Shown here one piece after another: positions 1 through 64,000 of a DNA stretch of 64,000 nucleotides. The notes beneath the pieces are model-generated. The model was not told the origin of the DNA, ran no database searches, and saw nothing but the letters and a program-made list of their open reading frames with translations. Each line of letters opens with the position of its first letter. The first letter of the stretch is position 1. Location of the stretch: NCBI GenBank assembly GCA_016931955.1, contig JAFGDV010000002.1, forward strand, positions 32,001 through 96,000, given 5' to 3'. Origin of the DNA: Candidatus Altiarchaeota archaeon (GTDB taxonomy: Archaea > Altiarchaeota > Altiarchaeia > IMC4 > QMZM01). Both the position numbers and the translations under genes were made by a program.

Positions 1-864
1 GACTTCGTCTTGAAGAACAGGGACTACGTTGACCTGATTACAGGGGATGTTTACAGGCATGAGACCTACTATATGGGTACCGTCGACGACAGGAACAACC
101 TAAGTTTTTATGAGGGCAGCATCAGGGTAGTCGACCAAAAGGGCAGGGAGGTGTTGAAGTTCCCCGCCAAGGACTACTTAAAGCATATCGCTGAGCACGT
201 TGAACCATGGTCTTACCTCAAGTTCCCCTACCTGAAGAAATTCGGCTGGAAGGGTCTCATCGACGGTCCAGGTTCAGGCGTCTACCGGGTGGCTTCATTG
301 GCCAGGTTAAATGTTGTGGAGGGAATATCTACCCCATTAGCCCAGGAAGCCTTCGGGGGGATGTTTGAAACGCTTGGTGAGAGGCCTTCCCACGCAACCC
401 TGGCTATGAACTGGGCCCGCGTTGTTGAAATAATGCACGCTGCTGAGCGGGTGAGGGAGCTCATACAGAACCCTGAGATCACCAGCTCAGATGTCAGGAA
501 TATTCCAACAGATGTCGTCGGCGAAGGTATCGGACATGTAGAGGCTCCAAGAGGCACATTGATACACCACTACTGGTCGGATGATGAGGGTATGACAACA
601 AAGCTGAACATCATCGTTGCCACGGGAAACAACAATGCTGCAATATGTATGTCAGTGAAGAGGGCTGCTGAGAAGTTGATCCACAACTTCAAGGTCGATC
701 AGGGCATACTCAACAGGATAGAGATGGCTTTCCGAGCGTATGACCCATGCTTTGCCTGCGCAACCCATTCATTGCCAGGGAAGATGCCCCTCGAGGTAAG
801 GATCTTCAATCCGGACAAGACCCTCCACAAGAAGATTACGCGTGATGAGGAGGGAGAAAGATGA
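1..864 (+). CDS. mvhA: [NiFe] hydrogenase large subunit, Mvh/group 3c type (5' truncated by window edge)
   Basis: Frame open from base 1; EAPRGTLIHHY, intact L2 motif DPCFACATH plus C-terminal extension; followed by hdrC/hdrB. Confidence 0.92.
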   Translation, partial: DFVLKNRDYVDLITGDVYRHETYYMGTVDDRNNLSFYEGSIRVVDQKGREVLKFPAKDYLKHIAEHVEPWSYLKFPYLKKFGWKGLIDGPGSGVYRVASLARLNVVEGISTPLAQEAFGGMFETLGERPSHATLAMNWARVVEIMHAAERVRELIQNPEITSSDVRNIPTDVVGEGIGHVEAPRGTLIHHYWSDDEGMTTKLNIIVATGNNNAAICMSVKRAAEKLIHNFKVDQGILNRIEMAFRAYDPCFACATHSLPGKMPLEVRIFNPDKTLHKKITRDEEGER

Positions 865-1304
865 ACCTGCAAGAGGAGATCCTCTCGAATATAGATGGCA
901 GGACACTGAATTACTGCTTCAGCTGTGGGATGTGCACTGGAGGCTGCCCTTCAGCAAGGGTGACGGACAGCATATACAACCCAAGGAAGATACTTCATAG
1001 AGCGGCCCTGGAAGGCAGGCTTGAAGAGGACATCTGGTTGTGCACCAACTGCTACACCTGCCAGGAGCGCTGCCCTACGAAGACCAAGGTCGCTGACCTT
1101 ATCAGCCTGATGCGTAGGATCTATGTCAAAGAAAAGGGCATACCTGGATTCATTAAACCGTTGATTGAGAACCTCGGGGCATGCGGTTTCACTGCTAGGA
1201 TAGGTGACCTCGAGAACAAGAGGCGTGAGAGGATGGGGCTCCCATCAGTCAAACAAAATCAAGAAGTCCGGAGGATTATAGAGAAGACTGGGGGCGGATT
1301 ATGA
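861..1304 (+). CDS. hdrC: heterodisulfide reductase subunit C
   Basis: Two CxxCxxCxxxCP motifs (CFSCGMCTGGCP, CTNCYTCQERCP); overlaps mvhA and hdrB. Confidence 0.88.
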   Translation: MNLQEEILSNIDGRTLNYCFSCGMCTGGCPSARVTDSIYNPRKILHRAALEGRLEEDIWLCTNCYTCQERCPTKTKVADLISLMRRIYVKEKGIPGFIKPLIENLGACGFTARIGDLENKRRERMGLPSVKQNQEVRRIIEKTGGGL

Positions 1305-2182
1305 GAGAGTATGCCTACTTCATCGGATGCACGATTCCCTTCAGGGAGTCGAACTATGATCTCTCGACCAGGAAGGTCATGGAGAAACTGGACATAGGGT
1401 TGTTAGATATGCCCGACGCAGGCTGCTGCGGCCTCTACTATGAGCTGGTGAATGAGATGACTCACCTGGCCTTGGCTGCTAGGGTTATATCGATGGCTGA
1501 GGAACTCAAGCGTGACCTCCTAGTCCTCTGCAGCGGATGTAATGGCTCCCTCTACAGGGTGAACAAGAAACTGAAGGAGAATCCAGAACTCAAGGATAGG
1601 GTTAACGAGGTCTTATCTGAAGTGGACCGCGAGTTCAAGGGCACTGTGGAGGTGAAACACGTCATAAGGGTTCTGTGGGAGGACGTCGGCATCAAGGAGA
1701 TAAAAAAGCATGTCAGCAATCCAATAAACATCAAGGCTGCTGCACACTACGGCTGCCACTTCCTGAGACCCTCAGACGAGATGGATTTCGATGATCCGAG
1801 AGAGCCCATAAGCCTCGACAGGTTGATCGAGGTCACAGGTGCGGAGTCCATAGACTACTTCGAGAAATCACTTTGCTGCGGCGGCTATGTGCTCGCAGCA
1901 GACCAGAAAGCGGCTTACATGATGACTGGAACAAAGCTCAGGAACGTGAAAAAAGCTGGGGCTGATATCATAGTGACTGCATGTCCCTTCTGTCACGTGA
2001 TGTATGACGCGAATCAGAAGGCTGTTGAGGCTGAATTAGAGGAGAGTTTTGGCATCCCAGTACTGCATTACCCTCAGCTTCTGGGGCTTGCGATGGGTTT
2101 CGACCTGAAGGAGATGGGTTTGGAGCAGAACCGCGTCAGATTTAATCCTCAGATGTTCAATAATAAAAAGGAAGATGAGTGA
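1301..2182 (+). CDS. hdrB: heterodisulfide reductase subunit B
   Basis: Two CCG domains (GC..CCG..CSGC; YGC..CCG..CPFC), PVLHYPQLLGLAMG. Confidence 0.92.
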   Translation: MREYAYFIGCTIPFRESNYDLSTRKVMEKLDIGLLDMPDAGCCGLYYELVNEMTHLALAARVISMAEELKRDLLVLCSGCNGSLYRVNKKLKENPELKDRVNEVLSEVDREFKGTVEVKHVIRVLWEDVGIKEIKKHVSNPINIKAAAHYGCHFLRPSDEMDFDDPREPISLDRLIEVTGAESIDYFEKSLCCGGYVLAADQKAAYMMTGTKLRNVKKAGADIIVTACPFCHVMYDANQKAVEAELEESFGIPVLHYPQLLGLAMGFDLKEMGLEQNRVRFNPQMFNNKKEDE

Positions 2183-3524
2183 CCTCGTAATCATAGGCGG
2201 TGGTGGCGCAGGCATGACTGCAGCTTTGACCGCAAGGAAGATAAACCCCAGGGTTGATGTTACCATAATAACTAAAGAGTCTCTCTCTTATTCTTCCTGT
2301 GCGCTGCCTTTCGTGATAAGCGGCGAGATTCCTTCCATGGACGACATCACAAGCAGCATGGAGGCGATATGCCAGAAGAGCGGCATAAAACTAGTTCTGG
2401 ATTCTGCGACCTCCATTGACACAAAAAAGAAGGTCGTCTCCACAGAAAGGAGTGGGCTGATATCGTATGATTCCTTAATAATCGCGACCGGCGGGCGAAC
2501 TATGGTACCCCCCATCAAGGGCGCTGATTTAAGGAACATATTGACCCTTTACACGGTAGATGACGCAGAAAAGATCATGGCTCAAGCGAATAAGTCAAAA
2601 AAGGCGGTTGTCATCGGTGGGGGGGCTATTGGCATAGAAGCAGCAGCCGCCTTGGTCGGGTTGGGGCTTAAGGTCACCTTGGTGGAGGGCTTCCCCCACG
2701 TCCTTTTCAGGTTCTTCGATGACGAGTACCTTGCGATCATCGAAGATGAACTGAAGGCAAAGGGGATCGAAATCATCCTGAGCCACTTTGTCGAAGAGGT
2801 CATGGGAAAGGAAAAAGTCGACGCAGTAAAGGTTGCAGGTAAAGAGATACCCTCTGATCTTATTATCATGGCCACTGGCGTCAGACCGAACAGCGAAATA
2901 GCGGAGAAGGCTGGCATCAAGACCATGAAGTATGGTATATTGACTGACTGGCTGATGCAGACTAACATTAAAGATGTCTATGCTGCCGGAGACTGCGCCT
3001 ATTCCAGGTCTATGATCACTGGGGAACTGATGTTGAGTCAGCTTGGGACTACTGCGATAAGGCATGGGACCGTCGCCGGAATGAACGCCGTGGGTGAATC
3101 TGTCGCCTTCGAGGGCGCCCTGGGTTCGATGGCCCTCAAGATATTTGACCTGAAGGTTGGCAGGACAGGGCTTACCGAGAGGGAGGCGAAGGAGGCTGGA
3201 ATCGACGTCATTTCTGGAAGAGCTAAGGCGACGACTAAGGCGAAATACTACCCCGGCCATAAGGAAGTCGACGTCAAGCTGATCTTCGATGCTGCATCGA
3301 AGGAGTTGATCGGCGGACAGATCATTGGTGGGGGTGCGGTCGCCAAAAAAATCGACCTCATAGCGTTGGGGATAAGCAAGCATGCGACAGTAGAGGATCT
3401 GATTGGACTGGGTTACAGCTACACGCCTCCTCTGGCTCCAAGCCATAACGTCATCGTCCTCGCAGCCGAAAACGCCTACCGCAAGATGAAACGCGCTGAA
3501 GAAGCAAGGCGTAGACGATTCTGA
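2175..3524 (+). CDS. CoA-disulfide reductase / NADH oxidase family flavoprotein
   Basis: GGGGAG FAD motif, SYSSCALP redox Cys, GGGAIG NAD motif, YAAGD, C-terminal YTPPLA. Confidence 0.88.
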   Translation: MSDLVIIGGGGAGMTAALTARKINPRVDVTIITKESLSYSSCALPFVISGEIPSMDDITSSMEAICQKSGIKLVLDSATSIDTKKKVVSTERSGLISYDSLIIATGGRTMVPPIKGADLRNILTLYTVDDAEKIMAQANKSKKAVVIGGGAIGIEAAAALVGLGLKVTLVEGFPHVLFRFFDDEYLAIIEDELKAKGIEIILSHFVEEVMGKEKVDAVKVAGKEIPSDLIIMATGVRPNSEIAEKAGIKTMKYGILTDWLMQTNIKDVYAAGDCAYSRSMITGELMLSQLGTTAIRHGTVAGMNAVGESVAFEGALGSMALKIFDLKVGRTGLTEREAKEAGIDVISGRAKATTKAKYYPGHKEVDVKLIFDAASKELIGGQIIGGGAVAKKIDLIALGISKHATVEDLIGLGYSYTPPLAPSHNVIVLAAENAYRKMKRAEEARRRRF

Positions 3525-3648
3525 CCTGTAGTGCCTAACTTTTTTCTTTGTCCTTTCTACCTCGACATACTCAGATGTTGTTATATCAAGATGTTAAGAT
3601 GGTTGGATGTTGACACATAGGCCTTAAGGGTTGATGTTCTTGTATTTT

Positions 3649-4028
3649 ATGATGGAACAGATAGAAGACCATACAGTTGAAGGCTTGTTTCGAAACAGGC
3701 CGCAGGCATACGAACTGTTTTGGCCGTGCGAACTTATATTGAGTCCCTTGGGTCGGTAGAGATAGAGGCTGCGAAGACTCAAGTGTCATTCAAAAGAAAA
3801 AATAGATTTGCATGGGTGTGGCTGCCGCAGACATGGACTAAAAAAAGACCCCCGGAAAGCGTGACACTAACCTTCAGCCTCCCCAGGCAGATCAAAGATG
3901 AACGGATCGCGGAAGCCGTCGAGCCGCGACCAAGACGCTGGACCCACCAAATCGTCTTAGAGAAAAAATCCGACTTAGACGAAAAAGTGAAAAGTTGGCT
4001 GCAGGAAGCATACGAACAAGAAAGGTAG
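3649..4028 (+). pseudogene. DUF5655-like protein, apparently frameshifted at T-run 3718-3721 (or sequencing error)
   Basis: ATG at 3649/3652 gives MEQIEDHTVEGLFRNRPQAYELF; one extra T would join it to LAVRTYIESLG...KTQVSF...RWTH...WLQEAY. Confidence 0.55.
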
Positions 4029-5312
4029 CTACTTCTCTTTGACCCCCGTCAGGGTCGTGCTGCCCTCCGGGATCACGAGGACTTTGGCGTCTTTTCCAAT
4101 CAGGTTGATGGCTTTCTCCAACGCCTCTTGAGGTGTCTCAGCGTATTTGAACAAGAAGACGCCCTCAACTTCTGCCTTGGGCATCTCCGACACCAGGAAG
4201 AGGGTGGCTTTCTCTCTTGCAAGATGATTATAGTATGCTTTGTGTCCGCCGATGTTGAATTCCTTTTCCAGTTCCGTCTTCATCTCATCCCCGCTCCCGT
4301 ATTTGCGCATCCACGCAGCATAGTTCCGATGACCTACGCCGTTGCCTGCGCCCTCAGGGCATTCCGCGACCAGTATCACGACGCCCTTATCCCTGACGAC
4401 GCCGAGAGAGAGATGCAAAGCCTTGTATGCCTGATATAGGTCTATGTCATGTGGTGCGCCGTTTGCTGCGGTAACGACGATATCTGCTTTTTTGGGAGTT
4501 TCTGCCTTATAGATTTTCTCCACCAATGCAGCGCCTCTTCTGAGGACTGAATCGAAGTCTCCTGCAAATGCGCCGACTATGCCTTTTTCGTCTTGGACCA
4601 CGTTTATGGTGAAATCAATGCCTGCAAGCCTTGCGGCTTCAGTCATGTTCTCATACATGGGGTTTCCATCGAGTCTCCCTGGTCTCGAATTGTGGTGGAA
4701 GAAATTCCGTTTATAGTTGTCTTGGATGGTTGAGTAGCTGCTTATACCGGGTAGGATGCTCTTCCTCCCGCCGCCGTAGCCCGCGAAGTAATGTATTTCG
4801 ACGTCCCCTGTGAGGATTCTGACATCTGCTTCAAGGAATGGCTTCTTCACCTCCACCCTCGTGCCTCTGGAGGTAGTACCAACGTAGACGAAATCCGACC
4901 CATTACAGTCGTTGCTGATGTACTCTATCCTTGAAGCGATTCCTTTTCCTAACAGGATTTCCGCCTCCTCTTTCTTTGTTGTTCTGTGTGAACCAGTAGC
5001 AAATATTATCAATATGTTGTCGTCCCCTATGCCCAAGTCGTAGAGTTCGTCAAGGAGTGGTGGGAGCATTTCTGCCGTGGGACACGGACGAGTGTGGTCG
5101 TCTACGACGATAGCCACCTTGTGTTTTTTTTCTTTTTTCGCGATTATTTCTGCAAGTTTTTCTGTGCCCACAGGGTTATCCAACGCATCCTCTATGATCT
5201 TCCGCGGAGACTTATCCACTCTGACGCCTTTCGGCTTCAATACACCCAAGAGATTCTCGTCTGGAACATCCAGAGGGAGCTTTTTACCCCCATAAGGCAG
5301 CTTTATCCTCAT
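4029..5312 (-). CDS. larA: LarA-family nickel-pincer-dependent racemase/epimerase
   Basis: Start MRIKLPYG at 5312; DDHTRP, ATGSHR, HYFAGYGGGRKSILPG, DIDLYQAYK, AECPEG. Confidence 0.88.
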   Translation of the reverse strand: MRIKLPYGGKKLPLDVPDENLLGVLKPKGVRVDKSPRKIIEDALDNPVGTEKLAEIIAKKEKKHKVAIVVDDHTRPCPTAEMLPPLLDELYDLGIGDDNILIIFATGSHRTTKKEEAEILLGKGIASRIEYISNDCNGSDFVYVGTTSRGTRVEVKKPFLEADVRILTGDVEIHYFAGYGGGRKSILPGISSYSTIQDNYKRNFFHHNSRPGRLDGNPMYENMTEAARLAGIDFTINVVQDEKGIVGAFAGDFDSVLRRGAALVEKIYKAETPKKADIVVTAANGAPHDIDLYQAYKALHLSLGVVRDKGVVILVAECPEGAGNGVGHRNYAAWMRKYGSGDEMKTELEKEFNIGGHKAYYNHLAREKATLFLVSEMPKAEVEGVFLFKYAETPQEALEKAINLIGKDAKVLVIPEGSTTLTGVKEK

Positions 5313-5376
5313 CCTCGACCCTCGACTTTTATGTTTGTCTACGGATATATAGTTACTTTGAATTAGATAGATTAAA

Positions 5377-6585
5377 ATGGACATCATCGAAGAAATCGAA
5401 TTAAAGGGGCATATCATAGATTCACTAATACTGCCCAGGGTATTGGACACGATAATGGACTTGAAGGGGGAATTCGAAATACTCCAGTTGGACGTGGGTA
5501 AGACCAAGGTAGATGAAAGCTACTGCAAGATACGAGTCACGGGTTCGCCTGAACTCTTTGATGAACTGGAGAGATTGGGGGCAATGCTACCGAAGAAGGA
5601 AGTAAAAACTGCCGCTGCTCCGAAAGACAAGGTTCTCCCGGACAATTTCTATGGAACCACACATCATCCAACCCACGTTTTCTTGGATGGTGGGTGGAGG
5701 CCCGTCAGAGAACTTGAGATGGACTGCGTCATAGTTATTGAGGGGGACAAGGCCGTTTGCAAACGCCAGGGTCTTGTGAAGAAGGGCGACCTCGTTGTTG
5801 TGGGCTTGGACGGCATAAAGGTTGAAGCCCCTCAGAGATCTAGAGCGCCGCAAGACATCTTCGGCTTCATGTCCAGCGAGGTTTCTCCAGAAAAGCCCAT
5901 CATATCATACATCAAAGGCCTTGCAAGGGAGATGAAGGCCATAAGGGATAACGGGGGTTTCATCATCTTCGTAGTTGGAACGGCTATGGCGCATACGGGT
6001 GCAGACGAAGCCCTCGCTGAACTTATAAGGATGGGTTACATCCAGGCCGTGTTTACCGGGAACGGCTTCGCTGTCATGGACATAGAAAAACGGCTTTACG
6101 GGACGACCCTTGGGATGGACAAGGACACGGGAAAGGTCCTCAAAAGAGGATACAAGAGCCATCTTGCAGCCATAAACGAGGTCTGGAAGGCTGGTAACAT
6201 AAGAAAAATGGTTGAGAAGGGCGTCATAAAGGGTGGTGTCTTATACGAGTGCGTCAGAAACAATACACCCTATGTGATCGGCGGCTCTCTCCGGGACGAC
6301 GGCCCACTGCCAGATACGATAACAGACGTAATGGAAGCTCAGGATGAGATGAGGAGATACGTCCAAAAAGCGGATCTCTGTGTAATCTGTGCATCAATGC
6401 TCCATGGAATCGCAACCGGAAACATGCTCCCCTCAAAGGTCAAAACGGTCGCGATTGACATAAACCCTTATGTGGTAACCCGACTCCAGGACAGGGGGAC
6501 AACCCATGCCTTGGGCATGGTAACGGATCCCGCAGTCCTATTACCTCAGCTGTTAACTGAACTGAAGAGGCTAAGAAAGGCTTAA
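5377..6585 (+). CDS. TIGR00300 family (LOR/SDH domain), ornithine cyclodeaminase-like
   Basis: GHIIDS, FYGTTHHPT, EMDC, FGFMSSEVSPEKP, GSLRDDGPLP, MLHGIATGN, LQDRGT. Confidence 0.85.
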   Translation: MDIIEEIELKGHIIDSLILPRVLDTIMDLKGEFEILQLDVGKTKVDESYCKIRVTGSPELFDELERLGAMLPKKEVKTAAAPKDKVLPDNFYGTTHHPTHVFLDGGWRPVRELEMDCVIVIEGDKAVCKRQGLVKKGDLVVVGLDGIKVEAPQRSRAPQDIFGFMSSEVSPEKPIISYIKGLAREMKAIRDNGGFIIFVVGTAMAHTGADEALAELIRMGYIQAVFTGNGFAVMDIEKRLYGTTLGMDKDTGKVLKRGYKSHLAAINEVWKAGNIRKMVEKGVIKGGVLYECVRNNTPYVIGGSLRDDGPLPDTITDVMEAQDEMRRYVQKADLCVICASMLHGIATGNMLPSKVKTVAIDINPYVVTRLQDRGTTHALGMVTDPAVLLPQLLTELKRLRKA

Positions 6586-6586
6586 G

Positions 6587-8161
6587 ATGGACTGGAGATA
6601 CATTCAAGTGGGTTTTTTCCTTCTCTTATTGCTCTCAGGCCACGCTACTGCCGCAGATTATGGGGATATTGACATCAGTTTGACAACAATAGACTACGCA
6701 TACCCGAGCGGCTTCATCACATTCAATGTAAACTTGACCAACGTAGGCGACAGAGGGGTCTGCATAGATCAGGTATTCATCAGAGGCTCAACAAGATCCA
6801 ACAGGGGATGGAATCCAGGGCCATTCTGCGTTGACGTTAATGAATCAGGGACACTGCAAACCTGGACTACGGTATCGGGCAGAGAGTATACCGCAGAGGT
6901 CGTCTACCAACTGTCTTCCTGCGAGGGTGTGGAATGCTTGCCTGACAACAGGAATCGAGTTGCATACTCCAACACCCTCACGCTAGACTTCATAGAAAAC
7001 CCTCGTTCTAAGACGTATTATTTCTTTGTCGCATATGGCTACATCCTGCTGTTTTTGTTTATAGTCTACCTGCTTACTCAGCCGCGTGAGAAATATATCG
7101 TCAAATCTTTCCTTCTGTTGTTAGCAGTGGTTAATCTATCAACGGCGCTTCTTGACTTCATGTTTGACCTCCACGAGCGGTCTTTCTTTTTCTTCGTCTT
7201 GTTCAGTTTCTTTGTGATCGCTGTTTCAATATGGGTTGAGAAGATCCCTGGAAGGGAAATAAGGGAGTTATCTAAAGAGGAGGGGAAAAAGCACATAAAC
7301 CAAATAAAGAGGGATTATCTTGTCTGGAGCGGTCTATGGTTTGCGTTCGTCTCCCTTGAGTTGTTCGTACCGATCTTCTGGGGTTTGATCAAGCCATCCA
7401 TTGCAGCCTTTTATGCAACAACCATATTGGTTTTCTTCGTGTTCATACTCTTCAAGAGGGGCATAGTGGATGATAGGTTCTTCACCATAGTGACGTCCTT
7501 CGTTTTCGCGTTTTTCATTATAAACCAGGTAACTTCTCCCATATTTGAGCCCAGGGTGAACGTTATTGGGATAGAACCCATGTACGTCATTCAAAGCAGT
7601 TCAAGCAATATCAAAGGCGCTTCATACCATAGAGTGGACAGGATAGACCTGCAGGTTGAGCCTGCCTTCCTCGGCTTCCTGCCCTCCTTTGGCGAGAGGA
7701 GGGTATTCAACGAGGTCCTGCTTTCCTTACCCGACAGCTATATGATACGAGACCTTGCAGTAGAATACCCTTGCGGTATCAGGTTGAAAGAACAGAACAC
7801 TTATGGAGTGGTATTCGAGGTGGACTCATATTCGGCAAACAACAGATTCTGCCTCTGTCAACTGGGGTGTGAGAGATTGATTGACTTATCGGCTTTAGAT
7901 CTGGATTTGGAGAGAAATACGCCGTACCTCATAGACGAGGAGAATAGAACATGGGACTGCAGTAACGTGACCATTTCAAACAAGGGTATCTTAGACATCA
8001 GGGGATACAGACACTTTCTACCTCATATGAACGGAACCTTGACCTGTTTCGTCGACAACAAAGCGTCGGAATGCAGATACGATCCCTTAGCAGGGGGATA
8101 CTACATCTCAGCAGACATTGAAAGCGGTGAGGAAGTAACACTTGCCATCTGCGTTAGATGA
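6587..8161 (+). CDS. multi-pass membrane protein with Cys-rich extracellular domains, unknown function
   Basis: Signal peptide, beta-rich N-domain, about 6 TM segments, Cys-rich C-domain. Confidence 0.7.
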   Translation: MDWRYIQVGFFLLLLLSGHATAADYGDIDISLTTIDYAYPSGFITFNVNLTNVGDRGVCIDQVFIRGSTRSNRGWNPGPFCVDVNESGTLQTWTTVSGREYTAEVVYQLSSCEGVECLPDNRNRVAYSNTLTLDFIENPRSKTYYFFVAYGYILLFLFIVYLLTQPREKYIVKSFLLLLAVVNLSTALLDFMFDLHERSFFFFVLFSFFVIAVSIWVEKIPGREIRELSKEEGKKHINQIKRDYLVWSGLWFAFVSLELFVPIFWGLIKPSIAAFYATTILVFFVFILFKRGIVDDRFFTIVTSFVFAFFIINQVTSPIFEPRVNVIGIEPMYVIQSSSSNIKGASYHRVDRIDLQVEPAFLGFLPSFGERRVFNEVLLSLPDSYMIRDLAVEYPCGIRLKEQNTYGVVFEVDSYSANNRFCLCQLGCERLIDLSALDLDLERNTPYLIDEENRTWDCSNVTISNKGILDIRGYRHFLPHMNGTLTCFVDNKASECRYDPLAGGYYISADIESGEEVTLAICVR

Positions 8162-8216
8162 CTATAGACACAACGTATATATACCTCGTTCTCTATAAAT
8201 ACTTACTGAGGGTAAA

Positions 8217-8432
8217 GTGACCATCAAGGCTTGTATGAAGTGTTTCGGTAAGAGGATTAGGCGGCATTTCCACAGTAAGAATGTTGATATTGGATACTTC
8301 CCATTAGTCATGGACTGGGTATGCGAAGACTGCGGCTATAAGGGAATCCCTATAGTGTTCTGTAATGAAGAGGACTACGTGAACTTCATCACAATACATG
8401 AAAGCCACGATGATAGAGATAAGAAGGTTTGA
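8217..8432 (+). CDS. small zinc-ribbon protein
   Basis: CMKC ... CEDCGY pair; RBS-like GAGGGT and TATA-like element upstream. Confidence 0.55.
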   Translation: MTIKACMKCFGKRIRRHFHSKNVDIGYFPLVMDWVCEDCGYKGIPIVFCNEEDYVNFITIHESHDDRDKKV

Positions 8433-8691
8433 TTCAGCCCTCGGCATTAGGATAGAACTGCAGAACGCCAACCTGCTGCTCATTACTGCGGAGAGGGGCT
8501 ATGTCATGTGCGGCTACTTGGACATAAAAGCTGCTGAAAAACTGGGCGACTCCGCCTGCATTGTAACAGGGGTGAAAACATTCGACGACGTTCTTGAATC
8601 ACGGATAGTGGGAGTCAGCTCAAAGGCCAGGGAACTGGGGATAAGGGAGGGGATGAGTGGTAGAGAAGCCCTGTCTCTCTTATCTACTTGA
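8410..8691 (+). CDS. YunC/DUF1805 family protein
   Basis: GYVMCGYLD, VTGVKTFDDVL, LGIREGMSGREAL. Confidence 0.85.
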   Translation: MIEIRRFDSALGIRIELQNANLLLITAERGYVMCGYLDIKAAEKLGDSACIVTGVKTFDDVLESRIVGVSSKARELGIREGMSGREALSLLST

Positions 8692-9427
8692 TCTTTATAT
8701 CTTCTAAGACTGGAAACTGGTTTCTGGTCTCCTTGACCCTCCGCCGATCCACCATGCACTTAAGCACCTCTTCTCTGTCGTCTCCAACAGCGAGAAGGTC
8801 GCCCCCAGGGTCAACTGCCATCGATCTGCCATTATATTTGTTAAGCAGATCCTTGCCAACGCGATTACAGGCTAGGACATAGAACTGGTTCTCTATCGCC
8901 CTCGCCTTAACCAGAACATCCCAGTGTTTCTCTCTGGTCTTCGGGAAGTTCGCACAGACTAATACGAAATCGGCTTCGTTTTCCATGAATCCCCTGAATA
9001 ACTCGGGGAACCGTATATCGTAGCACGTTGCCAATGCAATATTCCCGAATCTTGTTTGCGTTATCGACGGCTCACCGCCGGCTGAGAAGAAGTTTTTCTC
9101 TTTGTTGAAGAGGTGGATCTTCCGGTATTTACCTATGACGCCTGTTTCGTCCACGAGGATGAAGGTGTTGTATATCCATTTATCGTCAACTTCTATGAGG
9201 GATCCTGCGACCATCTTATTGCCGCAGGCGTCGGTTATTTCTTTCATGGTCTTCCCATCAAGGGGCTCTGCCAACTGCACAATGCGGTTGAAGTCGAAGC
9301 CCGTTGTGAACAATTCGGGGAATAAGATGAGGTCCGCCTTTGAGCCCCTGATTATCTTCAATGCCTTGTCAAGATTCACCTCCTTCTCCCCTAACTCGAT
9401 ATCCATTTGTGCGATTTCCACGTGCAT
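8684..9427 (-). CDS. carbon-nitrogen hydrolase (nitrilase superfamily)
   Basis: Catalytic triad FPE, YRKIHLF, TCYDIRFPE; ARAIENQ. Confidence 0.92.
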   Translation of the reverse strand: MHVEIAQMDIELGEKEVNLDKALKIIRGSKADLILFPELFTTGFDFNRIVQLAEPLDGKTMKEITDACGNKMVAGSLIEVDDKWIYNTFILVDETGVIGKYRKIHLFNKEKNFFSAGGEPSITQTRFGNIALATCYDIRFPELFRGFMENEADFVLVCANFPKTREKHWDVLVKARAIENQFYVLACNRVGKDLLNKYNGRSMAVDPGGDLLAVGDDREEVLKCMVDRRRVKETRNQFPVLEDIKIK

Positions 9428-9428
9428 T

Positions 9429-10703
9429 CTAGCCCACCTCCCTTTTAACCGCCTCAAGCGTCGGCTTAATAACAGTCGGCTTGTTCGCGAATCTGGAGAA
9501 GATCCCATCTAGTCTAGATAGGTGGTAGTTGATTGTTGCGTCAGGGTCCTTCAGTATGTTGCCCGTTATCACACAAGCAACCCTTTCTTTGGGATCTATT
9601 ACACCCGCCTCCATGAGTTTCTTTGCGCCTGCGACTGATGCTGCGGACGCTGGTTCGCAGCCTATACCCGATGCATCGACGATTGCTTTGGCATCCATGA
9701 TCTCCTGGTCGGTGACCTGCTCCACAACCCCGCAGGTCAGCTTTATCGCCCTCAATGCCTTCTTCCAGCTCACGGGGTTGCCTATCTTTATAGCCGTCGC
9801 TATGGTCTCTGGGTTCTCCACAGCCTCCAACTCCTTCAGATTGTTCTTCCACAGGCCATAGAATGGATTGGCTCCAGAAGCCTGTATTGAAGCGATCCTT
9901 GGTATTGAATCTATCAGCTCAAGCTCTACAAGCTCGTAAAATGCCTTCCCGAAGGCTGCTGTATTCCCCAGGTTACCGGCTGGGACTATGATCCAATCGG
10001 GTGGCTCCCATTTGAATTGCTGGACTAGTTCAAATATTATGGTCTTCTGGCCTTCAATCCTCCAGGGGTTTATCGAGTTCAGTAGATACATTCCCAACTC
10101 CTCTGCGGACTCCTGTACCAGGGACATAGCGTCGTCGAAGTTGCCGTTGACCTGGAGAACCTTGGCGCCATAAGCGAGCGCCTGAGACAGTTTTCCGAAC
10201 GCTATCATGCCTTCTGGGATGAAGACGATAGACCTCAGACCTGCAAGGGAGGCGTATGCTGCCATGGAAGCTGACGTGTTCCCTGTGGATGCACATGCTA
10301 CCGCATTCATACCCAAGCGTTTCGCCTCAGAGATTCCAGAGGTCATACCGCGGTCCTTGAACGAACCTGTAGGATTTTCGCCCTCATGCTTCAGCACTAT
10401 GTTACTTATCCCAGTATATTCCCGAACTCTCTGATGCGAGTAGAGGAAGGTATTACCTTCAGACTTTGAGACGATGTCTTTATCCAATACGATCGGGTTA
10501 ACGAGCTCACGAAATCGCCAGACTCCGCTGGTGTAAGGGAACTCCCTTGAACCTATCCTCTTGTCGAATAGCTCTTTTGATACAACCCCCCTCAGGGATT
10601 CCAGGTCAGGTACTGCATCCAGCAGGCCGCCGCAGACACACCTATTTATCGCGCCCCCGTCAAACGATTTATCGCATTCTATGCACTTGAGTTTTACGTC
10701 CAT
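9429..10703 (-). CDS. thrC: threonine synthase
   Basis: NPTGSFKDRG PLP lysine, CASTGNT, EGQKT, N-terminal Zn motif. Confidence 0.93.
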   Translation of the reverse strand: MDVKLKCIECDKSFDGGAINRCVCGGLLDAVPDLESLRGVVSKELFDKRIGSREFPYTSGVWRFRELVNPIVLDKDIVSKSEGNTFLYSHQRVREYTGISNIVLKHEGENPTGSFKDRGMTSGISEAKRLGMNAVACASTGNTSASMAAYASLAGLRSIVFIPEGMIAFGKLSQALAYGAKVLQVNGNFDDAMSLVQESAEELGMYLLNSINPWRIEGQKTIIFELVQQFKWEPPDWIIVPAGNLGNTAAFGKAFYELVELELIDSIPRIASIQASGANPFYGLWKNNLKELEAVENPETIATAIKIGNPVSWKKALRAIKLTCGVVEQVTDQEIMDAKAIVDASGIGCEPASAASVAGAKKLMEAGVIDPKERVACVITGNILKDPDATINYHLSRLDGIFSRFANKPTVIKPTLEAVKREVG

Positions 10704-10743
10704 CCTCTGTTATTATAGATTCTCATCAAAATAATATAACGTC

Positions 10744-11433
10744 ATGGAAGATAAAATCAAGGTGGTGTTCTTTGACATAGACGACACCCTCTATGATAGT
10801 AGCATGCAGACCGAACGGGCAAGGAAGAACGCCATTAAGGCGATGATAGAGGCCGGTCTGGATGTGGATGAGGATAAAGCGCTTGAAGTCCTCCATGGGA
10901 TGATCAAGAAATTCGGGTCCAATTACCAGTACCAGTTCGATGAACTGCTGAAGGAATTCGATTACGATCCCAATCCAAGGATAATAGCCGCTGGGGTTGT
11001 CGCATATCATACGACAAAGGTTGCCTATCTTGTCCCCTTTCCAGACACGGTGCCGATGCTTCTGAGGTTGAGGGATCTGAACTACAAGCTGGGCGTTATA
11101 ACGGATGGTATCGCAGTGAAGCAGTGGGAGAAATTGATACGCCTAGGAGTCCAACACTTTTTCCATTTTGTCACGATATCAGGTGACACTGGAAGTGAAA
11201 AACCCGACCCGGAGCTTTTTAGGAGAGCGATCGATAAGTCGGGTTGCGCCCCGGGCGAGACCATGATGGTTGGGGATAGATTAGACAAAGACGTCAAGGG
11301 GGCGAATGAGGCTGGCATGGTCACTGTCCAGGTTATGAGAGGAAAGTACCGTGAGGTTAAACCGAGGGAAGAAATCGAAAGACCTGATTATGTGGTATCC
11401 AAGCTGTCGGATATCCTGAGAATATTAGGTTAG
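10744..11433 (+). CDS. HAD-superfamily hydrolase (TIGR02253-like)
   Basis: FFDIDDTL, ITDG, KP, VGDRLDKDV. Confidence 0.9.
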   Translation: MEDKIKVVFFDIDDTLYDSSMQTERARKNAIKAMIEAGLDVDEDKALEVLHGMIKKFGSNYQYQFDELLKEFDYDPNPRIIAAGVVAYHTTKVAYLVPFPDTVPMLLRLRDLNYKLGVITDGIAVKQWEKLIRLGVQHFFHFVTISGDTGSEKPDPELFRRAIDKSGCAPGETMMVGDRLDKDVKGANEAGMVTVQVMRGKYREVKPREEIERPDYVVSKLSDILRILG

Positions 11434-11709
11434 TCGTCTATTCTCGATCTTGAGTACGTATCCTAACTTCATCGCCTCCTCTACTAGGAATTGATCAACG
11501 TCCATCGAGTAGGTTTTCGCTATGAGTATGTTGTTGAAGTAATAGAAGTTGTGCCCTTTCTCCGCAGTTGAAGGGGATGATAGTATCCCAAATACTATGT
11601 CGTTGTTTGGGAACTCATAGCGTGCTGTTTTCCCGTATTCCCCATCCCTCACGTGGCGTATCACCCTAACAACCGTCTTAGGTTTGACTATCCTATCCCC
11701 TTCGGCCAT
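11425..11709 (-). CDS. hypothetical protein
   Basis: ATG 1 nt after apgM stop on the same strand; fills the gap. Confidence 0.6.
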   Translation of the reverse strand: MAEGDRIVKPKTVVRVIRHVRDGEYGKTARYEFPNNDIVFGILSSPSTAEKGHNFYYFNNILIAKTYSMDVDQFLVEEAMKLGYVLKIENRRLT

Positions 11710-11710
11710 T

Positions 11711-12919
11711 TTATGCCCCCAACAATAGTTTCATGAATTCCTCCCCCTCCTTAAGACCGAAAAGACCCTTTGCTGCTGATCTTTCGTCATATGAGTTCAC
11801 TTCATCCCCTGAGCTATCTGTTGAGTATATTGTGAATGGTACTGGGTCGCTTATGTGTGTTCTCTCCTTTATTGGGGTCGCATGATCAGCTAATACAGCG
11901 ATCTTGAATTCCTTATCCTTTAATGAATTAAGGAGTCTGCCTATAAGTCTTGAATCAAGGTCCTCGATTGCCTTTATCTTCTTTTCAAGGCTGCCTTCAT
12001 GTGATGCTTCATCCGGCGCTTCCACGTGTATGTAAACAAGGTCTTTTTTCTTCAGTGCAGATAATGCCGCATCCGCCTTCCCTTCATAGTTCGTGTCCAA
12101 GTAGCCGGTAGCCCCCGGAACATTTATTACCTCAAGGCCGATGTAGACCCCTAAGCCCTTTAGTAGGTCCACTGCAGATATCATGGCGCCTTGTTTGCCG
12201 AATCTTTCGTTGAATTTCGGCAGGTTCAGTCTTCTGCCCGCCCCCCAGAGCCACAGCATGTTTGCCATTGGTTTTCCTTCCTTCTTTCTCATGAGGTTTA
12301 TGGGGTGTTCCTCCAGTACCCTCTTTGATTTTATTATGATATTATTTAACATTTCTGCCGTTTCATGCGCGGAATCATTCAGGGGCCTGACCAGATTTTT
12401 TTCAACCTCTCGATCGATCACGTCATGAGGCGGCTTACATGATATGTCTTCAGAATACCTACTCGATCTTAGAACAAGGATGTTGCGATAACTAACCCCA
12501 CTATAGAACTCTATCTCAGGTGAGCCAAACTCCTCTCCAACAGCCCCCATCAGCTCACGAGCTTCCCCTGTAGTTATATGACCCCCACTATAATCCCTAA
12601 GGATTCCATCCTCCACAGTAACCAGATTACACCTAAATGCTATATCCTGGACTCCCAACCGTATGCCCTGGCTTGCGGCTTCCAGAGGCCCCCTGCCACC
12701 CGTATGATATTTCCTCGGATCATAGCCAAGAATGGAGAGATTAGCTACATCACTGCTAAGGGGCATGCCCTTGAATAGGGTCCTCAATAGTCCAGAACAT
12801 CCCATCTCTGCAATGTGGTCCATGTTGGGCTTTCTTGCAACCATTAAGGGTGTTTTACCACCTAACTCCTCTATTGGACGATCCGCCATACCGTCCCCAA
12901 CGACGACAATATACTTCAT
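11711..12919 (-). CDS. apgM: cofactor-independent phosphoglycerate mutase family (ApgM)
   Basis: GDGMAD, SDVAN, GRGPLEA, AFRCN, HVEAPDEASH, DHATP. Confidence 0.9.
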   Translation of the reverse strand: MKYIVVVGDGMADRPIEELGGKTPLMVARKPNMDHIAEMGCSGLLRTLFKGMPLSSDVANLSILGYDPRKYHTGGRGPLEAASQGIRLGVQDIAFRCNLVTVEDGILRDYSGGHITTGEARELMGAVGEEFGSPEIEFYSGVSYRNILVLRSSRYSEDISCKPPHDVIDREVEKNLVRPLNDSAHETAEMLNNIIIKSKRVLEEHPINLMRKKEGKPMANMLWLWGAGRRLNLPKFNERFGKQGAMISAVDLLKGLGVYIGLEVINVPGATGYLDTNYEGKADAALSALKKKDLVYIHVEAPDEASHEGSLEKKIKAIEDLDSRLIGRLLNSLKDKEFKIAVLADHATPIKERTHISDPVPFTIYSTDSSGDEVNSYDERSAAKGLFGLKEGEEFMKLLLGA

Positions 12920-12961
12920 TTTATACTTTTAATTATGTTTTCACCTTAATAATTACTTAAC

Positions 12962-13426
12962 ATGCTCTCAGAGAAACTATCCATAAGAGCGTTCAAGGAA
13001 GACGATGCAAGACAGGTTGTGAGGCTTCACCACGAATCCTCGGAGAGATTTGAGGAATTAGAGATAACTGAGGACTTCATAAACAGCATCGCTCAGAGAA
13101 GTGACTTCAAATTTTTTGTCGCAGGCGATGGCGAAGAGGTCACAGGCTTCATAGGGCTTCTGTTTCATGTCAACGTTGGACGGGCGGAGGTAGGCCCAAT
13201 ATGCGTAAATCCACTGCATAGGAGGAGGGGCATAGGCACAAAGCTTCTGGACTACACTACCAACTTCCTAAAGCAAGCGGGTGTAAAGAGGATAATAGCC
13301 AAGGTGAAACTCAATAACGAAGAAGCTATCGACTTCTTCAAAGCCAACGGCTTCGTCGAGGAGGGACACTTCAAGGAATACACAGTCAAAGGCGAGGATG
13401 TGGTCCAGTTGAGAAGGTTCATCTGA
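12962..13426 (+). CDS. GNAT acetyltransferase
   Basis: Motif A HRRRGIG, N..A..FF...GF. Confidence 0.88.
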   Translation: MLSEKLSIRAFKEDDARQVVRLHHESSERFEELEITEDFINSIAQRSDFKFFVAGDGEEVTGFIGLLFHVNVGRAEVGPICVNPLHRRRGIGTKLLDYTTNFLKQAGVKRIIAKVKLNNEEAIDFFKANGFVEEGHFKEYTVKGEDVVQLRRFI

Positions 13427-13442
13427 TGTCTGAGTATTATGT

Positions 13443-13507
13443 TATACTTTTAAATCCCAGATACACATAATTTTACTATACTTTTTTAATCAAAGACACT
13501 CATAATT
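13443..13507 (+). repeat. imperfect ~30-bp direct repeat in the promoter region of the surface-protein gene
   Basis: tatacttttaaatcccagatacacataatt and tatacttttttaatcaaagacactcataatt. Confidence 0.45.
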
Positions 13508-13536
13508 ATAATTATTGCTTACTAGTGACGATTACG

Positions 13537-15570
13537 ATGATTAAGCGGTTCACCCACATATCCCTGATCTTGCTCTTGCTAGCTTCTATAGCATCGGCAG
13601 CGTATATAGACGAGATAGAAACAAAACCAAAGGACATCGATCCTAATGGAGAATTCACCATCAAGGTGTATCTTGGGGGGGAAACCTGCGGTATTCAGAT
13701 GAAGATCTACGTAGACGACAAATTATTCTCCTCAAAGAACATCGGCTGTGAGAACGATGAGGTGGAGACGAACGAGTGGGATCTGAGCAAAGACATCCTG
13801 GAATGCGGAGTCCACAAGCTGCAGGTTGATCTGATCGACAGCGGATCCCTTATTCAGACAAAAAAAGTCGACCTGAACATAGGGAATGCTCCACAGATTA
13901 CGATAAGCCCAAAGGAGCCAATCCCCAACGCTGAAACAACGATAACCTTCAAGGACAGGGAAACAGGAAAGCTTTTGAGCGACATTGACGTCAGGATATT
14001 CAATATAAGAGATGGAGCCTCATCCGCCAAAGAATACTCAACAAACAATAAGGGCGAGATAAAATTCATATCAGATAGTGTCGGTGATTTCAGGCTCACT
14101 GTCGAAGACCCAAAGTACTGCGGAACCCTTGACTTCTGGATTAGAAAAACCATGCCATTTGCAGGCCCATTCCCCGAGGACCCGGTAGTCGGTGAAAGGA
14201 TAGGTGTCGCGGTCCCAGCTGGCGTCGGCGTAAAGTACATCGACTCCGAGGGCAACGTTTACCCCCTGAGAAACCTTGGTGGGGGGGTTAACCTCACCAT
14301 CAACGAGGCGGGCGATTACACGCTCATCGCGGGGGATGTGGGCATCATATACTGGAGGGTGGTGAAGAACTTCACCGTCTCCGATAAATCACGGATGAGT
14401 GCGAAGATTGAACCAGAAAAGGCAGTAACGAACAAGGTGGTTTTACTAACAGTAACAACTCGGGGAGAGCCCATATCCAACACACCAGTTAAGATAACAA
14501 AGCCCATAGGCGGCTCTGAAACATTAGAGACGAATGCCAATGGCGAGATAAGGTTCACTCCTGAAACCGTGGGTACATACCACTATAAGGTAGAGAAACA
14601 ACGCTATGAAACCCTTGAAGGGGACGTATCTGCTAATAACGCCTTCACTGTAGAGATAACGCCATATGAACCAACTGCAGACGAGGACATAACATTGAAT
14701 GTCACAAACCAATTGGGTAACAGGGTAGATAACGCGATGGTTTATATCGAAGACTCCTCAGGTATTGTTGTAACCGAGAGAACAGGCTTTGATGGCTCTT
14801 TTAAATTCAGGCTATCTGACCCCAGGGAGTACACGATTAGGGTACAGAAGGAAGGCTTCTGGGATCTTGAGGATAGGATAAGGGTCTATGGAGTAATATC
14901 AATCAAGCTGTGTCCAAATGAAATGGAGATAGGCGATGAAATGCGTATATCAATAACGGACAATGAGGGTATGGAGACCCCAGCAGGGATAACGGTGACC
15001 AAGCCAGACGGCAGAACAGAGACCATAAGGAATACCACGTATAAGCCGGCAAGGGTTGGCGTGTACACAATAGAAGCCTCGAAAACAGATTACAGAACAG
15101 TCTCGGCAGAACTGACCGTCAACCCGCACCCCATAGAGGTCACGCCCACCATAGTAGACAACAACATCATCGTAGTTTTAGAAAGCCACGATAAGCCTGT
15201 TTCAGGACTTACGGTCTTGATCACCACACCCAATGGTGAGGTGCAGGCTTTGACGGACGAAAACGGAATCGTTAAAGCGCCGGTGAACAAGGAGGGCAAC
15301 CTCACCATCAGCGTGAACAACATAGACACAAATGACGAATACGAGAATTTGATAATAAGGAGGCGAATAGCGAAACAATACGACTTCATCCTCTTGATCC
15401 TGCCAGTGTTCTTTGTAATCATCGTTACCTTCTTAACGATACTCGTAATAGAGTACTTCCACAGACAGAAAAAGAAAACAGACAAGGGAGAGGGACTATT
15501 CCATGGATCCAAGGAGACGAAAACAAGCGCCTATGGATCCAAGGAAAAGAAGACAAGCCTCCGGGGTTAG
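13537..15570 (+). CDS. membrane-anchored cell-surface protein with Ig-like repeats
   Basis: Signal peptide; repeated T-x-x-x-G / G-x-Y-x-I / K-x-x-Y beta modules; C-terminal TM and basic tail. Confidence 0.8.
   Translation: MIKRFTHISLILLLLASIASAAYIDEIETKPKDIDPNGEFTIKVYLGGETCGIQMKIYVDDKLFSSKNIGCENDEVETNEWDLSKDILECGVHKLQVDLIDSGSLIQTKKVDLNIGNAPQITISPKEPIPNAETTITFKDRETGKLLSDIDVRIFNIRDGASSAKEYSTNNKGEIKFISDSVGDFRLTVEDPKYCGTLDFWIRKTMPFAGPFPEDPVVGERIGVAVPAGVGVKYIDSEGNVYPLRNLGGGVNLTINEAGDYTLIAGDVGIIYWRVVKNFTVSDKSRMSAKIEPEKAVTNKVVLLTVTTRGEPISNTPVKITKPIGGSETLETNANGEIRFTPETVGTYHYKVEKQRYETLEGDVSANNAFTVEITPYEPTADEDITLNVTNQLGNRVDNAMVYIEDSSGIVVTERTGFDGSFKFRLSDPREYTIRVQKEGFWDLEDRIRVYGVISIKLCPNEMEIGDEMRISITDNEGMETPAGITVTKPDGRTETIRNTTYKPARVGVYTIEASKTDYRTVSAELTVNPHPIEVTPTIVDNNIIVVLESHDKPVSGLTVLITTPNGEVQALTDENGIVKAPVNKEGNLTISVNNIDTNDEYENLIIRRRIAKQYDFILLILPVFFVIIVTFLTILVIEYFHRQKKKTDKGEGLFHGSKETKTSAYGSKEKKTSLRG
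15501..15560 (+). repeat. 30-bp imperfect tandem duplication in the C-terminal tail
   Basis: ccatggatccaaggagacgaaaacaagcgc / ctatggatccaaggaaaagaagacaagcct (HGSKETKTSA / YGSKEKKTSL). Confidence 0.6.
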
Positions 15571-15614
15571 GGAGTAGATATTTATATCCATCTAACACAT
15601 AATCTTAGTGTAAG

Positions 15615-17762
15615 ATGAAGCCCATTATTTCTCATATCCTGTGGATCGGCATTTTTACATTACTTGTCTGGGGATTTCTCGCACCCCTGGTTGATGCTGC
15701 CTTTGATATTGGTATGGACATAGAATTAAGCGATACCGAGATCGACGCAGGCGATTCATTCAATGTCCGGATAAACATCACCAACAAAGACGATGAGGAT
15801 ATAGAAACATCAGATGACATACGGATAACGATCGAGGCCGATGGTGATGTAGTCCACTATGATATAGAGAACAGGAACATACCAGAGAATACATCAGAGA
15901 TCATAAGCATTTCATCAAGTAATTTTAAGACAGATGAGGGGGAGGATATATGGGGCGAGTCCCTCATGGGCTACGAATGTGGGAGTATCAGCTTAAAGGT
16001 GACCGTTTCAGGCGATGTTAAATCATCAAGTGATAGTGAAACCGTGAAGATCGTAGGCGATAAGCTCTACGTCGCCATGGAGCCTGAAAACCCCACCACT
16101 GGAAAAAATATAGGGGTTCAAGTCGAAGACGAAAACGGCGACCCACTTGATGACATATATGTGAGAATAGTGCGGCTTGGGGATGCAGGGTGGGATATCG
16201 ACGACGTGAAGAGGGAGAAAAAAACAGACAACGGTGAGGCAACATTCGACGCTGTGGATGAGGACTTTCGGTTCAAAGACGACCCCTACGGAAAATACCA
16301 ATTGAGTGTCTGGGAGGACGGCTACTGCCTTTACAGGAAGGCCTTCGAAGTCACAAACAAGCTCAAGATAACAGAGGCTCCTGAAAACCCATATGCCGGA
16401 GATGAGATAAAGGTGAAAATCCTGGACATAAATGACAACAGAGTGGAGGGAGCAAGGGTAGCGGTAAGCGGTGTAGGCGGTTTAGTCGGCTCATACAACT
16501 CGGACAGCAGCGGTTATGCTAAATTCAAATTAGAGAGCCAAGGAAGCTATACCCTCCTCGCCTCAAAGACAGGTTATGAGGATAGTGACATTGTCTCAAT
16601 AACGGTCAAGGACAGGAGGGGTATGGACGTTAGGATTGATCCAATAAAGCAAGCGATAGGGCAGGATGTTTCAATAACGATAACCTCTGGGGGGAATCCC
16701 ATAGAAAACGCCGAGGTCATGATAGAGAAACCCGACGGCTCAAAGGACACCCTGTCAACATCCTCAACAGGGAAGATGGTCTACAAGCCAAGCATGTCTG
16801 GCACATATGATATAACAGTCAAAAAACAGGGCTATGAAACAACAACTTCCAGTTTCATTGCTATGAATTTCTTCAATGTCTCAGTTCCAGAGAAGCTAGA
16901 GCTAAAAGATGAAGTAACCATTACAGTGAGGAACCAAGACGGCAGAAACATTGAAGGCGCTTCCGTCGAAATCGTGGGTTCGATCATCAACGGCTTGACG
17001 GATTCCGCGGGTAAATTTAGCTTCATCTTGGATAACGTAGGTGAGTACGTCTTATCGATAAAGAAAGAGGGCTACGAGGATTATAGTGAGAAGCTAACCT
17101 TTTATGGGAGCCTTACGGTGAGGGTAACCCCTGAGGTGATAGACCTGGGTGATTCAGTGGAGATAAGGGTACTGGATGAAGAAGGAAGAGAGATTGACGT
17201 AGACATGGTCATAGAGAAACCAGATGGTAGAAAGGAGAACATCAAGGGAAGCACTCATACATTAACGCCCAACTTGGCTGGATCCTACAACGTAACGGCG
17301 AACAAAAGGTATTACACACCATCAACAGCTGACTTCACGGTCAACCCCTACCAACTTGACCTTAACGTCTGGGTGAGTGGCAGTAATCTGATGATAAAGG
17401 CAACCAGGAACAATGAACCGGTTGGAAACATCAGCGTGTCTGTTCTGACACCCGACGATGACGAAATCTTCCTCAAAACTGATGAGGAGGGTGTTGCAAG
17501 GCTCAACATAAGGGAACTAAACCAGACTGGGACCTTCACCATAAGTTCTGTGGACATCAACTACGAGAAAAAAACAGTCACAAGGGAGATAACTGGTGCT
17601 GGAGAGAACCTTCTGCCACTGCTTCTGTTGATAATATTGGTCGTGGTATTGCTTATCATACTGATATCCCTTACCCTGTATATAAGCCACAAGAGCAAAA
17701 GAAGCGCCTTACCAAGTGAAAAAACAAAGAAAACAAAGGGTGGAGGCCTCGGTAGGCTCTGA
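15615..17762 (+). CDS. paralogous membrane-anchored cell-surface protein with Ig-like repeats
   Basis: Same architecture as the upstream gene (KPDG, KxGY, TDEEG modules), signal peptide, C-terminal TM. Confidence 0.8.
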   Translation: MKPIISHILWIGIFTLLVWGFLAPLVDAAFDIGMDIELSDTEIDAGDSFNVRINITNKDDEDIETSDDIRITIEADGDVVHYDIENRNIPENTSEIISISSSNFKTDEGEDIWGESLMGYECGSISLKVTVSGDVKSSSDSETVKIVGDKLYVAMEPENPTTGKNIGVQVEDENGDPLDDIYVRIVRLGDAGWDIDDVKREKKTDNGEATFDAVDEDFRFKDDPYGKYQLSVWEDGYCLYRKAFEVTNKLKITEAPENPYAGDEIKVKILDINDNRVEGARVAVSGVGGLVGSYNSDSSGYAKFKLESQGSYTLLASKTGYEDSDIVSITVKDRRGMDVRIDPIKQAIGQDVSITITSGGNPIENAEVMIEKPDGSKDTLSTSSTGKMVYKPSMSGTYDITVKKQGYETTTSSFIAMNFFNVSVPEKLELKDEVTITVRNQDGRNIEGASVEIVGSIINGLTDSAGKFSFILDNVGEYVLSIKKEGYEDYSEKLTFYGSLTVRVTPEVIDLGDSVEIRVLDEEGREIDVDMVIEKPDGRKENIKGSTHTLTPNLAGSYNVTANKRYYTPSTADFTVNPYQLDLNVWVSGSNLMIKATRNNEPVGNISVSVLTPDDDEIFLKTDEEGVARLNIRELNQTGTFTISSVDINYEKKTVTREITGAGENLLPLLLLIILVVVLLIILISLTLYISHKSKRSALPSEKTKKTKGGGLGRL

Positions 17763-17809
17763 CCAACTTCTTCTGCTATTTATCCTCTCTAGTCCATTCT
17801 TATAACACT

Positions 17810-18862
17810 ATGATAGAAGTAAACACCAACATACTGGGCTCATTTGCTTTAAAGGGAGGGAGGATAATAAAGAAGATACTCTTCCCAAAAGACACGATAA
17901 AACTCGCAGAAAAACTTATGGAAATAGAAAACGCCGTCTGTGATGAAGAAAAAGAGCTTATCTCTTATTTGTTGGAAACTGGAACGAAATCCATAAAGCT
18001 CAGGGACCCGGACAGATTCTCCATGTATCGTGGGGATATGGATTTACTTGAAGACAAGACCCCAACCAGTTTGTTGGATATCGCATCAGAGCTGGGGATA
18101 CCTGAGAAAGATGTTACCAAACTGCTGGATAGCGTTAATCTGGAGATAACCAAGGTAAGGATGAGGGAGATAAGCAGGGACCAGCTTATAATGCAGGCTG
18201 TCGCATCTATCGATGAATTGGAGGAATCAATAAATACACTTATAAAGAGGCTTCGTGAATGGTATTCCCTGAATTTCCCAGAACTCGATTTTTTGGTGAA
18301 AAAACATGACTTATATGCTAAGCTTGTGAGCTCTGACCTAAGAGATGCTGATGAGGGTCTAAGAAAGAGTATTGAGGAAGCTAGGAAGCAAACCCTTGGC
18401 GTGGACTTCTCCGAGGAGGACAAAAAATCAGTAAAGTACCTGTCAGATAGTATTTTAGGTCTTTACATGGCTGAACAGAACATTGAGTCATACATCGAAG
18501 AGGCTATGGGGGGTATAGCTCCGAACATGGCTGCACTGGCTGGCCCCATACTCTCCGCCAGGATTATCTCGCTTGCTGGAGGCTTAGAGAGGCTGGCTAA
18601 ACTGCCGGCGAGCACAATCCAGGTTTTGGGTGCAGAGGATTCCTTCTTTAGGTTCCTGAGGACTGGGGAGAGGCCACCCAAACATGGGGTGATATTCCAG
18701 CTCCCTGAGATAAGGTCCGCACCAAAGAAGGTCAGGGGTAAGGTATCTCGCATCTTTGCCGCTAAGATGGCCATCGCCGCTAGAACTGACTTCTTTAGGG
18801 GGGAATTTATTGGGGATAAGCTCAGGGGTGACTTTTTAGGGAAGCTAGAAAAGTTGAAATGA
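17810..18862 (+). CDS. nop5: C/D box sRNP subunit Nop5 (Nop56/58)
   Basis: LREWYSLNFPEL, APNM, PASTIQVLGAE, PKHGVIFQ. Confidence 0.92.
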   Translation: MIEVNTNILGSFALKGGRIIKKILFPKDTIKLAEKLMEIENAVCDEEKELISYLLETGTKSIKLRDPDRFSMYRGDMDLLEDKTPTSLLDIASELGIPEKDVTKLLDSVNLEITKVRMREISRDQLIMQAVASIDELEESINTLIKRLREWYSLNFPELDFLVKKHDLYAKLVSSDLRDADEGLRKSIEEARKQTLGVDFSEEDKKSVKYLSDSILGLYMAEQNIESYIEEAMGGIAPNMAALAGPILSARIISLAGGLERLAKLPASTIQVLGAEDSFFRFLRTGERPPKHGVIFQLPEIRSAPKKVRGKVSRIFAAKMAIAARTDFFRGEFIGDKLRGDFLGKLEKLK

Positions 18863-19764
18863 ATCCGGAGGTTACTTCATTGGGTGATGTAAACGTCGAC
18901 ATCATCACAGCGAAGTTGGAGAACATGCCTGAAAGGGATTCCCAGACTCTTGTTCCAACTATTAGATTAAGCTCTGGGGGTTGTGCTGCAAACCTCGCTA
19001 AGGCCTTGAACAGGCTCGGAACAAAGGCGAGGTTAATCGGCAAGGTGGGGGATGACTTCTTCGGTGGTTTCCTTGGGGGTGACTTGGAAGGCGTCGACCT
19101 GAGGCTTTCAGTCGGCAGTAGAACTGGCATTACTGTTGGAATCACCTTCGAAGACAATACAAGGTCTTTTATAACCTATCCGGGATCGAATTCGGAATTG
19201 GTTTATGGGGACATAGACTTTGATCTTATCGAGGGTAGATGCCTCCACATCGCGAGCTTCTTCCTCCAAGGCCTAAGGGAGAACACGAAAAAAATCCTTG
19301 ATTTCGCCCACAGCAAGGGGATGGTTACCTCATTTGACACGGGATGGGATCCACGTGGTTGGTCTTCTGGGGACCAGGAATTGGTAAGAGAAACCCTGAA
19401 ACACGTTGACTTGTTTTTCCCCAACGTAAAGGAGGGAGAAGCGATTACTGAAGCTCGGGATGAGCGGACTATTTGCGGGAGGCTTCTGGATATGGGTCCA
19501 CGGGTTGTTGCACTGAAGGCTGGGAACAGGGGGTGTTATGTAGCCAGTGAGGGTGATTTTTTCTTTGTACCCTCTTTTAGGGTTGATTCCTTAGACACTA
19601 CAGGTGCAGGGGATGTGTTTGATGCGGGTTTTGTCTATGGTTATCTCAAGGGCTGGGATCTTGAACTGATGGGTAGATTCGCGAACGCTGCTGCCGCATT
19701 AAGCACCACAGGCTATGGAACCCAAAAGTACCCGACCCTTGAGGAAGTGGGGAAACTGCTGTAA
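18859..19764 (+). CDS. PfkB family carbohydrate kinase
   Basis: GGCAAN, GKVGDD, DTTGAGDVF. Confidence 0.92.
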   Translation: MNPEVTSLGDVNVDIITAKLENMPERDSQTLVPTIRLSSGGCAANLAKALNRLGTKARLIGKVGDDFFGGFLGGDLEGVDLRLSVGSRTGITVGITFEDNTRSFITYPGSNSELVYGDIDFDLIEGRCLHIASFFLQGLRENTKKILDFAHSKGMVTSFDTGWDPRGWSSGDQELVRETLKHVDLFFPNVKEGEAITEARDERTICGRLLDMGPRVVALKAGNRGCYVASEGDFFFVPSFRVDSLDTTGAGDVFDAGFVYGYLKGWDLELMGRFANAAAALSTTGYGTQKYPTLEEVGKLL

Positions 19765-19781
19765 GCCATCAGAAAAGGTGT

Positions 19782-20447
19782 TTAGGTGAAGAGTTTGTGG
19801 ACCCATGATTTTCCTTTTTTCTCTTTTATGTTCTCTTTGGTTTTTTTGTCGATGAGTGTCAGTAGTTTTGTCGCTGAGTTTGATTCGAGTAGTATGATAA
19901 AGTTTCCTGAGACTTCTCCCTTCAGACCCTTGAATTCTACCTCAACTATGAGACCGACGTTGACCTCTCTCCGCACCCCTAGGAGGACGAAGTTTACTAT
20001 GGAGCTTGCAAAATTAAAAACCGTTACTGGTTGTGATGGATAGATCTTTATTTCTACGAAATCGGCTATTGCATTCATGAACGTTGCCGTCAGGATGCTT
20101 CCAATCTCTTCCAGGATTGAACGACCTTCCATATCCACCATATCCGTGGTCCCGACCTCCCTGCCCTCTAGTGTGTCTATGAATATGAGGGCTGTTTTCC
20201 GCGGGAATATCAGGATGGTTGTACCAGAGATATCCCCCAGAACCCGTGAGTATACGCCTACAGACAGGACGTTATTTTTGCCGAAGTATTTTGGTATCTG
20301 GCTTATGGGTATGAGGCTTAGTTTAGTGAGCCTAACATTGACTCTCTCATCTATCATCTTTGAGAGAGCTGTGCTTGAATGCCACATCGCTATTGCTATA
20401 ACCTCTTTTAGAGCATCCTTCGCTAGTTCGGTTAAGTTAAGTGTCAC
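19782..20447 (-). CDS. cheC: CheC-family protein (both ExxN sites degenerate)
   Basis: DALKEVIAI, SILEEIGSIL. Confidence 0.8.
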   Translation of the reverse strand: MTLNLTELAKDALKEVIAIAMWHSSTALSKMIDERVNVRLTKLSLIPISQIPKYFGKNNVLSVGVYSRVLGDISGTTILIFPRKTALIFIDTLEGREVGTTDMVDMEGRSILEEIGSILTATFMNAIADFVEIKIYPSQPVTVFNFASSIVNFVLLGVRREVNVGLIVEVEFKGLKGEVSGNFIILLESNSATKLLTLIDKKTKENIKEKKGKSWVHKLFT

Positions 20448-20648
20448 TTTTGATATTCCCGTTAAATATAAAGGGTTGCATTCATATTAAAACTTGATGC
20501 AGTTTAAACCGGTCTGGTCTGATTCCATGGGGAGCCTGATTACAGGAAAAAAAAGTCGCTAGGGTTTATGACGCAACGAGAGATAGGAAGAAAGAAATCG
20601 TCACTTTCGCTGAGTGCTTGGGGAAGAAACCTATTCTAGGAGAATGTT

Positions 20649-20691
20649 AAAAAAGGATGGATTCTCCATTCGATCAATGGAGAATGTATCC
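20649..20691 (-). terminator. hairpin plus U-tract terminator after cheW
   Basis: Perfect 10-bp inverted repeat attctccatt (20661-20670) / aatggagaat (20676-20685), followed on the minus strand by a T6 run. Confidence 0.6.
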
Positions 20692-21237
20692 TCACTTTGG
20701 TTTCTTTTCCAGTGTTTTTAGCTCGTCTAACTGCTCTTCATCTAAGAGGTTTTCTCCTTCAATGGTCTTCTGTATGTTGTCTATATGTTCATAGTCTTCA
20801 TCAACCAAGACCTTGCTTAGATCCAACAGGATGAGCAGTCTTTCGCCTATTATACCCACGCCTTCCAGGTAGTCTGAACTGACCCTCTTCGCTATTATTG
20901 AGGGCGCTGGCTCAACCTGGTCACTGTTAAGCCTCATAACCTCTGTGGCTGAGTCAACTATCATACCAACTGTGTTTCCAACTACTTCAAGGACTATTAT
21001 CCTTGTGTCGGTGTTGGCCTTCCTCAGGGGGAGACCCAACTTCATGGCAAGATTTATGACTACCACGATCCCTCCTCTGAGGTTGATGACTCCTTCGATG
21101 TATTCTGCTGTATTGGGTATCTTCGTTATTTCCTCCATACGGATGATCTCTCGAACATCGCTTATGTTCACACCGAATTCCTCATCACTAAGGGTAAAGA
21201 CTACAATCTGCCTCTCCTCATCATCTCCTCCTTTCAT
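20692..21237 (-). CDS. cheW: chemotaxis coupling protein CheW
   Basis: FGVNISDVREII, EGVINLRG, GMIVD, LLILLDL. Confidence 0.93.
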   Translation of the reverse strand: MKGGDDEERQIVVFTLSDEEFGVNISDVREIIRMEEITKIPNTAEYIEGVINLRGGIVVVINLAMKLGLPLRKANTDTRIIVLEVVGNTVGMIVDSATEVMRLNSDQVEPAPSIIAKRVSSDYLEGVGIIGERLLILLDLSKVLVDEDYEHIDNIQKTIEGENLLDEEQLDELKTLEKKPK

Positions 21238-21279
21238 TTCTCCCTCTAATCCTAGTCTTGCAGGCATTCTATGCACCCC

Positions 21280-23412
21280 TCAGATTCTTTCATTACCTAG
21301 TTTTAATCGTCCCGTGTTTCCTATGTCATCAAAGCTTCTAGCTCCAAATTGGCCTTGCTCTCTTATCTTGAACTTGGAAACAACGGTCTTCAGCTCCTCG
21401 GCGCTGAGGTTGAATTGTTGAGCTGTCTTTGACACCTGCTGCATGGAGGCTGTGACGCTCTGCACTGAAGAGGATACCTCCTCAGAGCTGGCCGCGTTTT
21501 CTTGAGCTACCTCTGCCATCTCAACCAGTGAGCTGGTCACACCCTGTACTAGGTCGGGTATTGCTTCGAATGACTTCATCGCCTCTTTTACGGCGGCTAT
21601 ACCTTCCTCGACCTGCTTTGTGTTGTCATCCATTGTGCTGACTGCATGTGATATCTCGTTCTGTATGTCCGTTATCAAACCCGCAATCTGTTCGCTTGCG
21701 CCTCTCGAGTCCTCGGCGAGCTTCCGTACCTCGTCTGCTACAACCGCGAATCCTCTTCCAGCTTCACCTGCTCTTGCGGCCTCAATCGCTGCGTTCAGCG
21801 CCAGTAGGTTGGTCTGCTCTGCTATGTCCTTGATCGTGTCCACGATCCTACCTATCTCCTCTGACTTTCCGCCAAGTGATCCGATCTTTGAAGCGCTTTC
21901 CTTTGATGTAACGCTTATCTGAGCCATCTTTTCGTTCACGAGCTTGGCTGACTTGCTTCCTTCTTCGGCGCTCTCTGCTGTTTTCTTGGCTAATTCCTGC
22001 GACTCTGTGGCCCCTTGTGAAACGATCTGCACCCCTTTGACGATCTCCTGCATTGTCGAAGCTACTTGTTCCATCGCCGCATTTGTTTCCTCGGACGACG
22101 CTGAAAGCTCCTCAGCAGCTACTGCTGTTGAAGTGGCGTTATTCTTTATGTTTCCTATCAGATCCATGAGGTTGCTGGCCATTGTCGCGAATGCATTACC
22201 TATCATACCTACCTCATTCTTAGCGGATATGCCAACGACATCTAGGGTAAGATCACCAGCTGCTACACGCTGCATCTGCCTGACTATCAGGTTAAGCCGG
22301 TTGGTCAGGAAGTTCGCGAAGAAGTAAGCCGCCAGTGAACCGAGTACTATAGCCAGTGCACACACCATTATCGTCATGTCCTGAATCTGTATTATCCCAT
22401 CATCGAAGTCTTCCCCGTAGGCGCTTGAAGCGATGACCCATTCCCACTCATCGAAATATGCGAAGGCTGCAAGCTTGCTCGAAGCCCTGCTTTCTCCTTT
22501 ATTCGCCCACGTGTAACGGTATACGTCTGTCTCTCCCTCACTCAGGGCTGTTGCCTTGTCTATTATCTCTTGTATGAAGAGGGTTCCATCATCCAACTTC
22601 GAATTGATGATGTTCTGTCCATCGCTCTCCCTCTTGTATGAGAGAACATAGTTCCCTTTTGTGTCAAGTATCCAGATGTATCCCCGCTCTCCTATGACTA
22701 CCTTGGCGAGGTTGCCCTTCAGTGTTTCCTGATACTCATTCTCAGGCACGCCAACGTATAGGACGCCTATCACCTTATTGCTTTCATCCTTTATTGGTTC
22801 ATAAGCGCTTAGGTAGTACCCAGTCACCACGAATGCTCTTCCGTAGTAGGTCTGACCCCTCATCACAGTCTGATAAACCTCTGAATCAGATGGGATGTAT
22901 GTTCCAACAGCCCTTGAACCATCCAGGTTAAGGACATTGGTTGATATCCTCAACAGCCCGTTAGGGATGACTTGGAATACTGTCGCTGTCCCGCCCACCA
23001 TGCTCTGGATTTCGTCAACGATCTCGTAGTTGTAAGCAAGCTGCTTTTCGCCTATCTTCATCTTTGAGATGGTTACTGGCTGGCTGCCTTGGGTTACCTG
23101 GTTTACGGCGGTGAACTCCATTGTCTCCATTGGATCCAAGTAGGGCCTGCCATAGCCATACATAACGCTGCTGGCAACCCTCAGATCAGAGTTCACCTTG
23201 CTCTGCGCCACCTCATAGATGTTCTGAACATCCTTTGAGATTATCAGGGCTTGCTCTTGCAGCATTCCTTCGATCTGATTGAAGGTCTCTCTACTGGTCG
23301 AATCATAGCTGATGTAACCAAGCGTTACTACTGGTATCGACACCAGCAAGATGCAGATAGCCATCAGTTGCCATCTAATACTTATATCATTAAATATGTT
23401 TTTGATGTTCAT
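21280..23412 (-). CDS. methyl-accepting chemotaxis protein (TM, Cache_3-Cache_2-like, TM, HAMP, MA)
   Basis: [38 protein letters not shown] hairpin tip; RISTNV..RAVGT Cache motif. Confidence 0.95.
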
Positions 23413-23716
23413 CTATATCACCTTTTTCTTTCTTTATTTTGTTTTTTTAATCTTATATGGGCAGTTTGATAGCTGGGGTGGGTGCGCCCATCAGACCACC
23501 CTAAGTTTTATCTTCTAAAGTTATTTCTGCAAACTTATATAAATATGTTTCTATATTTCTACGTCGGCATAGTGATATCTCAACATAATTATCATTTGAC
23601 TAAACGCTCATGAGCCACATTATAAGTCAAAAGAATGCATATAACATCTGAAGATGGCTGTATTAGATCAACAAAAAATAGGTTAAGTATTTACTTATTA
23701 CTGCCATCTTATGCTA

Positions 23717-24130
23717 TCACTTATAAAAGATAGGTTTACCTTTAGATCGGACCAACCAATACTCTACAGTCCTGCCAACCCTCTTCCTTGAGATAACACC
23801 CTTGCTCTCCAAACTCTTAAGATGTTTACTGAGGGTTGGTTTGGTTACCCTTGTTTTCCCGAGCAATTCAGTAAAATTCAGTTTACCTTTGTCTAAGGCT
23901 GCTAATATACTGTCTTCAAGATTTTCCTCCCCAATTGTCAACCTTTCTTTACCAATCATCGACTTGATCTCCATTACCTCCATAAACAACCGAGGGATTA
24001 TGCCAGAATCCTCACCCAGTAGCCTGCGATTCAAATCCCTCAAGTCCTCCAATATCTGGGCTATCCTCACATCATCCACACTTCTGCGCCCTATTTCCCC
24101 CCTCAATCTGCTAAGATCATCGGAATCCAT
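23717..24130 (-). CDS. coiled-coil plus winged-HTH (ArsR-like) regulator
   Basis: LNFTELL..VTKPTLSKHLKSLESKGVI..VGRTVEY; ATG 1 nt after the cheC stop. Confidence 0.75.
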   Translation of the reverse strand: MDSDDLSRLRGEIGRRSVDDVRIAQILEDLRDLNRRLLGEDSGIIPRLFMEVMEIKSMIGKERLTIGEENLEDSILAALDKGKLNFTELLGKTRVTKPTLSKHLKSLESKGVISRKRVGRTVEYWLVRSKGKPIFYK

Positions 24131-24131
24131 C

Positions 24132-24806
24132 TCACCCAAGCCCCTCCCCAAATGGAGAACCAAGCTTCGTTTGAATGGCTTTGAGGATATTCCCAATTGA
24201 TTTGTCATCAAGTAGGAAAACGAATTCCCCCCTCAGAGATCCCCCAGAACACATAAACTCGGTCTGGGATACTAGAGAATAATTTATTGACTCCTTCACA
24301 CTCAAAAGCACAAAATAGACAATAGCGCTTGCTATATCAAAGACTACTGACGGCACAGACAACTCAACCTCCAGATCCAAGAACTCAGCTAAGGTATTGA
24401 CATACGATGCAGAGAGTATGCTCCCCAGCTCGCCCAAGGCAGACCTATCAATGCTCTTCATAACATCCGTAGTTCCAGGCTCCCTACCGTTCAGTACATC
24501 AACCAGGGACAATGCGCTCTCCCTTGAGAAGAATAGGAGGCTTGTGCCGGCAAGATCCCCCCTCAACCTCACGTATATGCCAGTCACAAGCATATTTTTC
24601 TGTCCCACGCAGCTTGCAATCTGGTCTAAGGGGATCAGATCCATTCCAGACATCTCTATGTCGACCCTCCTATCAATCAATTCAGATAAAGCGATTGTTG
24701 CATGGCCCATACCGATAGTCGCTATCTCCTGTAGCGCGTCAAGCTGAAGCTCTGTCAACTTCCCATACAAGCTATCGCTCTCCACCGCTTCCTTCCTATA
24801 GGACAT
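24132..24806 (-). CDS. cheC: CheC-family protein (both ExxN sites degenerate)
   Basis: DALQEIATIG, SALGELGSIL. Confidence 0.85.
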   Translation of the reverse strand: MSYRKEAVESDSLYGKLTELQLDALQEIATIGMGHATIALSELIDRRVDIEMSGMDLIPLDQIASCVGQKNMLVTGIYVRLRGDLAGTSLLFFSRESALSLVDVLNGREPGTTDVMKSIDRSALGELGSILSASYVNTLAEFLDLEVELSVPSVVFDIASAIVYFVLLSVKESINYSLVSQTEFMCSGGSLRGEFVFLLDDKSIGNILKAIQTKLGSPFGEGLG

Positions 24807-24819
24807 GTTGCTCCCCAGA

Positions 24820-25440
24820 TCAAAGAGACTTCAATTTTCTGTCAATCTTGTTAACCAGAACGCCCAACGAAGACGAATCCAAGAGGAATATGAAATCACC
24901 CGTTATCTCGCCCCTCTTCCCCCTGAATTTGACCTGGATAATCAAAACAGACTCTATCCTCTTATCAATGCCTCGAAGCACGAAATCTATCAGAGACTTT
25001 GCGACGTCAAAAACAATGCAGGGAGGAGAATGATACAAGGTAACACCTAAAAAGTTGCCCAACTCGGTGAGGTAACTTGCCGTCAATATGTTACCAACCT
25101 CTCCCAAGGCAGAGCGATCATCGTAACTTAGAATCTCCGTGGTCCCAATATCCCTGCCGTAGAGCAGGTCAGATAAAGCCAGTGAGCTCTCACGCGAGAG
25201 GACCAAGAGGCTTGTTCCGCCCAGGTCGCCCATCATCCTCAAGTAGATACCCATTGCAAGCGTATCTGGACCCCCCACCCTCTTCGGCACTTCCCCTATA
25301 GGCAGAAACTGCACCTTAGACATCTCTACCTCAACACGGCTTTCAACCATCTTGGAGAGCGACTTTGTGGCAGTGACCATGCCTTTATCCGCAACGCCCT
25401 TTAAAGCCCTCTTTTGTCCCTCCGTAAGTTGAGCAACCAT
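24820..25440 (-). CDS. cheC: CheC-family protein (second site intact)
   Basis: RALKGVADKG degenerate; SALGEVGNIL intact. Confidence 0.85.
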   Translation of the reverse strand: MVAQLTEGQKRALKGVADKGMVTATKSLSKMVESRVEVEMSKVQFLPIGEVPKRVGGPDTLAMGIYLRMMGDLGGTSLLVLSRESSLALSDLLYGRDIGTTEILSYDDRSALGEVGNILTASYLTELGNFLGVTLYHSPPCIVFDVAKSLIDFVLRGIDKRIESVLIIQVKFRGKRGEITGDFIFLLDSSSLGVLVNKIDRKLKSL

Positions 25441-25450
25441 CTTCTTTTAC

Positions 25451-25930
25451 TTAGATCGAGGTAGTCGGACCATGTATCCTGCTGACGACGACCTCACCTG
25501 TTTCGGTGTCGAACCAGATAGATCTGCCCTCGGTCCCGCCAACATCCTCGGCTACTATCTCAATGCACTTCTCTCTGAGCTTTTTTCTGACTGCTTCCAC
25601 ATTTTTCTTGCCTATGTCAGATATCCTTGGTACGTTGGGGAAAATCTCGGCTCCGCCGCATAGTTTCGCTTTTATATCATGTGTCTTGCAGCCGAGGATG
25701 AGCATGCTCTTTACCATGGCATCTACTGTCTTGTCGACGAACCTCAGGGGATTGATACCCTGAGCAGCCTCTTTGCTATCTGGGAGGATTATGTGAGCTA
25801 AAGCGGCTATCTTTGTCTTCTCGTCTCTTAGACAGATGGCTACGCATGAGCCCAAACCAAGAACCTCCAGTATGCAAGGATTATGTATTATCTTGAACTC
25901 TGCCATGCCGACTGTTATCTTCTTAGTCAT
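25451..25930 (-). CDS. cheD: chemoreceptor glutamine deamidase CheD
   Basis: LGLGSCV, AHIILP, KLCGGA, AEDVGGTEGR. Confidence 0.92.
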   Translation of the reverse strand: MTKKITVGMAEFKIIHNPCILEVLGLGSCVAICLRDEKTKIAALAHIILPDSKEAAQGINPLRFVDKTVDAMVKSMLILGCKTHDIKAKLCGGAEIFPNVPRISDIGKKNVEAVRKKLREKCIEIVAEDVGGTEGRSIWFDTETGEVVVSRIHGPTTSI

Positions 25931-26576
25931 CTTTTTTTTCTTCCATCTCCAAGAGGTACCTGACGTTTTTGATAAGCACGCCCATGTGAGAGTAAAACAG
26001 AACTACGAAGTGGCCGGTTATCTCCAACCCTTCTACGAGGAATCGGGTGTTGAACAAGAGGGCATTTTCGACATCGCAGGCATGTTGCGCTATTATGGGG
26101 TCCATCACAGAGTCGAGCATATCCGCTGCCAGCGCTGGAAGAGACTCCACAAGGCTCAGGTTAAGGTACTCTGCAATTGCAGAGAGATAGCTTCCTGCGA
26201 GGATGTTTCCGATCTCCATCAATGTGGAACGATCCATATCCGACAGCTCTTCAGCTCCAGTTGCTTCCTCCCCTTGCAGGATCTTCGCAAGTGTTGCCGC
26301 ATCCTTTACAGGGAGTACCAGAAGTAGACTGCATACCTCGAATTGGTTATCAAGGGATGTGCCATCAATATGCAGGTATATGTTGGTTATCTCCTTCTCT
26401 GGTCTGCCCATCTTGGATGTGACGGTTTCAAGGGGACACACCTCCATCCAAGGAAAGCTTACCTCGATCTTCTTGTCTGTAAGGGACGATAGGGCGATCG
26501 ATGCATGCCCAGCTCCAATGGAGGATATCTCCATCAGGGCATCTAACTCCAGTGGCGTCAGGTTCTTGAATTTCAT
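25923..26576 (-). CDS. cheC: CheC-family protein (second site intact)
   Basis: DALMEISSIGAGH; STLMEIGNIL. Confidence 0.88.
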   Translation of the reverse strand: MKFKNLTPLELDALMEISSIGAGHASIALSSLTDKKIEVSFPWMEVCPLETVTSKMGRPEKEITNIYLHIDGTSLDNQFEVCSLLLVLPVKDAATLAKILQGEEATGAEELSDMDRSTLMEIGNILAGSYLSAIAEYLNLSLVESLPALAADMLDSVMDPIIAQHACDVENALLFNTRFLVEGLEITGHFVVLFYSHMGVLIKNVRYLLEMEEKKDD

Positions 26577-27577
26577 AGTATCTCAACGATTTTATCTGCG
26601 ATACCCAGCAAAGGCAGGATGAAATCCGCATCCCCGTTTCTTATAATCATTTTAGGCATTCCAAATATTAAACTTGTTGATTCATCTTGGACTATGATCT
26701 TTCCACCATTCTTTTTTACCCACTTCACCCCATTCGCGCCGTCATCTCCCATACCAGTTAATATAACCGCTATTACGTTTTTACCGCATACCTTCGAAAC
26801 GGACTTCAATGTGACGTCTATGCAAGGCTTTACTATAGTATGTTTTTTGTTTAATTGAGTAAATAAATGTTTCCCTTTTTGCACTACCTCCAGGTTGTAA
26901 CCCCCAGGAGCCACTAGAACCTTGCCTTTATCAAGTAGGCTGCCTTCTTTTGCTTCTTCCACCTTTAGTGGGCACACTGCATCCAGCGTCTCAGCGAACG
27001 CCTTAGTGAATCCCGCCGGCATGTGTTGTACGACTAGAACGGCAGCTGGAAAATCCTTTGGGAACGAAGACAGTATAGTTCTAATTGTGGCCACACCACC
27101 GCAGGAAGCACCCAATACCAAAACCTTCTCGGATATCTTAGGCGCAGACAATTTTTTCTTCGGCTTCTTTATCACGAGTTTTTTTATCTCAAGGGATGAT
27201 GCGACTCGCACCAATGCTATCAGCTCTTCCTTCATTTCCTCCAGATCGCTGAGCCGGTTAGGCATCACTATGAAGTCCACTGCCCCATAGCCTAAGGCAC
27301 TCAGCATCTCCCGCCTTCCCAGATCAGATTCTCGGCCGACCACTATCGTTGGAGTAGGATCAAGCAGCATTATGTTGTAGAGGATGTCCAATGCATGTAC
27401 TCCCTTCATCTCTATGTCTAGTAGAACAACATCCGGCTCAAGGAGCTCAATCTTGTCTAAAGCCTCCTCAGCTAGACCAGAGCGGTGGATGACCTTTATC
27501 TCTGGTTCGGACTCCAGCATACATGTAAGCTTGACCCCAAAAAAATAAGAATCCGCTATTATGAGGACCTTGATCAT
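26573..27577 (-). CDS. cheB: chemotaxis methylesterase CheB with degenerate receiver domain
   Basis: Esterase triad GASCGG, VQHMP, GMGDDG; REC domain lacks conserved Lys and Thr/Ser. Confidence 0.92.
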   Translation of the reverse strand: MIKVLIIADSYFFGVKLTCMLESEPEIKVIHRSGLAEEALDKIELLEPDVVLLDIEMKGVHALDILYNIMLLDPTPTIVVGRESDLGRREMLSALGYGAVDFIVMPNRLSDLEEMKEELIALVRVASSLEIKKLVIKKPKKKLSAPKISEKVLVLGASCGGVATIRTILSSFPKDFPAAVLVVQHMPAGFTKAFAETLDAVCPLKVEEAKEGSLLDKGKVLVAPGGYNLEVVQKGKHLFTQLNKKHTIVKPCIDVTLKSVSKVCGKNVIAVILTGMGDDGANGVKWVKKNGGKIIVQDESTSLIFGMPKMIIRNGDADFILPLLGIADKIVEIL

Positions 27578-27586
27578 TCTCCCATT

Positions 27587-27955
27587 CTATGAGAATCTCC
27601 TGACAACATCAAGTATCTGCTCCCTCTTGAATGGTTTGGTTACGTAGGCCTTTGCACCTATCCTCATCGCTTCTTTCATAGGATCCCCATGGCCTATGGC
27701 GGTTACCATGACAATGACCGCTTTTGGATCTATTTTCATGATCTCGGCTAAGACCTGCAGACCATCCTTCTCTGCCATTATTATGTCCAGTAAGACGATG
27801 CCGGGCCTTTCTTTCTTGTAGACCTCAACTGTTTCAGTCCCGTTCTGGGCTTCAACGATATCGCGATAACCTTCCTCAGAGAGCATCGTCTTAAGCATAT
27901 TCCTCATGAAGGCAGAATCATCTGCCAACAATACCTTAGGTTTTGCCATTTTCAT
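27587..27955 (-). CDS. cheY: CheY-like response regulator
   Basis: ADDSAFMR, LLDIIM, VTA, KPF. Confidence 0.9.
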   Translation of the reverse strand: MKMAKPKVLLADDSAFMRNMLKTMLSEEGYRDIVEAQNGTETVEVYKKERPGIVLLDIIMAEKDGLQVLAEIMKIDPKAVIVMVTAIGHGDPMKEAMRIGAKAYVTKPFKREQILDVVRRFS

Positions 27956-28310
27956 CCAAGAGTTTGTTTATGTTTTTAATCAACTTTGCCTCAGTTATCG
28001 GCTTTGATATGTATGAGCACGCCCCTCGTTTGATGCAGTCCTCCATGGTCTTCTGATCCCTTATTATGCTCGACACTATAATCTTCACCTCGGGTTTGAT
28101 CTCCATCAGCCTATCGAGCACATACAACCCGTCATTGCCAGGCATCTTCAGATCGAGCAATACGATATCTGGATCCTCTACACCGCACTTTAGTATGCAA
28201 TCGTTTCCGTTAACGGCCTCGACGACATCACTGTACCCGTTTTTTTGGAGGATGCTAATCAACGCCCTGCGCTCGAACATGGAGTCATCTGCTACAAGTA
28301 TCTTGACCAT
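27936..28310 (-). CDS. cheY: CheY-like response regulator
   Basis: ADDSMFER, LLDLKMP, VSS, SKP. Confidence 0.85.
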   Translation of the reverse strand: MVKILVADDSMFERRALISILQKNGYSDVVEAVNGNDCILKCGVEDPDIVLLDLKMPGNDGLYVLDRLMEIKPEVKIIVSSIIRDQKTMEDCIKRGACSYISKPITEAKLIKNINKLLDENGKT

Positions 28311-28396
28311 CAGCACCACTATCTTGACTAATTAAATATCTATCTTCTCATTTATATCCTTTTTGTTTTTCTCATTTAAAGTTCTATTCTATTATA

Positions 28397-28759
28397 ATGC
28401 ACGAGTTCTCGATAGCTGAAGACATCCTGGAGGTCGCACTGGATGAGGCGGAAAAGCATAAAGCTTCCAGGATAAAACACATCTCTGTGGAGGTTGGAGG
28501 GCTCATGATGGCGAACCTCGAGCAATTGGATTTCGCCCTCAGATCCCTGTCAGTTGGAACCCTTGCAGAGGATATGGAAGTCGACCTGAAGACGGTCCCT
28601 GGGAGATTCAAGTGCGACAACAACCACGTGAATGAGGTAAGTATTGAGGAGGATGACCTCTACCTGGCCCTAGCCTCTCTCAGATGCCCTGAATGCGGCA
28701 GCCCTCTAAGGGTGTTGAGCGGAAAAGAGTGCGTGCTGAAGAGGATAATCGCCGAATAA
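28397..28759 (+). CDS. hypA: hydrogenase nickel metallochaperone HypA
   Basis: MHEFSIA N-terminus, CPECG, SGKE. Confidence 0.9.
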   Translation: MHEFSIAEDILEVALDEAEKHKASRIKHISVEVGGLMMANLEQLDFALRSLSVGTLAEDMEVDLKTVPGRFKCDNNHVNEVSIEEDDLYLALASLRCPECGSPLRVLSGKECVLKRIIAE

Positions 28760-28766
28760 CGCTAAA

Positions 28767-29417
28767 ATGCATGTGATAGACGTAGACAGGGATATCATGG
28801 AGATCAACAGGAGGATATCTGAAAGGAACCAAAGAGTCTTGGAAGAGAACAATGTCTTTGGATTCGATGTTTTGGGGGCTATCGGCTCTGGCAAGACCTC
28901 CCTGATTGAGGCCTTGGTTGGGAGGATCGGGAAAAAACTGGGGATCGGAGCGATAGCGGGTGACGTTATTAGTGACGCCGACGCCAGCCGTTTGAAGAGG
29001 TGTGGAATCCCAGTCATCGGCTTGAACACTGGAAGGGAGTGCCATCTTGACGCCCACCTCGTCGAGCATGCGCTTGAGAGCCTTCCATTAAAGGACCTCG
29101 ACATTCTGTTCATAGAGAACGTGGGGAACCTCATATGTCCAGTAGACTTCCCGCTTGGGGCACATCGGAGGATCGTTGTAGTAAGCGTGAGCGAGGGGGA
29201 CGACACCGTAGAAAAGCACCCCATGATCTTCCTGGACTCTGATCTTGCGGTGATAAACAAGATAGACATCGCAGAAGCGGTTGATGCGAGCGTTGAGAAG
29301 ATGGAATACGACGCCAAACGGATCAATCCACGGCTGCCTGTGATAAAAACAAGCATGAAGAAGGGTATCGGTCTAAACGAAATAGTCGATTGGATAAGAA
29401 AAGAATCCAATCTATAG
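28767..29417 (+). CDS. hypB: hydrogenase nickel incorporation GTPase HypB
   Basis: GAIGSGKT, ECHLDA, ENVGNLICP, NKID. Confidence 0.95.
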   Translation: MHVIDVDRDIMEINRRISERNQRVLEENNVFGFDVLGAIGSGKTSLIEALVGRIGKKLGIGAIAGDVISDADASRLKRCGIPVIGLNTGRECHLDAHLVEHALESLPLKDLDILFIENVGNLICPVDFPLGAHRRIVVVSVSEGDDTVEKHPMIFLDSDLAVINKIDIAEAVDASVEKMEYDAKRINPRLPVIKTSMKKGIGLNEIVDWIRKESNL

Positions 29418-29432
29418 TTTAATGGTGATATC

Positions 29433-29672
29433 ATGTGTCTGGCTATCCCAGGAAGGATCCTGGATATAAAGGACAATGAAGCATCTGTTGACTTCGGCGG
29501 CGTGAAAAGGCCTGTTAGGATTGACTTAGTCGACGCCAAGGTGGGAGACTACGTCATCGTCCATACGGGATACGCAATCGAGGTATTGGATGAAGAGGAA
29601 GCTCTTGAAAGCCTGAAACTGTGGAGACAAATCCTCTCCAAAATGGACGATGATCCTAAGAGATTTCCGTGA
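29433..29672 (+). CDS. hypC: hydrogenase chaperone HypC
   Basis: MCLAIPG, VGDYVIVHTGYA. Confidence 0.95.
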   Translation: MCLAIPGRILDIKDNEASVDFGGVKRPVRIDLVDAKVGDYVIVHTGYAIEVLDEEEALESLKLWRQILSKMDDDPKRFP

Positions 29673-30720
29673 TAGGGGGCTTGCCTTGAAGGCGTCAAAG
29701 GAGATAGGGGATATGGCATCAACCTTGGGCAAGGTAAAGATCATGCACGTCTGCGGAACCCACGAAGACACAATAACCCGTTTTGGGATAAGGTCTCTTC
29801 TCCCAGAGAATGTGGAGGTGATATCCGGTCCTGGATGCCCTGTCTGCGTTACGACGAACAGGGAGATAGATGAAGCCATATCGCTCGCACAAAAAGGCAT
29901 TACTGTGACGACGTTCGGTGACATGCTCCGGGTCCCTGGAAGCCGCTCCTCGCTGGCGGACTCGAAGGCTGATGGAAATGATGTGAGGATCGTCTACTCC
30001 GTAACTGACGCAGTAGAGATCGCCCATAAGAATCCGGAGAAAGAGGTTGCTCACATCGCCATAGGCTTCGAGACAACGATACCATCCAACGCGGTCGCCC
30101 TCCAAGACGCTCCTGAGAATTTCTCGATCCTATGCTGTCACCGGCTTATCCCTCCAGCGATGGAGTTGCTCTTGGAGTCTCACGAGGTGAGGATAGACGG
30201 CTTCATAGATCCTGGGCATGTTTCAGCCATAATAGGAGTAAAACCCTATAGACCTCTGGCGGAAAAATACAGGATACCTCACGTAATCGTCGGCTTCGAG
30301 CCCCTTGACGTTCTCTTCTCCATCATAATGCTGCTGGAGATGATAAAAAACCATGAATGTGAGGTAAGGAATGAGTACAGCCGCGTCGTCAAGGAGGAAG
30401 GCAATCAGAAGGCCTTAAGTATCATGGACGCTGTCTTCGAACCCTGCGACGTGGATTGGAGGGGCTTTCCTGTGATCCCAAGATCCGGGCTCATGTTGAG
30501 GGAACGATTCGCTGAACACGACGCAAGAGAGAGGTTCGAGCTTAGGGTAGAACCGACAGAGGATCTTCGGGGATGCAGGTGCTCTGATGTCTTGAAGGGG
30601 TTGATATATCCCAGAGAGTGCCCGCTCTTCGGTAAGGCGTGCACTCCCAAGAAGCCTGTCGGTCCCTGCATGGTCTCTGCTGAGGGCGCATGCTCTATAA
30701 TGTACAGACACACTAGCTAG
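29650..30720 (+). CDS. hypD: hydrogenase maturation protein HypD
   Basis: CGTH, GPGCPVC, GFETT, PGHVS, GPCMVSAEGAC. Confidence 0.95.
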   Translation: MILRDFRDRGLALKASKEIGDMASTLGKVKIMHVCGTHEDTITRFGIRSLLPENVEVISGPGCPVCVTTNREIDEAISLAQKGITVTTFGDMLRVPGSRSSLADSKADGNDVRIVYSVTDAVEIAHKNPEKEVAHIAIGFETTIPSNAVALQDAPENFSILCCHRLIPPAMELLLESHEVRIDGFIDPGHVSAIIGVKPYRPLAEKYRIPHVIVGFEPLDVLFSIIMLLEMIKNHECEVRNEYSRVVKEEGNQKALSIMDAVFEPCDVDWRGFPVIPRSGLMLRERFAEHDARERFELRVEPTEDLRGCRCSDVLKGLIYPRECPLFGKACTPKKPVGPCMVSAEGACSIMYRHTS

Positions 30721-30721
30721 G

Positions 30722-31720
30722 ATGGAAAGGATAAAACTCTTACACGGTGGCGGGGGGGAAGCCATGCAGGAATTGATCTCTGACGTGATTAAGAACCTCT
30801 CCCTCACAAAGGTTGAGGGTGGGATCGGCTTGGATGCCTTGGACGATTCAGCAACCATACCCTTTGGAGACAAGCACCTTGTCTTCACCACGGATGCGTA
30901 CACTGTAAAGCCGTTGTTCTTCCATGGGGGGGACATAGGCAGGCTCTCTGTTTCAGGGACCATAAACGACCTCGCTGTTATGGGCGCTAAACCAATCGCT
31001 CTCGCCTCTTCTTTCGTTATCGGTGAAGGCCTCCCATTTGAAGACTTGCGGAAGATAACGAAGTCCATGAACCAGGTCTGCAAGGAGGTCCCAGTACCTA
31101 TTATTACAGGAGACACCAAGGTCATGGAAGACCTTGATATGATCATAACAACGTCTGGCATAGGTTTAACAGAAAAACCGATACTGGACTCCGGGATGCG
31201 GCCAGGTGACAGGATAATAGTGAACGGCACCCTCGGCGATCACGGTATGGCGATCATGGCTCAGAGGGAGGGCATATCTTTCGAGACCGAACTGAGGTCT
31301 GACTGCGCACAGTTGTGGGGTCTTATAAAAAAGATCCTTAGATACGAGATACATGCCATGAAGGATCCTACGAGAGGCGGCCTAGCGAACGCCTTAAATG
31401 AGATGGCTGAGAAATCAAAATCAGGGGTTTTGTTGTATGAGGACCAGATACCCATGAAAGATGAAGTACTTGCGGCGTCTGAGATGCTTGGCATAGATCC
31501 CCTGTCTGTGGCAAACGAAGGGAAAGCCATTATTGTCACAAGCGAAAATGATACTGAGAAAATCCTAGAAACGATGAAGAAGACCCGCTTGGGTCGGGAT
31601 GCCTCCATAATAGGTGAGGTGACCGAAAAAGATAAGGGACGGGTGATAATGGAGACCCGCATAGGTGGCAGAAAGATCCTCAGCAAGCCTGCCGGCGACC
31701 CTGTCCCAAGGGTCTGTTAG
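30722..31720 (+). CDS. hypE: hydrogenase maturation protein HypE
   Basis: HGGGG, GDTKV, DPTRGG, ANEGK, C-terminal PRVC. Confidence 0.95.
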   Translation: MERIKLLHGGGGEAMQELISDVIKNLSLTKVEGGIGLDALDDSATIPFGDKHLVFTTDAYTVKPLFFHGGDIGRLSVSGTINDLAVMGAKPIALASSFVIGEGLPFEDLRKITKSMNQVCKEVPVPIITGDTKVMEDLDMIITTSGIGLTEKPILDSGMRPGDRIIVNGTLGDHGMAIMAQREGISFETELRSDCAQLWGLIKKILRYEIHAMKDPTRGGLANALNEMAEKSKSGVLLYEDQIPMKDEVLAASEMLGIDPLSVANEGKAIIVTSENDTEKILETMKKTRLGRDASIIGEVTEKDKGRVIMETRIGGRKILSKPAGDPVPRVC

Positions 31721-31721
31721 G

Positions 31722-32183
31722 ATGAAAACCCTGATACTGGGCATTGGGAATCCTATACTGACCGATGACGGCGTTGGTGTTTTGATTGCTGAACGCCTAC
31801 GTGATGTTGTCTCAGACCCGGAAATCGATGTCCGTGAGGAATCAACGTCTGGTCTTGACATCATAAGCCTTGTTAGGGGTTATGATAGGCTCATCCTCGT
31901 GGACGCTATAAAGACGGGTAAAGCCAGGGTTGGGGAGATACTCCGGCTCTCGCCTCAGGATATTACCAAGGAGCCTGCACTTCATTTCTCGACCCTTCAT
32001 GACGCGGATTTGATGACATCCCTGAATCTTGGTAGTGAACTTGGGATAGATATCCCTAGCGAAATAGTGATATACGCTGTTGAGGTCGAAAACGTGGAGG
32101 AATTTGGCGAGAAGTGCACACCTGAAGTGGAAAAAGCCATACCCAAGGCAGTGGAATTAATAAAGGAGGAATTGGGTCTATAA
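31722..32183 (+). CDS. hydrogenase maturation protease
   Basis: GIGNPILTDDGVG, LVDA, STLHD. Confidence 0.92.
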   Translation: MKTLILGIGNPILTDDGVGVLIAERLRDVVSDPEIDVREESTSGLDIISLVRGYDRLILVDAIKTGKARVGEILRLSPQDITKEPALHFSTLHDADLMTSLNLGSELGIDIPSEIVIYAVEVENVEEFGEKCTPEVEKAIPKAVELIKEELGL

Positions 32184-33554
32184 CCTCGGGAGGCTGGGGC
32201 TGTATGCCCTACATGCCATTTCTATCTTGTTGAGGTCTCTTCTTTTTGTGTTATTATTCCTGATCAATCCATCTGCCACCTGTTTTACAGAGACGCATAT
32301 AGCCGCATTGTTGTGGTTGCTGCCCGTTATTATGTCCGCCTTCTCTACGATGCCTTTCTCGTCTGTCACATAGTGGTGGATGAGTGTCCCTGAGGGTGAT
32401 TCTATAACGCCCACACCCTCCCCTTGCGTGTTTTCTGGAACATTCATCAGATTGTTGTCAGTAATCTCCGGATCCTGTATCAGCTCCAAAGCAAGCTCGG
32501 CTGAATAAAGCATTTCTATGAGGTCGGCCCAATGAAACGCCAAGGTGTGATGGCAGGGTTTCGGCAGTGTGTCAAGCATCCTCTCATATGCTTCCTGTGC
32601 CTGAGGTGTTTTCAATCCGTAGGCAACGTTTAATCTGGCCAGTGACCCGACCCGGTAAAGCCAAGAACGATCAGCGTCAGATAGCCCCTTCCAGCCAACC
32701 TTCCTCAGATGTGAGAAACCCAGATTAGACCATGATTCCTCGTGTTCTTCCACGTGCTGGGGGTAGTCTTCTCCCCTGAACCTTAAGATCTCCCTTCCGT
32801 GGGCGTCCACGACTTTTAGATCGCCATCATAGAGTTCAAGGCGTTCTTTTTCGTCCACTGTACCCATGTAGTTCGTCTTTATATGGTAGAGCCCCTCATC
32901 GAACAGTAGATCCACGTATGCACGATTCTTTAACACGATTTCTTCGAACAGATTTAATGTAAACGCTGCGAATTCTGTAAATGACTTTACTTTGCCCTCT
33001 ACCCAATCCCTCTCCTCTCCAGTGATACCCCGAGAGACGCCTCCGGGAAGCCCGCTTACTGGATGAACTGCCCTTCCCCCCAAGACCTGGAGTATCCTCT
33101 GTGCACGAAGAAGGTTTTCTGCCGCGTCCTTTGAGGTTTCCCTCCCGAGCCTCGCCGTTATTGCAGTGAGATTCCTTTCGCGAGCTGCTGAATCAGGGTT
33201 GATGAATAGGTCTGGAGCATTCAGGTAATAAAAATTTAGTAGTTTATTCCCAAAATGGGAGATATGGTATGTTAGTCTCCTTAGCTTGTCTGCTGTGGGT
33301 GTTGGCTCTGTTTTCCACAGAGCATCAAGTGCCTTCACAGACGCTATATGATGGGCCCAGCTGCATAGCCCGCTCATCCTTGAAATGATCCTCGGCATCT
33401 CCTCAGACGGCTGTCCGCGACATAATTCCTCAAAACCCTTCATACCCTTCGCTTGAAAGTACGCACTCACTCCCATCTCCCTATCTGAAAATATAGTTAT
33501 CCTAGCGTGGCCGTTTATTCTCGTTACCGGGTCTATTATTATCTTTTTCCTCAA
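32178..33554 (-). CDS. MvhA-like large-subunit homolog lacking Ni-Fe ligands (predicted inactive)
   Basis: Full-length homolog, but TRINGH, RMSGLC, ESPSG and terminal AYSPSLPRL replace TRIEGH, RICGxC, EAPRG, DPCxxC. Confidence 0.88.
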   Translation of the reverse strand: MRKKIIIDPVTRINGHARITIFSDREMGVSAYFQAKGMKGFEELCRGQPSEEMPRIISRMSGLCSWAHHIASVKALDALWKTEPTPTADKLRRLTYHISHFGNKLLNFYYLNAPDLFINPDSAARERNLTAITARLGRETSKDAAENLLRAQRILQVLGGRAVHPVSGLPGGVSRGITGEERDWVEGKVKSFTEFAAFTLNLFEEIVLKNRAYVDLLFDEGLYHIKTNYMGTVDEKERLELYDGDLKVVDAHGREILRFRGEDYPQHVEEHEESWSNLGFSHLRKVGWKGLSDADRSWLYRVGSLARLNVAYGLKTPQAQEAYERMLDTLPKPCHHTLAFHWADLIEMLYSAELALELIQDPEITDNNLMNVPENTQGEGVGVIESPSGTLIHHYVTDEKGIVEKADIITGSNHNNAAICVSVKQVADGLIRNNNTKRRDLNKIEMACRAYSPSLPRL

Positions 33555-34531
33555 TTTCTAGATGCCCTCCTTTGTTTCTTTAGGATGCTCGACGACAGGC
33601 TGAAGCGGTAGACTGTTCCACCAAGGGAGGGTATGCTCTCAACCGTCTTTCTTATGGTGGTCTTCTCTCCACCGCACATAATGGAAGCTAACGTCGATAT
33701 GTAGGCTCCACCCATGTCGAGGATTCCCTCAGCTGGTCCAAGGCATCCCCTACAAGGCATATTGGCTGAAACACACTGGCTTCCGCACCCGGCTCTTGTT
33801 ACAGGACCCATGCACAGCAGCCCCTGGTCAAGCAAGCAGACCTTATCGTCGAAAACCTTTTCATAGGGTCTGTGGAATACCTTGACGCTTTTCCCCTTCC
33901 TCGCTCTCTCACATTCGTCGCAGAGTGTCCTCCCAGAAGCGAACACTGAGCCTTTAGGAGGTAGTTTGTTCTCCAGCATGCTGACGAATAGCTTCAGGAT
34001 CATTGAAGGTGTTGGGGGACAACCTGGGATGAGATAGTCCACATCAATGACACCGCTTAATGGACTGATGAAGTCGCATGGCTCCGGAAGTGGAAGTATG
34101 CCCTCAGCAAGCTTTACCCTCTTCCTTGATTTTTCCTTCCCCTTGCCCTGTAGACCCAGCATGCCAGGTATTCCGCCCATGCAGGCGCATGATCCAACCG
34201 CTGTGATTATCTTGGATTTTTTTCTTAGAATCTGGGCCATGTCCATCTGCCCCCTGTTCATCACAGCACCGTTGAAGAGACAGAGGTCGATTGTTTTGTC
34301 ATACATCCTCTTTACCCGAGAGTATCTGAAATCCGCTATTAGAGGCCATAAAACGACGTCAATGTTTTCAGTTATATCCAAGAATCTCTCGCCCAATCCT
34401 ATGAAGGAGAGATCACAACCACCACATCCTCCTGCCATGTACAGTGCAACCTTCGGTTTTCTTCCTGGACTAATCTTCCTTACAGCTTCCGCTACCTGCG
34501 ACCAGTCTTCTCTGAATGCCTTAAGCTTCAT
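33551..34531 (-). CDS. mvhG: MvhG-like hydrogenase small (Fe-S) subunit
   Basis: CGGC, GSCA, GCPP, CDEC, CL..CMGP, CGSQC, CRGC retained. Confidence 0.88.
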   Translation of the reverse strand: MKLKAFREDWSQVAEAVRKISPGRKPKVALYMAGGCGGCDLSFIGLGERFLDITENIDVVLWPLIADFRYSRVKRMYDKTIDLCLFNGAVMNRGQMDMAQILRKKSKIITAVGSCACMGGIPGMLGLQGKGKEKSRKRVKLAEGILPLPEPCDFISPLSGVIDVDYLIPGCPPTPSMILKLFVSMLENKLPPKGSVFASGRTLCDECERARKGKSVKVFHRPYEKVFDDKVCLLDQGLLCMGPVTRAGCGSQCVSANMPCRGCLGPAEGILDMGGAYISTLASIMCGGEKTTIRKTVESIPSLGGTVYRFSLSSSILKKQRRASRN

Positions 34532-34910
34532 TCTCCCACCTTAGGGGTCCCAGGGATTTAAGCTTTGACGTCATCTCCTTGACAAGTTTCATGAACCCAA
34601 AGCTCTCAGACTCCTTAAGGCATTCGAAGCGTAGCCTTTCCCTGCTTATCCTCAGATCAGAGAGCAACCTTTGGAGGAGAACAAACCTCTTGAATGCTTC
34701 CCCGTCTTCCTCCGCTGAGTGGCATTCCCCCGGAGGGCTGCACAGCATCAGGATTCCGTCTGCGCCTTTTTTGAGTTCTGAGAGCAGAAGCTTTGGGTTA
34801 AGGTGATTAACACATCCCTCCCTTACCAGGGGGATTTCCTCAAGGCCGACGTTTTTAGGCAGACAGGATTTACAGGCAAAGACAATGATCTTGGGCTCAT
34901 ATTCTTCCAT
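34521..34910 (-). CDS. mvhD: MvhD-like [2Fe-2S] subunit (divergent)
   Basis: YEPKIIVFACKSC, GADGIL..C....CH, ERLRF, LGP. Confidence 0.8.
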   Translation of the reverse strand: MEEYEPKIIVFACKSCLPKNVGLEEIPLVREGCVNHLNPKLLLSELKKGADGILMLCSPPGECHSAEEDGEAFKRFVLLQRLLSDLRISRERLRFECLKESESFGFMKLVKEMTSKLKSLGPLRWENEA

Positions 34911-35760
34911 TTATGATCTTCTCCGTTATTCCCTCATACGCGCTCTTCACCTTCCCATCCGACCTATAATGGGAGAGTGGCAAGCCTCTTTTCTGCGCTT
35001 CGTAGACCTTTTTGGAGTATGGTACTATGAAAAGGTCTCCTCTGAACCCAACGCCTACCGACAAATGCAGCCGTAGTTTGTCTTCAAGCTCACTGAGGGG
35101 GTCTTCAAGAGACAGAAACCCTGATAGTTTCGGTACCCTATCCCTCAGCATCTTGTGTATTGGACGCACCGTGGGTTCCTGGAACCTTGTAACAATCACA
35201 GTGTTGATCCCCTTCTTCACGCCCTCCCTTTCTTCTATATTCTTCAGTATCTCAGCAAAGGTTTCGATGCTGTCTATGGAGAAGAAACCGCTGTCCAAGG
35301 GTAGTATGATAGAGTCTGCTGCAACGATTGCATTGGTCAGTAGTGGCGTGTAGCTGGGGGGCGTATCTATCAGTATGTAATCATAGAGTTCTCTGACATC
35401 GTCTAGGGCTCGATCAAGTATCTGGGAGGAACCCTTAGCCTTCTGCATGTGACCAAGGATGTTCGCCAGATTCAGTTCTGACGGAGCCAGATGAAGATCC
35501 TCTATCTCTGTTGCAAGTATCACATTCCTGAACCTTAACTTCCTTTTTCTCCCGCATCCCTCAAGAAGCACATCATATACCGAGAACGGCAGGTATCTTT
35601 TGTTTATATTCAAACCAGCGGTTGCGTTTGCTTGGGGGTCCATGTCGACGACAAGGACCTTCTTGCCTCTTTTCACCAGTTCCCCCGCAATGTTTATGCA
35701 TGAGGTCGTCTTGCCCGTGCCGCCCTTATGGTGGGCGAATGCTATGCATTTAGCCCGCAT
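34897..35760 (-). CDS. ParA/Soj family ATPase
   Basis: KGGTGKTT deviant Walker A, DMDPQAN, IDTPP. Confidence 0.92.
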   Translation of the reverse strand: MRAKCIAFAHHKGGTGKTTSCINIAGELVKRGKKVLVVDMDPQANATAGLNINKRYLPFSVYDVLLEGCGRKRKLRFRNVILATEIEDLHLAPSELNLANILGHMQKAKGSSQILDRALDDVRELYDYILIDTPPSYTPLLTNAIVAADSIILPLDSGFFSIDSIETFAEILKNIEEREGVKKGINTVIVTRFQEPTVRPIHKMLRDRVPKLSGFLSLEDPLSELEDKLRLHLSVGVGFRGDLFIVPYSKKVYEAQKRGLPLSHYRSDGKVKSAYEGITEKIINGRI

Positions 35761-35865
35761 CCTAATCAACAATATCGCAGAAAGTTCAGCCAGATGGATT
35801 ACAAGAGACGCACGCTTGAGCCTCTTTAAGCATATATTAAGTAGAACTATTATAAATACGTGTAA

Positions 35866-36516
35866 CTATTCCCCGACCTTCTTGTCAAGTTTTTCTATGA
35901 TCAGCTTCAGTGATTTTGAGTCTGGGAGGAATATCAATCTCCCCTTTATCGTGGTCTCCTTCGCCGTGAACTCCGTCGCCAGAATGAGTGCCTTCTTTAT
36001 CTCCCATGTGAAGCCCTTCCTTATGTCGGTGACAGACCTCTCCGTCATTGTGAAAGAAACCAGTGGAACATGATGGCACGGCCGCACATCCAAAAAATCG
36101 CTGAGTGCTGTAAGATATGATCCAAAGAGTATGTTGGATAACTCACTCAGAGCATCCCGCGATATCTGATCCAACACACTGGTTTCTTTTCTTACCAGGA
36201 TATTGCTGATTATTATGTCAGCCAATTTCGTCGCATCTTCTCTCTCAAAGACCATCACTATCAGGGCATTGATGTCGCCTGTTATGAGGGAGGAGATTTC
36301 GACGAGCAAATCCCTCGGAGGTGCAAGGGTTGAGGGTACTTCGTCGATGCCGACCAGTTTCACCCATGGAACCCTCAACATTATCTCGCAGTCTAGCATC
36401 TCTGAGAGGGCGACGCTTGAGCTCCCGGCGCCGATAGTCCCTACCTCTCTAAGAGCATCCAGCTGCAGCTTCGTCATACCTATGTCTTCCGTCATCCTCT
36501 TATAGATTTTACTCAA
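35866..36516 (-). CDS. cheC: CheC-family protein (second site intact)
   Basis: DALREVGTIGAG; DALSELSNIL. Confidence 0.85.
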   Translation of the reverse strand: MSKIYKRMTEDIGMTKLQLDALREVGTIGAGSSSVALSEMLDCEIMLRVPWVKLVGIDEVPSTLAPPRDLLVEISSLITGDINALIVMVFEREDATKLADIIISNILVRKETSVLDQISRDALSELSNILFGSYLTALSDFLDVRPCHHVPLVSFTMTERSVTDIRKGFTWEIKKALILATEFTAKETTIKGRLIFLPDSKSLKLIIEKLDKKVGE

Positions 36517-36547
36517 TCATGTATAAAAACATGTGAACGGCAGAAAG

Positions 36548-36556
36548 TATTTATAA
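36548..36556 (+). promoter_or_regulatory. TATA-box-like element upstream of cheY-cheY-cheA
   Basis: atttataag preceded by purine-rich BRE-like gaaagt, about 45 nt before the ATG. Confidence 0.45.
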
Positions 36557-36597
36557 GAGAAATACAAATACAATTATCAAATTATCGGGTGATCTGA

Positions 36598-36963
36598 ATG
36601 CCTAAGATTTTGACCATAGAAGACTCTACTTTTGAGAGGAAGGCCATACGCGATATGCTGGCTAGGGCAGGGTACACCAGCGTAGTGGAGGCTGAGAGCG
36701 GCGAGATCGGCTTAGAGAGGTACAAGAAGGAAAAACCTGACCTTGTTTTATTGGATCTCCGGATGCCAGGTATGCCTGGGATGGAAGTCTTAGAGGAGTT
36801 GAAGAAGATCAATCCAAGAGTCAGGGTGATAATAGTCAGCATAGTGAGGAAGAAGGAGACCGTCGACGAAGCGTTGAAGCTGGGCGTCGAAGCCTATGTT
36901 TCAAAACCGATCACTACCGAGAAACTAATACCTGAAGTTAAAAAAGCATTAGGAGGGAATTAA
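36598..36963 (+). CDS. cheY: CheY-like response regulator
   Basis: IEDSTFER, LLDLRMP, IVS, SKP. Confidence 0.88.
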   Translation: MPKILTIEDSTFERKAIRDMLARAGYTSVVEAESGEIGLERYKKEKPDLVLLDLRMPGMPGMEVLEELKKINPRVRVIIVSIVRKKETVDEALKLGVEAYVSKPITTEKLIPEVKKALGGN

Positions 36964-37323
36964 ATGACCAAAATACTATTAGCGGATGATTCTGCCTTTA
37001 TGAGGAAGATACTGACTAACATATTAACCAAGAAGGGATACACTGACCTCATCGAAGCTGTGGATGGAGAAGAGACTGTGGCAGCCTATACCAGAGAAAA
37101 ACCGGACCTTGTTCTCTTGGATATAGTAATGAAGAAGAAATACGGAACCGAGGCGTTGAAGGACATAATGCAGATGGATCCAAACGCCAAGATAATAATG
37201 GTATCGGCAGTAGGGCAGGAGAAGGTTATCGAGGAGGCAATTCAATTAGGCGCCAAGGGTTTTGTTGTTAAACCCTTCAAGGAAGAGGAAGTCTTAAGCA
37301 AGGTTAAGGAAGTCCTTGGCTAA
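36964..37323 (+). CDS. cheY: CheY-like response regulator
   Basis: ADDSAFMR, LLDIVM, VSA, KPF. Confidence 0.92.
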   Translation: MTKILLADDSAFMRKILTNILTKKGYTDLIEAVDGEETVAAYTREKPDLVLLDIVMKKKYGTEALKDIMQMDPNAKIIMVSAVGQEKVIEEAIQLGAKGFVVKPFKEEEVLSKVKEVLG

Positions 37324-37341
37324 TTCTCTGAATGCTCGGAA

Positions 37342-38931
37342 ATGGCAGATGACATGAGTGAATATAAGGAGCTCTACCTGAAGGAGGCGGAGGAATTACT
37401 GCAAAGCCTGAATTCTTCACTACTTGAGTTCGAGAAGAACCCGACAAGGGAGGACCTTATAAAGGAGATGGCACGTTGTGCCCATACACTCAAGAGTAAT
37501 TCTTCTTCAATGGGTTTCGAGAAACTGGCGGAATTATCTCACTCCATGGAGGACGGGTTGTTGATGCTCCAGGAGTCCGGCATTGAAGCCAGCGATGAGA
37601 TCATCGACCTCCTCTTTGAATGCTTCGACTACCTGGAGGTCTCAGTGGACAAGGTAAGCACTGGTGAGGAGGAACCAGACAACACAGATCTTTTGAAGAA
37701 ACTGGAGGTGCTGAAATCCACTGACATAAAGAAGAGGAGTAAGGAGGAGTCTGGTGTGAAACTCGCCGAACGGCCTCAGACCATCAGGAGGCTTCGCTCA
37801 ATCAAGGTGGACATCAAGATCCTAGATAAATTGGTGGACTTGGTTGGAGAACTACTGACCGCAACCATGAGGTTCCAGAACCTGAACTCAACGTACAAGA
37901 TCAAGGAATTCGACAAGATAATAAACCAGCTGAATATGCTAACGGAGGATATCCAATACGAGGTCACTGAAGCAAGAATGATCCCTGTTGGCCAGGTATT
38001 CAACCGGTTTCCGAGGATGGTGCGAGACCTGGCGAAGAGGGAGAACAAGAAGGTGGACTTCACCATTGAGGGAAGCGACATACAACTGGATAGAACTGTG
38101 TTGGATCAGATCGGTGAGCCACTGATCCATCTGCTGAGGAATTCCATAGACCACGGCATCGAATCTCCGGAGGAGAGGATTAAGGCAGGCAAACCCGAGA
38201 CAGGCAAAATCCATTTGAGAGCCAGTAGAGAGAAAAACGCCGTAATCATTGAGGTCATTGACGATGGCGCAGGCTTCGATGAAGACAAGATAAAGGAGAT
38301 AGCAATAAAAAAGGGCGTGATAACGGAGGAGGAGGCTAAGACCATACCCAAAAAGCAGTTACTGGATATCCCATTTCTGCCCACTTTCAGCACATCCGAT
38401 AAGGTCACCAAGGTCTCCGGCAGAGGGGTTGGATTGGATGTTGTCAAGACAAAGATTGATGAACTAAATGGGTCGCTGAAGATGGAGACCGAAAAGAGCA
38501 AGGGGACGAGATTCATCCTAGGTCTGCCGCACACTCTAGCAATCATCAAGTGCCTCCTAACGTACGTCGGCGAGGAACGCTATGCTTTGCCCATCATTGA
38601 TATCTCAAGGATCGTCAACATCGAAGAATCTAGGATGCAACACATCGAAGGCAATGAAGTCTTCATTCTCGATGGCGAAGACATACCCCTGATAAGGCTG
38701 CGCGACGTATTTAATCTGCCCCGCAAGAAAGACAGAAAACTGACGGTAATAATTACTGAGAGAACCCAGGAGAAGAACGGTATTGCTGTGGATGGGATCA
38801 TCGGTGAACAGGAGCTTATGATAAAGTCGGTGACTAAAACGCTGAAGAAGATCAAGGGAATAGCAGGTGCTACCATCCTTGGCGATGGTCAACCCGCCAT
38901 GGTCTTGGATATTAATGGCCTGCTTGCTTAG
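37342..38931 (+). CDS. cheA: chemotaxis histidine kinase CheA (no P2 domain)
   Basis: HPt AHTLKS, RFPRMVRDLA, HLLRNSIDHG, DDGAG, SGRGVGLDVV, C-terminal CheW-like GATILGDG. Confidence 0.95.
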   Translation: MADDMSEYKELYLKEAEELLQSLNSSLLEFEKNPTREDLIKEMARCAHTLKSNSSSMGFEKLAELSHSMEDGLLMLQESGIEASDEIIDLLFECFDYLEVSVDKVSTGEEEPDNTDLLKKLEVLKSTDIKKRSKEESGVKLAERPQTIRRLRSIKVDIKILDKLVDLVGELLTATMRFQNLNSTYKIKEFDKIINQLNMLTEDIQYEVTEARMIPVGQVFNRFPRMVRDLAKRENKKVDFTIEGSDIQLDRTVLDQIGEPLIHLLRNSIDHGIESPEERIKAGKPETGKIHLRASREKNAVIIEVIDDGAGFDEDKIKEIAIKKGVITEEEAKTIPKKQLLDIPFLPTFSTSDKVTKVSGRGVGLDVVKTKIDELNGSLKMETEKSKGTRFILGLPHTLAIIKCLLTYVGEERYALPIIDISRIVNIEESRMQHIEGNEVFILDGEDIPLIRLRDVFNLPRKKDRKLTVIITERTQEKNGIAVDGIIGEQELMIKSVTKTLKKIKGIAGATILGDGQPAMVLDINGLLA

Positions 38932-38947
38932 ATACCACAGTACCAAA

Positions 38948-39625
38948 ATGACTGAACTATCAAAATTCGAGATCGACGCGATAGCTGAGATAATAAACAT
39001 CGGTGCAGGGCATGCATCCAACGCACTATCCGTGATGACTCGCAAGGACATACACATGAGCTTCCCTGAGGTGAAACTATGTCCGATAGAAAAGATACCC
39101 CAGCTCCTTGGCAATCCCGAGGACCTGGTTGCCGCAGTTTATCTCAAGATCGAGGGCAAGAGTAACAACAAACTCATCCCCGTTGGAAGCCTGATCTTTA
39201 TGTTACAGCATGATAGCGCAGAGGAGCTTGCGGCGCTTTTAGAGAACAGGAAACCGCCTAAAGAGAAGAGTTTCGAACTCGGTGAGATGGATGTATCCGC
39301 ATTAGAGGAGACTGGAAACATCCTCAGCGGTGCTTCATTAACAGCGATAAGCAAGGTCCTTGACATGCAATTGGTCGAGTCACTGCCACATTTCGCACAC
39401 GACATGCTTCAAGCAGTATTGAGTTTCTGTTTGATCGAGCTGGCCCCAAAGGCGACGGATGCGTTGACATTTACGACCGCATTCGAGGTCGAAGGCCACG
39501 AAATAGACGCCTACTTCCTCCTTTTATTAGACCCAGAGAGCTTAGAGCTCCTCAGTAAGAGACTGAGGACACTATTTGAGGATATGCTAGCGGAATACAT
39601 AGAAGAGGAGTACTCAGATGCGTGA
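38948..39625 (+). CDS. cheC: CheC phosphatase (both sites intact)
   Basis: DAIAEIINIGAGH; SALEETGNIL. Confidence 0.92.
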   Translation: MTELSKFEIDAIAEIINIGAGHASNALSVMTRKDIHMSFPEVKLCPIEKIPQLLGNPEDLVAAVYLKIEGKSNNKLIPVGSLIFMLQHDSAEELAALLENRKPPKEKSFELGEMDVSALEETGNILSGASLTAISKVLDMQLVESLPHFAHDMLQAVLSFCLIELAPKATDALTFTTAFEVEGHEIDAYFLLLLDPESLELLSKRLRTLFEDMLAEYIEEEYSDA

Positions 39626-40097
39626 GAAACAAGCATATTTGAACATAGGGGAGGGCAGGGTAGTTAATGAACCGACGATTCTCGAAGCAGTTGGCATAGG
39701 CTCATGCATCGTAATCTGCCTTTATGATAAAGAAAAAAGGGTGGCTGGCATGGTCCATGCCCTATTAGGCAACAATCCGCATGACGAAAAAGCGGATCTG
39801 AATCCCATGAGGTTCGCCGATACTGCTATAGATCTCCTATTAGGGGAGATGGCCGAAAAGGGCTGCCAAAAGGGGAACATAGTCGCGAAGATCTTCGGCG
39901 GGGCTAAACTCTTTACCTTGGAACACATCAACGTGGGCGAAGATAACATATTTGCTGTAAGACAGAAACTCGAAGAGGTTGGAATACCAATAGTAGCTGA
40001 AGACACCGGTGGAAAACACGGCAGGAATATCTGGTTCGACACAGAAAACGGGAAAGTAGTTGTTGGGAGGGTCTTCGGACCCACGTTGGAGTATTAG
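39618..40097 (+). CDS. cheD: chemoreceptor glutamine deamidase CheD
   Basis: GIGSCI, GMVH, KIFGGA, AEDTGGKHGR. Confidence 0.92.
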   Translation: MREKQAYLNIGEGRVVNEPTILEAVGIGSCIVICLYDKEKRVAGMVHALLGNNPHDEKADLNPMRFADTAIDLLLGEMAEKGCQKGNIVAKIFGGAKLFTLEHINVGEDNIFAVRQKLEEVGIPIVAEDTGGKHGRNIWFDTENGKVVVGRVFGPTLEY

Positions 40098-40909
40098 CTA
40101 ACCTTCCTGAATATCCTCTCAGAGAGGCTGACCAGATTGAATTTCTTATGCATTGCCTCATGCATTGTCTCTGTTTTCCCTATTACGAGATAACCCTCCT
40201 TGGCCAGTGAGTCATAGAATGCCTCAAAGATTTCCTTCTGCGTATCCCTTGAGAAGTAGATGAAAACGTTCCTGCAGAATATCACGTCCACATAGTGCTG
40301 AGGCTTTCCGTTTATCAGGTCGCTTTTTTCGAATTTCACCATGGACTTTATGCTGTCCCTTAACCTGTAATAGTCGCAGACCTTGTCGAAGTATTTTTCC
40401 AGTAACTCAACACCAACATTCTTGAGAAGGTCTTTTTCGTATAAGCCTCTCACAGCATCCCCCAGGCACTTTTCATCGATATCTGTCGCCTTTATAGCTA
40501 CTACAAAGTTCTTCATATCATCCCCAAGTAGCTCTTGGAGGATGATTGCTATGCTGTAGGGTTCTTCGCCGGCTGCGCATCCGGCAGACCATATGCTTAT
40601 AACCTTCTTTCCCTCCCTCTTCTTCCTATCAATCAGTTCGGGAAAGATCTCTTCCCTCAATAGATCAAACATCTCCTTGTCCCTGAAAAACTCGGTGAAA
40701 TTGATCGTTAACACATCCACTAGCTTGTCGTATTCCCTCTTGTTGTTTATGAGTAACCTTATGTATTCCCCATATGACTGAACATTATTGACCTTCATCC
40801 GGACGTTGATCCTCCTCTTCAGGGTCGTGTCTTTGTAGTTTTTACAGTTGAAGCCCCTCTCCCTTTGTATCATGTCCTTGAGCAACTCGAAATCGTCTCT
40901 CGTCTCCAT
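40094..40909 (-). CDS. cheR: chemotaxis methyltransferase CheR
   Basis: TINFTEFFRD, WSAGCAAGEEPYS, ATDID, IFCRNVFIYF. Confidence 0.95.
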   Translation of the reverse strand: METRDDFELLKDMIQRERGFNCKNYKDTTLKRRINVRMKVNNVQSYGEYIRLLINNKREYDKLVDVLTINFTEFFRDKEMFDLLREEIFPELIDRKKREGKKVISIWSAGCAAGEEPYSIAIILQELLGDDMKNFVVAIKATDIDEKCLGDAVRGLYEKDLLKNVGVELLEKYFDKVCDYYRLRDSIKSMVKFEKSDLINGKPQHYVDVIFCRNVFIYFSRDTQKEIFEAFYDSLAKEGYLVIGKTETMHEAMHKKFNLVSLSERIFRKVS

Positions 40910-41018
40910 CTTCAAGTAATAAATTTGGCATTCAGGTATTTATCCGTTGAATCGCTGGGGGTAAAAGATATATACTAGTTAATCCAATTAATCTAACAAA
41001 TAGTTTACAGGTGATAAC

Positions 41019-41627
41019 ATGTACGACTTGAATGACTTTCAGAAGGATGCCTTGAAGGAGCTGGGCAGTCTGGGGTCTGGAAAGGCTTCAGCAGCGCTTT
41101 CAACTTTAGTGGATACGGAGGTAAGACTTGACGTACCCTTCGTCGACTTGGTGCCTACTAAGAATGTACCGAACCTCGTCGGAGGACCGAGGAAGCTGGT
41201 CATTGGGACATATTCGACAGTTATCGGCGACGTATCTGGAACGATAGTTGTGGTCTTCCCGATTAAGAGCGCTAGACTGCTCGTCGACATACTGAATAAA
41301 GAGCCATCAGGTACGTGCGAGGTACTGAAACTCAAGGACAGAGACAACATAAGGAAGATTGGGGAAATCCTGTCCTCGGCCTATCTTGAAACACTCGCTG
41401 AGTTTCTGGACATACACGCAACCCACGAAGACCCGAGGATTGTTTCGGCGTTCGGTGAATCGCTCCCGGACTTTGTGCTTTTGAATATTACGGGAGAATA
41501 TGCTCTACTCCTGAAGACCGTATTCAAGATTCCGTCGACGGAGGAGCTTGAAGGTAACTTCGTGCTGCTGTTGACTGCTGAATCGATAGAGAAGCTCCTG
41601 GAAACAATAAAGAGCAAACTCTCCTAA
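41019..41627 (+). CDS. cheC: CheC-family protein (both sites degenerate)
   Basis: DALKELGSLG; DNIRKIGEIL. Confidence 0.8.
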   Translation: MYDLNDFQKDALKELGSLGSGKASAALSTLVDTEVRLDVPFVDLVPTKNVPNLVGGPRKLVIGTYSTVIGDVSGTIVVVFPIKSARLLVDILNKEPSGTCEVLKLKDRDNIRKIGEILSSAYLETLAEFLDIHATHEDPRIVSAFGESLPDFVLLNITGEYALLLKTVFKIPSTEELEGNFVLLLTAESIEKLLETIKSKLS

Positions 41628-41628
41628 A

Positions 41629-42231
41629 ATGCCTCTTGACCTCAAAAAAGAGATTGGAAACAACAAGATTCTGGTCTTAGTCATACCCAATGACACATAC
41701 ACAGAGTGTGTTATAGAATTATCAAAGCAGGTTGGAGGCATTTATGGAAAGACCTGCTACGTCAGCCTGAACAAGCTGTTCACGGCCCTCCTGAACAGCC
41801 TCAAGAATAATGGAGTGAACACCGAGGGTTTCTTCTTCATCGACGCTATAACGAAGTCCGCCCTTCCGGGGGTAGAGAACACATTCAACTGCAATTATAT
41901 ATCCTCCGCTTCCTCACTACAGGAGCTGGCGATAGCGATAAATAACGAATTAAACAAGGAGGACTATGAAGCCTTGATCTTCGACTCCCTGTCCACGCTT
42001 CAGATATACAATAGAGAGGACGTTATCACGGAATTCATAAAGTACATGATGGCCAGGGTCAGGTTGTCTAACTGCGTCGCTATCCTAACCTGCCTTGAAG
42101 GCGACACTGATTCCCAGCTTATAAGAAACCTTGCCATGTTCAGCGACAAGATAATACACATCGAAGCCCACATAATCATGGAAGACACGGAGACGACGGT
42201 AACCTTCGAAGCCAGGGGCTCAACAATCTAA
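41629..42231 (+). CDS. RecA/KaiC-fold protein lacking Walker A (DUF835-like)
   Basis: CYVSLNK, FFFIDA, LIFDSLSTL Walker-B-like, SDKII; no GxxxxGKT. Confidence 0.7.
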   Translation: MPLDLKKEIGNNKILVLVIPNDTYTECVIELSKQVGGIYGKTCYVSLNKLFTALLNSLKNNGVNTEGFFFIDAITKSALPGVENTFNCNYISSASSLQELAIAINNELNKEDYEALIFDSLSTLQIYNREDVITEFIKYMMARVRLSNCVAILTCLEGDTDSQLIRNLAMFSDKIIHIEAHIIMEDTETTVTFEARGSTI

Positions 42232-42240
42232 GGAGCAGGG

Positions 42241-42843
42241 ATGGCACACAACCTAAAACAGGAGATCGGGAAAAACTGGATAATACTTGTGGTGATACCC
42301 CATGAGACCTACCCCGACTGCTCAATTGAAGTATCCAAGCAGATAGAGCGCATGTACCAAAGGATATGTTACGTGAACACTAACAAGCCCTTCACCACCC
42401 TTATGAAGACCTTCAAGGACAAGGGCATAAACACGGAGGGTTTTTTCTTCATTGATATGGTAACTAGATCTGCTTTCCCAGGCGTGAAAGACGGCCCCAT
42501 ATGTAGATACATATCCTCTGAGTCGGCGTTGGACGAGCTTGGCTCAGCAATCAATGAAGAGCTGGATAAGGGGGTATATAAGGCATTGATCTTTGACTCC
42601 CTGTCTTCACTGCTTGTGCACAACGACGAAGACGTTCTCATAAAATTCGTGAAGTTCATTGTGACAAAGATCAGACACTCGGACTGCATCGCTGTTCTTA
42701 AATGCGCTGAGGGGGACATCGACTCAAAGCTTATGAAGAATCTAAGCATGCTCAGCGACAAGATAATACGCCTTAGCACGCACACCGTCATGGGCCTCGA
42801 CGAGACAATAGTGAGCTGCGACCTTCATAAACCCAAGGCCTAA
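42241..42843 (+). CDS. tandem paralog, RecA/KaiC-fold protein lacking Walker A
   Basis: CYVNTNKP, FFFIDM, LIFDSLSSL, SDKII. Confidence 0.7.
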   Translation: MAHNLKQEIGKNWIILVVIPHETYPDCSIEVSKQIERMYQRICYVNTNKPFTTLMKTFKDKGINTEGFFFIDMVTRSAFPGVKDGPICRYISSESALDELGSAINEELDKGVYKALIFDSLSSLLVHNDEDVLIKFVKFIVTKIRHSDCIAVLKCAEGDIDSKLMKNLSMLSDKIIRLSTHTVMGLDETIVSCDLHKPKA

Positions 42844-44720
42844 CATCCCAGTATCTTCTTCTCATTCAACGGCTTCTTCTGCAGTACATCCTCAAAATAG
42901 CATCTCAGGAGTTCGGCGACAGAGCACGCGTAGGATATGCACCCCCTTGGAGTGAACGGCGGCTCGCCCTCCAGGAATTCCGATACAGTGCCCAGACCTG
43001 CGTTGTTCAGGTGCTGGACAAGTATCTGCTCCATGAGCTCCTTGACCCTCAGCCGGCTCCCATACAACCTAGTATGTGCCTTGACATAGGGACCGAAAAA
43101 CCAAGGCCATACACCCCCATTATATGGAGACCCTTTATCGTATCTGGGATCCTCTGGACTCAGGGTCCTTAAACCGAATGGAGTCAGTAGCTCACTTTCA
43201 ACAGCTGACATGATCTTACCTGCGATGGTGTCGTCAACGAGACGATAGTCCAGAGACAACAGTATCACCTGATTGGGGCGGAGCGCGTCGTCGTCGATAG
43301 AGTCCTTAAGATATCTGCCATTCCAGTAGGTTTCCATGAATTTCTTCTCAATCCGCTTGCATGTGGACTTATAGGCTTCAGCATCATCGTCCATGATCCC
43401 AGAAAAATGCTCCATTATCTTCAGCGCATTATACCATAGGCCTTGGGCTTCCACGGCGTTTTTCCTCCCAGATTTCATCCAGGTTCCGCCTTCGTGTGCG
43501 AGGATGCCTTCCCTCTCCCTCTCTCCAAGGTTGCTCATGATGTCTTTAAGAACCCACCAGTAGGTGTGCAAAAAACTCCTGCTTTCATCTATTCCAACGT
43601 ACTTAATGTACTGGTGTATTCTGTCAACAAGCCACAGGCTGGTGTCTATGTCTTTGTAGAGGGGCTCTCCTTTAGAGAATTCACTTGGTATGCCCTTGTT
43701 CGTTGCCAGATTCAGGAAACGCTCTAATATATCCTCAGCATCCACGTGTCTGCCTTTTATGAGGGTCAGCCCTGGGAGGGAGATCATGGCATCCCTCCCC
43801 CTCTCCCCATAGCATGGATAACCTGCTATTATGGTCTTCTTCAGGCCAGCATCAACTATGAACGAGTCCGCTACACTGAGGAGGGAGAATATCGAAGCAC
43901 CTCTCCCACTTGAGAGGATCCTTCTGGTACCATGTCCTCCCAGCAGCCCCTTCAACACCTGTGCCGTCTCGTTCTCTGTTGGGTAGGCTACCACCACAAC
44001 CGTCAATTCCTGGGTCGTGTCCGGCTCAACCTTTAGGGATAGGTATGCTGGACAACAACAATATTCCTCTGAACTTTCCTTCGAGTGGAACAACCTATTC
44101 CACCGTGATTTTTCGGGTGTTTCCAAGAATTCTCCGTTATCCGACCTCAAAGCCACATATCCATTGTTTAAATTGATGCCCACTATATTTTTGGTGAAGA
44201 ACCTCGGTGTTGACTCCATATTCTTCTCAGATAATTCCCAGATGCCCCTTGAGTTCAGCAGAGGCTTTACGGTTAATACCACATCCAGTTCTGAGTTGTT
44301 TTCTATGGAGTACACCACCACTAGGGAATTATTATCTGGGAGGGGGGTTATCTGTTTGTCTACGTAGACCCCCTTAGCCTTGTAGTAGAATGAAACTGAT
44401 TCGTAGCTGAAGTCGAACCTGTTCAGGTATCTATAACCTTCTGTTATCTCCCCTTGAGGGTATTCATTCACCGAAAGCTCGATTACCGTTTTTCCTAGGG
44501 AGAGTTCATCGTCCAGCTTCTGTAGGTATAGCATCCTCTTGAGATTCCTGCATCCGGAAACGAGGAGGCCGTGGAATCTGCTGGTATTCAATCCGATCGA
44601 TGTCGTGGAGGAATAACCCCCCAGCTTGTTCGTTATAACCCATTCAAGCCCCTTTGATTTTTCTATGCTGAGCTGGTTTGGGTTGAAGGACGCGAAGGGG
44701 AATGCTTTCCTGGAGCCCAT
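42840..44720 (-). CDS. amylo-alpha-1,6-glucosidase (archaeal glycogen debranching enzyme family)
   Basis: EWVITNKLGGY, IIAGYP..GRDAMISLPG, RPNQ, GLRTL, YNGGVWPW, SVAE. Confidence 0.88.
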   Translation of the reverse strand: MGSRKAFPFASFNPNQLSIEKSKGLEWVITNKLGGYSSTTSIGLNTSRFHGLLVSGCRNLKRMLYLQKLDDELSLGKTVIELSVNEYPQGEITEGYRYLNRFDFSYESVSFYYKAKGVYVDKQITPLPDNNSLVVVYSIENNSELDVVLTVKPLLNSRGIWELSEKNMESTPRFFTKNIVGINLNNGYVALRSDNGEFLETPEKSRWNRLFHSKESSEEYCCCPAYLSLKVEPDTTQELTVVVVAYPTENETAQVLKGLLGGHGTRRILSSGRGASIFSLLSVADSFIVDAGLKKTIIAGYPCYGERGRDAMISLPGLTLIKGRHVDAEDILERFLNLATNKGIPSEFSKGEPLYKDIDTSLWLVDRIHQYIKYVGIDESRSFLHTYWWVLKDIMSNLGEREREGILAHEGGTWMKSGRKNAVEAQGLWYNALKIMEHFSGIMDDDAEAYKSTCKRIEKKFMETYWNGRYLKDSIDDDALRPNQVILLSLDYRLVDDTIAGKIMSAVESELLTPFGLRTLSPEDPRYDKGSPYNGGVWPWFFGPYVKAHTRLYGSRLRVKELMEQILVQHLNNAGLGTVSEFLEGEPPFTPRGCISYACSVAELLRCYFEDVLQKKPLNEKKILGC

Positions 44721-44755
44721 CTCATCTAATTATTTCACTCGCTTCGTTAAAAGGC

Positions 44756-45760
44756 TCAGGGCAGCTTGGATATCACGTAATCCGTGAATTCTGAAAGCCT
44801 GGCCTTCCCCCCAAGATCATAGGTCAGTTTCTTTCCTTCCAGGAATGCTTCGTCGAGCGCCTTTGTTATCGCATCTGCTGCCTTTTTTTCGCCCAGATGC
44901 TTCAGCATCAAAATCCCGGAGAGGATTGTCGCCGTAGGATTCACCTTATCCATTCCAGCATATTTTGGAGCGGAGCCGTGCACTGGCTCGAATACGGCTA
45001 TTTCTTCGCCGATGTTCGCCCCGGGTGCGATGCCTAGTCCGCCGACCAAGCCGGCGCATAGGTCTGATAGTATGTCCCCGAACATGTTCGTCGTGACAAT
45101 CACGTCATATAGTTCTGGTTTCACTACGAGCTGCATGCTCATGTTGTCTATTATCCTGTCCTCGAATTCTATCCCTTGATAGCTTTCCGCTATTCTCCTT
45201 GCAGCTTCCAGGAATATTCCATCCGTTACCTTCATTATGTTGGCTTTATGTACGCATGTTACCTTCTTTCTTTTTTCTCTTTCAGCGTACTCGAATGCGA
45301 ACCTCGCTATCCTCTCAGAGGCCTTCTTGGTTATCCTCCTTATCGTTTCTCCTGAACTCTTGTCCTCTGATGTGTATTTTTCTATTCCAGCATACAGTCC
45401 TTCGGTGTTCTCTCTCACAATAACCAGGTCGATATTCTCATATCTTGTCCGGATTCCCTTGAAGGACTTCGCAGGTCGCAGGTTAGCATATAGGTCCAGT
45501 TCTTTTCTGAGCGCGACGTTAACGCTCCTGAATCCCGATGCTATTGGAGTCGTTATCGGACCCTTTAAAGCTACCTTGTTCTTCCTGATGGACTCGAGCA
45601 CTTGCTCAGGTAGGGGTGTTCCCTCCCTCTCCATCACTCCAGCGCCTGCGTCAACCTTCTCGTATTTTATCTTCACGCCCGCTGCTTCCATAACCTTGAC
45701 GCATGAGTCCGTGACCTCCGGACCTATCCCGTCGCCAGGTATTAGAGTGACCTTGTGCAT
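44756..45760 (-). CDS. isocitrate/isopropylmalate dehydrogenase family
   Basis: [41 protein letters not shown]. Confidence 0.93.
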
Positions 45761-45973
45761 TTTATCGATTCACGTAAGTAATATATTGTTTTGCTTATTT
45801 AATTCCAAAACCGTTGGTCTGCTTAAAGCCCCATATTGCTCCCAGTACATGGGGGATAGTCCTCAAAAAAAAAAGCAAAGGATTTTATACTTGAAGAGTA
45901 AAAAATATTTAGAGATATTGGTTAATGTTATTTAGATATCTGGATATACACAAATGATAAGGAGGGCTATAAG

Positions 45974-46858
45974 ATGACAGAAGCTGAAAATCAATCCGCT
46001 ACATACGCTTTTTCTATTACAGTATTGACTAGGGCAATGGAGGCTGGGGAGGAGGTTATGGGTTCCGGTGCTACTGTTTTATTACGTAGATTCGGTAAAC
46101 CCGTCAGCAGGATTCTATTGGGTAGTGAACGCTTTGAGAGGAGTGGAACAGTCGATCTGCAGAAAGCAGCTGAGGAAGCTAAGAGGGGCATATCTGACAT
46201 AAAGACCTTCGGGGATACGGAGATACAAAGTGCTGGAGGGGATGTTGTTTCACTTATACAGAAGGGTTGTTTAAGGCGGATTGAGGAATACGGAAAGAAT
46301 CCTGGGGGGATGAAGTCGTGTATCCTCTGCATGGGTTTGATAGAAAGCTTTTTTAGGGATGCTACGGGTAATAGTGCTCTTAGAGCAACACTTGACCGTT
46401 TTGATAACGATAACTGTTATATATCAGTGAAGCAATGGGGTTCTGGAGCAGGTGCTGGTCCGGCTGAAGTGGACGTGGTGGATATTGCCAAGGCTTTTGA
46501 GATATACAACTTCCTACTGAAGACATTCGCTGCGAAAGCTGATGAAAAGGTCTTTGGTGGATCTAAGATGTTCATGCGAGGCCTACAATCCACGCTGACT
46601 GAACTGAAGAGCTCAGAGAGTGGTATGCCAGCAATAGCGATAAAGAATGATTTTTCAGTGGATGCACCCGGCTGTAAGGATTCCAAGAAACTGGCGAAGT
46701 ATATGAATATCGCCATTAAGAGTACGATGAATTCCATTGCAGATGAGCTTAATCCAAAGGTAGTGGATGGTATCGGAGCCTTTTTGGACAAGGAAATACA
46801 CACTAAGTTCAGTGCAGATGCGGAGAAACTCAATATATCAAATGTCTTGAAGGGATAA
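45974..46858 (+). CDS. V4R-like domain protein with helical C-terminal domain
   Basis: Cys pattern GCL...SCILCMGLI...NCYI resembles V4R; RBS GGAGG upstream. Confidence 0.6.
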   Translation: MTEAENQSATYAFSITVLTRAMEAGEEVMGSGATVLLRRFGKPVSRILLGSERFERSGTVDLQKAAEEAKRGISDIKTFGDTEIQSAGGDVVSLIQKGCLRRIEEYGKNPGGMKSCILCMGLIESFFRDATGNSALRATLDRFDNDNCYISVKQWGSGAGAGPAEVDVVDIAKAFEIYNFLLKTFAAKADEKVFGGSKMFMRGLQSTLTELKSSESGMPAIAIKNDFSVDAPGCKDSKKLAKYMNIAIKSTMNSIADELNPKVVDGIGAFLDKEIHTKFSADAEKLNISNVLKG

Positions 46859-46885
46859 AATAAAAAAAATGTGGAGGAAAAAAAA

Positions 46886-47932
46886 ATGGTTGACGCAAAA
46901 ACTAAATTGCTGATATTCTTTGTTGTTGTAGGTATTATACCCGTAGTTGTGATGGGCGGTAGCATGTTTTTAATGATGGGTTACCTTGACTCAAGGATGA
47001 CTGCGGATGCGCAGAGCAAGGTCACAACGTTTTTGGGGATAGCTAATGCTGTCTATAATGAAGAATTAGATGATGTTAAGAGGACTGCAGTTGCTGCCAG
47101 CTTGCAGGATAGTGTGGGTAGTTCTCTGAGAACGGGCACAGTTGCAGCAGATTTGCAGCCTTTGTTAGATAAGATGGTCGATGAGTCGGAGATAGATCAA
47201 CTGACTGTTGTTGATAAGAGTGGAAGGGTCATCATAAGGGCAACCACAGATGCCAAGGGGGATGATATGTCTTCAAAGCCCTGGATTACGGCAGCATTGA
47301 AGGGGCAAACCCTCTTATTTACAAGGATTACTCCGGAGGCTGAGCTTGCATTAGACGGTCTCACAGAGCAGGCGCGCTTGGATTTTGTAGAAAGCCCAAC
47401 TGCGAAGCCGACAACCAAAACAGTAGAGAAAGATGGTATGGTACTCACCGCTGTTACGCCTGTGATGGATGATTCAGGAAATGTTATCGGAGCTGTTGTA
47501 GCGAGTAATCTGCTGACAAAGAACTATGAGATCGTAGATAAGGCAAAGGCAGTCTATGGAGAGAAGGGAGGCCCGACGGTTACGATATTCCAAAGCGATC
47601 TTAGGATCTCAACGAATGTTATGAGGGAAGGCAAGCGAGCGATTGGTACACGGGTTTCTGCGGAAGTGTATGATCAGGTCTTGGGTAAGGGCCAGACCTA
47701 TGTGGGACGCGCATTCGTCGTTAACGACTGGTATATAACAGCATATGAGCCAATAAAGGACGTTGAGGGAAATATCATTGGTATACTGTATGTTGGTCTG
47801 CTTGAGAGCGAGGTTAAATCAGAGATTTCGTCGTTCCTCAACTCAGCCATATTTATGAGGCTGATCATTGGTGCAGTGATTGCGATAGTTTCAGCCCTCG
47901 TTGTAATGCAGGTTTATCTGAGGAGTCTTTGA
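46886..47932 (+). CDS. 2-TM Cache-domain sensor without cytoplasmic output domain
   Basis: TM1, Cache motif TIFQSDLRISTNV..RAIGT..GRAFVVNDWYITAYEPI..GILYVG, TM2, then stop (YLRSL*). Confidence 0.85.
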   Translation: MVDAKTKLLIFFVVVGIIPVVVMGGSMFLMMGYLDSRMTADAQSKVTTFLGIANAVYNEELDDVKRTAVAASLQDSVGSSLRTGTVAADLQPLLDKMVDESEIDQLTVVDKSGRVIIRATTDAKGDDMSSKPWITAALKGQTLLFTRITPEAELALDGLTEQARLDFVESPTAKPTTKTVEKDGMVLTAVTPVMDDSGNVIGAVVASNLLTKNYEIVDKAKAVYGEKGGPTVTIFQSDLRISTNVMREGKRAIGTRVSAEVYDQVLGKGQTYVGRAFVVNDWYITAYEPIKDVEGNIIGILYVGLLESEVKSEISSFLNSAIFMRLIIGAVIAIVSALVVMQVYLRSL

Positions 47933-47946
47933 TCCAGGTAAAAAAA

Positions 47947-48207
47947 ATGAACGAAGAATTTGATTTCAGAGGGAAGATAGATCCAATGCTTACAGTGGAG
48001 ACGATAAAGAAGGTTAAAGAGTACAGGGCTAAGCTGGACAGCGGCGAAATAAAGGAGGAGGTTGTCCTTTCCTTTACTATCGACCATCAACCTGCGACGA
48101 GAAGCATTCCAGACACCCTGTCTAAGACGGGTCTCGGAGATTATAGGATATTGAGGGCGAAGGATAAGCAATTATGGAAGATCGTGGTAACGTTAAAGAA
48201 AACATAG
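47947..48207 (+). CDS. TusA/SirA-like protein lacking the persulfide Cys
   Basis: FDFRGKIDPML vs DxRGxxCPxP; DHQPATRSIP; WKIVV C-terminal strand. Confidence 0.65.
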   Translation: MNEEFDFRGKIDPMLTVETIKKVKEYRAKLDSGEIKEEVVLSFTIDHQPATRSIPDTLSKTGLGDYRILRAKDKQLWKIVVTLKKT

Positions 48208-48218
48208 GAGGTAAAAAA

Positions 48219-49373
48219 ATGGTTGAAGACTGGGAAGAAATCGAACGCGGAACGGGGGCCAAGGCGGCAGCCCGTGTAAAAACTGAGTCAATGAGTACCC
48301 CCACAATCGGTAGAACAAAGAAGACCGGCGTTAGGACTAAGTTGATGCTGGCTTTTATAGCGACTGCAGTTATACCTGTTCTTGTGATGAGCGTATCCCT
48401 GTGGATGATGGCCGGGGATATCAACAATTTCATGACAGACAACGCACAGGAAAAAGTCAACACGTTTTATGGGATAACTGACCAAGTATATCAGAGCGAG
48501 ATGCATAACGTGAAGGAAACTGCAATAGCGGCGGCTTCATTAGACTCTGTCGCTGATCTGGTACAGGGTACCGGTAACAAGGATAGTGTGAGAAAGATCC
48601 TGTTGGGATTACAGAGTGCTGAGGAAGTCGGCTATTTGACGGTGTTAGATGCAAGCGGTAGGGTTGTGCTCAGGTCTAATCCAAACTCTGCCTCAGGTGA
48701 TACAAAATCAGATGCATGGATCAGGACTGCCTTAGCAGGAACTGCGACAGTATCCTCTGAGGTGCTTAATGCAAACACCCTCGCAGAGTATGGACTTGAC
48801 GTGCAATCAAAGTTGTTTTTAATCACAACTGATAACGCCAAACCGACGAGTAGAACAGTGGAGACCTCGAGCTTGTCCATAGTCGCCGCCGCACCCATAA
48901 AGGATAGCACAGGACGTGTTATTGGCGCAGTTGAAGTCGGTGAACCCCTAACAAGGAATTATAAGATAGTGGATAACGCCAAGGACATATATGGTACAAG
49001 CGGCAGTCCAACAGTTACTATCTTCCAGGATGATCTGCGGATTTCAACGAACGTTAAGACAAAAGGCGGTTCAAGGGCAATCGGTACGCGTGTGTCTGTG
49101 CCAGTGTATGAACAGGTTTTAACCAGGGGCCAAGAATATGTGGGACGCGCATTCGTCGTAAACGACTGGTATATGACATTGTATAAGCCAATAAAGAGCG
49201 GAGGCGGCAGTACTGTTGGAATACTCTATGTGGGTCTCCTTGAGAGGGATATTAAGACAGACATTGGAAACTTTATCTCCCAACAGGTTTCTAACCGGAT
49301 ACTTTTCGGTGGAGTGATTGCTTTTATATTAGCTATGCTTTGTATGTGGCTCTACCTGAGAGGGTTGGAATAA
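48219..49373 (+). CDS. second 2-TM Cache-domain sensor without output domain
   Basis: Paralog of 46886-47932; ends YLRGLE*; RBS GGAGGT. Confidence 0.85.
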   Translation: MVEDWEEIERGTGAKAAARVKTESMSTPTIGRTKKTGVRTKLMLAFIATAVIPVLVMSVSLWMMAGDINNFMTDNAQEKVNTFYGITDQVYQSEMHNVKETAIAAASLDSVADLVQGTGNKDSVRKILLGLQSAEEVGYLTVLDASGRVVLRSNPNSASGDTKSDAWIRTALAGTATVSSEVLNANTLAEYGLDVQSKLFLITTDNAKPTSRTVETSSLSIVAAAPIKDSTGRVIGAVEVGEPLTRNYKIVDNAKDIYGTSGSPTVTIFQDDLRISTNVKTKGGSRAIGTRVSVPVYEQVLTRGQEYVGRAFVVNDWYMTLYKPIKSGGGSTVGILYVGLLERDIKTDIGNFISQQVSNRILFGGVIAFILAMLCMWLYLRGLE

Positions 49374-49384
49374 ACCTAGTACCC

Positions 49385-49412
49385 CTCTTTCTTCTTTATT
49401 TTTTTCCTTTTT
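49385..49412 (+). terminator. T-rich archaeal terminator-like tract
   Basis: ctctttcttctttatttttttccttttt immediately after the stop. Confidence 0.45.
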
Positions 49413-49542
49413 CCTCTTATCAAAGCCGATCTGCCAGACTACTTTCCATATTTTGTTACAGCTTAAGCCCTCAACATACCTGTTCACGTTTGAAATCAGG
49501 CGCATGGACAATAGTGGGATAGCACAGTTCAAAAAACAAAGG

Positions 49543-49554
49543 GATATATATAAT
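49543..49554 (+). promoter_or_regulatory. TATA-box-like element upstream of the hydrogenase module
   Basis: atatatataatg preceded by aaaaaacaaaggg. Confidence 0.45.
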
Positions 49555-49589
49555 GATGCAGAATACTTAACTGAGGTAAAACATCGGAA

Positions 49590-50060
49590 GTGTCGATAAT
49601 GAGGGAAATAATAGGTATTGGAAACGACTTATTCGGCGACGACGGTTTCGGTCCAATGGTGGTGGGCTACATAAAAGCCAACTACATGCTGGCTCCAGAT
49701 GTTGAAGTAATCGATGCAGGGTCTTCTCCCGACTTTCTATTGAACGAACTCCTGGAGACCGAAACCAAGAGGATTATCATAATAGACGTCTTCGATAACG
49801 GAGGGGTTCCTGGTGAGATATCGATACTCTCCTCAGAGGATCTGCCGGATGTTTTCCCTCAACGGCTCACACATAATATGCCAATAGCGGAGATAATAAG
49901 AGAGCTATCTAACAGCAGAGACATGGACATCAAGGTGATCGCGTGCCAACCAGAGAAAATAACCGTCCCGGACGTGTGCGTCGGCCTATCTAAGCCCCTC
50001 GTCGACGCCGTACCCAAGGCTGCTGATCTAGCCGTCAGGTTAATCAATCAGGATAATTAG
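49590..50060 (+). CDS. hydrogenase maturation protease (FrhD-like)
   Basis: GIGNDLFGDDGFG, VIDAG, IIIID, LTHN. Confidence 0.88.
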   Translation: MSIMREIIGIGNDLFGDDGFGPMVVGYIKANYMLAPDVEVIDAGSSPDFLLNELLETETKRIIIIDVFDNGGVPGEISILSSEDLPDVFPQRLTHNMPIAEIIRELSNSRDMDIKVIACQPEKITVPDVCVGLSKPLVDAVPKAADLAVRLINQDN

Positions 50061-50076
50061 CAGGTGATCTAAAAAA

Positions 50077-50328
50077 ATGGTTCAAATAGAAGTAGACGAA
50101 AGCCTCTGTAAGGGGTGTGGGATGTGTGCTGACGTATGCCCTACAGGGGTTCTGGAGAAACAGGAAAACTTCGAGCCAACCAAGGTGGTGAACCCGGATG
50201 ACTGTATTCAGTGCCTCTCCTGTCTGGAGATATGTCCAGCTTATGCTGTGATACACAAGGAGTTGATTCCTGTGAGGAGGCTGCAGATAGAGACCTCAAC
50301 ACTGGACATGATTAAAAAAATACTTTAG
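50077..50328 (+). CDS. 2x[4Fe-4S] ferredoxin
   Basis: CKGCGMCADVCP and CIQCLSCLEICP. Confidence 0.92.
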   Translation: MVQIEVDESLCKGCGMCADVCPTGVLEKQENFEPTKVVNPDDCIQCLSCLEICPAYAVIHKELIPVRRLQIETSTLDMIKKIL

Positions 50329-50337
50329 GTGTTTAGG

Positions 50338-50877
50338 ATGGTAATCAAAAGAGAAACGTACACCGATTACGAGATAGAGTTCGCGATGAGGGAGAAGGAA
50401 GACTTCGAGAAATCGATGCAGGCCCTGATGGACATTGTCGGCGCAACAGTAAGCACTCTCGAATCGGTGGCTGGGATGGGTGCCAGAGCCATGAGCTACA
50501 TGGCGGGCAAGAACATCGGCAAGAGGATAGGTAGAATGATCGGCAGAAAACCCGACGTTGAAACCGCGATAGATGCCCTCACAGACCTGATGGGCGACGC
50601 GTGGAAGATCGAAATATGGAAGCCTGCAACCGAAAAGGAATTGGTGAAGAAGACTGACAAAGGCTTCCAGTGCAAGCTTCTCTTCAGGGACTGCATAGTA
50701 AGGCAGACCCTTGAGAGGGAGGCGATACCGCAGAAGGGGACCATGTGCTACCTCACCAATGGATACGTGTGCGGAGCCTTGGAGGTGATGCTTGGAATGC
50801 GCGGCAAACTTGATTTCCTCCACAGCGGAAACAACGCTTGCCTGAAGGATCTGAATTTAACTAGGGAGGGCGTGTAA
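50338..50877 (+). CDS. V4R domain protein
   Basis: AGKNIG helix, DCIVR...MCYLTNGYVCGALE...NAC. Confidence 0.75.
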   Translation: MVIKRETYTDYEIEFAMREKEDFEKSMQALMDIVGATVSTLESVAGMGARAMSYMAGKNIGKRIGRMIGRKPDVETAIDALTDLMGDAWKIEIWKPATEKELVKKTDKGFQCKLLFRDCIVRQTLEREAIPQKGTMCYLTNGYVCGALEVMLGMRGKLDFLHSGNNACLKDLNLTREGV

Positions 50878-50878
50878 A

Positions 50879-51859
50879 ATGGCTAAGACAACACTGGCCT
50901 ATGTCGCGGGAGCGATATGCGGCGGATGCGCCACCACCATGCTCGATGTTCACGAGGAGCTTCCAGACCTCTTAGAAAAAATCGATATCGTTTATAATAC
51001 GTTGTTAATGGATGTAAAAAAGATCCCCGAATGCGACATCGGCGTGTGGGGCGGGACCGTAAGGACCGATGAACACAGAGAGCAGCTGATTGAGCTGAGG
51101 GGGAAGTGCAAGACACTTATCGCCTTCGGGACATGTGCCGTATATGGCGGCATCCCCGGGCTGAGCTTCTACTGGCCCATATCCGAGTTACTTAAAAAAG
51201 TCTACACCGGTACTAAGGGCATCACCAACGGAACCCCACCCAAGCAGGATGTCCCCAACCTGATGAGGGAGCTGTATCCAGCCGACCAGGTTGTTGAGGT
51301 AGACTACTACATGCCAGGTTGCCCTTGTCCGCCAGACTGGTTCATGAAAGCTGTTGAAGCACTCCTCGAAGGCAAGGTGTCTGAGCTCAGGCATAAAACA
51401 GTCTGCTCCGAGTGTCCGAGAAGGATGACTCGTCCAGTGAATTTCCCGATAAAGAGGAAGATTGGGAAATTCGACGACACCGTCGTTAAAACAGAGAAGG
51501 ACGGAACTGTAAGGCACAGATGCTTCCTGTCTCAGGGGATACTCTGCCTTGGCTCTGTGACAATCAATAGATGCGGGGCCTCCTGTCAACTGCATAATAT
51601 GCCCTGCTCCGGATGCTCTGGCCCGTCCCTCGAGGTTTTGAGGGAACAGGGAAGGGACCCACTGCTCATGATTGCGAAGAGGATGGCCATCCTCTCCGGG
51701 CAGGACCCTGAAGCCATCATCAGCGGGCAAATACCACAGGATATCATAGACCAGTTCTACGACATAAAACACCAGTTTTACGGGTATATCTCAACCCATC
51801 CCGCATTGTGGAAGAAAGCAGCTTCAAAGATACCCGACCTAGTGGAGGTTGAAAAATGA
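50879..51859 (+). CDS. group 3 [NiFe] hydrogenase small subunit (MvhG-like)
   Basis: CGGC, GTCA, GCPCPP, CSEC, CFLSQGILCLG, CGASC, CSGCSGP. Confidence 0.9.
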   Translation: MAKTTLAYVAGAICGGCATTMLDVHEELPDLLEKIDIVYNTLLMDVKKIPECDIGVWGGTVRTDEHREQLIELRGKCKTLIAFGTCAVYGGIPGLSFYWPISELLKKVYTGTKGITNGTPPKQDVPNLMRELYPADQVVEVDYYMPGCPCPPDWFMKAVEALLEGKVSELRHKTVCSECPRRMTRPVNFPIKRKIGKFDDTVVKTEKDGTVRHRCFLSQGILCLGSVTINRCGASCQLHNMPCSGCSGPSLEVLREQGRDPLLMIAKRMAILSGQDPEAIISGQIPQDIIDQFYDIKHQFYGYISTHPALWKKAASKIPDLVEVEK

Positions 51860-53292
51860 GCGAGATAATAATAGACCCCATGACGAGGTTGGAGGGTCAC
51901 GGAAAGGTTACCATCGAACTAGACGACGGAGGCAAGGTGAAGGATGCAAGGTTCTCGATAGTCTACCTGAGAGGCTTTGAGAAGTTCCTTGAAGGCTGCG
52001 CCCTGGAGGATCTTCCAAAGTTCACCCCAAGGATATGCGGCGTCTGCCCGGTCGCACATCACATGGCGAGTGCCAAGGCATGTGACGCAGTCCTAAAAGC
52101 CAAGCTGACGGAGACCGGAGAAAAGATCAGACGCCTATGGTACGCAGTCAACGGCGTGCACGACAAGATGTTGATATTAGCGGGCACAGGCGCTCCAGAT
52201 CTGTTGCTGCCGGATGCAAACCAGAAGACGAGGAACGTGATAACCTTGATAACGAAGAACCCTGAGCTCGGTAAGAAGATCCTCGAACTAAGGAAGTTCG
52301 GCCAAGAGAGTAATAGAGTAATATCAGGAAAAGCCATCCACCCATTTACTGCAGTACCTGGCGGCGTCTCCTTCAAGGTGACAGAGGACCAAGTCAAACA
52401 GATCAAAAAGCTGGGGAAGAACGCACTACATATTGCAACAGAGGTGGTAGAGCTGATAAAGGATAAAACCTATGAACTTGTAGAAAAAAAAGGCGACCTC
52501 TTGGAGAAATTAGGTAATGTCGAGACGAACTACTTGGGTTTGAGGGCTTCGGATGGGACAAGCGACCACTATGATGGCGATGTTGCTTTCATGGATTCAA
52601 AGGGGAAGATCACGGAATTCCATCCATCGGATTACCTGAATTATCTGGCTGAGAACACCTCTGATTACTCCTTCGGCAAGTATCCCTACTGGAAGGCCTT
52701 AGGTTTCCCTGAGGGGATCATAAGGGTCGGTCCACTAGCGAGGTTGAATGTTGCTGAGAAACTGAGCACACCTAAGGCGCAGGAGTACTTTGAAGACTTC
52801 AGGAAATCCTTCGGCAGACCAGCGCATGTGACCATGCTATACCACTACGCCCGCGCTATCGAGTTGTTGAATTGTGCGGAGATGGCAATGGACCTCTTAG
52901 ATGATCCCGCAATTCTAGGTGACGACACCATAGGCAGCATGGGTCCGCTTGGAGCAGGTCAAGGCGTTGGCATAGTGGAAGCCCCAAGAGGGACTTTAAT
53001 ACACCACTATGAGACAGACGAAAAGGGTCTTGTAAAGGACATCAACCTGATTGTTGCCACGACATTCAACAATGCACCAATAGACAGGGATATCAAGGCT
53101 GCATCTCAGAAGCTGATAACCAGCAAGTCGCCTAATGAGAAGATACTGAACACTATAGAGATGGTTGCAAGGGCATATGATCCCTGCCTCTCATGTGCTG
53201 CACACAGCGTTGACGGCGGCTATCCCCTGAAGATAGAGATATATGACTCGGAGGGTAATAGGGTGGGGGAGATAAGCAATACACGGAGGTGA
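51856..53292 (+). CDS. group 3 [NiFe] hydrogenase large subunit (intact)
   Basis: TRLEGH, L1 RICGVCPVAH, EAPRG, L2 DPCLSCAAH plus C-terminal extension. Confidence 0.95.
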   Translation: MSEIIIDPMTRLEGHGKVTIELDDGGKVKDARFSIVYLRGFEKFLEGCALEDLPKFTPRICGVCPVAHHMASAKACDAVLKAKLTETGEKIRRLWYAVNGVHDKMLILAGTGAPDLLLPDANQKTRNVITLITKNPELGKKILELRKFGQESNRVISGKAIHPFTAVPGGVSFKVTEDQVKQIKKLGKNALHIATEVVELIKDKTYELVEKKGDLLEKLGNVETNYLGLRASDGTSDHYDGDVAFMDSKGKITEFHPSDYLNYLAENTSDYSFGKYPYWKALGFPEGIIRVGPLARLNVAEKLSTPKAQEYFEDFRKSFGRPAHVTMLYHYARAIELLNCAEMAMDLLDDPAILGDDTIGSMGPLGAGQGVGIVEAPRGTLIHHYETDEKGLVKDINLIVATTFNNAPIDRDIKAASQKLITSKSPNEKILNTIEMVARAYDPCLSCAAHSVDGGYPLKIEIYDSEGNRVGEISNTRR

Positions 53293-53325
53293 TCCCTCAT
53301 TTTTACTTTAATTGCGTGATCTAAA

Positions 53326-53535
53326 ATGGTGAAGATTAAAATCAAAAACGTGCAAACAAGGCAGGTTGATGTATTCGACGTCGAGGAACGTGACACGATG
53401 AAGGATGTCCTGCAGGCGATGGGCTTCAAGGTGGATGACTTTTTCATAACCGACGACCAGACAGGCCGCTTCTTCGACCCACGCATTAAATTCGGCGACA
53501 CCGACAAGCGCTCCTTCGGTATCCTGAAGAAATAA
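53326..53535 (+). CDS. small beta-grasp/ubiquitin-like protein (no C-terminal GG)
   Basis: KIKIKNVQTRQVDVFDVEERDTMKDVLQAM resembles ubiquitin beta1-beta2-alpha1; T-tract follows. Confidence 0.5.
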   Translation: MVKIKIKNVQTRQVDVFDVEERDTMKDVLQAMGFKVDDFFITDDQTGRFFDPRIKFGDTDKRSFGILKK

Positions 53536-53554
53536 AACCCCTTACTTCTTTTTT

Positions 53555-54058
53555 TTAATCTAATCTGAAGCCTCCGTGTTTCCTGAAGTGCGCAGCTAAT
53601 CCTCCGTCTCCAAGAATCCTCAGCATGAAATCAGGCATCGGCTTAACATTCAGTTTTTTATCTATTGTCTTGTCTTCGATAACGCCTACTTCCAGGTCCA
53701 CCTCAAGCAGGTCTCCTCCCCCTATTTCATCTGCCCCATTACATTCTATCGCTGGTAGCCCAATGTTTATCGAATTCCTGTAGAATATTCTGGCGAAGGA
53801 TTCCGCAATCACTGCCGATATCCCCGCATACTTTATCGCTAACGGTGCTTGTTCTCTCGAGCTGCCGCAGCCGAAGTTTCTCCCAGCCACGATGAAATCA
53901 CCTCCCCCTATCTTCTTGTAGAATTCAGGATCCAGGTCTTCTAACACATGCTTAGCCAATTCTTTATCATCGAGAGTCTTGAACTTGTATCTTCCAGAGA
54001 TTATCAAATCCGTGTTGACGTCGTCTCCCACCTTATGGGCTCTTCCCTTGAACCTCAT
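53555..54058 (-). CDS. leuD: 3-isopropylmalate dehydratase small subunit family
   Basis: [34 protein letters not shown]. Confidence 0.9.
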
Positions 54059-54155
54059 GTTAATGATTAGAACCAGGGGTATAAATCAAACGCCGATGAG
54101 AATTCATTCCTTGTAACTTTTTCTATATAAAAAAACAATATCCTAACAAGAAAGA

Positions 54156-54476
54156 ATGGCAGACGATAAATCCATGCTTGTCAGGATAATGGGTGACCAC
54201 CCAAGCATCAGGATCCTGGACTTCCTGATAGACAACAAGAACTTCGACTACTCCAAAACGGACGCCTGTGAGGGGGCTAACGTGAGCCCAGGCTCTTTAT
54301 ACAAGATCTGGCACAATCTGGAGGAATCAGAGATCGTCGTAAAGACGAGACAGTATGGTGCGACAAAACTTTACAGGCTGAACAAGGAAAACCCATTAGT
54401 CAAAAAGTTGCTGGAATTGGATCTAGAATTATGTAGACAGTATGCGCAATTCGAAGCCGCTTCTACGCCGGCATAA
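54156..54476 (+). CDS. winged-HTH protein
   Basis: RILDFL..YSKTD..ANVS..LYK..L....IV..TRQYG..KLYRLN. Confidence 0.75.
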   Translation: MADDKSMLVRIMGDHPSIRILDFLIDNKNFDYSKTDACEGANVSPGSLYKIWHNLEESEIVVKTRQYGATKLYRLNKENPLVKKLLELDLELCRQYAQFEAASTPA

Positions 54477-54872
54477 TCAAGCATTCCTTAGCTTCTCTGC
54501 TTCTTTGTTGAGGTCTACTTCCGTCTTAGGGTAGTTGCTCTGCGGGAATCCACTGATACCATCTCCTTCCTTTGAAGGGAACAACGCTATGTGTAAATGA
54601 TGTATTCTCCCGCCTCGGATGAACATGCACACGTAATCGGGCTTATAGGTTTTCTTTATCTTCTTAGCGACCTTCTTCGCCGCAGTGAATAATCTTCCTA
54701 AATCCCCATCATCCATCTCATAGAATCTCTCCACGTGTTTCTTCGGCACCAACAGGCAGTGCCCTGGAGCACAGGGCTGAATATCCAGTACGCCTACACA
54801 GAAGTCGTCCTCGTAGACCCTCCAAGACCCTATCTCTCCCCTAACCAGCTTACACAGTATGCAGTCTCCCAT
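54477..54872 (-). CDS. HIT family protein
   Basis: CILC, LDIQP..PGHCLLVPKKH, HHLHIAL. Confidence 0.88.
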   Translation of the reverse strand: MGDCILCKLVRGEIGSWRVYEDDFCVGVLDIQPCAPGHCLLVPKKHVERFYEMDDGDLGRLFTAAKKVAKKIKKTYKPDYVCMFIRGGRIHHLHIALFPSKEGDGISGFPQSNYPKTEVDLNKEAEKLRNA

Positions 54873-54946
54873 ATTCCCATCATGGATTATTAGATCGCCT
54901 GAACTATTAAGTAAAGTATTTATATCCTCAAGGAGAAGAAGATAAT

Positions 54947-56533
54947 ATGTTCTCCAAGTTATTCAATTGGTTGGTTAAGCGGATGCCGTACACTTCCGCC
55001 CTTGTCTTGATCTGTTTTACCTGGGCTATCCTGGTCACCGTCTTCGGAGCCTTACTGGTCATCATCGGCGCCAGGGAAAATTTTGAGGTTACTGGAACCA
55101 GAGACCTATATTTGATGCTCTATTTCGGTGGTGTTTCAATGGCTTCCACCCTCATCCTGATAGAATACAGCATCCTCCGCGTTTTCGGGATCAGGTTTGA
55201 GAGGAAAGAGTTCACTCCACTAAACGACAACATCGTGGACGGTCACTTCAGAGAGAATATCTCAGATGATGACCTTGTGAAGGCCTACTATGCTCTCGTC
55301 AACCTAACCAAGTGGAAGGAGACACGGGATGTCGTCTATGCTCAGATAGTCGTCTTCGGCGCCGCCTTCGGGGAGTGGCTTATCAGCGGACAGTTGATGA
55401 ACGTGCCCATCATCTTTGTAGGCAGCGAAATCGCGGTTTTTTCGCTTTACGTGTATGCTGCCGTCTTCCATGACACCATAACCTCTCCAGCTAGGAGGGA
55501 ATGCAAGCTTCTCATGGCTGAACGAGGAATACCATTCAAAGAAACCCCCATGTTGAGTCTGAGGACTAAGTCAAGGTTCTTCATTGCCTTGATTGGCTTG
55601 GCTCTTCTAGCGATCCTTATCCTGATAAAGCCCTTTAATCCGTTGATTGTGGTCCTCGCCTTGATAACCCTCGCCATAGTCAGCATGTTAAACGACTTCG
55701 TATCTAAGTCTATTCAAACAGAATTTGAGGAGATTAAGGAGTCAGCCCATAGCTTGGCGGAAGGCAAAAAGGCGCTGTTTTTCTCAGGCAGCTCTGACAG
55801 GGAGATGTTTGATCTAACGCAGAGTTTGAATAAAACCGCCGGAGAGATAACAGATTACCAGAGATCCCTTAAAGAAAAGATAAATGAATTGGAGGAGTAT
55901 ATGTCTGTGGCTTCACACGACCTCCAGCAGCCCCTGGCGACGATTCAGGCTTATACGCAGATTCTTAAGGTGGTTGAACAGGATGATGAGAAACTGAAGA
56001 AAGTCAAGGTCGTTGAATCCCAGGCAGACTTCATGAGGGAGATGCTCAATGATCTACTGGAGTACTCCCGCGCCAAAAAGACTATGGAATACGAAGAAGT
56101 GAAGCTCCATAAAGTCCTTGAGGAAATCAGAGAACACCTGAAAGTGCAGATACAAGAAAAAGAAGCTAAGATAATATTCAAAGACATTCCTGAAACAATA
56201 ATAGGACAACCTAAGAGAATAGAGCAACTATTCCTGAACCTAATAGGCAATGCAATAAAGTACTCAGACAAACCGATAATAGAAGCAGGCTGCACCGACC
56301 GAGAACAGGAATACGAATTCTACGTAAAAGACAACGGAAGAGGAATAGAACAAAAATACCACGAAAAAATATTCAAACCATTCTGGAAGCTCGGCAAAGA
56401 ACCAGGAACCGGAATGGGTCTCGCAATATGCAAAACCGTGGTCGAAAACCACGGAGGAAAAATCTGGATAGAATCCACCCCAGGAAAAGGCTCAACATTC
56501 AAATTCACAATACCAAAAAAACAGGGGGGATGA
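54947..56533 (+). CDS. membrane sensor histidine kinase HK1
   Basis: About 6 TM, HAMP-like region, SHDLQQPL, NLIGNAIKY, DNGRGI, GTGMGL. Confidence 0.93.
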   Translation: MFSKLFNWLVKRMPYTSALVLICFTWAILVTVFGALLVIIGARENFEVTGTRDLYLMLYFGGVSMASTLILIEYSILRVFGIRFERKEFTPLNDNIVDGHFRENISDDDLVKAYYALVNLTKWKETRDVVYAQIVVFGAAFGEWLISGQLMNVPIIFVGSEIAVFSLYVYAAVFHDTITSPARRECKLLMAERGIPFKETPMLSLRTKSRFFIALIGLALLAILILIKPFNPLIVVLALITLAIVSMLNDFVSKSIQTEFEEIKESAHSLAEGKKALFFSGSSDREMFDLTQSLNKTAGEITDYQRSLKEKINELEEYMSVASHDLQQPLATIQAYTQILKVVEQDDEKLKKVKVVESQADFMREMLNDLLEYSRAKKTMEYEEVKLHKVLEEIREHLKVQIQEKEAKIIFKDIPETIIGQPKRIEQLFLNLIGNAIKYSDKPIIEAGCTDREQEYEFYVKDNGRGIEQKYHEKIFKPFWKLGKEPGTGMGLAICKTVVENHGGKIWIESTPGKGSTFKFTIPKKQGG

Positions 56534-56534
56534 G

Positions 56535-56900
56535 ATGGTTAAGGTTCTCGTAGTTGACGACTATGCTCCGCTTAGAGAGATTGCAGTCATGATCCTGAAG
56601 TCTAAGGGTTTCGATGAAGTGTTTGAAGCGGAGAGCCCGGAGGAGGGGATGAGGTTATTCGAGGAACATAAGCCAGAGCTTGTCATATTAGATATAATAA
56701 TGCCTGTCACCAATGGAATAGACTTGGCTGCGGAGATCAAGAAAGTTAATCCAGAAACTAAGGTGGTCATGCTCAGTGTCTTGGGCGAGAACACTCATGG
56801 AAAGAAACGAGTAGAGGAGGTGGCTGATCTTTACTTGGTGAAACCTTTAACCCATGAAAAAGTCGATAAAATCAAGGAGATACTAGACTCAGGGCCTTGA
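56535..56900 (+). CDS. single-domain response regulator
   Basis: VVDD, ILDIIMP, MLS, KP. Confidence 0.92.
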   Translation: MVKVLVVDDYAPLREIAVMILKSKGFDEVFEAESPEEGMRLFEEHKPELVILDIIMPVTNGIDLAAEIKKVNPETKVVMLSVLGENTHGKKRVEEVADLYLVKPLTHEKVDKIKEILDSGP

Positions 56901-56907
56901 TAAAAAA

Positions 56908-58569
56908 ATGTTCTTTAGATTGTTCGAATGGTTGGTGAAGAGGACTCCTTATACCCTAGCATTTATTACTCTTGGTTTTTCTTGGACTGCATTGGTTGCG
57001 AGTTTTGGCGCTTTATTGATTATCATTGGGGCTGATTTTGAAGCCACTGGGACAAGGGATATTTTTCTCTTGCTTTTGGCGGAAACGGTAGGAATTGCTT
57101 CCTTCCTCACCTTCTGGGAATACGGTATCTTCCGGCTTGTTGGGATAAAATGGGAGAGAAGAGAATTCACGGTTCTTAACGAGAATATCATCCAAGGTCA
57201 TTTTCGGCAGGATGTTTCCAATGAAGCGCTTTTAGAGGCCTATGATTCTCTTAAACAAATAACAAGATGGACAGTACTCAAAAATATTCAATACGGTCAG
57301 ATAGTAGCTTCTTTTACTGCCTTGGGGGAATGGTTGTTTAGTGGTCAATTAACAAATGTCCCAATCATATTTGTTGGGCTTAACATTGCTACTATTTCAC
57401 TTTATATATATGGGGCTGTCTTCTATGACTCAATGACCTCCCCAGCTAGGAGGGAGTGTAAGAGGCTTTTAGCTCAGAGGGGCATTCAATTTGATGAGTC
57501 TTCTTTCCTGAGCCTAAGGACTAAATCAAGGTTCTTCCTTACCTTGATAGGCTTCGCTCTTTTAGCAATGTTGATCATCATCAAGCCATTTAACCCGCTT
57601 AGTGTAGTGCTCGCCGTTACTACCTTAGTTATAATCGGCTTACTGAACGACTTGGTATTTAGGTCTATCTACATGGAATTCACTGAAGTCGAAGAATCGG
57701 CCAAGAATCTAGCGGAAGGCAGGGAAGCATTATTTTTCTCAGGCAGCTCAGACAAAGAAATACTTGACCTGTCAGAGAGCCTGAATGAAACCGCTCAAGA
57801 GATCAGGGAATATGAAAAAGCCCTTGAGGAGGAGAAGGCCTCCCTAGAGATCAAGGTAAAGGATAGAACCAAGGAGTTGGAGGAGCTAACCAAGAGCCTT
57901 GAGGAGAAGGTAGAGAAAAGAACCCATGAGCTCCAAGACAGAATTGAAGAGCTTGAAGAGTATACTTCTGTTACTTCCCACGACCTGCAACAACCCCTAG
58001 CGACAATTCAGGCATATACGCAGCTTAGTGTGCAGAATGCTAAGGTGATTGAGTCTCAGGCGAACTTCATGAGGAATTTACTTGAGGACTTGTTAAGCTA
58101 TTCACGGATAAAGGAGAAGGCGCCCTCCGAAGAAGTAAAACTCCTGGAAGTCTTAGATGAAGCAAAAGAGCACCTGTCAGCGCAGATACAAGAGAAAGAA
58201 GCGGAAATAACACTCAAAGACATTCCAGACACCATCACTGGACAGCCTAAGAGGATAGAGCAACTATTCTTGAACCTGATCGGGAACGCAATAAAATACA
58301 CTGATGATAAGCCGGTGATTGAAGTAGGATGCACAGAACAAGAACAAGAATACCTATTCTGGATCAGAGACAATGGTAGAGGAATCGAACAAAAATACTT
58401 CGAGAAAATATTCAAACCCTTCTGGAAGCTCGGCAAAGAACCCGGAACCGGAATGGGGTTGGCGATCTGCAAAGCAGTAGTGGAAAACCACGGAGGAAAA
58501 ATCTGGATAGAATCCACCCCAGGAAAAGGCTCAACATTCAAGTTCACAATACCCAAGAAGAAAACATAG
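56908..58569 (+). CDS. membrane sensor histidine kinase HK2
   Basis: Paralog with long S-helix linker; H, N, G boxes. Confidence 0.93.
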   Translation: MFFRLFEWLVKRTPYTLAFITLGFSWTALVASFGALLIIIGADFEATGTRDIFLLLLAETVGIASFLTFWEYGIFRLVGIKWERREFTVLNENIIQGHFRQDVSNEALLEAYDSLKQITRWTVLKNIQYGQIVASFTALGEWLFSGQLTNVPIIFVGLNIATISLYIYGAVFYDSMTSPARRECKRLLAQRGIQFDESSFLSLRTKSRFFLTLIGFALLAMLIIIKPFNPLSVVLAVTTLVIIGLLNDLVFRSIYMEFTEVEESAKNLAEGREALFFSGSSDKEILDLSESLNETAQEIREYEKALEEEKASLEIKVKDRTKELEELTKSLEEKVEKRTHELQDRIEELEEYTSVTSHDLQQPLATIQAYTQLSVQNAKVIESQANFMRNLLEDLLSYSRIKEKAPSEEVKLLEVLDEAKEHLSAQIQEKEAEITLKDIPDTITGQPKRIEQLFLNLIGNAIKYTDDKPVIEVGCTEQEQEYLFWIRDNGRGIEQKYFEKIFKPFWKLGKEPGTGMGLAICKAVVENHGGKIWIESTPGKGSTFKFTIPKKKT

Positions 58570-58579
58570 AAGATAAAAA

Positions 58580-60244
58580 ATGTTTTATGGGATATTTAAT
58601 TGGTTTGTGAAGAGGCTTCCGTATAGTCTAGCAGTGATGATCTTCAGTTTTATTTTGAGTGCTTTGATGATCGTCTTCGTTGCCTGGTTTATTCTGATCG
58701 GGACTGATATTGAGTCTGAAGGAACCGCTGGTGTTGTGATATCCGCTCTTTTCTTGGCAGGGTTTGTCTCCTTCATATTATGTATCATAGAATACGGTTA
58801 CGGCATCTCTTTTGGACTGGAGGGGAAAAGAAAGGGTTTCAAGGTCCTCAACGACAACATCATAGAGGGGCGCATTAGACAGGATATATCTGACCAGGCA
58901 CTCTTAGAGGTCTACGACGCCCTTAAAAAAATAAACAGGTGGATATTGAGCAGACATATGTTATATGCTAACTCCATAGCAACCGCTGGTGCTTTAGCAG
59001 AACTGCTGACAAGTGGGAATTTAATGAATGCAGTTATCATTTGGGCTATTGGATTAATCTGGGGCAATATAGCAGTCATAACAGGAATCGCCTATGACCT
59101 ATTCACTCTCCCAGCTAGGCGTGAATGCAAGCTGCTCTTGAATTCGAGAGGCATCCCCTTCAAGGACGACGCCTATTTCCTTGGTCTTAGGATTAAATCC
59201 GACCTATTCATCATCTTAACTGCCTTTGGTTTGGGTGTGATTTTATTGATTTTCCGCCCAATCACCTGGGAGCTTGTAGTATCTGCCGCCATCATCCTCC
59301 TCACCGTTGTCTTATTAACTAAGCTAGTATTCGAGACCATCTATGCCGCGTTATTGGAGATTAAAGACTTAGCCAGTGATCTGGAGCATGGAAGGAAGGT
59401 TTCTTTCTTCACCGGCAGCTTGGACCGGGAAATCGTGGACCTGTCTAAGAGCCTGAATGTCGCAGCTGATGAGATCTACTTTACTAAGAAGGCCCTTGAG
59501 GAAGAGAAGACTTCCCTGGAGCTTAAGGTTGAAGATAGGACTAAGGAGTTGAAGGGACTTAATGAGAGCCTGGAGGAGAAGGTAAAAGAGAGAACTAAAG
59601 AGCTTGAGGGGAAGATAGGTGAGTTGGAGGAGTATACCTCCGTCACCTCCCATGACCTCCAGCAGCCACTTGCTGCGATTCAAGCCTACACACAGCTCAC
59701 TCAAAAAAATGCTAAGATGATAGAATCCCAGGCGAACTTCATGAGAGAGTTGCTTGAGGACTTGTTAAGTTATTCACGAATAAAGGAGAAGGCACCCTCT
59801 GAGGAAGTGAAACTCCAAGATATATTGAAAGAGGTAAAAGAACACCTGAAAGTGCAGATACAAGAAAAAAACGCAGAGATAACACTCAAAGACATACCTG
59901 AAACAATAACAGGACAACCTAAGAGGATAGAGCAACTATTCCTAAACCTGATCAGCAACGCATTGAAATACACCGACGGAAAAACAACAATTGAGGTCGG
60001 CTGCGAGGGGGGAGAGAGGGAATATGAATTCTGGGTGAAGGACAATGGTATAGGAATCGAACAAAAATACTTCGAGAAAATATTCAAACCCTTCTGGAAG
60101 CTCGGCAAAGAACCCGGAACCGGAATGGGCCTCGCCATATGCAAAGCAGTAGTGGAAAACCACGGAGGAAAAATCTGGATAGAATCCACCCCAGGAAAAG
60201 GCTCAACATTCAAATTCACAATACCCAAGAAAAATGTTCCTTAG
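58580..60244 (+). CDS. membrane sensor histidine kinase HK3
   Basis: Paralog with long S-helix linker; H, N, G boxes. Confidence 0.93.
   Translation: MFYGIFNWFVKRLPYSLAVMIFSFILSALMIVFVAWFILIGTDIESEGTAGVVISALFLAGFVSFILCIIEYGYGISFGLEGKRKGFKVLNDNIIEGRIRQDISDQALLEVYDALKKINRWILSRHMLYANSIATAGALAELLTSGNLMNAVIIWAIGLIWGNIAVITGIAYDLFTLPARRECKLLLNSRGIPFKDDAYFLGLRIKSDLFIILTAFGLGVILLIFRPITWELVVSAAIILLTVVLLTKLVFETIYAALLEIKDLASDLEHGRKVSFFTGSLDREIVDLSKSLNVAADEIYFTKKALEEEKTSLELKVEDRTKELKGLNESLEEKVKERTKELEGKIGELEEYTSVTSHDLQQPLAAIQAYTQLTQKNAKMIESQANFMRELLEDLLSYSRIKEKAPSEEVKLQDILKEVKEHLKVQIQEKNAEITLKDIPETITGQPKRIEQLFLNLISNALKYTDGKTTIEVGCEGGEREYEFWVKDNGIGIEQKYFEKIFKPFWKLGKEPGTGMGLAICKAVVENHGGKIWIESTPGKGSTFKFTIPKKNVP
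59839..59922 (+). repeat. 84-bp exact repeat shared by HK3 and HK5 (copy at 63039-63122)
   Basis: agaacacctgaaagtgcagatacaagaaaaaaacgcagagataacactcaaagacatacctgaaacaataacaggacaacctaa in both genes. Confidence 0.8.
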
Positions 60245-61865
60245 ACTATTCAACTGGCTGGTTAAGAAAAAGGATGTGCCTTATACCTTTGCAGTGATTT
60301 TCCCAGGCAGTTCTTTCGCTATCTTGGGTGCTGTTTTAGGCGGCATCATCCTACTCCGCCGAGCCGATTTCGAGTCTACTGGAACTGGGATGATATTCGT
60401 CCTCAGTCTTACCCTTCTGATGACTTTCGTCGTTTCGCGTACGCTTATAAGGGCTGGAGCTCTTAGGGTTTTTGGAACCATTTTAGGGGAGAGGAGAGAG
60501 TTTAGTATCCTTAACGACAACATAATCAGCGGCGTTATTCGTTCTGATGTATCTACCTCAACACTCTTGCAAGTATATGGCTCACTCACTCAATTGAATA
60601 ATCATATGATGAGGATGCATCTAAGTGACATATGTGTCGTAGTCCCAAATGTTGCGGCAATAGAGTTCATTGCTAGCTGGTTTATCACTGGTAGCTTCCA
60701 GCTTACAAATACCTTAATGATACTTTTGGTCGGAGCCATAATAGCTGCCTTAGATATCATCTGCGATCTGCCGTTGTGGGAGCTGTCGATTTATCCGACC
60801 CGGAAGGGATGTAAGACCCTCTTAGCTGAGAGGGGCGTTCATTTCGAAGAAACCCACTTCATGAGCTTGAGGGCTAAGTCAAGATTCTTCATCATATTGA
60901 TGGCTATTATATTGTTGGCTATGTGGACACTCGCTGAATCCCCAAACCTTGACCTCATAGTTTTTTCTATTATCATCTTATCCCTTACTGTCTTATTAAG
61001 CGATATGGTGTTCCAATCATTTTATAAAGCATTCGCTGAGGTTGAGGAATCCGCAAGAGACCTGGCGAAAGGCAACAAGGTCCTGTTTTTCTCAGGCAGC
61101 TCAGACAGGGAAATATTAGATTTGTCAAAGAGCCTGAACATCTCCGCCGACGAAATCTATTCCACCAGAAAAGAACTTGAACAAGAGAAGCTTTCCCTTC
61201 AAGAGAAGATAGATGAACTTGAAGAATATACATCAGTTACGTCACATGATCTGCAGCAGCCGTTGGCGACGATCCAAGCCTACACGCAGCTACTTAAGGC
61301 TGCGGAAAAGGATGAAGTAAAAAAGAAAAACGTGGACGTAGTAGAGTCGCAGGCAAATTTCATGCGAAGCCTCCTTGAGGATCTGCTGAATTATTCGAGG
61401 ATGAAGAAGGAGATGCCTTACGAGGAAGTGGATGTCAAAAAAATATTGGAGGGAGTTAGAGAACACCTCAACCCCGAAATAGAGAAAAAAGAAGCGGAGA
61501 TAACATTCAGAGATTTGCCCGATAAAATCATCGCACAACGAAAGGCGATAACACAACTATTCCACAACCTCGTAGACAACGCATTAAAGTACTCAGATGA
61601 GAAACCAGTGGTGGAGATAGGCTGCGAAGAACGTGAGCAAGAATATGAATTCTACGTCCGGGACAATGGAATAGGAATAGAAGAACACTTCCACGAGAAG
61701 ATTTTTAAACCATTCTGGAAGTTGGGTAAAGAACCCGGCACAGGAATGGGGTTGGCGATCTGTAAAGCCGTGGTAGAAAACCACGGAGGCAGGATATGGG
61801 TAGAATCAGAACCCTGGAGGGGGTCAACATTCAAATTCACAATACCAAAGAAAAATGTTCTTTAA
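60234..61865 (+). CDS. membrane sensor histidine kinase HK4
   Basis: Paralog; H, N, G boxes; overlaps HK3 stop. Confidence 0.93.
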   Translation: MFLRLFNWLVKKKDVPYTFAVIFPGSSFAILGAVLGGIILLRRADFESTGTGMIFVLSLTLLMTFVVSRTLIRAGALRVFGTILGERREFSILNDNIISGVIRSDVSTSTLLQVYGSLTQLNNHMMRMHLSDICVVVPNVAAIEFIASWFITGSFQLTNTLMILLVGAIIAALDIICDLPLWELSIYPTRKGCKTLLAERGVHFEETHFMSLRAKSRFFIILMAIILLAMWTLAESPNLDLIVFSIIILSLTVLLSDMVFQSFYKAFAEVEESARDLAKGNKVLFFSGSSDREILDLSKSLNISADEIYSTRKELEQEKLSLQEKIDELEEYTSVTSHDLQQPLATIQAYTQLLKAAEKDEVKKKNVDVVESQANFMRSLLEDLLNYSRMKKEMPYEEVDVKKILEGVREHLNPEIEKKEAEITFRDLPDKIIAQRKAITQLFHNLVDNALKYSDEKPVVEIGCEEREQEYEFYVRDNGIGIEEHFHEKIFKPFWKLGKEPGTGMGLAICKAVVENHGGRIWVESEPWRGSTFKFTIPKKNVL

Positions 61866-63438
61866 GTTATTCAACTGGCTGGTGAAGAGGGTTCCATATG
61901 TATTAGCTGTTTTACTCCCCGTCGACATATGGAGTGTATTAATGGGAGTTCCAGGCTTTGTCCTTATCTGGGTTCTCGAAATCGATTTAATGGGGAATAC
62001 CACAACAGGAGGCCAGTTCATCTTTGTCTGGTTTTTCTTTCTTTTCCTTGCCTTCGTGGGGGCTGCTTTGGAGATGGGTATTCTGAGGCTCTTTGGAATA
62101 AAATTTGAGAGAAAACACATAAGGCCTCTTAACGAGAACATCATTGATAATCATATTCGGCCGAATATTTCAACACCTGAACTTCAACAAGTTTACTTCG
62201 CCCTCAATAAGTTCGATAGGTGGGTGATAAAAACGCATATTAGATATGTTTCTGCTGTCGTATTTTGTGACGCTTTTGTGATGGGTTTAATTACCGGCGA
62301 CTGGGATCTTGCCCTCTTCATCTTCGAGGTCGCATTCCTCAGTGGTCCTTTGGCTTTGATATGTGGTATCCCTCTTTGGGAGTTGTTTGTGGCTCCCGTA
62401 CGTAAGGAATGTAAGATGCTTCTACGTCAGAGAGGTGTGGATTTTGAGGAAAAGCCGTTCATGAGCTTGAGGATTAAGTCGAAGTTTTTCACTATCTTGG
62501 TTGGTTTTTCTCTTTTGGCGTTCTTAATTCTCCTCCGTTCCTGGGATCCTTTTTTTATAGTATTTACGATTATCATCTTACTTATCCTTGCTTTTCTAAG
62601 CGACTTGATATTTAAATCAATCTACTCCGCCTTCTTAGAAATCGAGGAATCTGCCAAGAATCTGGCTGAAGGAAAGAGCGTATCATTCTTTTCAGGCAGC
62701 TTTGATAAGGAGATACTTGACTTATCACAAAGCCTAGACGAAACCGCTGGAGAGATAAGAGACTACCAGAAATCCCTTGAAGAAAAGATAAAGGAGTTGG
62801 AGGAGTACATGTCTGTTGCTTCACACGACCTGCAACAGCCCCTTGCTGCGATCCAGGCCTACACTCAACTTCTTAAATCGGTCGAAATGAACGAAACAGG
62901 TAAAAGGAATGTGGGAGTGATTGAGTCTCAGGCAGACTTCATGCGCGATCTACTGAACGATCTGCTGGAGTATTCTAGGGCGAAGAAGACCATGGAATAC
63001 GAGAAAGTGAAGCTCAGAGAGGTCTTGGAAGAAGTCAGAGAACACCTGAAAGTGCAGATACAAGAAAAAAACGCAGAGATAACACTCAAAGACATACCTG
63101 AAACAATAACAGGACAACCTAAAAGAATCAGTCAATTATTCCTGAACCTCATAAGCAACGCAATAAAATACACCGAAGGAAAGCCAGTGGTTGAGGCAGG
63201 CTGCGTGGAGAGAGAGGAGGAATATGAATTCTGGGTGAAGGACAATGGTATAGGAATCGAAGAGAAATACTTCAACAAAATATTCAAACCCTTCTGGAAA
63301 CTGGGAAAAGAACCCGGAACCGGAATGGGGTTGGCGATCTGCAAAGCCGTGGTCGAAAACCACGGAGGCAGAATCTGGATAGAATCAGAACCAGGAAAAG
63401 GCTCAACATTCAAATTCACAATAGAGAAGAGGAGTTAA
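61855..63438 (+). CDS. membrane sensor histidine kinase HK5
   Basis: Paralog; H, N, G boxes; overlaps HK4 stop. Confidence 0.93.
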   Translation: MFFKLFNWLVKRVPYVLAVLLPVDIWSVLMGVPGFVLIWVLEIDLMGNTTTGGQFIFVWFFFLFLAFVGAALEMGILRLFGIKFERKHIRPLNENIIDNHIRPNISTPELQQVYFALNKFDRWVIKTHIRYVSAVVFCDAFVMGLITGDWDLALFIFEVAFLSGPLALICGIPLWELFVAPVRKECKMLLRQRGVDFEEKPFMSLRIKSKFFTILVGFSLLAFLILLRSWDPFFIVFTIIILLILAFLSDLIFKSIYSAFLEIEESAKNLAEGKSVSFFSGSFDKEILDLSQSLDETAGEIRDYQKSLEEKIKELEEYMSVASHDLQQPLAAIQAYTQLLKSVEMNETGKRNVGVIESQADFMRDLLNDLLEYSRAKKTMEYEKVKLREVLEEVREHLKVQIQEKNAEITLKDIPETITGQPKRISQLFLNLISNAIKYTEGKPVVEAGCVEREEEYEFWVKDNGIGIEEKYFNKIFKPFWKLGKEPGTGMGLAICKAVVENHGGRIWIESEPGKGSTFKFTIEKRS

Positions 63439-63481
63439 GCTATTTATAGGATAAACCCCAATAAAATATATTCTACTCAGA

Positions 63482-63862
63482 ATGGAATCGAAGGTCCTCA
63501 TAATAACATTGGTAGTCGACGACTATGCTCCGCTGAGGGAAGCTGCTGTCGAGATCTTGAGGTCGAAGGGTTTCAGAAACATCTTTGAGGCGGAAACCCC
63601 TGAGGAAGGTATGGATTTGGTCAGAGAACATAAACCCGACCTCGTCATCTTGGACATAATCATGCCTAGTATAAGGGGGATAGATCTGATAGACGACGTC
63701 AAAAAGATTAGTCCAGAAACCAAGGTGGTGATGTTGAGCGTTTTAAGCGGAGAAGCCACCATACAGGAGTCAATGACTAAGGGAGCTGACCTCTATCTGG
63801 TGAAACCCTTGACTCCAACAAAAGTCGACGAGATCAAGAAAGTGCTTAGGGTACAAACATAA
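63482..63862 (+). CDS. single-domain response regulator (paralog of 56535-56900)
   Basis: VVDDYAPLRE, ILDIIMP, MLS, KP. Confidence 0.92.
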   Translation: MESKVLIITLVVDDYAPLREAAVEILRSKGFRNIFEAETPEEGMDLVREHKPDLVILDIIMPSIRGIDLIDDVKKISPETKVVMLSVLSGEATIQESMTKGADLYLVKPLTPTKVDEIKKVLRVQT

Positions 63863-63875
63863 CATTTCCCCTGCA

Positions 63876-64000
63876 TCATTTTTTATCGCATACGTAGATG
63901 TTCACGCCCTCAATTGAGTTTTTACTGTATTTGCCGAGTTTTTTTAGCTCAGACTCCAGCCACCTGAAGTCGACCATCTCATACCCAGAGGGATGTGTTT
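63876..64000 (-). CDS. 3' end of a gene entering from the right edge
   Basis: Open frame ...YEMVDFRWLESELKKLGKYSKNSIEGVNIYVCDKK* ending at 63876. Confidence 0.35.
   Translation of the reverse strand, partial: THPSGYEMVDFRWLESELKKLGKYSKNSIEGVNIYVCDKK

Follow-up and report, generated by a model that had tools for sequence, protein, structure and literature searches.

Is an operon for a hydrogen-activating enzyme whose large subunit has lost its Ni-Fe site a maintained Fe-S module, or a relic in decay? The question is raised by three minus-strand genes in the window, a 64,000-nt stretch covering positions 32,001-96,000 of contig JAFGDV010000002.1 (GCA_016931955.1, Candidatus Altiarchaeota archaeon), within which all coordinates below are counted. 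These genes encode a stand-alone MvhD-like [2Fe-2S] subunit of 129 aa (mvhD*, 34521..34910), a small subunit of 326 aa with ligands for three [4Fe-4S] clusters (mvhG*, 33551..34531), and an MvhA/VhuA-type large subunit of 458 aa with a degenerate Ni-Fe site and no C-terminal tail (mvhA*, 32178..33554). Upstream of the trio on the same strand lie a parA-like gene for a deviant Walker A ATPase (34897..35772) and, across a 93-nt gap, a cheC-like phosphatase gene (35866..36516). As the initial annotation had noted, all of the open reading frames overlap, the 3' end of parA with the start of mvhD* by 14 nt, mvhD* with mvhG* by 11 nt, and mvhG* with mvhA* by 4 nt. Shine-Dalgarno motifs precede all three starts, namely GGAG for mvhD*, GGTGGGAG ahead of the ATG of mvhG*, and AAGGAGGG 11 nt upstream of the TTG of mvhA*. 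A TATA-like AT-rich stretch is found upstream of parA (~35830-35860), and the trio is probably co-transcribed with parA. On the opposite flank, a plus-strand gene for a hydrogenase maturation endopeptidase (31665..32183; likely start ATG 31722) faces mvhA* in convergent orientation and shares its last 6 nt with the stop end of that gene, so that the sequence where the mvhA* tail would be encoded is taken up by the protease gene. A plus-strand hyp block (28397..31720) adjoins it, comprising hypA (28397..28759), hypB (28767..29417), hypD (29650..30720), and hypE (30722..31720). The rest of the che cluster (19782..28319, minus strand) occupies the far side of this block and consists of cheY-like, cheB, cheC, cheD, cheC, cheC, HTH, Cache-type MCP, cheW, and cheC genes. 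Besides the trio, the genome has two live Mvh-type hydrogenases; the 3' part of one large-subunit gene, mvhA1, opens the window (1..864, plus strand; full gene G000:C5:31383-32864, 493 aa, with all motifs and tail) in the neighbourhood hypF - hdrA::mvhD - mvhG1 - mvhA1 - hdrC - hdrB.

By homology and fold, mvhA* encodes an MvhA-type large subunit of a [NiFe]-hydrogenase, full-length but stripped of its Ni-Fe site. Its frame contains no internal stop over 458 aa, and the product matched Pfam NiFeSe_Hases PF00374 at 65.7 bits (cut-off 25.8) and NCBIfam VhuA at 298.4 bits, under the equivalog cut-off of 800, a score that discriminates little because the canonical third large subunit of the genome also falls under it (397 bits). 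The best PDB sequence matches were 9sfi_g (E 1.1e-80) and 5odc_F (E 4.1e-79), and the AlphaFold2 model (pLDDT 89.6, pTM 0.92) found its best PDB fold match in MvhA 5odc_F (TM 0.92), with low confidence confined to residues 9-15 (pLDDT <50) and the termini (451-458, mean 65). The motifs were read from a residue alignment to the solved MvhA 5odc_F and from an alignment of 120 sequences (119 homologs), and every catalytic change that the initial annotation had reported was found there. The proton-relay Glu14 is Asn (TRINGH where RxEGH is expected; column 99% E), the first L1 cysteine, Cys61, is Ser (RMSGLCSWAHH where RxCGxCxxxH is expected, codon AGC; Cys in 119/119 homologs), and the canopy Arg388 is Ser (ESPSG where APRG is expected; column 100% R). 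The second L1 cysteine, Cys64, and the AHH are retained. In L2 (DPCxxCxxH), DPCxxC has become SPSLPR (D452S, C454S, C457R; columns 100% conserved in the 119 homologs), and the frame stops directly after SPSLPRL. The cleavable tail is indeed gone, since mvhA* ends two residues ahead of the processing His, while the 119 homologs extend 25-45 residues further. Three of the four Ni-Fe cysteines are thus missing, and the active-site changes are confined to mvhA* (1/120 aligned sequences). Judged by these residues, the predicted product is unable to hold Ni-Fe through the canonical ligands.

The small subunit presents the opposite picture with respect to cysteines. All 12 conserved cysteines of MvhG* are kept, as counted over the columns with Cys in >=80% of 67 homologs and as seen in the alignment to 5odc_E, in agreement with the earlier statement that its Fe-S motifs persist. 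The loss is therefore specific to the Ni-Fe site (3/4 Ni-Fe cysteines versus 0/12 Fe-S cysteines in MvhG*; hand-computed exact p = 4/560 = 0.007). The end branch of MvhG* is long (1.5-1.8 changes per site; median 0.15), and chance survival of all 12 cysteines over such a branch is very unlikely. The claim that MvhD keeps its cysteine pattern also held. The product matched the FlpD domain PF02662 at 70.4 bits (cut-off 22.3) and retains five conserved cysteines. Four of these (Cys13, 16, 33, and 63) align, and the fifth, Cys57, lies one residue off and makes the spacing of one pair CX5C instead of CX4C. In the 'CC' of methanogens, the leading Cys is replaced here by Ala. In addition, 21 of its 42 highly conserved columns are changed and a 9-residue loop is deleted, which counts against a maintained trimer. 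The predicted MvhG*-MvhD* pair reached an ipSAE of 0.82 (best control 0.00; partner pLDDT >=74; runs sharing >=90% of contacts), above a mark reached by 58/80 solved complexes and 2/110 mismatched pairs, although this score shows likeness to known complexes only, as Mvh complexes are already solved.

These observations lead us to favour, on balance, the reading that mvhD*-mvhG*-mvhA* is a maintained, non-catalytic Fe-S trimer, one that does not activate hydrogen, descended from an Mvh-type group 3c [NiFe]-hydrogenase. Its most serious competitor, unlikely in our view but carrying real weight, is a relic in decay. On this view a second Mvh operon, which arose by duplication or acquisition, was deprived of its 3' end and its function once it came to lie against the protease gene, and it has drifted since without being hit so far by a stop or frameshift. 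The trio is a lineage-specific, fast-evolving singleton of one genome, which suits such a relic. No protein more than 51% identical to mvhA* was found among 5.8 billion clusters, 185,579 species genomes, and 60 genomes of the same phylum, and no ortholog of the trio was found in the databases or in the 60 other genomes of the phylum, so the dead state is known from one genome, a point against maintenance. The mvhA* branch in the large-subunit tree is about nine times the median, and mvhA* is changed at 36 of the 142 columns conserved at >=95%, compared with 0-4 in five live controls, which likewise weighs against a maintained trimer, as does the heavily altered mvhD*. The relic would also account for mvhA* ending exactly where the convergent protease gene joins, for the two live Mvh-type hydrogenases already in the genome, and for the want of an obvious redox partner; the only HdrA of the genome already carries a fused MvhD domain, and this too speaks against the maintained reading.

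The pattern of change within the genes argues for maintenance, however. mvhA* matches the consensus at 57/73 invariant columns and 49/69 columns at 95-100%, and at 63/108, 32/79, 38/90, and 7/37 columns in the lower bins, a retention gradient that drops from 78% to 19% with conservation. The mean BLOSUM62 score of its 210 replacements was -0.06, compared with -0.55 (sd 0.12) in a neutral simulation and +0.26 in live homologs, and replacements at conserved columns lay 2.7 sd above neutral. Replacement quality is thus intermediate, milder than neutral and harsher than in live enzymes, suggesting that constraint on the large subunit is lowered yet present. When mvhA* alone was substituted neutrally, indels ignored, until its conserved sites had changed by the 25% observed, the runs gathered 5.4 stops on average and 7/1000 remained stop-free, a share that is small but not negligible, and the trio keeps three open frames across 2.7 kb. 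The changes that inactivated the site might also be young compared with the long branch, a point against maintenance. The Shine-Dalgarno motifs and coupled starts are intact, and the GC, GC3, and codon usage of the trio fall within the range of its own genome, a native composition that implies long residence. The initial annotation had held that the locus is not a decaying pseudogene. Together with the 12/12 Fe-S cysteines kept on an equally long branch, these results support that view, short of proof.

The origin of the trio is less clear-cut than had been proposed. The resemblance of mvhA* to the MvhA encoded at 1..864 was recovered (51% identity over 252 aa), although YMGTVD and GWKGL, offered as signs of duplication, are both family-wide consensus. 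Descent from that gene by duplication met with mixed results, as the large-subunit tree put mvhA* apart from the clade of its family (AU p = 0.031, for a group chosen once the tree had been seen), whereas the small-subunit data are compatible with a family origin (p = 0.71), the constrained tree even scoring better.

A second alternative, which we consider improbable, is that the remodelled pocket accommodates a novel substrate or cofactor in electron exchange with the proximal cluster, much as the quinone site of complex I arose from a hydrogenase site. The former Ni-Fe pocket now presents Asn14, Ser61, Cys64, Ser388, Ser452, Ser454, and Arg457, with Cys64 in the bridging position and the AHH of L1 kept, and the electron wire is complete up to the proximal cluster. 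The site has been lost in 18/91 nearby cluster representatives, in at least four separate clades, and Nuo and Ehr offer precedents as non-H2 homologs, so described in the available portion of the HydDB source (PMC5037454). Nevertheless, a single sequence defines no conserved new motif, the other degenerate families lack the mvhA* replacements, and the model is at its least confident in the segments lining the pocket.

The surroundings invite a third alternative, which we regard as a long shot, that the Fe-S trimer feeds the redox state of the cell into the che pathway or the ParA-like ATPase, replacing a PAS chemoreceptor of the relatives. If this were true, a hydrogenase skeleton would have been turned into an energy-taxis sensor. 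The parA product is of the deviant Walker A ParA/MinD fold (AAA_31, 161.9 bits; KGGTGKT motif), and its orthologs sit in the che cluster in three of the four relatives' loci examined (G004, G013, and G017, with cheC on one side and an MCP on the other; G001 is the exception). In these three members of the family the parA gene is followed by an MCP, with a PAS match in two (G004, and weakly G013), whereas here the order is cheC - parA - mvhD*G*A*, and the Cache-type MCP within 19782..28319 is the only MCP found in the genome. The adjacency nevertheless comes from one genome. A relative of the same genus (73% complete) carries a 62% identical parA with neither the trio nor che neighbours on a 9.6-kb contig, no archaellin gene was found in the genome itself (92% complete), and the domain search detected no MCP, HAMP, PAS, or CheW-binding domain in the trio, leaving no output domain to tie it to CheA or CheW. 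On its other side the trio adjoins native hyp and protease genes. hypD and hypE are 58-65% identical to the genes of relatives and hypA 42% (G001), and in the relatives the hyp genes adjoin hypF and a live mvh. Among the relatives compared, only this genome has the trio and the native hyp block inside the che cluster, and since the hyp/protease flank has itself moved from beside a live mvh, the position of the trio looks like a local rearrangement. The link to chemotaxis therefore appears weak. The redox sensor or scaffold in a chemosensory cluster proposed earlier is backed by adjacency in this one genome. Finally, an artefact of assembly or binning, in which a chimeric or error-laden contig creates apparent substitutions, is very improbable even for a metagenome-assembled genome, because sequencing noise cannot produce six separate active-site replacements together with some 200 further in-frame, coherent differences, the three overlapping genes run unbroken into parA and the protease gene with genome-typical composition, and the trio sits on a 112-kb contig.

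As a maintained Fe-S trimer, the trio most likely carries or senses electrons now instead of using hydrogen, to judge from the residues it has kept and lost. The tail-less large subunit would fold and dock without the Hyp/protease maturation route and may cap the small subunit structurally. The three proteins could then transfer or buffer electrons in the cytoplasm as an Fe-S module whose chain would comprise, in order, the [2Fe-2S] cluster and the distal, medial, and proximal [4Fe-4S] clusters. The locus would represent a soluble hydrogenase of Mvh type from which the Ni-Fe site has gone, while the whole Fe-S chain was kept, most likely by selection. Hydrogenase surveys routinely drop sequences without CxxC motifs, and one such filter is described in the accessible part of a hydrogenase survey (PMC8163825). 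If modules of this kind are functional, predictions of H2 metabolism from 'MvhA' annotations are inflated, and the idea of a reusable electron-wire scaffold, as a soluble parallel to the hydrogenase-to-complex-I transition, can be put to the test.

Among known systems, the closest is MvhAGD (group 3c, F420-non-reducing, Mvh-Hdr complex, PDB 5ODC), with which the trio shares three subunits, the gene order D-G-A, three [4Fe-4S] sites, and the MvhD cysteines. Unlike MvhAGD, it lacks the Ni-Fe site (three of four Cys, the Glu, and the Arg), the processing tail, and an adjacent or free HdrA, and mvhD* is without the 9-residue loop and half of the conserved residues. In the group-4-derived NuoD/NuoB, Ehr, and Mbx/Mbs, the large subunit has lost the Ni-Fe cysteines and the small subunit keeps the proximal cluster within a functional complex, as may hold for the trio; these non-hydrogenases are membrane complexes with antiporter-like subunits, whereas the nearest relatives of the trio are soluble group 3c enzymes, and the trio keeps all three clusters and MvhD. 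A complex I/Ehr-type identity was rejected, since the best families (VhuA, ShyA, FrhA) all belong to group 3 and no genes for membrane subunits adjoin. The regulatory H2-sensing HoxBC/HupUV (group 2b) have a large subunit without a processing tail that serves signalling, keeps the full Ni-Fe site, and binds H2; mvhA* is likewise tail-less and, unlike them, lacks the site. In its available portion, the HydDB source lists no non-H2 homologs other than Nuo, Ehr, NARF, and HmdII (PMC5037454). HylA and NARF/Nar1 are [FeFe]-hydrogenase-like proteins without H-cluster motifs, and HylABC forms a working Fe-S redox complex with formate dehydrogenase, according to the accessible text of PMC6085437. The catalytic-subunit homolog of the trio has lost its active-site motifs like HylA, but HylA and NARF/Nar1 belong to an [FeFe] family unrelated to [NiFe] and found across many genomes, unlike the singleton described here.

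Eighteen of the 91 nearby cluster representatives, in at least four lineages, are also without the Ni-Fe site. They include a Cys-less MvhA-like family (P0233, P0238, P0240, P0265, P0187; loci L142 and L143) whose large subunit, tail-less like that of mvhA* and without all four cysteines, is encoded after mvhG. This family forms a separate clade, 28-32% identical to mvhA*. Its L143 operon (hdrA-like - mvhD - mvhG - X - ferredoxin - AOR, aldehyde:ferredoxin oxidoreductase) has a canonical mvhD and evident redox partners, in contrast to mvhD*G*A*. Intactness of the small subunit in such modules was checked in the trio and at these two loci, where mvhG retains 12/12 cysteines, and by analogy the family would offer a precedent for an Fe-S-only trio. 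It is a remote possibility that group 3 large subunits of this kind, Cys-less and for the most part tail-less, belong to an undescribed class of pseudo-hydrogenase modules that has evolved recurrently.

Four minus-strand genes follow one another head to tail, with overlaps of 14, 11 and 4 nt: a parA-like gene (34897..35772; AAA_31/ParA, 161.9 bits), mvhD* (34521..34910; 129 aa; FlpD, 70.4 bits), mvhG* (33551..34531; 326 aa; Oxidored_q6, 82.7 bits) and mvhA* (32178..33554; 458 aa; NiFeSe_Hases, 65.7 bits), the last three forming an Mvh-like trio. A Shine-Dalgarno-like motif lies ahead of each mvh* start (GGAG, GGTGGGAG and AAGGAGGG), the 93-nt gap before parA reads by eye as AT-rich with a TATA-like stretch, and co-transcription of the trio with parA is plausible. 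The best NCBIfam models were VhuA for mvhA* (298 bits) and VhuG for mvhG* (195 bits), and mvhD* scored higher against the C-terminal MvhD-like part of HdrA2 (49.7 bits) than against VhuD (39.4 bits), all of them far under the equivalog cut-offs. Residue-by-residue alignment of mvhA* to the solved MvhA (5odc_F; E 4.1e-79) and the 119 best homologs confirmed the active-site loss proposed in the initial annotation: the proton-relay Glu is Asn (in a column that is 99% E), the first cysteine of the L1 motif is Ser (AGC) with the second retained, the canopy Arg is Ser, DPCxxC reads SPSLPR, and the protein ends two residues short of the processing His. None of the 119 homologs varies at the Cys, Arg and Asp columns, where the query alone deviates (1/120). 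MvhG* retains all 12 cysteine columns, with a best identity of 46% among 67 homologs (MvhG1 of the same genome and 66 of 78 matches, filtered to ≥190 bits, ≤420 aa and a single entry per locus). MvhD*, compared with 60 of 79 matches and with the C-terminal part of the HdrA::MvhD encoded in the same genome, retains five cysteines, one pair CX5C-spaced, but lacks a 9-residue loop and is altered at 21 of the 42 columns of at least 90% conservation. Ligand loss thus amounted to 3/4 at the Ni-Fe site vs 0/12 for Fe-S (p = 0.007, exact test computed by hand).

Among 5.8 billion protein clusters (5917 proteins with E ≤ 1e-20 among 8000 candidates scored), the best non-self match of mvhA* reached 50% identity, and among 1.84 billion cluster representatives 46%. 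The 75 loci found in 185,579 species genomes showed at most 51% identity over the full length, and 20 of 40 relatives' genomes gave a match, all at or below 50%; the collection covers the phylum with only 61 genomes. G001, the same-genus genome (73% complete), carries live MvhA only, and canonical large subunits were found in 11 of 11 other cases examined in relatives' loci as well as in the genome's own third one. No orthologs usable for dN/dS emerged from the protein clusters, species genomes, relatives or cluster representatives, and a paralog-based dN/dS was discarded as uninformative, synonymous sites being saturated between proteins of about 50% identity. In maximum-likelihood trees, the end branch of mvhA* measured 1.34-1.39 changes per site vs a median of 0.13-0.16, and that of mvhG* 1.5-1.8 vs 0.15 (38 of 68 rows used).

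We lean toward the trio being a maintained Fe-S module, and the rival that survives best, which we consider rather unlikely, is that it is a decaying relic. The relic reading draws on the changes in mvhA* at 36 of 142 aligned columns of high conservation (0-4 in five live controls), on the heavy alteration of MvhD* and on a dead state seen in this singleton alone. However, conserved columns of mvhA* are preferentially retained: consensus matches across the conservation bins were 57/73, 49/69, 63/108, 32/79, 38/90 and 7/37, falling stepwise from 78% at invariant columns down to 19% where variation is greatest, which counts for maintenance, since neutral drift should affect all bins equally. The 210 replacements in mvhA* were also milder than expected under neutrality, with a mean BLOSUM62 of -0.06 compared with +0.26 in live homologs (range -0.05 to 0.57) and -0.55 (sd 0.12) in neutral simulation; at conserved columns the corresponding means were -0.19, +0.46 and -0.68 (sd 0.18). 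Simulated on the live paralog's gene, about 204 neutral substitutions were needed for the observed 25% conserved-site change and produced a mean of 5.4 stops, and only 7 of 1000 runs stayed stop-free, a figure that covers one gene of the three and ignores indels. The AlphaFold2 model of mvhA* was confident (pLDDT 89.6, pTM 0.92), with low confidence confined to the termini and to residues 9-15, where the Glu loop used to be; its best structural match was 5odc_F (TM 0.92). The predicted MvhG*-MvhD* pair reached an ipSAE of 0.82 vs 0.00 for the best control, with partner pLDDT of at least 74 and runs agreeing in at least 90% of contacts. In a reference set, 58 of 80 solved complexes reached this mark, as did 2 of 110 mismatched pairs; with Mvh complexes already solved, the predicted score shows that the interface still resembles the known one and does not show binding. 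A search of sequencing runs listed a single DNA run containing the stretch, probably its source, and no RNA run. Read alignment over 27800..37000 with runs X1-X3 (about 56% of run X1 read) yielded only 35-42-nt fragments of 90-95% likeness from other organisms, none over the trio, and bears on neither expression nor assembly. The earlier view that this is not a plain pseudogene is therefore the better-supported one, carried by the graded retention, the milder-than-neutral replacements and the open frames, and tempered by the changed conserved columns and the altered MvhD*. Taken together, the evidence favors a protein complex that is being maintained, with reduced constraint on the large subunit and strong constraint on the Fe-S ligands; more specific functional variants are improbable.

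The initial annotation had further suggested that mvhA* is a duplicate of the live MvhA, the 3' part of whose gene (mvhA1) lies at 1..864, and this is not established. The large-subunit data weakly reject a position beside the family's own MvhA (AU p = 0.031, for a group named post hoc), whereas the small-subunit data do not reject a family origin (p = 0.71; the constrained tree lay 9.5 log-likelihood units above a quick free search), so that the two trees disagree on the origin. The stand-alone MvhD* resembles a bacterial gene layout, not the family's hdrA::mvhD fusion. The GC, GC3 and codon usage of the trio are genome-typical, and a recent horizontal transfer is therefore ruled out.

The source genome (1.55 Mb, 92% complete), regarded as archaeal on account of a Nop5-like ORF recognized by eye on the same-genus contig, encodes three [NiFe]-hydrogenase large subunits, all on one contig. 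The live cluster, hypF - hdrA::mvhD - mvhG1 - mvhA1 - hdrC - hdrB (C5:25957-34182), was compared with those of relatives. A third, canonical Mvh/Vhu-type cluster (49590..53292), with no adjoining MvhD gene, comprises its own maturation protease (49590..50060), a 182-aa ORF that matched nothing in Pfam or NCBIfam (50329..50877), a small subunit (50879..51859) and a large subunit with all motifs and the tail present (51856..53292; VhuA, 397 bits). In three relatives, hyp genes directly adjoin hypF and the live mvh genes, with hypD, hypA and hypE divergent beside hypF - hdrA::mvhD - mvhG - mvhA (G001:C67, G012:C28 and G005:C31); a maturation protease follows mvhA in G012 and G005, and hdrC and hdrB directly follow mvhA1 in the source genome. 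In the latter, hypA, hypB, hypD, hypE and a protease occupy 28397..32183, 30 kb from the live mvh genes, with identities to the relatives' proteins of 58-65% for HypD and HypE, 42% for HypA (G001) and 39-45% for the protease (hypB unscored). This block is convergent with mvhA*, and the stops of mvhA* and the protease gene overlap by 6 nt. The genome holds two MvhD domains and one HdrA, which is fused to its own MvhD; an MvhD-less HdrA as electron acceptor of the trio is thereby rejected.

A chemosensory role for the trio, also proposed earlier, has adjacency to che genes in its favor and nothing beyond, and is not established. The trio lies within a che supercluster (19782..40915) of six CheC-like genes, two cheD, three single-domain receivers besides cheB, and cheA, cheB, cheR and cheW, and a whole-genome search found a single MCP, of Cache type (21280..23412). 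Archaellin (PF01917) gave no match in the 92% complete assembly, and a Pfam profile search detected no signalling domain in the trio. One relative (G004) shows the order cheC - parA - DsrE-like - PAS-MCP - cheW - cheY - cheB, and in two others (G013 and G017) an MCP follows parA; the window has the same che genes, with the 6.5-kb hyp and mvh* block inserted between them. In the same-genus genome, parA (62% identical) has no trio beside it and is flanked by genes for an ABC transporter and a nitroreductase-like protein, on a contig with a Nop5-like ORF (all three by eye). Since che layout differs between genomes and the trio has no signalling domain, the che context is real but lineage-specific, and the position of the trio is best explained by rearrangement. 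ParA as an Fe-S/Ni maturation ATPase was rejected, as NUBPL, NifH and CooC-like models touch the Walker A region only and its orthologs sit in che clusters. The DsrE/DsrF-like gene between parA and the PAS-MCP in G004 (locus L041, 6039..6398) is a hint that this receptor takes a sulfur- or redox-related input.

Degenerate large subunits also occurred elsewhere. A search of the 1.84 billion cluster representatives gave 3078 matches; among the best 150 of these, 91 with at least 400 aa were examined, and 18, classified by eye, lack one or more Ni-Fe cysteines (P0126, P0128, P0131, P0133, P0134, P0145, P0156, P0187, P0198, P0209, P0233, P0236, P0238, P0240, P0251, P0253, P0260 and P0265). Fourteen of the 18 also end, by eye, at or before the processing site, and about 10 representatives that are canonical at L1 but garbled toward the C-terminus were taken to be frameshifted predictions and left out of the degenerate count. 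A tree was built from the query, 33 live rows and 17 of the degenerate rows (P0131 left out). Explaining the trait on it takes 7 changes, and well-supported branches force at least 4 of these; the degenerate rows include one clade of seven (support 97), one of three (100) and one pair (96), with mvhA* outside all three. P0126 had no matches in the metagenome scan and no close relative in the phylum's 61 genomes. The metagenome scan with alignment A4 recovered 80 loci and 78 large-subunit ORFs, of which two (at L142 and L143) form a Cys-less, tail-less MvhA-like family (no Pfam match at E ≤ 1e-4; VhuA, 98 bits), the other 76 being canonical wherever the region was covered.

The operon at L143 (18..6818) runs hdrA-like - mvhD (canonical) - mvhG-like - Cys-less large subunit - 4Fe-4S ferredoxin - aldehyde:ferredoxin oxidoreductase, its small subunit retaining 12 of 12 cysteines, and the family resembles an electron module, derived from Mvh, that would serve an AOR-type enzyme. 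A dead large subunit stands beside an intact Fe-S small subunit at both L142 and L143, as in the trio, to whose large subunit the family is unrelated; the L143 operon has evident redox partners. By analogy, this supports reading the trio as an electron module, and the wider pattern of degenerate large subunits adds interest to the singleton. Full-text searches, covering the main text of papers, brought up no account of a group 3 large subunit that lacks the Ni-Fe ligands; HydDB Table S1, on excluded homologs, could hold such sequences, and one survey filtered out hydrogenase sequences without CxxC motifs (PMC8163825). HydDB lists Nuo, Ehr, NARF and HmdII as known non-H2 homologs (PMC5037454), and HylA is an [FeFe] analogue of the mvhA* case (PMC6085437). 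The trio fits this known theme of hydrogenase-derived non-hydrogenases, as a variant new to it.

Follow-up and report, generated by a model that had tools for sequence, protein, structure and literature searches.

Among the extracellular sensors of prokaryotes, Cache domains are the most common type, and the share of them fused to an output is reported as more than 90% (bioRxiv 10.64898/2026.02.01.703092). In C. jejuni Tlp7 (Cj0952c/Cj0951c) the sensor and signalling halves are separate proteins, the signalling half being an adjacent gene that arose from a recent stop codon, and the split receptor is reported still to function (PMC3461409). A Cache_heme-HAMP (CHH) receptor, which lacks an enzymatic output, is described as proposed or shown to signal through a separate, operon-encoded Ser/Thr kinase, with HAMP as the docking platform (bioRxiv 10.64898/2026.05.25.727664). 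YeeE-YeeD (TsuA-TsuB), a thiosulfate uptake system, joins a transporter to a TusA-like carrier whose CPxP cysteine is reported to be required for YeeD function (PMC11073785). The YeeE-like SoxT1B is reported to work as a signal-transduction unit; such modules can serve signalling (PMC11582611).

Here we analyse a locus in a 64,000-nucleotide window (the whole stretch of DNA studied) from a Candidatus Altiarchaeota archaeon. Its operon skeleton descends from a TusA-like plus YeeE module but, unlike YeeE-YeeD, no transporter was found in it and the carrier's CPxP cysteine is an aspartate. Like CHH, it has Cache receptors without enzymatic output and possible operon partners; in place of a HAMP platform and a kinase, there is a cytoplasmic tail of about 37 residues on one receptor, with TusA-like and V4R-fold proteins as the putative partners. 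Unlike Tlp7, no gene of the locus encodes a signalling half.

Organization of the locus

Four same-strand genes occupy 45974-49373, as the first-pass annotation of the window had described, with two receptors alternating with two soluble genes:

45974..46858, + strand: gene 1, soluble, 294 aa; predicted V4R/Bet3/H-NOX-type N-domain (residues 1-157) and helical-bundle C-domain (residues ~170-294)
46886..47932, + strand: Cache1, 348 aa; TM1, double-Cache ectodomain, TM2, 5 residues, stop
47947..48207, + strand: gene 3, 86-aa TusA/YeeD-like protein with Asp replacing the CPxP cysteine
48219..49373, + strand: Cache2, 384 aa; ~37-residue cytoplasmic N-tail, TM1, double-Cache ectodomain, TM2, 6 residues, stop
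48219..48329, + strand: Cache2 N-terminal tail; its first ~13 residues are the Trp-acidic motif that opens relatives' YeeE-type transporters
49374..49430, + strand: T-rich tract after the Cache2 stop, a possible archaeal oligo-T terminator

Likely true starts were taken from the junction sequences: ATG 46886 for Cache1 (giving 348 aa, as in the database gene call P0001), ATG 47947 for gene 3 and ATG 48219 for Cache2. GGAGG sits 7-9 nt before the ATG of gene 1, Cache1 and Cache2. Each receptor has its own ribosome-binding site, as had been noted, with an A-run between GGAGG and ATG in both (GGAGG + A8 in Cache1, GGAGGT + A7 in Cache2); that of gene 3 is weaker (CCAGGT). The annotated terminator held up in part: the T-rich tract contains a T7 run and is compatible with archaeal oligo-T termination, but a hairpin scan predicted no terminator after Cache2. 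A spacer of 216 nt separates the tract from a downstream [NiFe] hydrogenase cluster. The 366 words sampled from the stretch all recur in a second, independent assembly made from what is probably the source sample.

Cache1 and Cache2 end after TM2

Both proteins belong to the Cache superfamily, with a significant Cache profile match between two TM helices. In a Pfam scan, sCache_3_3 matched Cache1 at 7.7e-37 (126 bits) and Cache2 at 1.5e-34 (119 bits), against a cut-off of 28.8 bits, and dCache_3 matched Cache1 at 1.6e-07; in the sensor a dCache_3-like module comes first and sCache_3_3 second. Neither protein has a Pfam match to HAMP, MCPsignal, HisKA or HATPase. A hydropathy scan found two TM segments in each, one N-terminal and one at the extreme C-terminus, flanking the Cache region; the cytoplasmic parts of Cache1 amount to ~7 and 5 residues. 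In an 18-sequence alignment both proteins end exactly where the HAMP proline starts in kinase relatives. This confirms the architecture first proposed, TM-Cache-TM with a stop right after TM2 and no HAMP, MA or kinase domain.

The stops are genuine and old: the closest homolog (P0002, 74% identical to Cache1) likewise terminates in YLRSL, the two paralogs end alike (YLRSL and YLRGL) at 47% identity, and no remnant of an output is left nearby. Queries spanning HAMP to HATPase from three related kinases gave no tblastn match at E<=10 in any frame across 45.9-49.6 kb; they matched only kinase genes (at 55.7-63.4 kb and 38 kb) and, at 22.2 kb, the HAMP of a methyl-accepting chemotaxis protein (MCP). 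The earlier view that the truncation is not accidental is supported: the closest homolog does not continue into HAMP or MA domains, and a bacterial clade described below also ends after TM2. Two other identities were rejected. Cache1 and Cache2 are ruled out as sensor histidine kinases, with no HisKA or HATPase in Pfam and no remnant at E<=10, and as MCPs, with MCPsignal absent. Among 75 columns that are at least 90% conserved in 94 kinase-linked sensors, Cache1 keeps 64 and Cache2 56; kinases of the same family keep 62-75.

A kinase-linked sensor family with a bacterial output-less clade

The sensor family of Cache1 and Cache2 is mostly histidine-kinase-fused, and the relatives that match over the full length prove to be histidine kinases rather than MCPs. 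Cache-HAMP-HisKA-HATPase kinases such as L012 (Methanobacteriaceae, 796 aa), L009 (681 aa) and L022 (660 aa) have the same sensor of TM, dCache_3-like module, sCache_3_3 and TM2, with 36-45% identity to Cache1 and Cache2 over its entire length and most family-conserved residues kept. Unlike these kinases, Cache1 and Cache2 end 5-6 residues past TM2, before the HAMP proline, and have no transmitter.

The same architecture is found in a bacterial clade of 353-aa output-less TM-Cache-TM proteins (Thermodesulfobacteriota/Syntrophaceae MAGs, 'cache domain-containing protein'), which are 37-42% identical to the archaeal pair and stop at the same position within a few residues. The clade is separate and well supported in the tree (SH-aLRT 100); literature searches turned up no functional study of it. 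A quick tree suggested independent loss of output in the archaea and in this clade; the AU test did not support this, giving p 0.83 for a single origin of the archaeal genes and the bacterial clade, with the constrained tree 42 lnL above the quick free tree. Unlike the locus in our window, the bacterial genes are monocistronic and have neither a tail nor TusA-like or V4R-fold neighbours; therefore, the core function of the family needs neither gene 1 nor gene 3.

Adjacency to hydrogenase genes was not supported as a family trait, with signatures in 2 of the 80 closest kinase loci (by a motif scan of limited sensitivity), and synteny of a HycI-like protease was uninformative, identity in relatives being at most 36%. 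The source genome itself has four matches to the sensor: Cache1, Cache2, the MCP at 21280-23412 and one sensor-only protein. A lipoprotein-like sensor-only copy of the Cache domain of the MCP is present in it, at 64% identity over 290 residues.

Relation to a sulfur operon of related archaea

Gene 3 resembles TusA, as had been noted. It is 46-49% identical to the 93-94-aa TusA-like proteins beside YeeE in 7 relatives, and its family profile matches TM0983 in the PDB over the full length at 5e-4 and a YeeE-YeeD fusion at 0.088; the Pfam TusA match itself (1.3e-3, 19 bits) lies below the 28.6-bit cut-off. A hydropathy scan found no TM segment in it, and the ESM Atlas gave no usable match. All 7 aligned relatives have Cys-Pro in the CPxP column, where gene 3 and its 83%-identical ortholog P0125 have Asp; sulfur relay as described for YeeD therefore cannot operate. 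That this putative TusA-fold protein has been conserved although its catalytic cysteine is gone points to a role other than sulfur relay.

In all 9 related loci (3 relatives' genomes and 6 metagenome loci), a gene 1-like gene, homologous to the gene 1 N-domain, is followed by a TusA-like gene with Cys-Pro and then by a tailed Sulf_transp gene. These YeeE-type transporters open with a Trp-acidic N-terminal tail, and Cache2 sits in the transporter's slot. The match of the tail is confined to the first ~13 Cache2 residues in the protein alignment; the DNA alignment stays collinear from the 3' end of the TusA-like gene over the junction and start codon for a further 13 codons or so. When all of the 1.55-Mb genome is translated in six frames, the Trp-acidic motif occurs once only. 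The ancestral tail has two repeats, of which Cache2 retains just the first half of one. Cache2 has no Pfam match to Sulf_transp, and no YeeE match was found in its own genome, which is 92% complete.

The tail and the gene 1-like gene occur together: the 3 relatives with a gene 1-like gene all have a tailed YeeE, and in genomes G028 and G006 YeeE is tail-less and no gene 1-like match was found. In G006 the gene after TusA and YeeE encodes a PAS-domain protein that also matches DUF2507/YslB weakly (E 0.0089, below cut-off).

Genes 1 and 3 are therefore conserved companions of a YeeE-type sulfur transporter in related archaea, not partners invented for the Cache proteins, and Cache2 appears to have taken the place of the transporter, of whose tail it keeps the first ~13 residues; the first-pass annotation had not foreseen this. 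This history gives a concrete reason to expect trans action through the soluble proteins, among them the V4R-like protein for which such a role had been proposed. The tail could instead be a neutral scar of insertion into the 5' end of yeeE.

Gene 1 has a predicted V4R-type fold

Gene 1 has no Pfam or NCBIfam match and no TM segment. The Pfam V4R profile (PF02830) has 10 matches genome-wide at E<=1, none of them at gene 1, and hhalign against the genome's own V4R domains gave P 6e-4 with a probability of 28%. An AF2 model from a 10-sequence alignment is moderately confident (pLDDT 65 overall, about 50-75 in the N-domain), and VIA-align matched its N-domain to PoxR 5fru at Z 12.2 (151 residues aligned), DmpR at 11.3 and the V4R protein MJ1460 at 10.9, followed by Bet3 and BcsD at about 10 and H-NOX at 7.7; the best Foldseek E was 2.5e-3. 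By whole-domain similarity the modelled N-domain has a V4R/Bet3/H-NOX-type fold, and the annotation of a V4R-like protein agrees with this at the level of the fold, though not of the Pfam V4R profile.

An exhaustive search with gene 1 returned only P0122 (288 aa, 80% identity) and P0123 (156 aa). Its C-terminal helical bundle occurs only in gene 1 and one 80%-identical homolog; the best ESM Atlas score for this domain, 0.79, is a lead only. Gene 1 shows no similarity to gene 3 or to the 182-aa ORF at 50329-50877.

Discussion

We tentatively favour, while stopping short of calling it probable, the reading that a sulfur-import operon was remodelled at this locus and has come to encode an extracellular sensor acting in trans. 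Comparison shows what the ancestral operon comprised: a protein of V4R fold, a sulfur carrier of TusA/YeeD type, and a YeeE-type transporter with two Trp-acidic repeats in its cytoplasmic N-tail. On this reading, a TM-doubleCache-TM gene was then acquired from a mostly kinase-linked, bacterial family, its output perhaps already missing on arrival; one copy, Cache2, displaced the body of the transporter, of which the start codon and some 13 residues at the head of the tail stayed in place, and a second copy, Cache1, came to lie between gene 1 and gene 3. The catalytic cysteine of the TusA-like protein was lost, with Asp now in its position, and the V4R-fold protein gained its C-terminal helical domain.

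The analysis above establishes the architecture, the age of the stops, the history of the operon, the assignments of fold and family, and the presence of intact genes in a second organism; for the present-day system we infer the binding, the ligand, the direction of signalling and the output. Dimers of Cache1 and Cache2 may bind an extracellular ligand, and the resulting TM movement may alter the accessibility of the Cache2 tail, perhaps also of the conserved YLRxL C-terminus; the tail may then dock or release the Cys-less TusA-like adaptor, the V4R-fold protein or both, relaying the signal to an effector. A complex prediction for gene 1, gene 3 and the Cache2 tail gave a score that was unspecific in one control and carries no weight here. 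Against this trans-acting sensor we count the near absence of cytoplasmic residues in Cache1, the survival of just half of one ancestral repeat in the Cache2 tail, the lower conservation of Cache2 (56 of 75 positions, against 62-75 in kinases), the tail-less and partner-less bacterial clade, with which a single origin is not rejected, and the rarity of the operon: a Cache1 match was found in 0 of 40 relatives' genomes, including a same-genus genome that is 73% complete.

A more specific form, which we regard as doubtful, is a receptor design that has not been described, in which a Cache sensor without a cytoplasmic domain signals through a YeeE-derived Trp-acidic tail that touches two proteins: a Cys-less adaptor of TusA fold, formerly a sulfur carrier, and a V4R-fold protein whose new helical domain provides the output. 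If true, the locus would be a transporter-to-receptor conversion caught midway, and the Trp-acidic tail would be a docking motif of archaeal YeeE modules.

It is conceivable, if rather unlikely, that the Cache proteins do not signal at all and are membrane-anchored extracellular binders, serving in capture, buffering, protection or as a scaffold, with genes 1 and 3 as functionally separate survivors of the sulfur operon. The large bacterial clade speaks for this, since it has the same architecture and stands alone with no signalling neighbour: its loci adjoin carboxyltransferase, GreA and Mg-chelatase-like genes. Output-less proteins also make up 96 of the 118 near-length matches, 85 of the 118 being 350-366 aa long. 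The lipoprotein-like sensor-only protein in the same genome fits as well, as do the stand-alone Cache_heme proteins for which non-sensory roles are proposed (bioRxiv 10.64898/2026.02.01.703092). However, two TM helices and a juxtamembrane end conserved between paralogs at 47% identity (YLRSL/YLRGL) exceed what an anchor needs, and genes 1 and 3 are intact at 80-83% in a second organism (P0122 and P0125) even though the transporter is not found and the sulfur-carrying cysteine is gone.

Less likely again, in our view, the Cache proteins are co-receptors or modulators that join and tune a complete receptor in the membrane or periplasm. Truncated heterodimerising receptors act as such modulators. 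The partner could be the MCP (21280-23412), a member of the tandem set of five kinases at 54947-63438 or some other kinase; the window is rich in signalling genes (kinase matches at 55.7-63.4 kb), and the reported function of the C. jejuni Tlp7 halves as two proteins (PMC3461409) would be in keeping with action of this kind. The MCP (MCPsignal 2.9e-44) had been assigned the same ligand-module family as the Cache proteins, which is true of the sCache_3_3 module they have in common (45% identity over query residues 190-323), but its sensor as a whole is Cache_3-Cache_2 (2.1e-83), a different architecture. Nor was a kinase with this sensor family found in the source genome, which is 92% complete, and kinase adjacency is conserved neither at the locus nor in the bacterial clade.

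That the Cache genes are functionless truncated leftovers of a wrecked sulfur-uptake locus near loss would fit the failure to find a transporter, the lost TusA cysteine and the patchiness of the operon, with no Cache match in 40 relatives' genomes, the 73%-complete same-genus genome among them, but we consider it very improbable, given four intact frames with GGAGG before three of them and a weaker site before gene 3, intact orthologs of three genes at 74-83% identity in which stop and Asp are both unchanged, and an old Cache1/Cache2 duplication after which 64 and 56 of the 75 conserved positions are still retained.

For the question of how output-less Cache proteins act, the locus is a testable handle, with a partner set and a candidate docking peptide given by evolutionary history, beyond mere adjacency. 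The comparison also brings to attention the 353-aa output-less Cache membrane proteins of bacteria, a large clade that still awaits study.

Operon layout and surroundings

The host genome of the window (1.55 Mb, 92% complete) carries a partial SSU rRNA whose best match, after clan competition, is the archaeal Rfam model. Positions 45974-49373 carry four consecutive same-strand ORFs, separated or overlapping by only a few bases; junction sequences place their likely starts as follows.

45974, forward strand: ATG of gene 1, a soluble 294-aa protein
46886, forward strand: ATG of Cache1, 348 aa
47947, forward strand: ATG of gene 3, an 86-aa TusA-like protein
48219, forward strand: ATG of Cache2, 384 aa

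The first-pass annotation had assigned each receptor its own ribosome-binding site and the operon a terminator. The former holds: GGAGG lies 7-9 nt 5' of the ATG in gene 1, Cache1 and Cache2, followed by an A-run in the latter two, which have in common the string GGAGG(T)-A7/8-ATGGTTGA; the site upstream of gene 3 is weaker (CCAGGT). The terminator stands in part: a tract past the Cache2 stop is T-rich, with no hairpin predicted there. The operon is divergent from an isocitrate/isopropylmalate-dehydrogenase-like gene, and 216 nt after it begins a [NiFe]-hydrogenase cluster (HycI-type protease, ferredoxin, a 182-aa ORF, small and large subunits). The 182-aa ORF (50329-50877, forward strand), between ferredoxin and the small subunit, gave no Pfam or NCBIfam match and no similarity to gene 1. 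Five tandem histidine-kinase genes, with HisKA/HATPase matches in tblastn, lie 5.6 kb downstream (54947-63438, forward strand).

Both Cache proteins lack an output domain

Both Cache proteins contain sCache_3_3 (126 and 119 bits), preceded by a module with weaker dCache_3/dCache_1 matches, and a Pfam scan of the two returned nothing beyond these three models. By hydropathy each protein has two TM segments, N-terminal and extreme C-terminal, and in an 18-sequence alignment both stop 5-6 residues past TM2, where the HAMP-opening proline stands in kinase relatives. With the segments running from HAMP to HATPase in three related kinases as queries, tblastn found no output remnant in 45.9-49.6 kb at E<=10. 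Pfam, alignment and tblastn all agree with the earlier description of receptors that stop after TM2 without HAMP, MA or kinase domain, and by sequence Cache1 and Cache2 are genuinely output-less. We regard the stops as old, not recent or erroneous, because P0002, the closest database protein (74% identity to Cache1; an incomplete gene from a 1-kb contig), has the same last five residues, and because the paralogs Cache1 and Cache2, 47% identical, both end in YLRxL; accidental truncation had been argued against from the start, rightly on this evidence.

Other homologs also end after TM2. A near-length search gave 2150 proteins at E<=0.001 among 8000 candidates scored; among the 118 matches listed besides the window's own two, in a length window biased toward short forms, 96 are output-less, 85 measure 350-366 aa, and the remaining 22 extend into HAMP/HisKA. 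Of 75 alignment columns at least 90% conserved in 94 kinase-linked sensors, Cache1 retains 64 and Cache2 56, against 62-75 (median 73) in the kinases themselves. Several departures are common to Cache1, Cache2 and P0002, and these look lineage-specific rather than the product of random decay. Output-less Cache proteins are reported as a known minority (bioRxiv 10.64898/2026.02.01.703092), and Pfam Cache models are described as built solely from output-bearing proteins (PMC4822843); full-text searches turned up no study of this TM-Cache-TM family or of a Cache/YeeE-operon chimera.

Relationship to bacterial output-less proteins

Species-representative genomes yielded 586 stretches encoding relatives. 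The best 80 comprise 73 kinases (463-1063 aa, mostly 640-680 aa; HAMP-HisKA-HATPase confirmed by Pfam in L009, L012, L022 and L059), five output-less genes (353-356 aa), one kinase interrupted by masked bases (L030) and one gene running off its contig (L066). The bacterial output-less genes, from Thermodesulfobacteriota/Syntrophaceae MAGs, form one clade (23 rows, SH-aLRT 100). They are monocistronic, divergent from a carboxyltransferase gene in 4/5 loci, and lie near GreA, glycosyltransferase-methyltransferase and Mg-chelatase-like ATPase genes, with no signalling gene adjoining in the five loci. This 353-aa TM-Cache-TM clade is itself large and monophyletic, with conserved synteny (L027, L028, L033, L057, L085).

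Cache1, P0002 and Cache2 group together as a separate clade (SH-aLRT 100). A quick tree places a Methanobacteriaceae kinase nearest to them, on long branches (support 88). The AU test does not reject a tree joining all output-less proteins (p 0.83), and that tree's score exceeds that of the quick free search by 42 lnL, so we make no claim of independent truncation of the archaeal genes; they may descend from the bacterial clade, already output-less. A Cache1 query drew no match from 40 genomes of relatives, which belong to the same family and order and are 60-97% complete.

Cache2 occupies the place of a YeeE-type transporter

In all nine loci recovered (three in relatives' genomes, six from metagenomes), a 156-158-aa homolog of the gene 1 N-domain is followed by a TusA-like gene (93-94 aa, Cys-Pro motif present) and a third gene of ~490-502 aa with Sulf_transp (YeeE/YedE) at residues 148-491 (4e-59). 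The first ~147 residues of this YeeE make up a tail that is acidic, rich in Pro and Ala, and carries a Trp-acidic motif twice. Cache2 lies directly 3' of the TusA-like gene, in the transporter's position, and its ~13 N-terminal residues match the start of those YeeE tails. An alignment of the DNA is collinear through the TusA-like 3' end, the junction, the start codon and ~13 codons, and divergent beyond. Across the six-frame genome translation (3.1 million residues) the pattern W-[ED]-[EQ]-[IL]-[ED]-[KRS]-G turns up a single time, at the Cache2 tail, and two queries found no YeeE homolog in this 92% complete genome.

Tailed YeeE was found in three genomes, all with a gene 1 homolog; the YeeE of two other relatives, G028 and G006, is tailless and neither genome gave a gene 1 match, a co-occurrence of small numbers among related genomes. 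In G006 (L118) the gene after TusA-YeeE encodes 370 aa with a PAS domain and a DUF2507/YslB match that is weak and below cut-off (E 0.0089), a hint of a link between this family's YeeE modules and sensory proteins. Most loci with the three-gene order have one or two Roadblock/LC7 genes upstream; in L006 and L089-L093 these lie directly 5' of the V4R/Bet3-fold gene.

In favour of the TusA-like assignment of gene 3 are 46-49% identity to the relatives' TusA-like proteins and a family-profile match to TusA-like TM0983 (E 5e-4); the match to the YeeD part of a solved YeeE-YeeD fusion is weak (E 0.088), spanning the full length. Gene 3 has Asp in the cysteine column of the Cys-Pro motif, as does its homolog P0125 (83% identical). 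In YeeD, the CPxP cysteine is reported to be needed for YeeE-dependent thiosulfate uptake (PMC11073785).

Gene 1 resembles V4R proteins in fold

Gene 1 matched nothing in Pfam or NCBIfam, and an exhaustive profile-free search of 1.84 billion representatives returned only two clusters: P0122 (288 aa, 80% identical over the full length) and P0123 (156 aa, covering residues 1-152). N-domain homologs occur in 3/40 relatives' genomes and six metagenome loci. In an AF2 model (10-sequence alignment; mean pLDDT 65, N-domain ~50-75, C-domain ~80-87), the N-domain (residues 1-157) matched the PoxR (Z 12.2 over 151 residues) and DmpR (Z 11.3) domains that sense phenol, V4R protein MJ1460 (Z 10.9), Bet3/TRAPP and BcsD (Z about 10) and H-NOX (Z 7.7). 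Foldseek recovered these families too, with E-values no better than 2.5e-3, and hhalign against own-genome V4R domains gave P 6e-4 (probability 28%). The proposed V4R-like identity thus survives at the fold level only, because the predicted structure matches but the Pfam V4R model misses gene 1. The C-domain (about residues 170-294), a predicted helical bundle attached through a Gly/Ala linker at the point at which the genes of the relatives end, found no convincing relative in structure searches. The same genome encodes a 134-aa single-V4R protein and five paralogs of 393-420 aa with two V4R matches each (C31, C32, C35, C40, C42), some with an N-terminal Cys-rich zinc-ribbon-like start.

Possible modes of action

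Architecture, old stops, operon history, cysteine loss and intact orthologs (three of four operon genes, 74-83% identity) lead us to infer that the gene 1 and gene 3 proteins kept a function after transporter loss; decay of the operon is very improbable. Most economically, that function would be exercised with the co-encoded Cache membrane proteins, through a putative docking tail inherited from YeeE. We put forward this trans-acting model as a tentative prediction. There are precedents for its elements: a YeeE-type module is reportedly used in signalling (SoxT1B; PMC11582611), and a Cache receptor without enzymatic output is described as acting through an operon-encoded partner (bioRxiv 10.64898/2026.05.25.727664). 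Against it count the bacterial clade, which works without such partners, the absence of a tail from Cache1, and the chance that the Cache2 tail may be a neutral scar. Cache proteins that bind ligand and do not signal are a doubtful reading, and a role as co-receptors of another membrane receptor seems unlikely.

A third output-less Cache protein (318 aa) is encoded on own-genome contig C17 (L004:953-1909, reverse strand), flanked by genes for Thr-rich secreted proteins. Its N-terminus resembles that of a lipoprotein, its Cache_3-Cache_2 domain is complete (1.9e-79), and along 290 residues the protein shares 64% identity with the sensor of the MCP, the chemoreceptor at window 21280-23412. It ends at the MCP's TM2 onset. 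As a copy of that sensor it is a candidate for ligand buffering or a decoy role.
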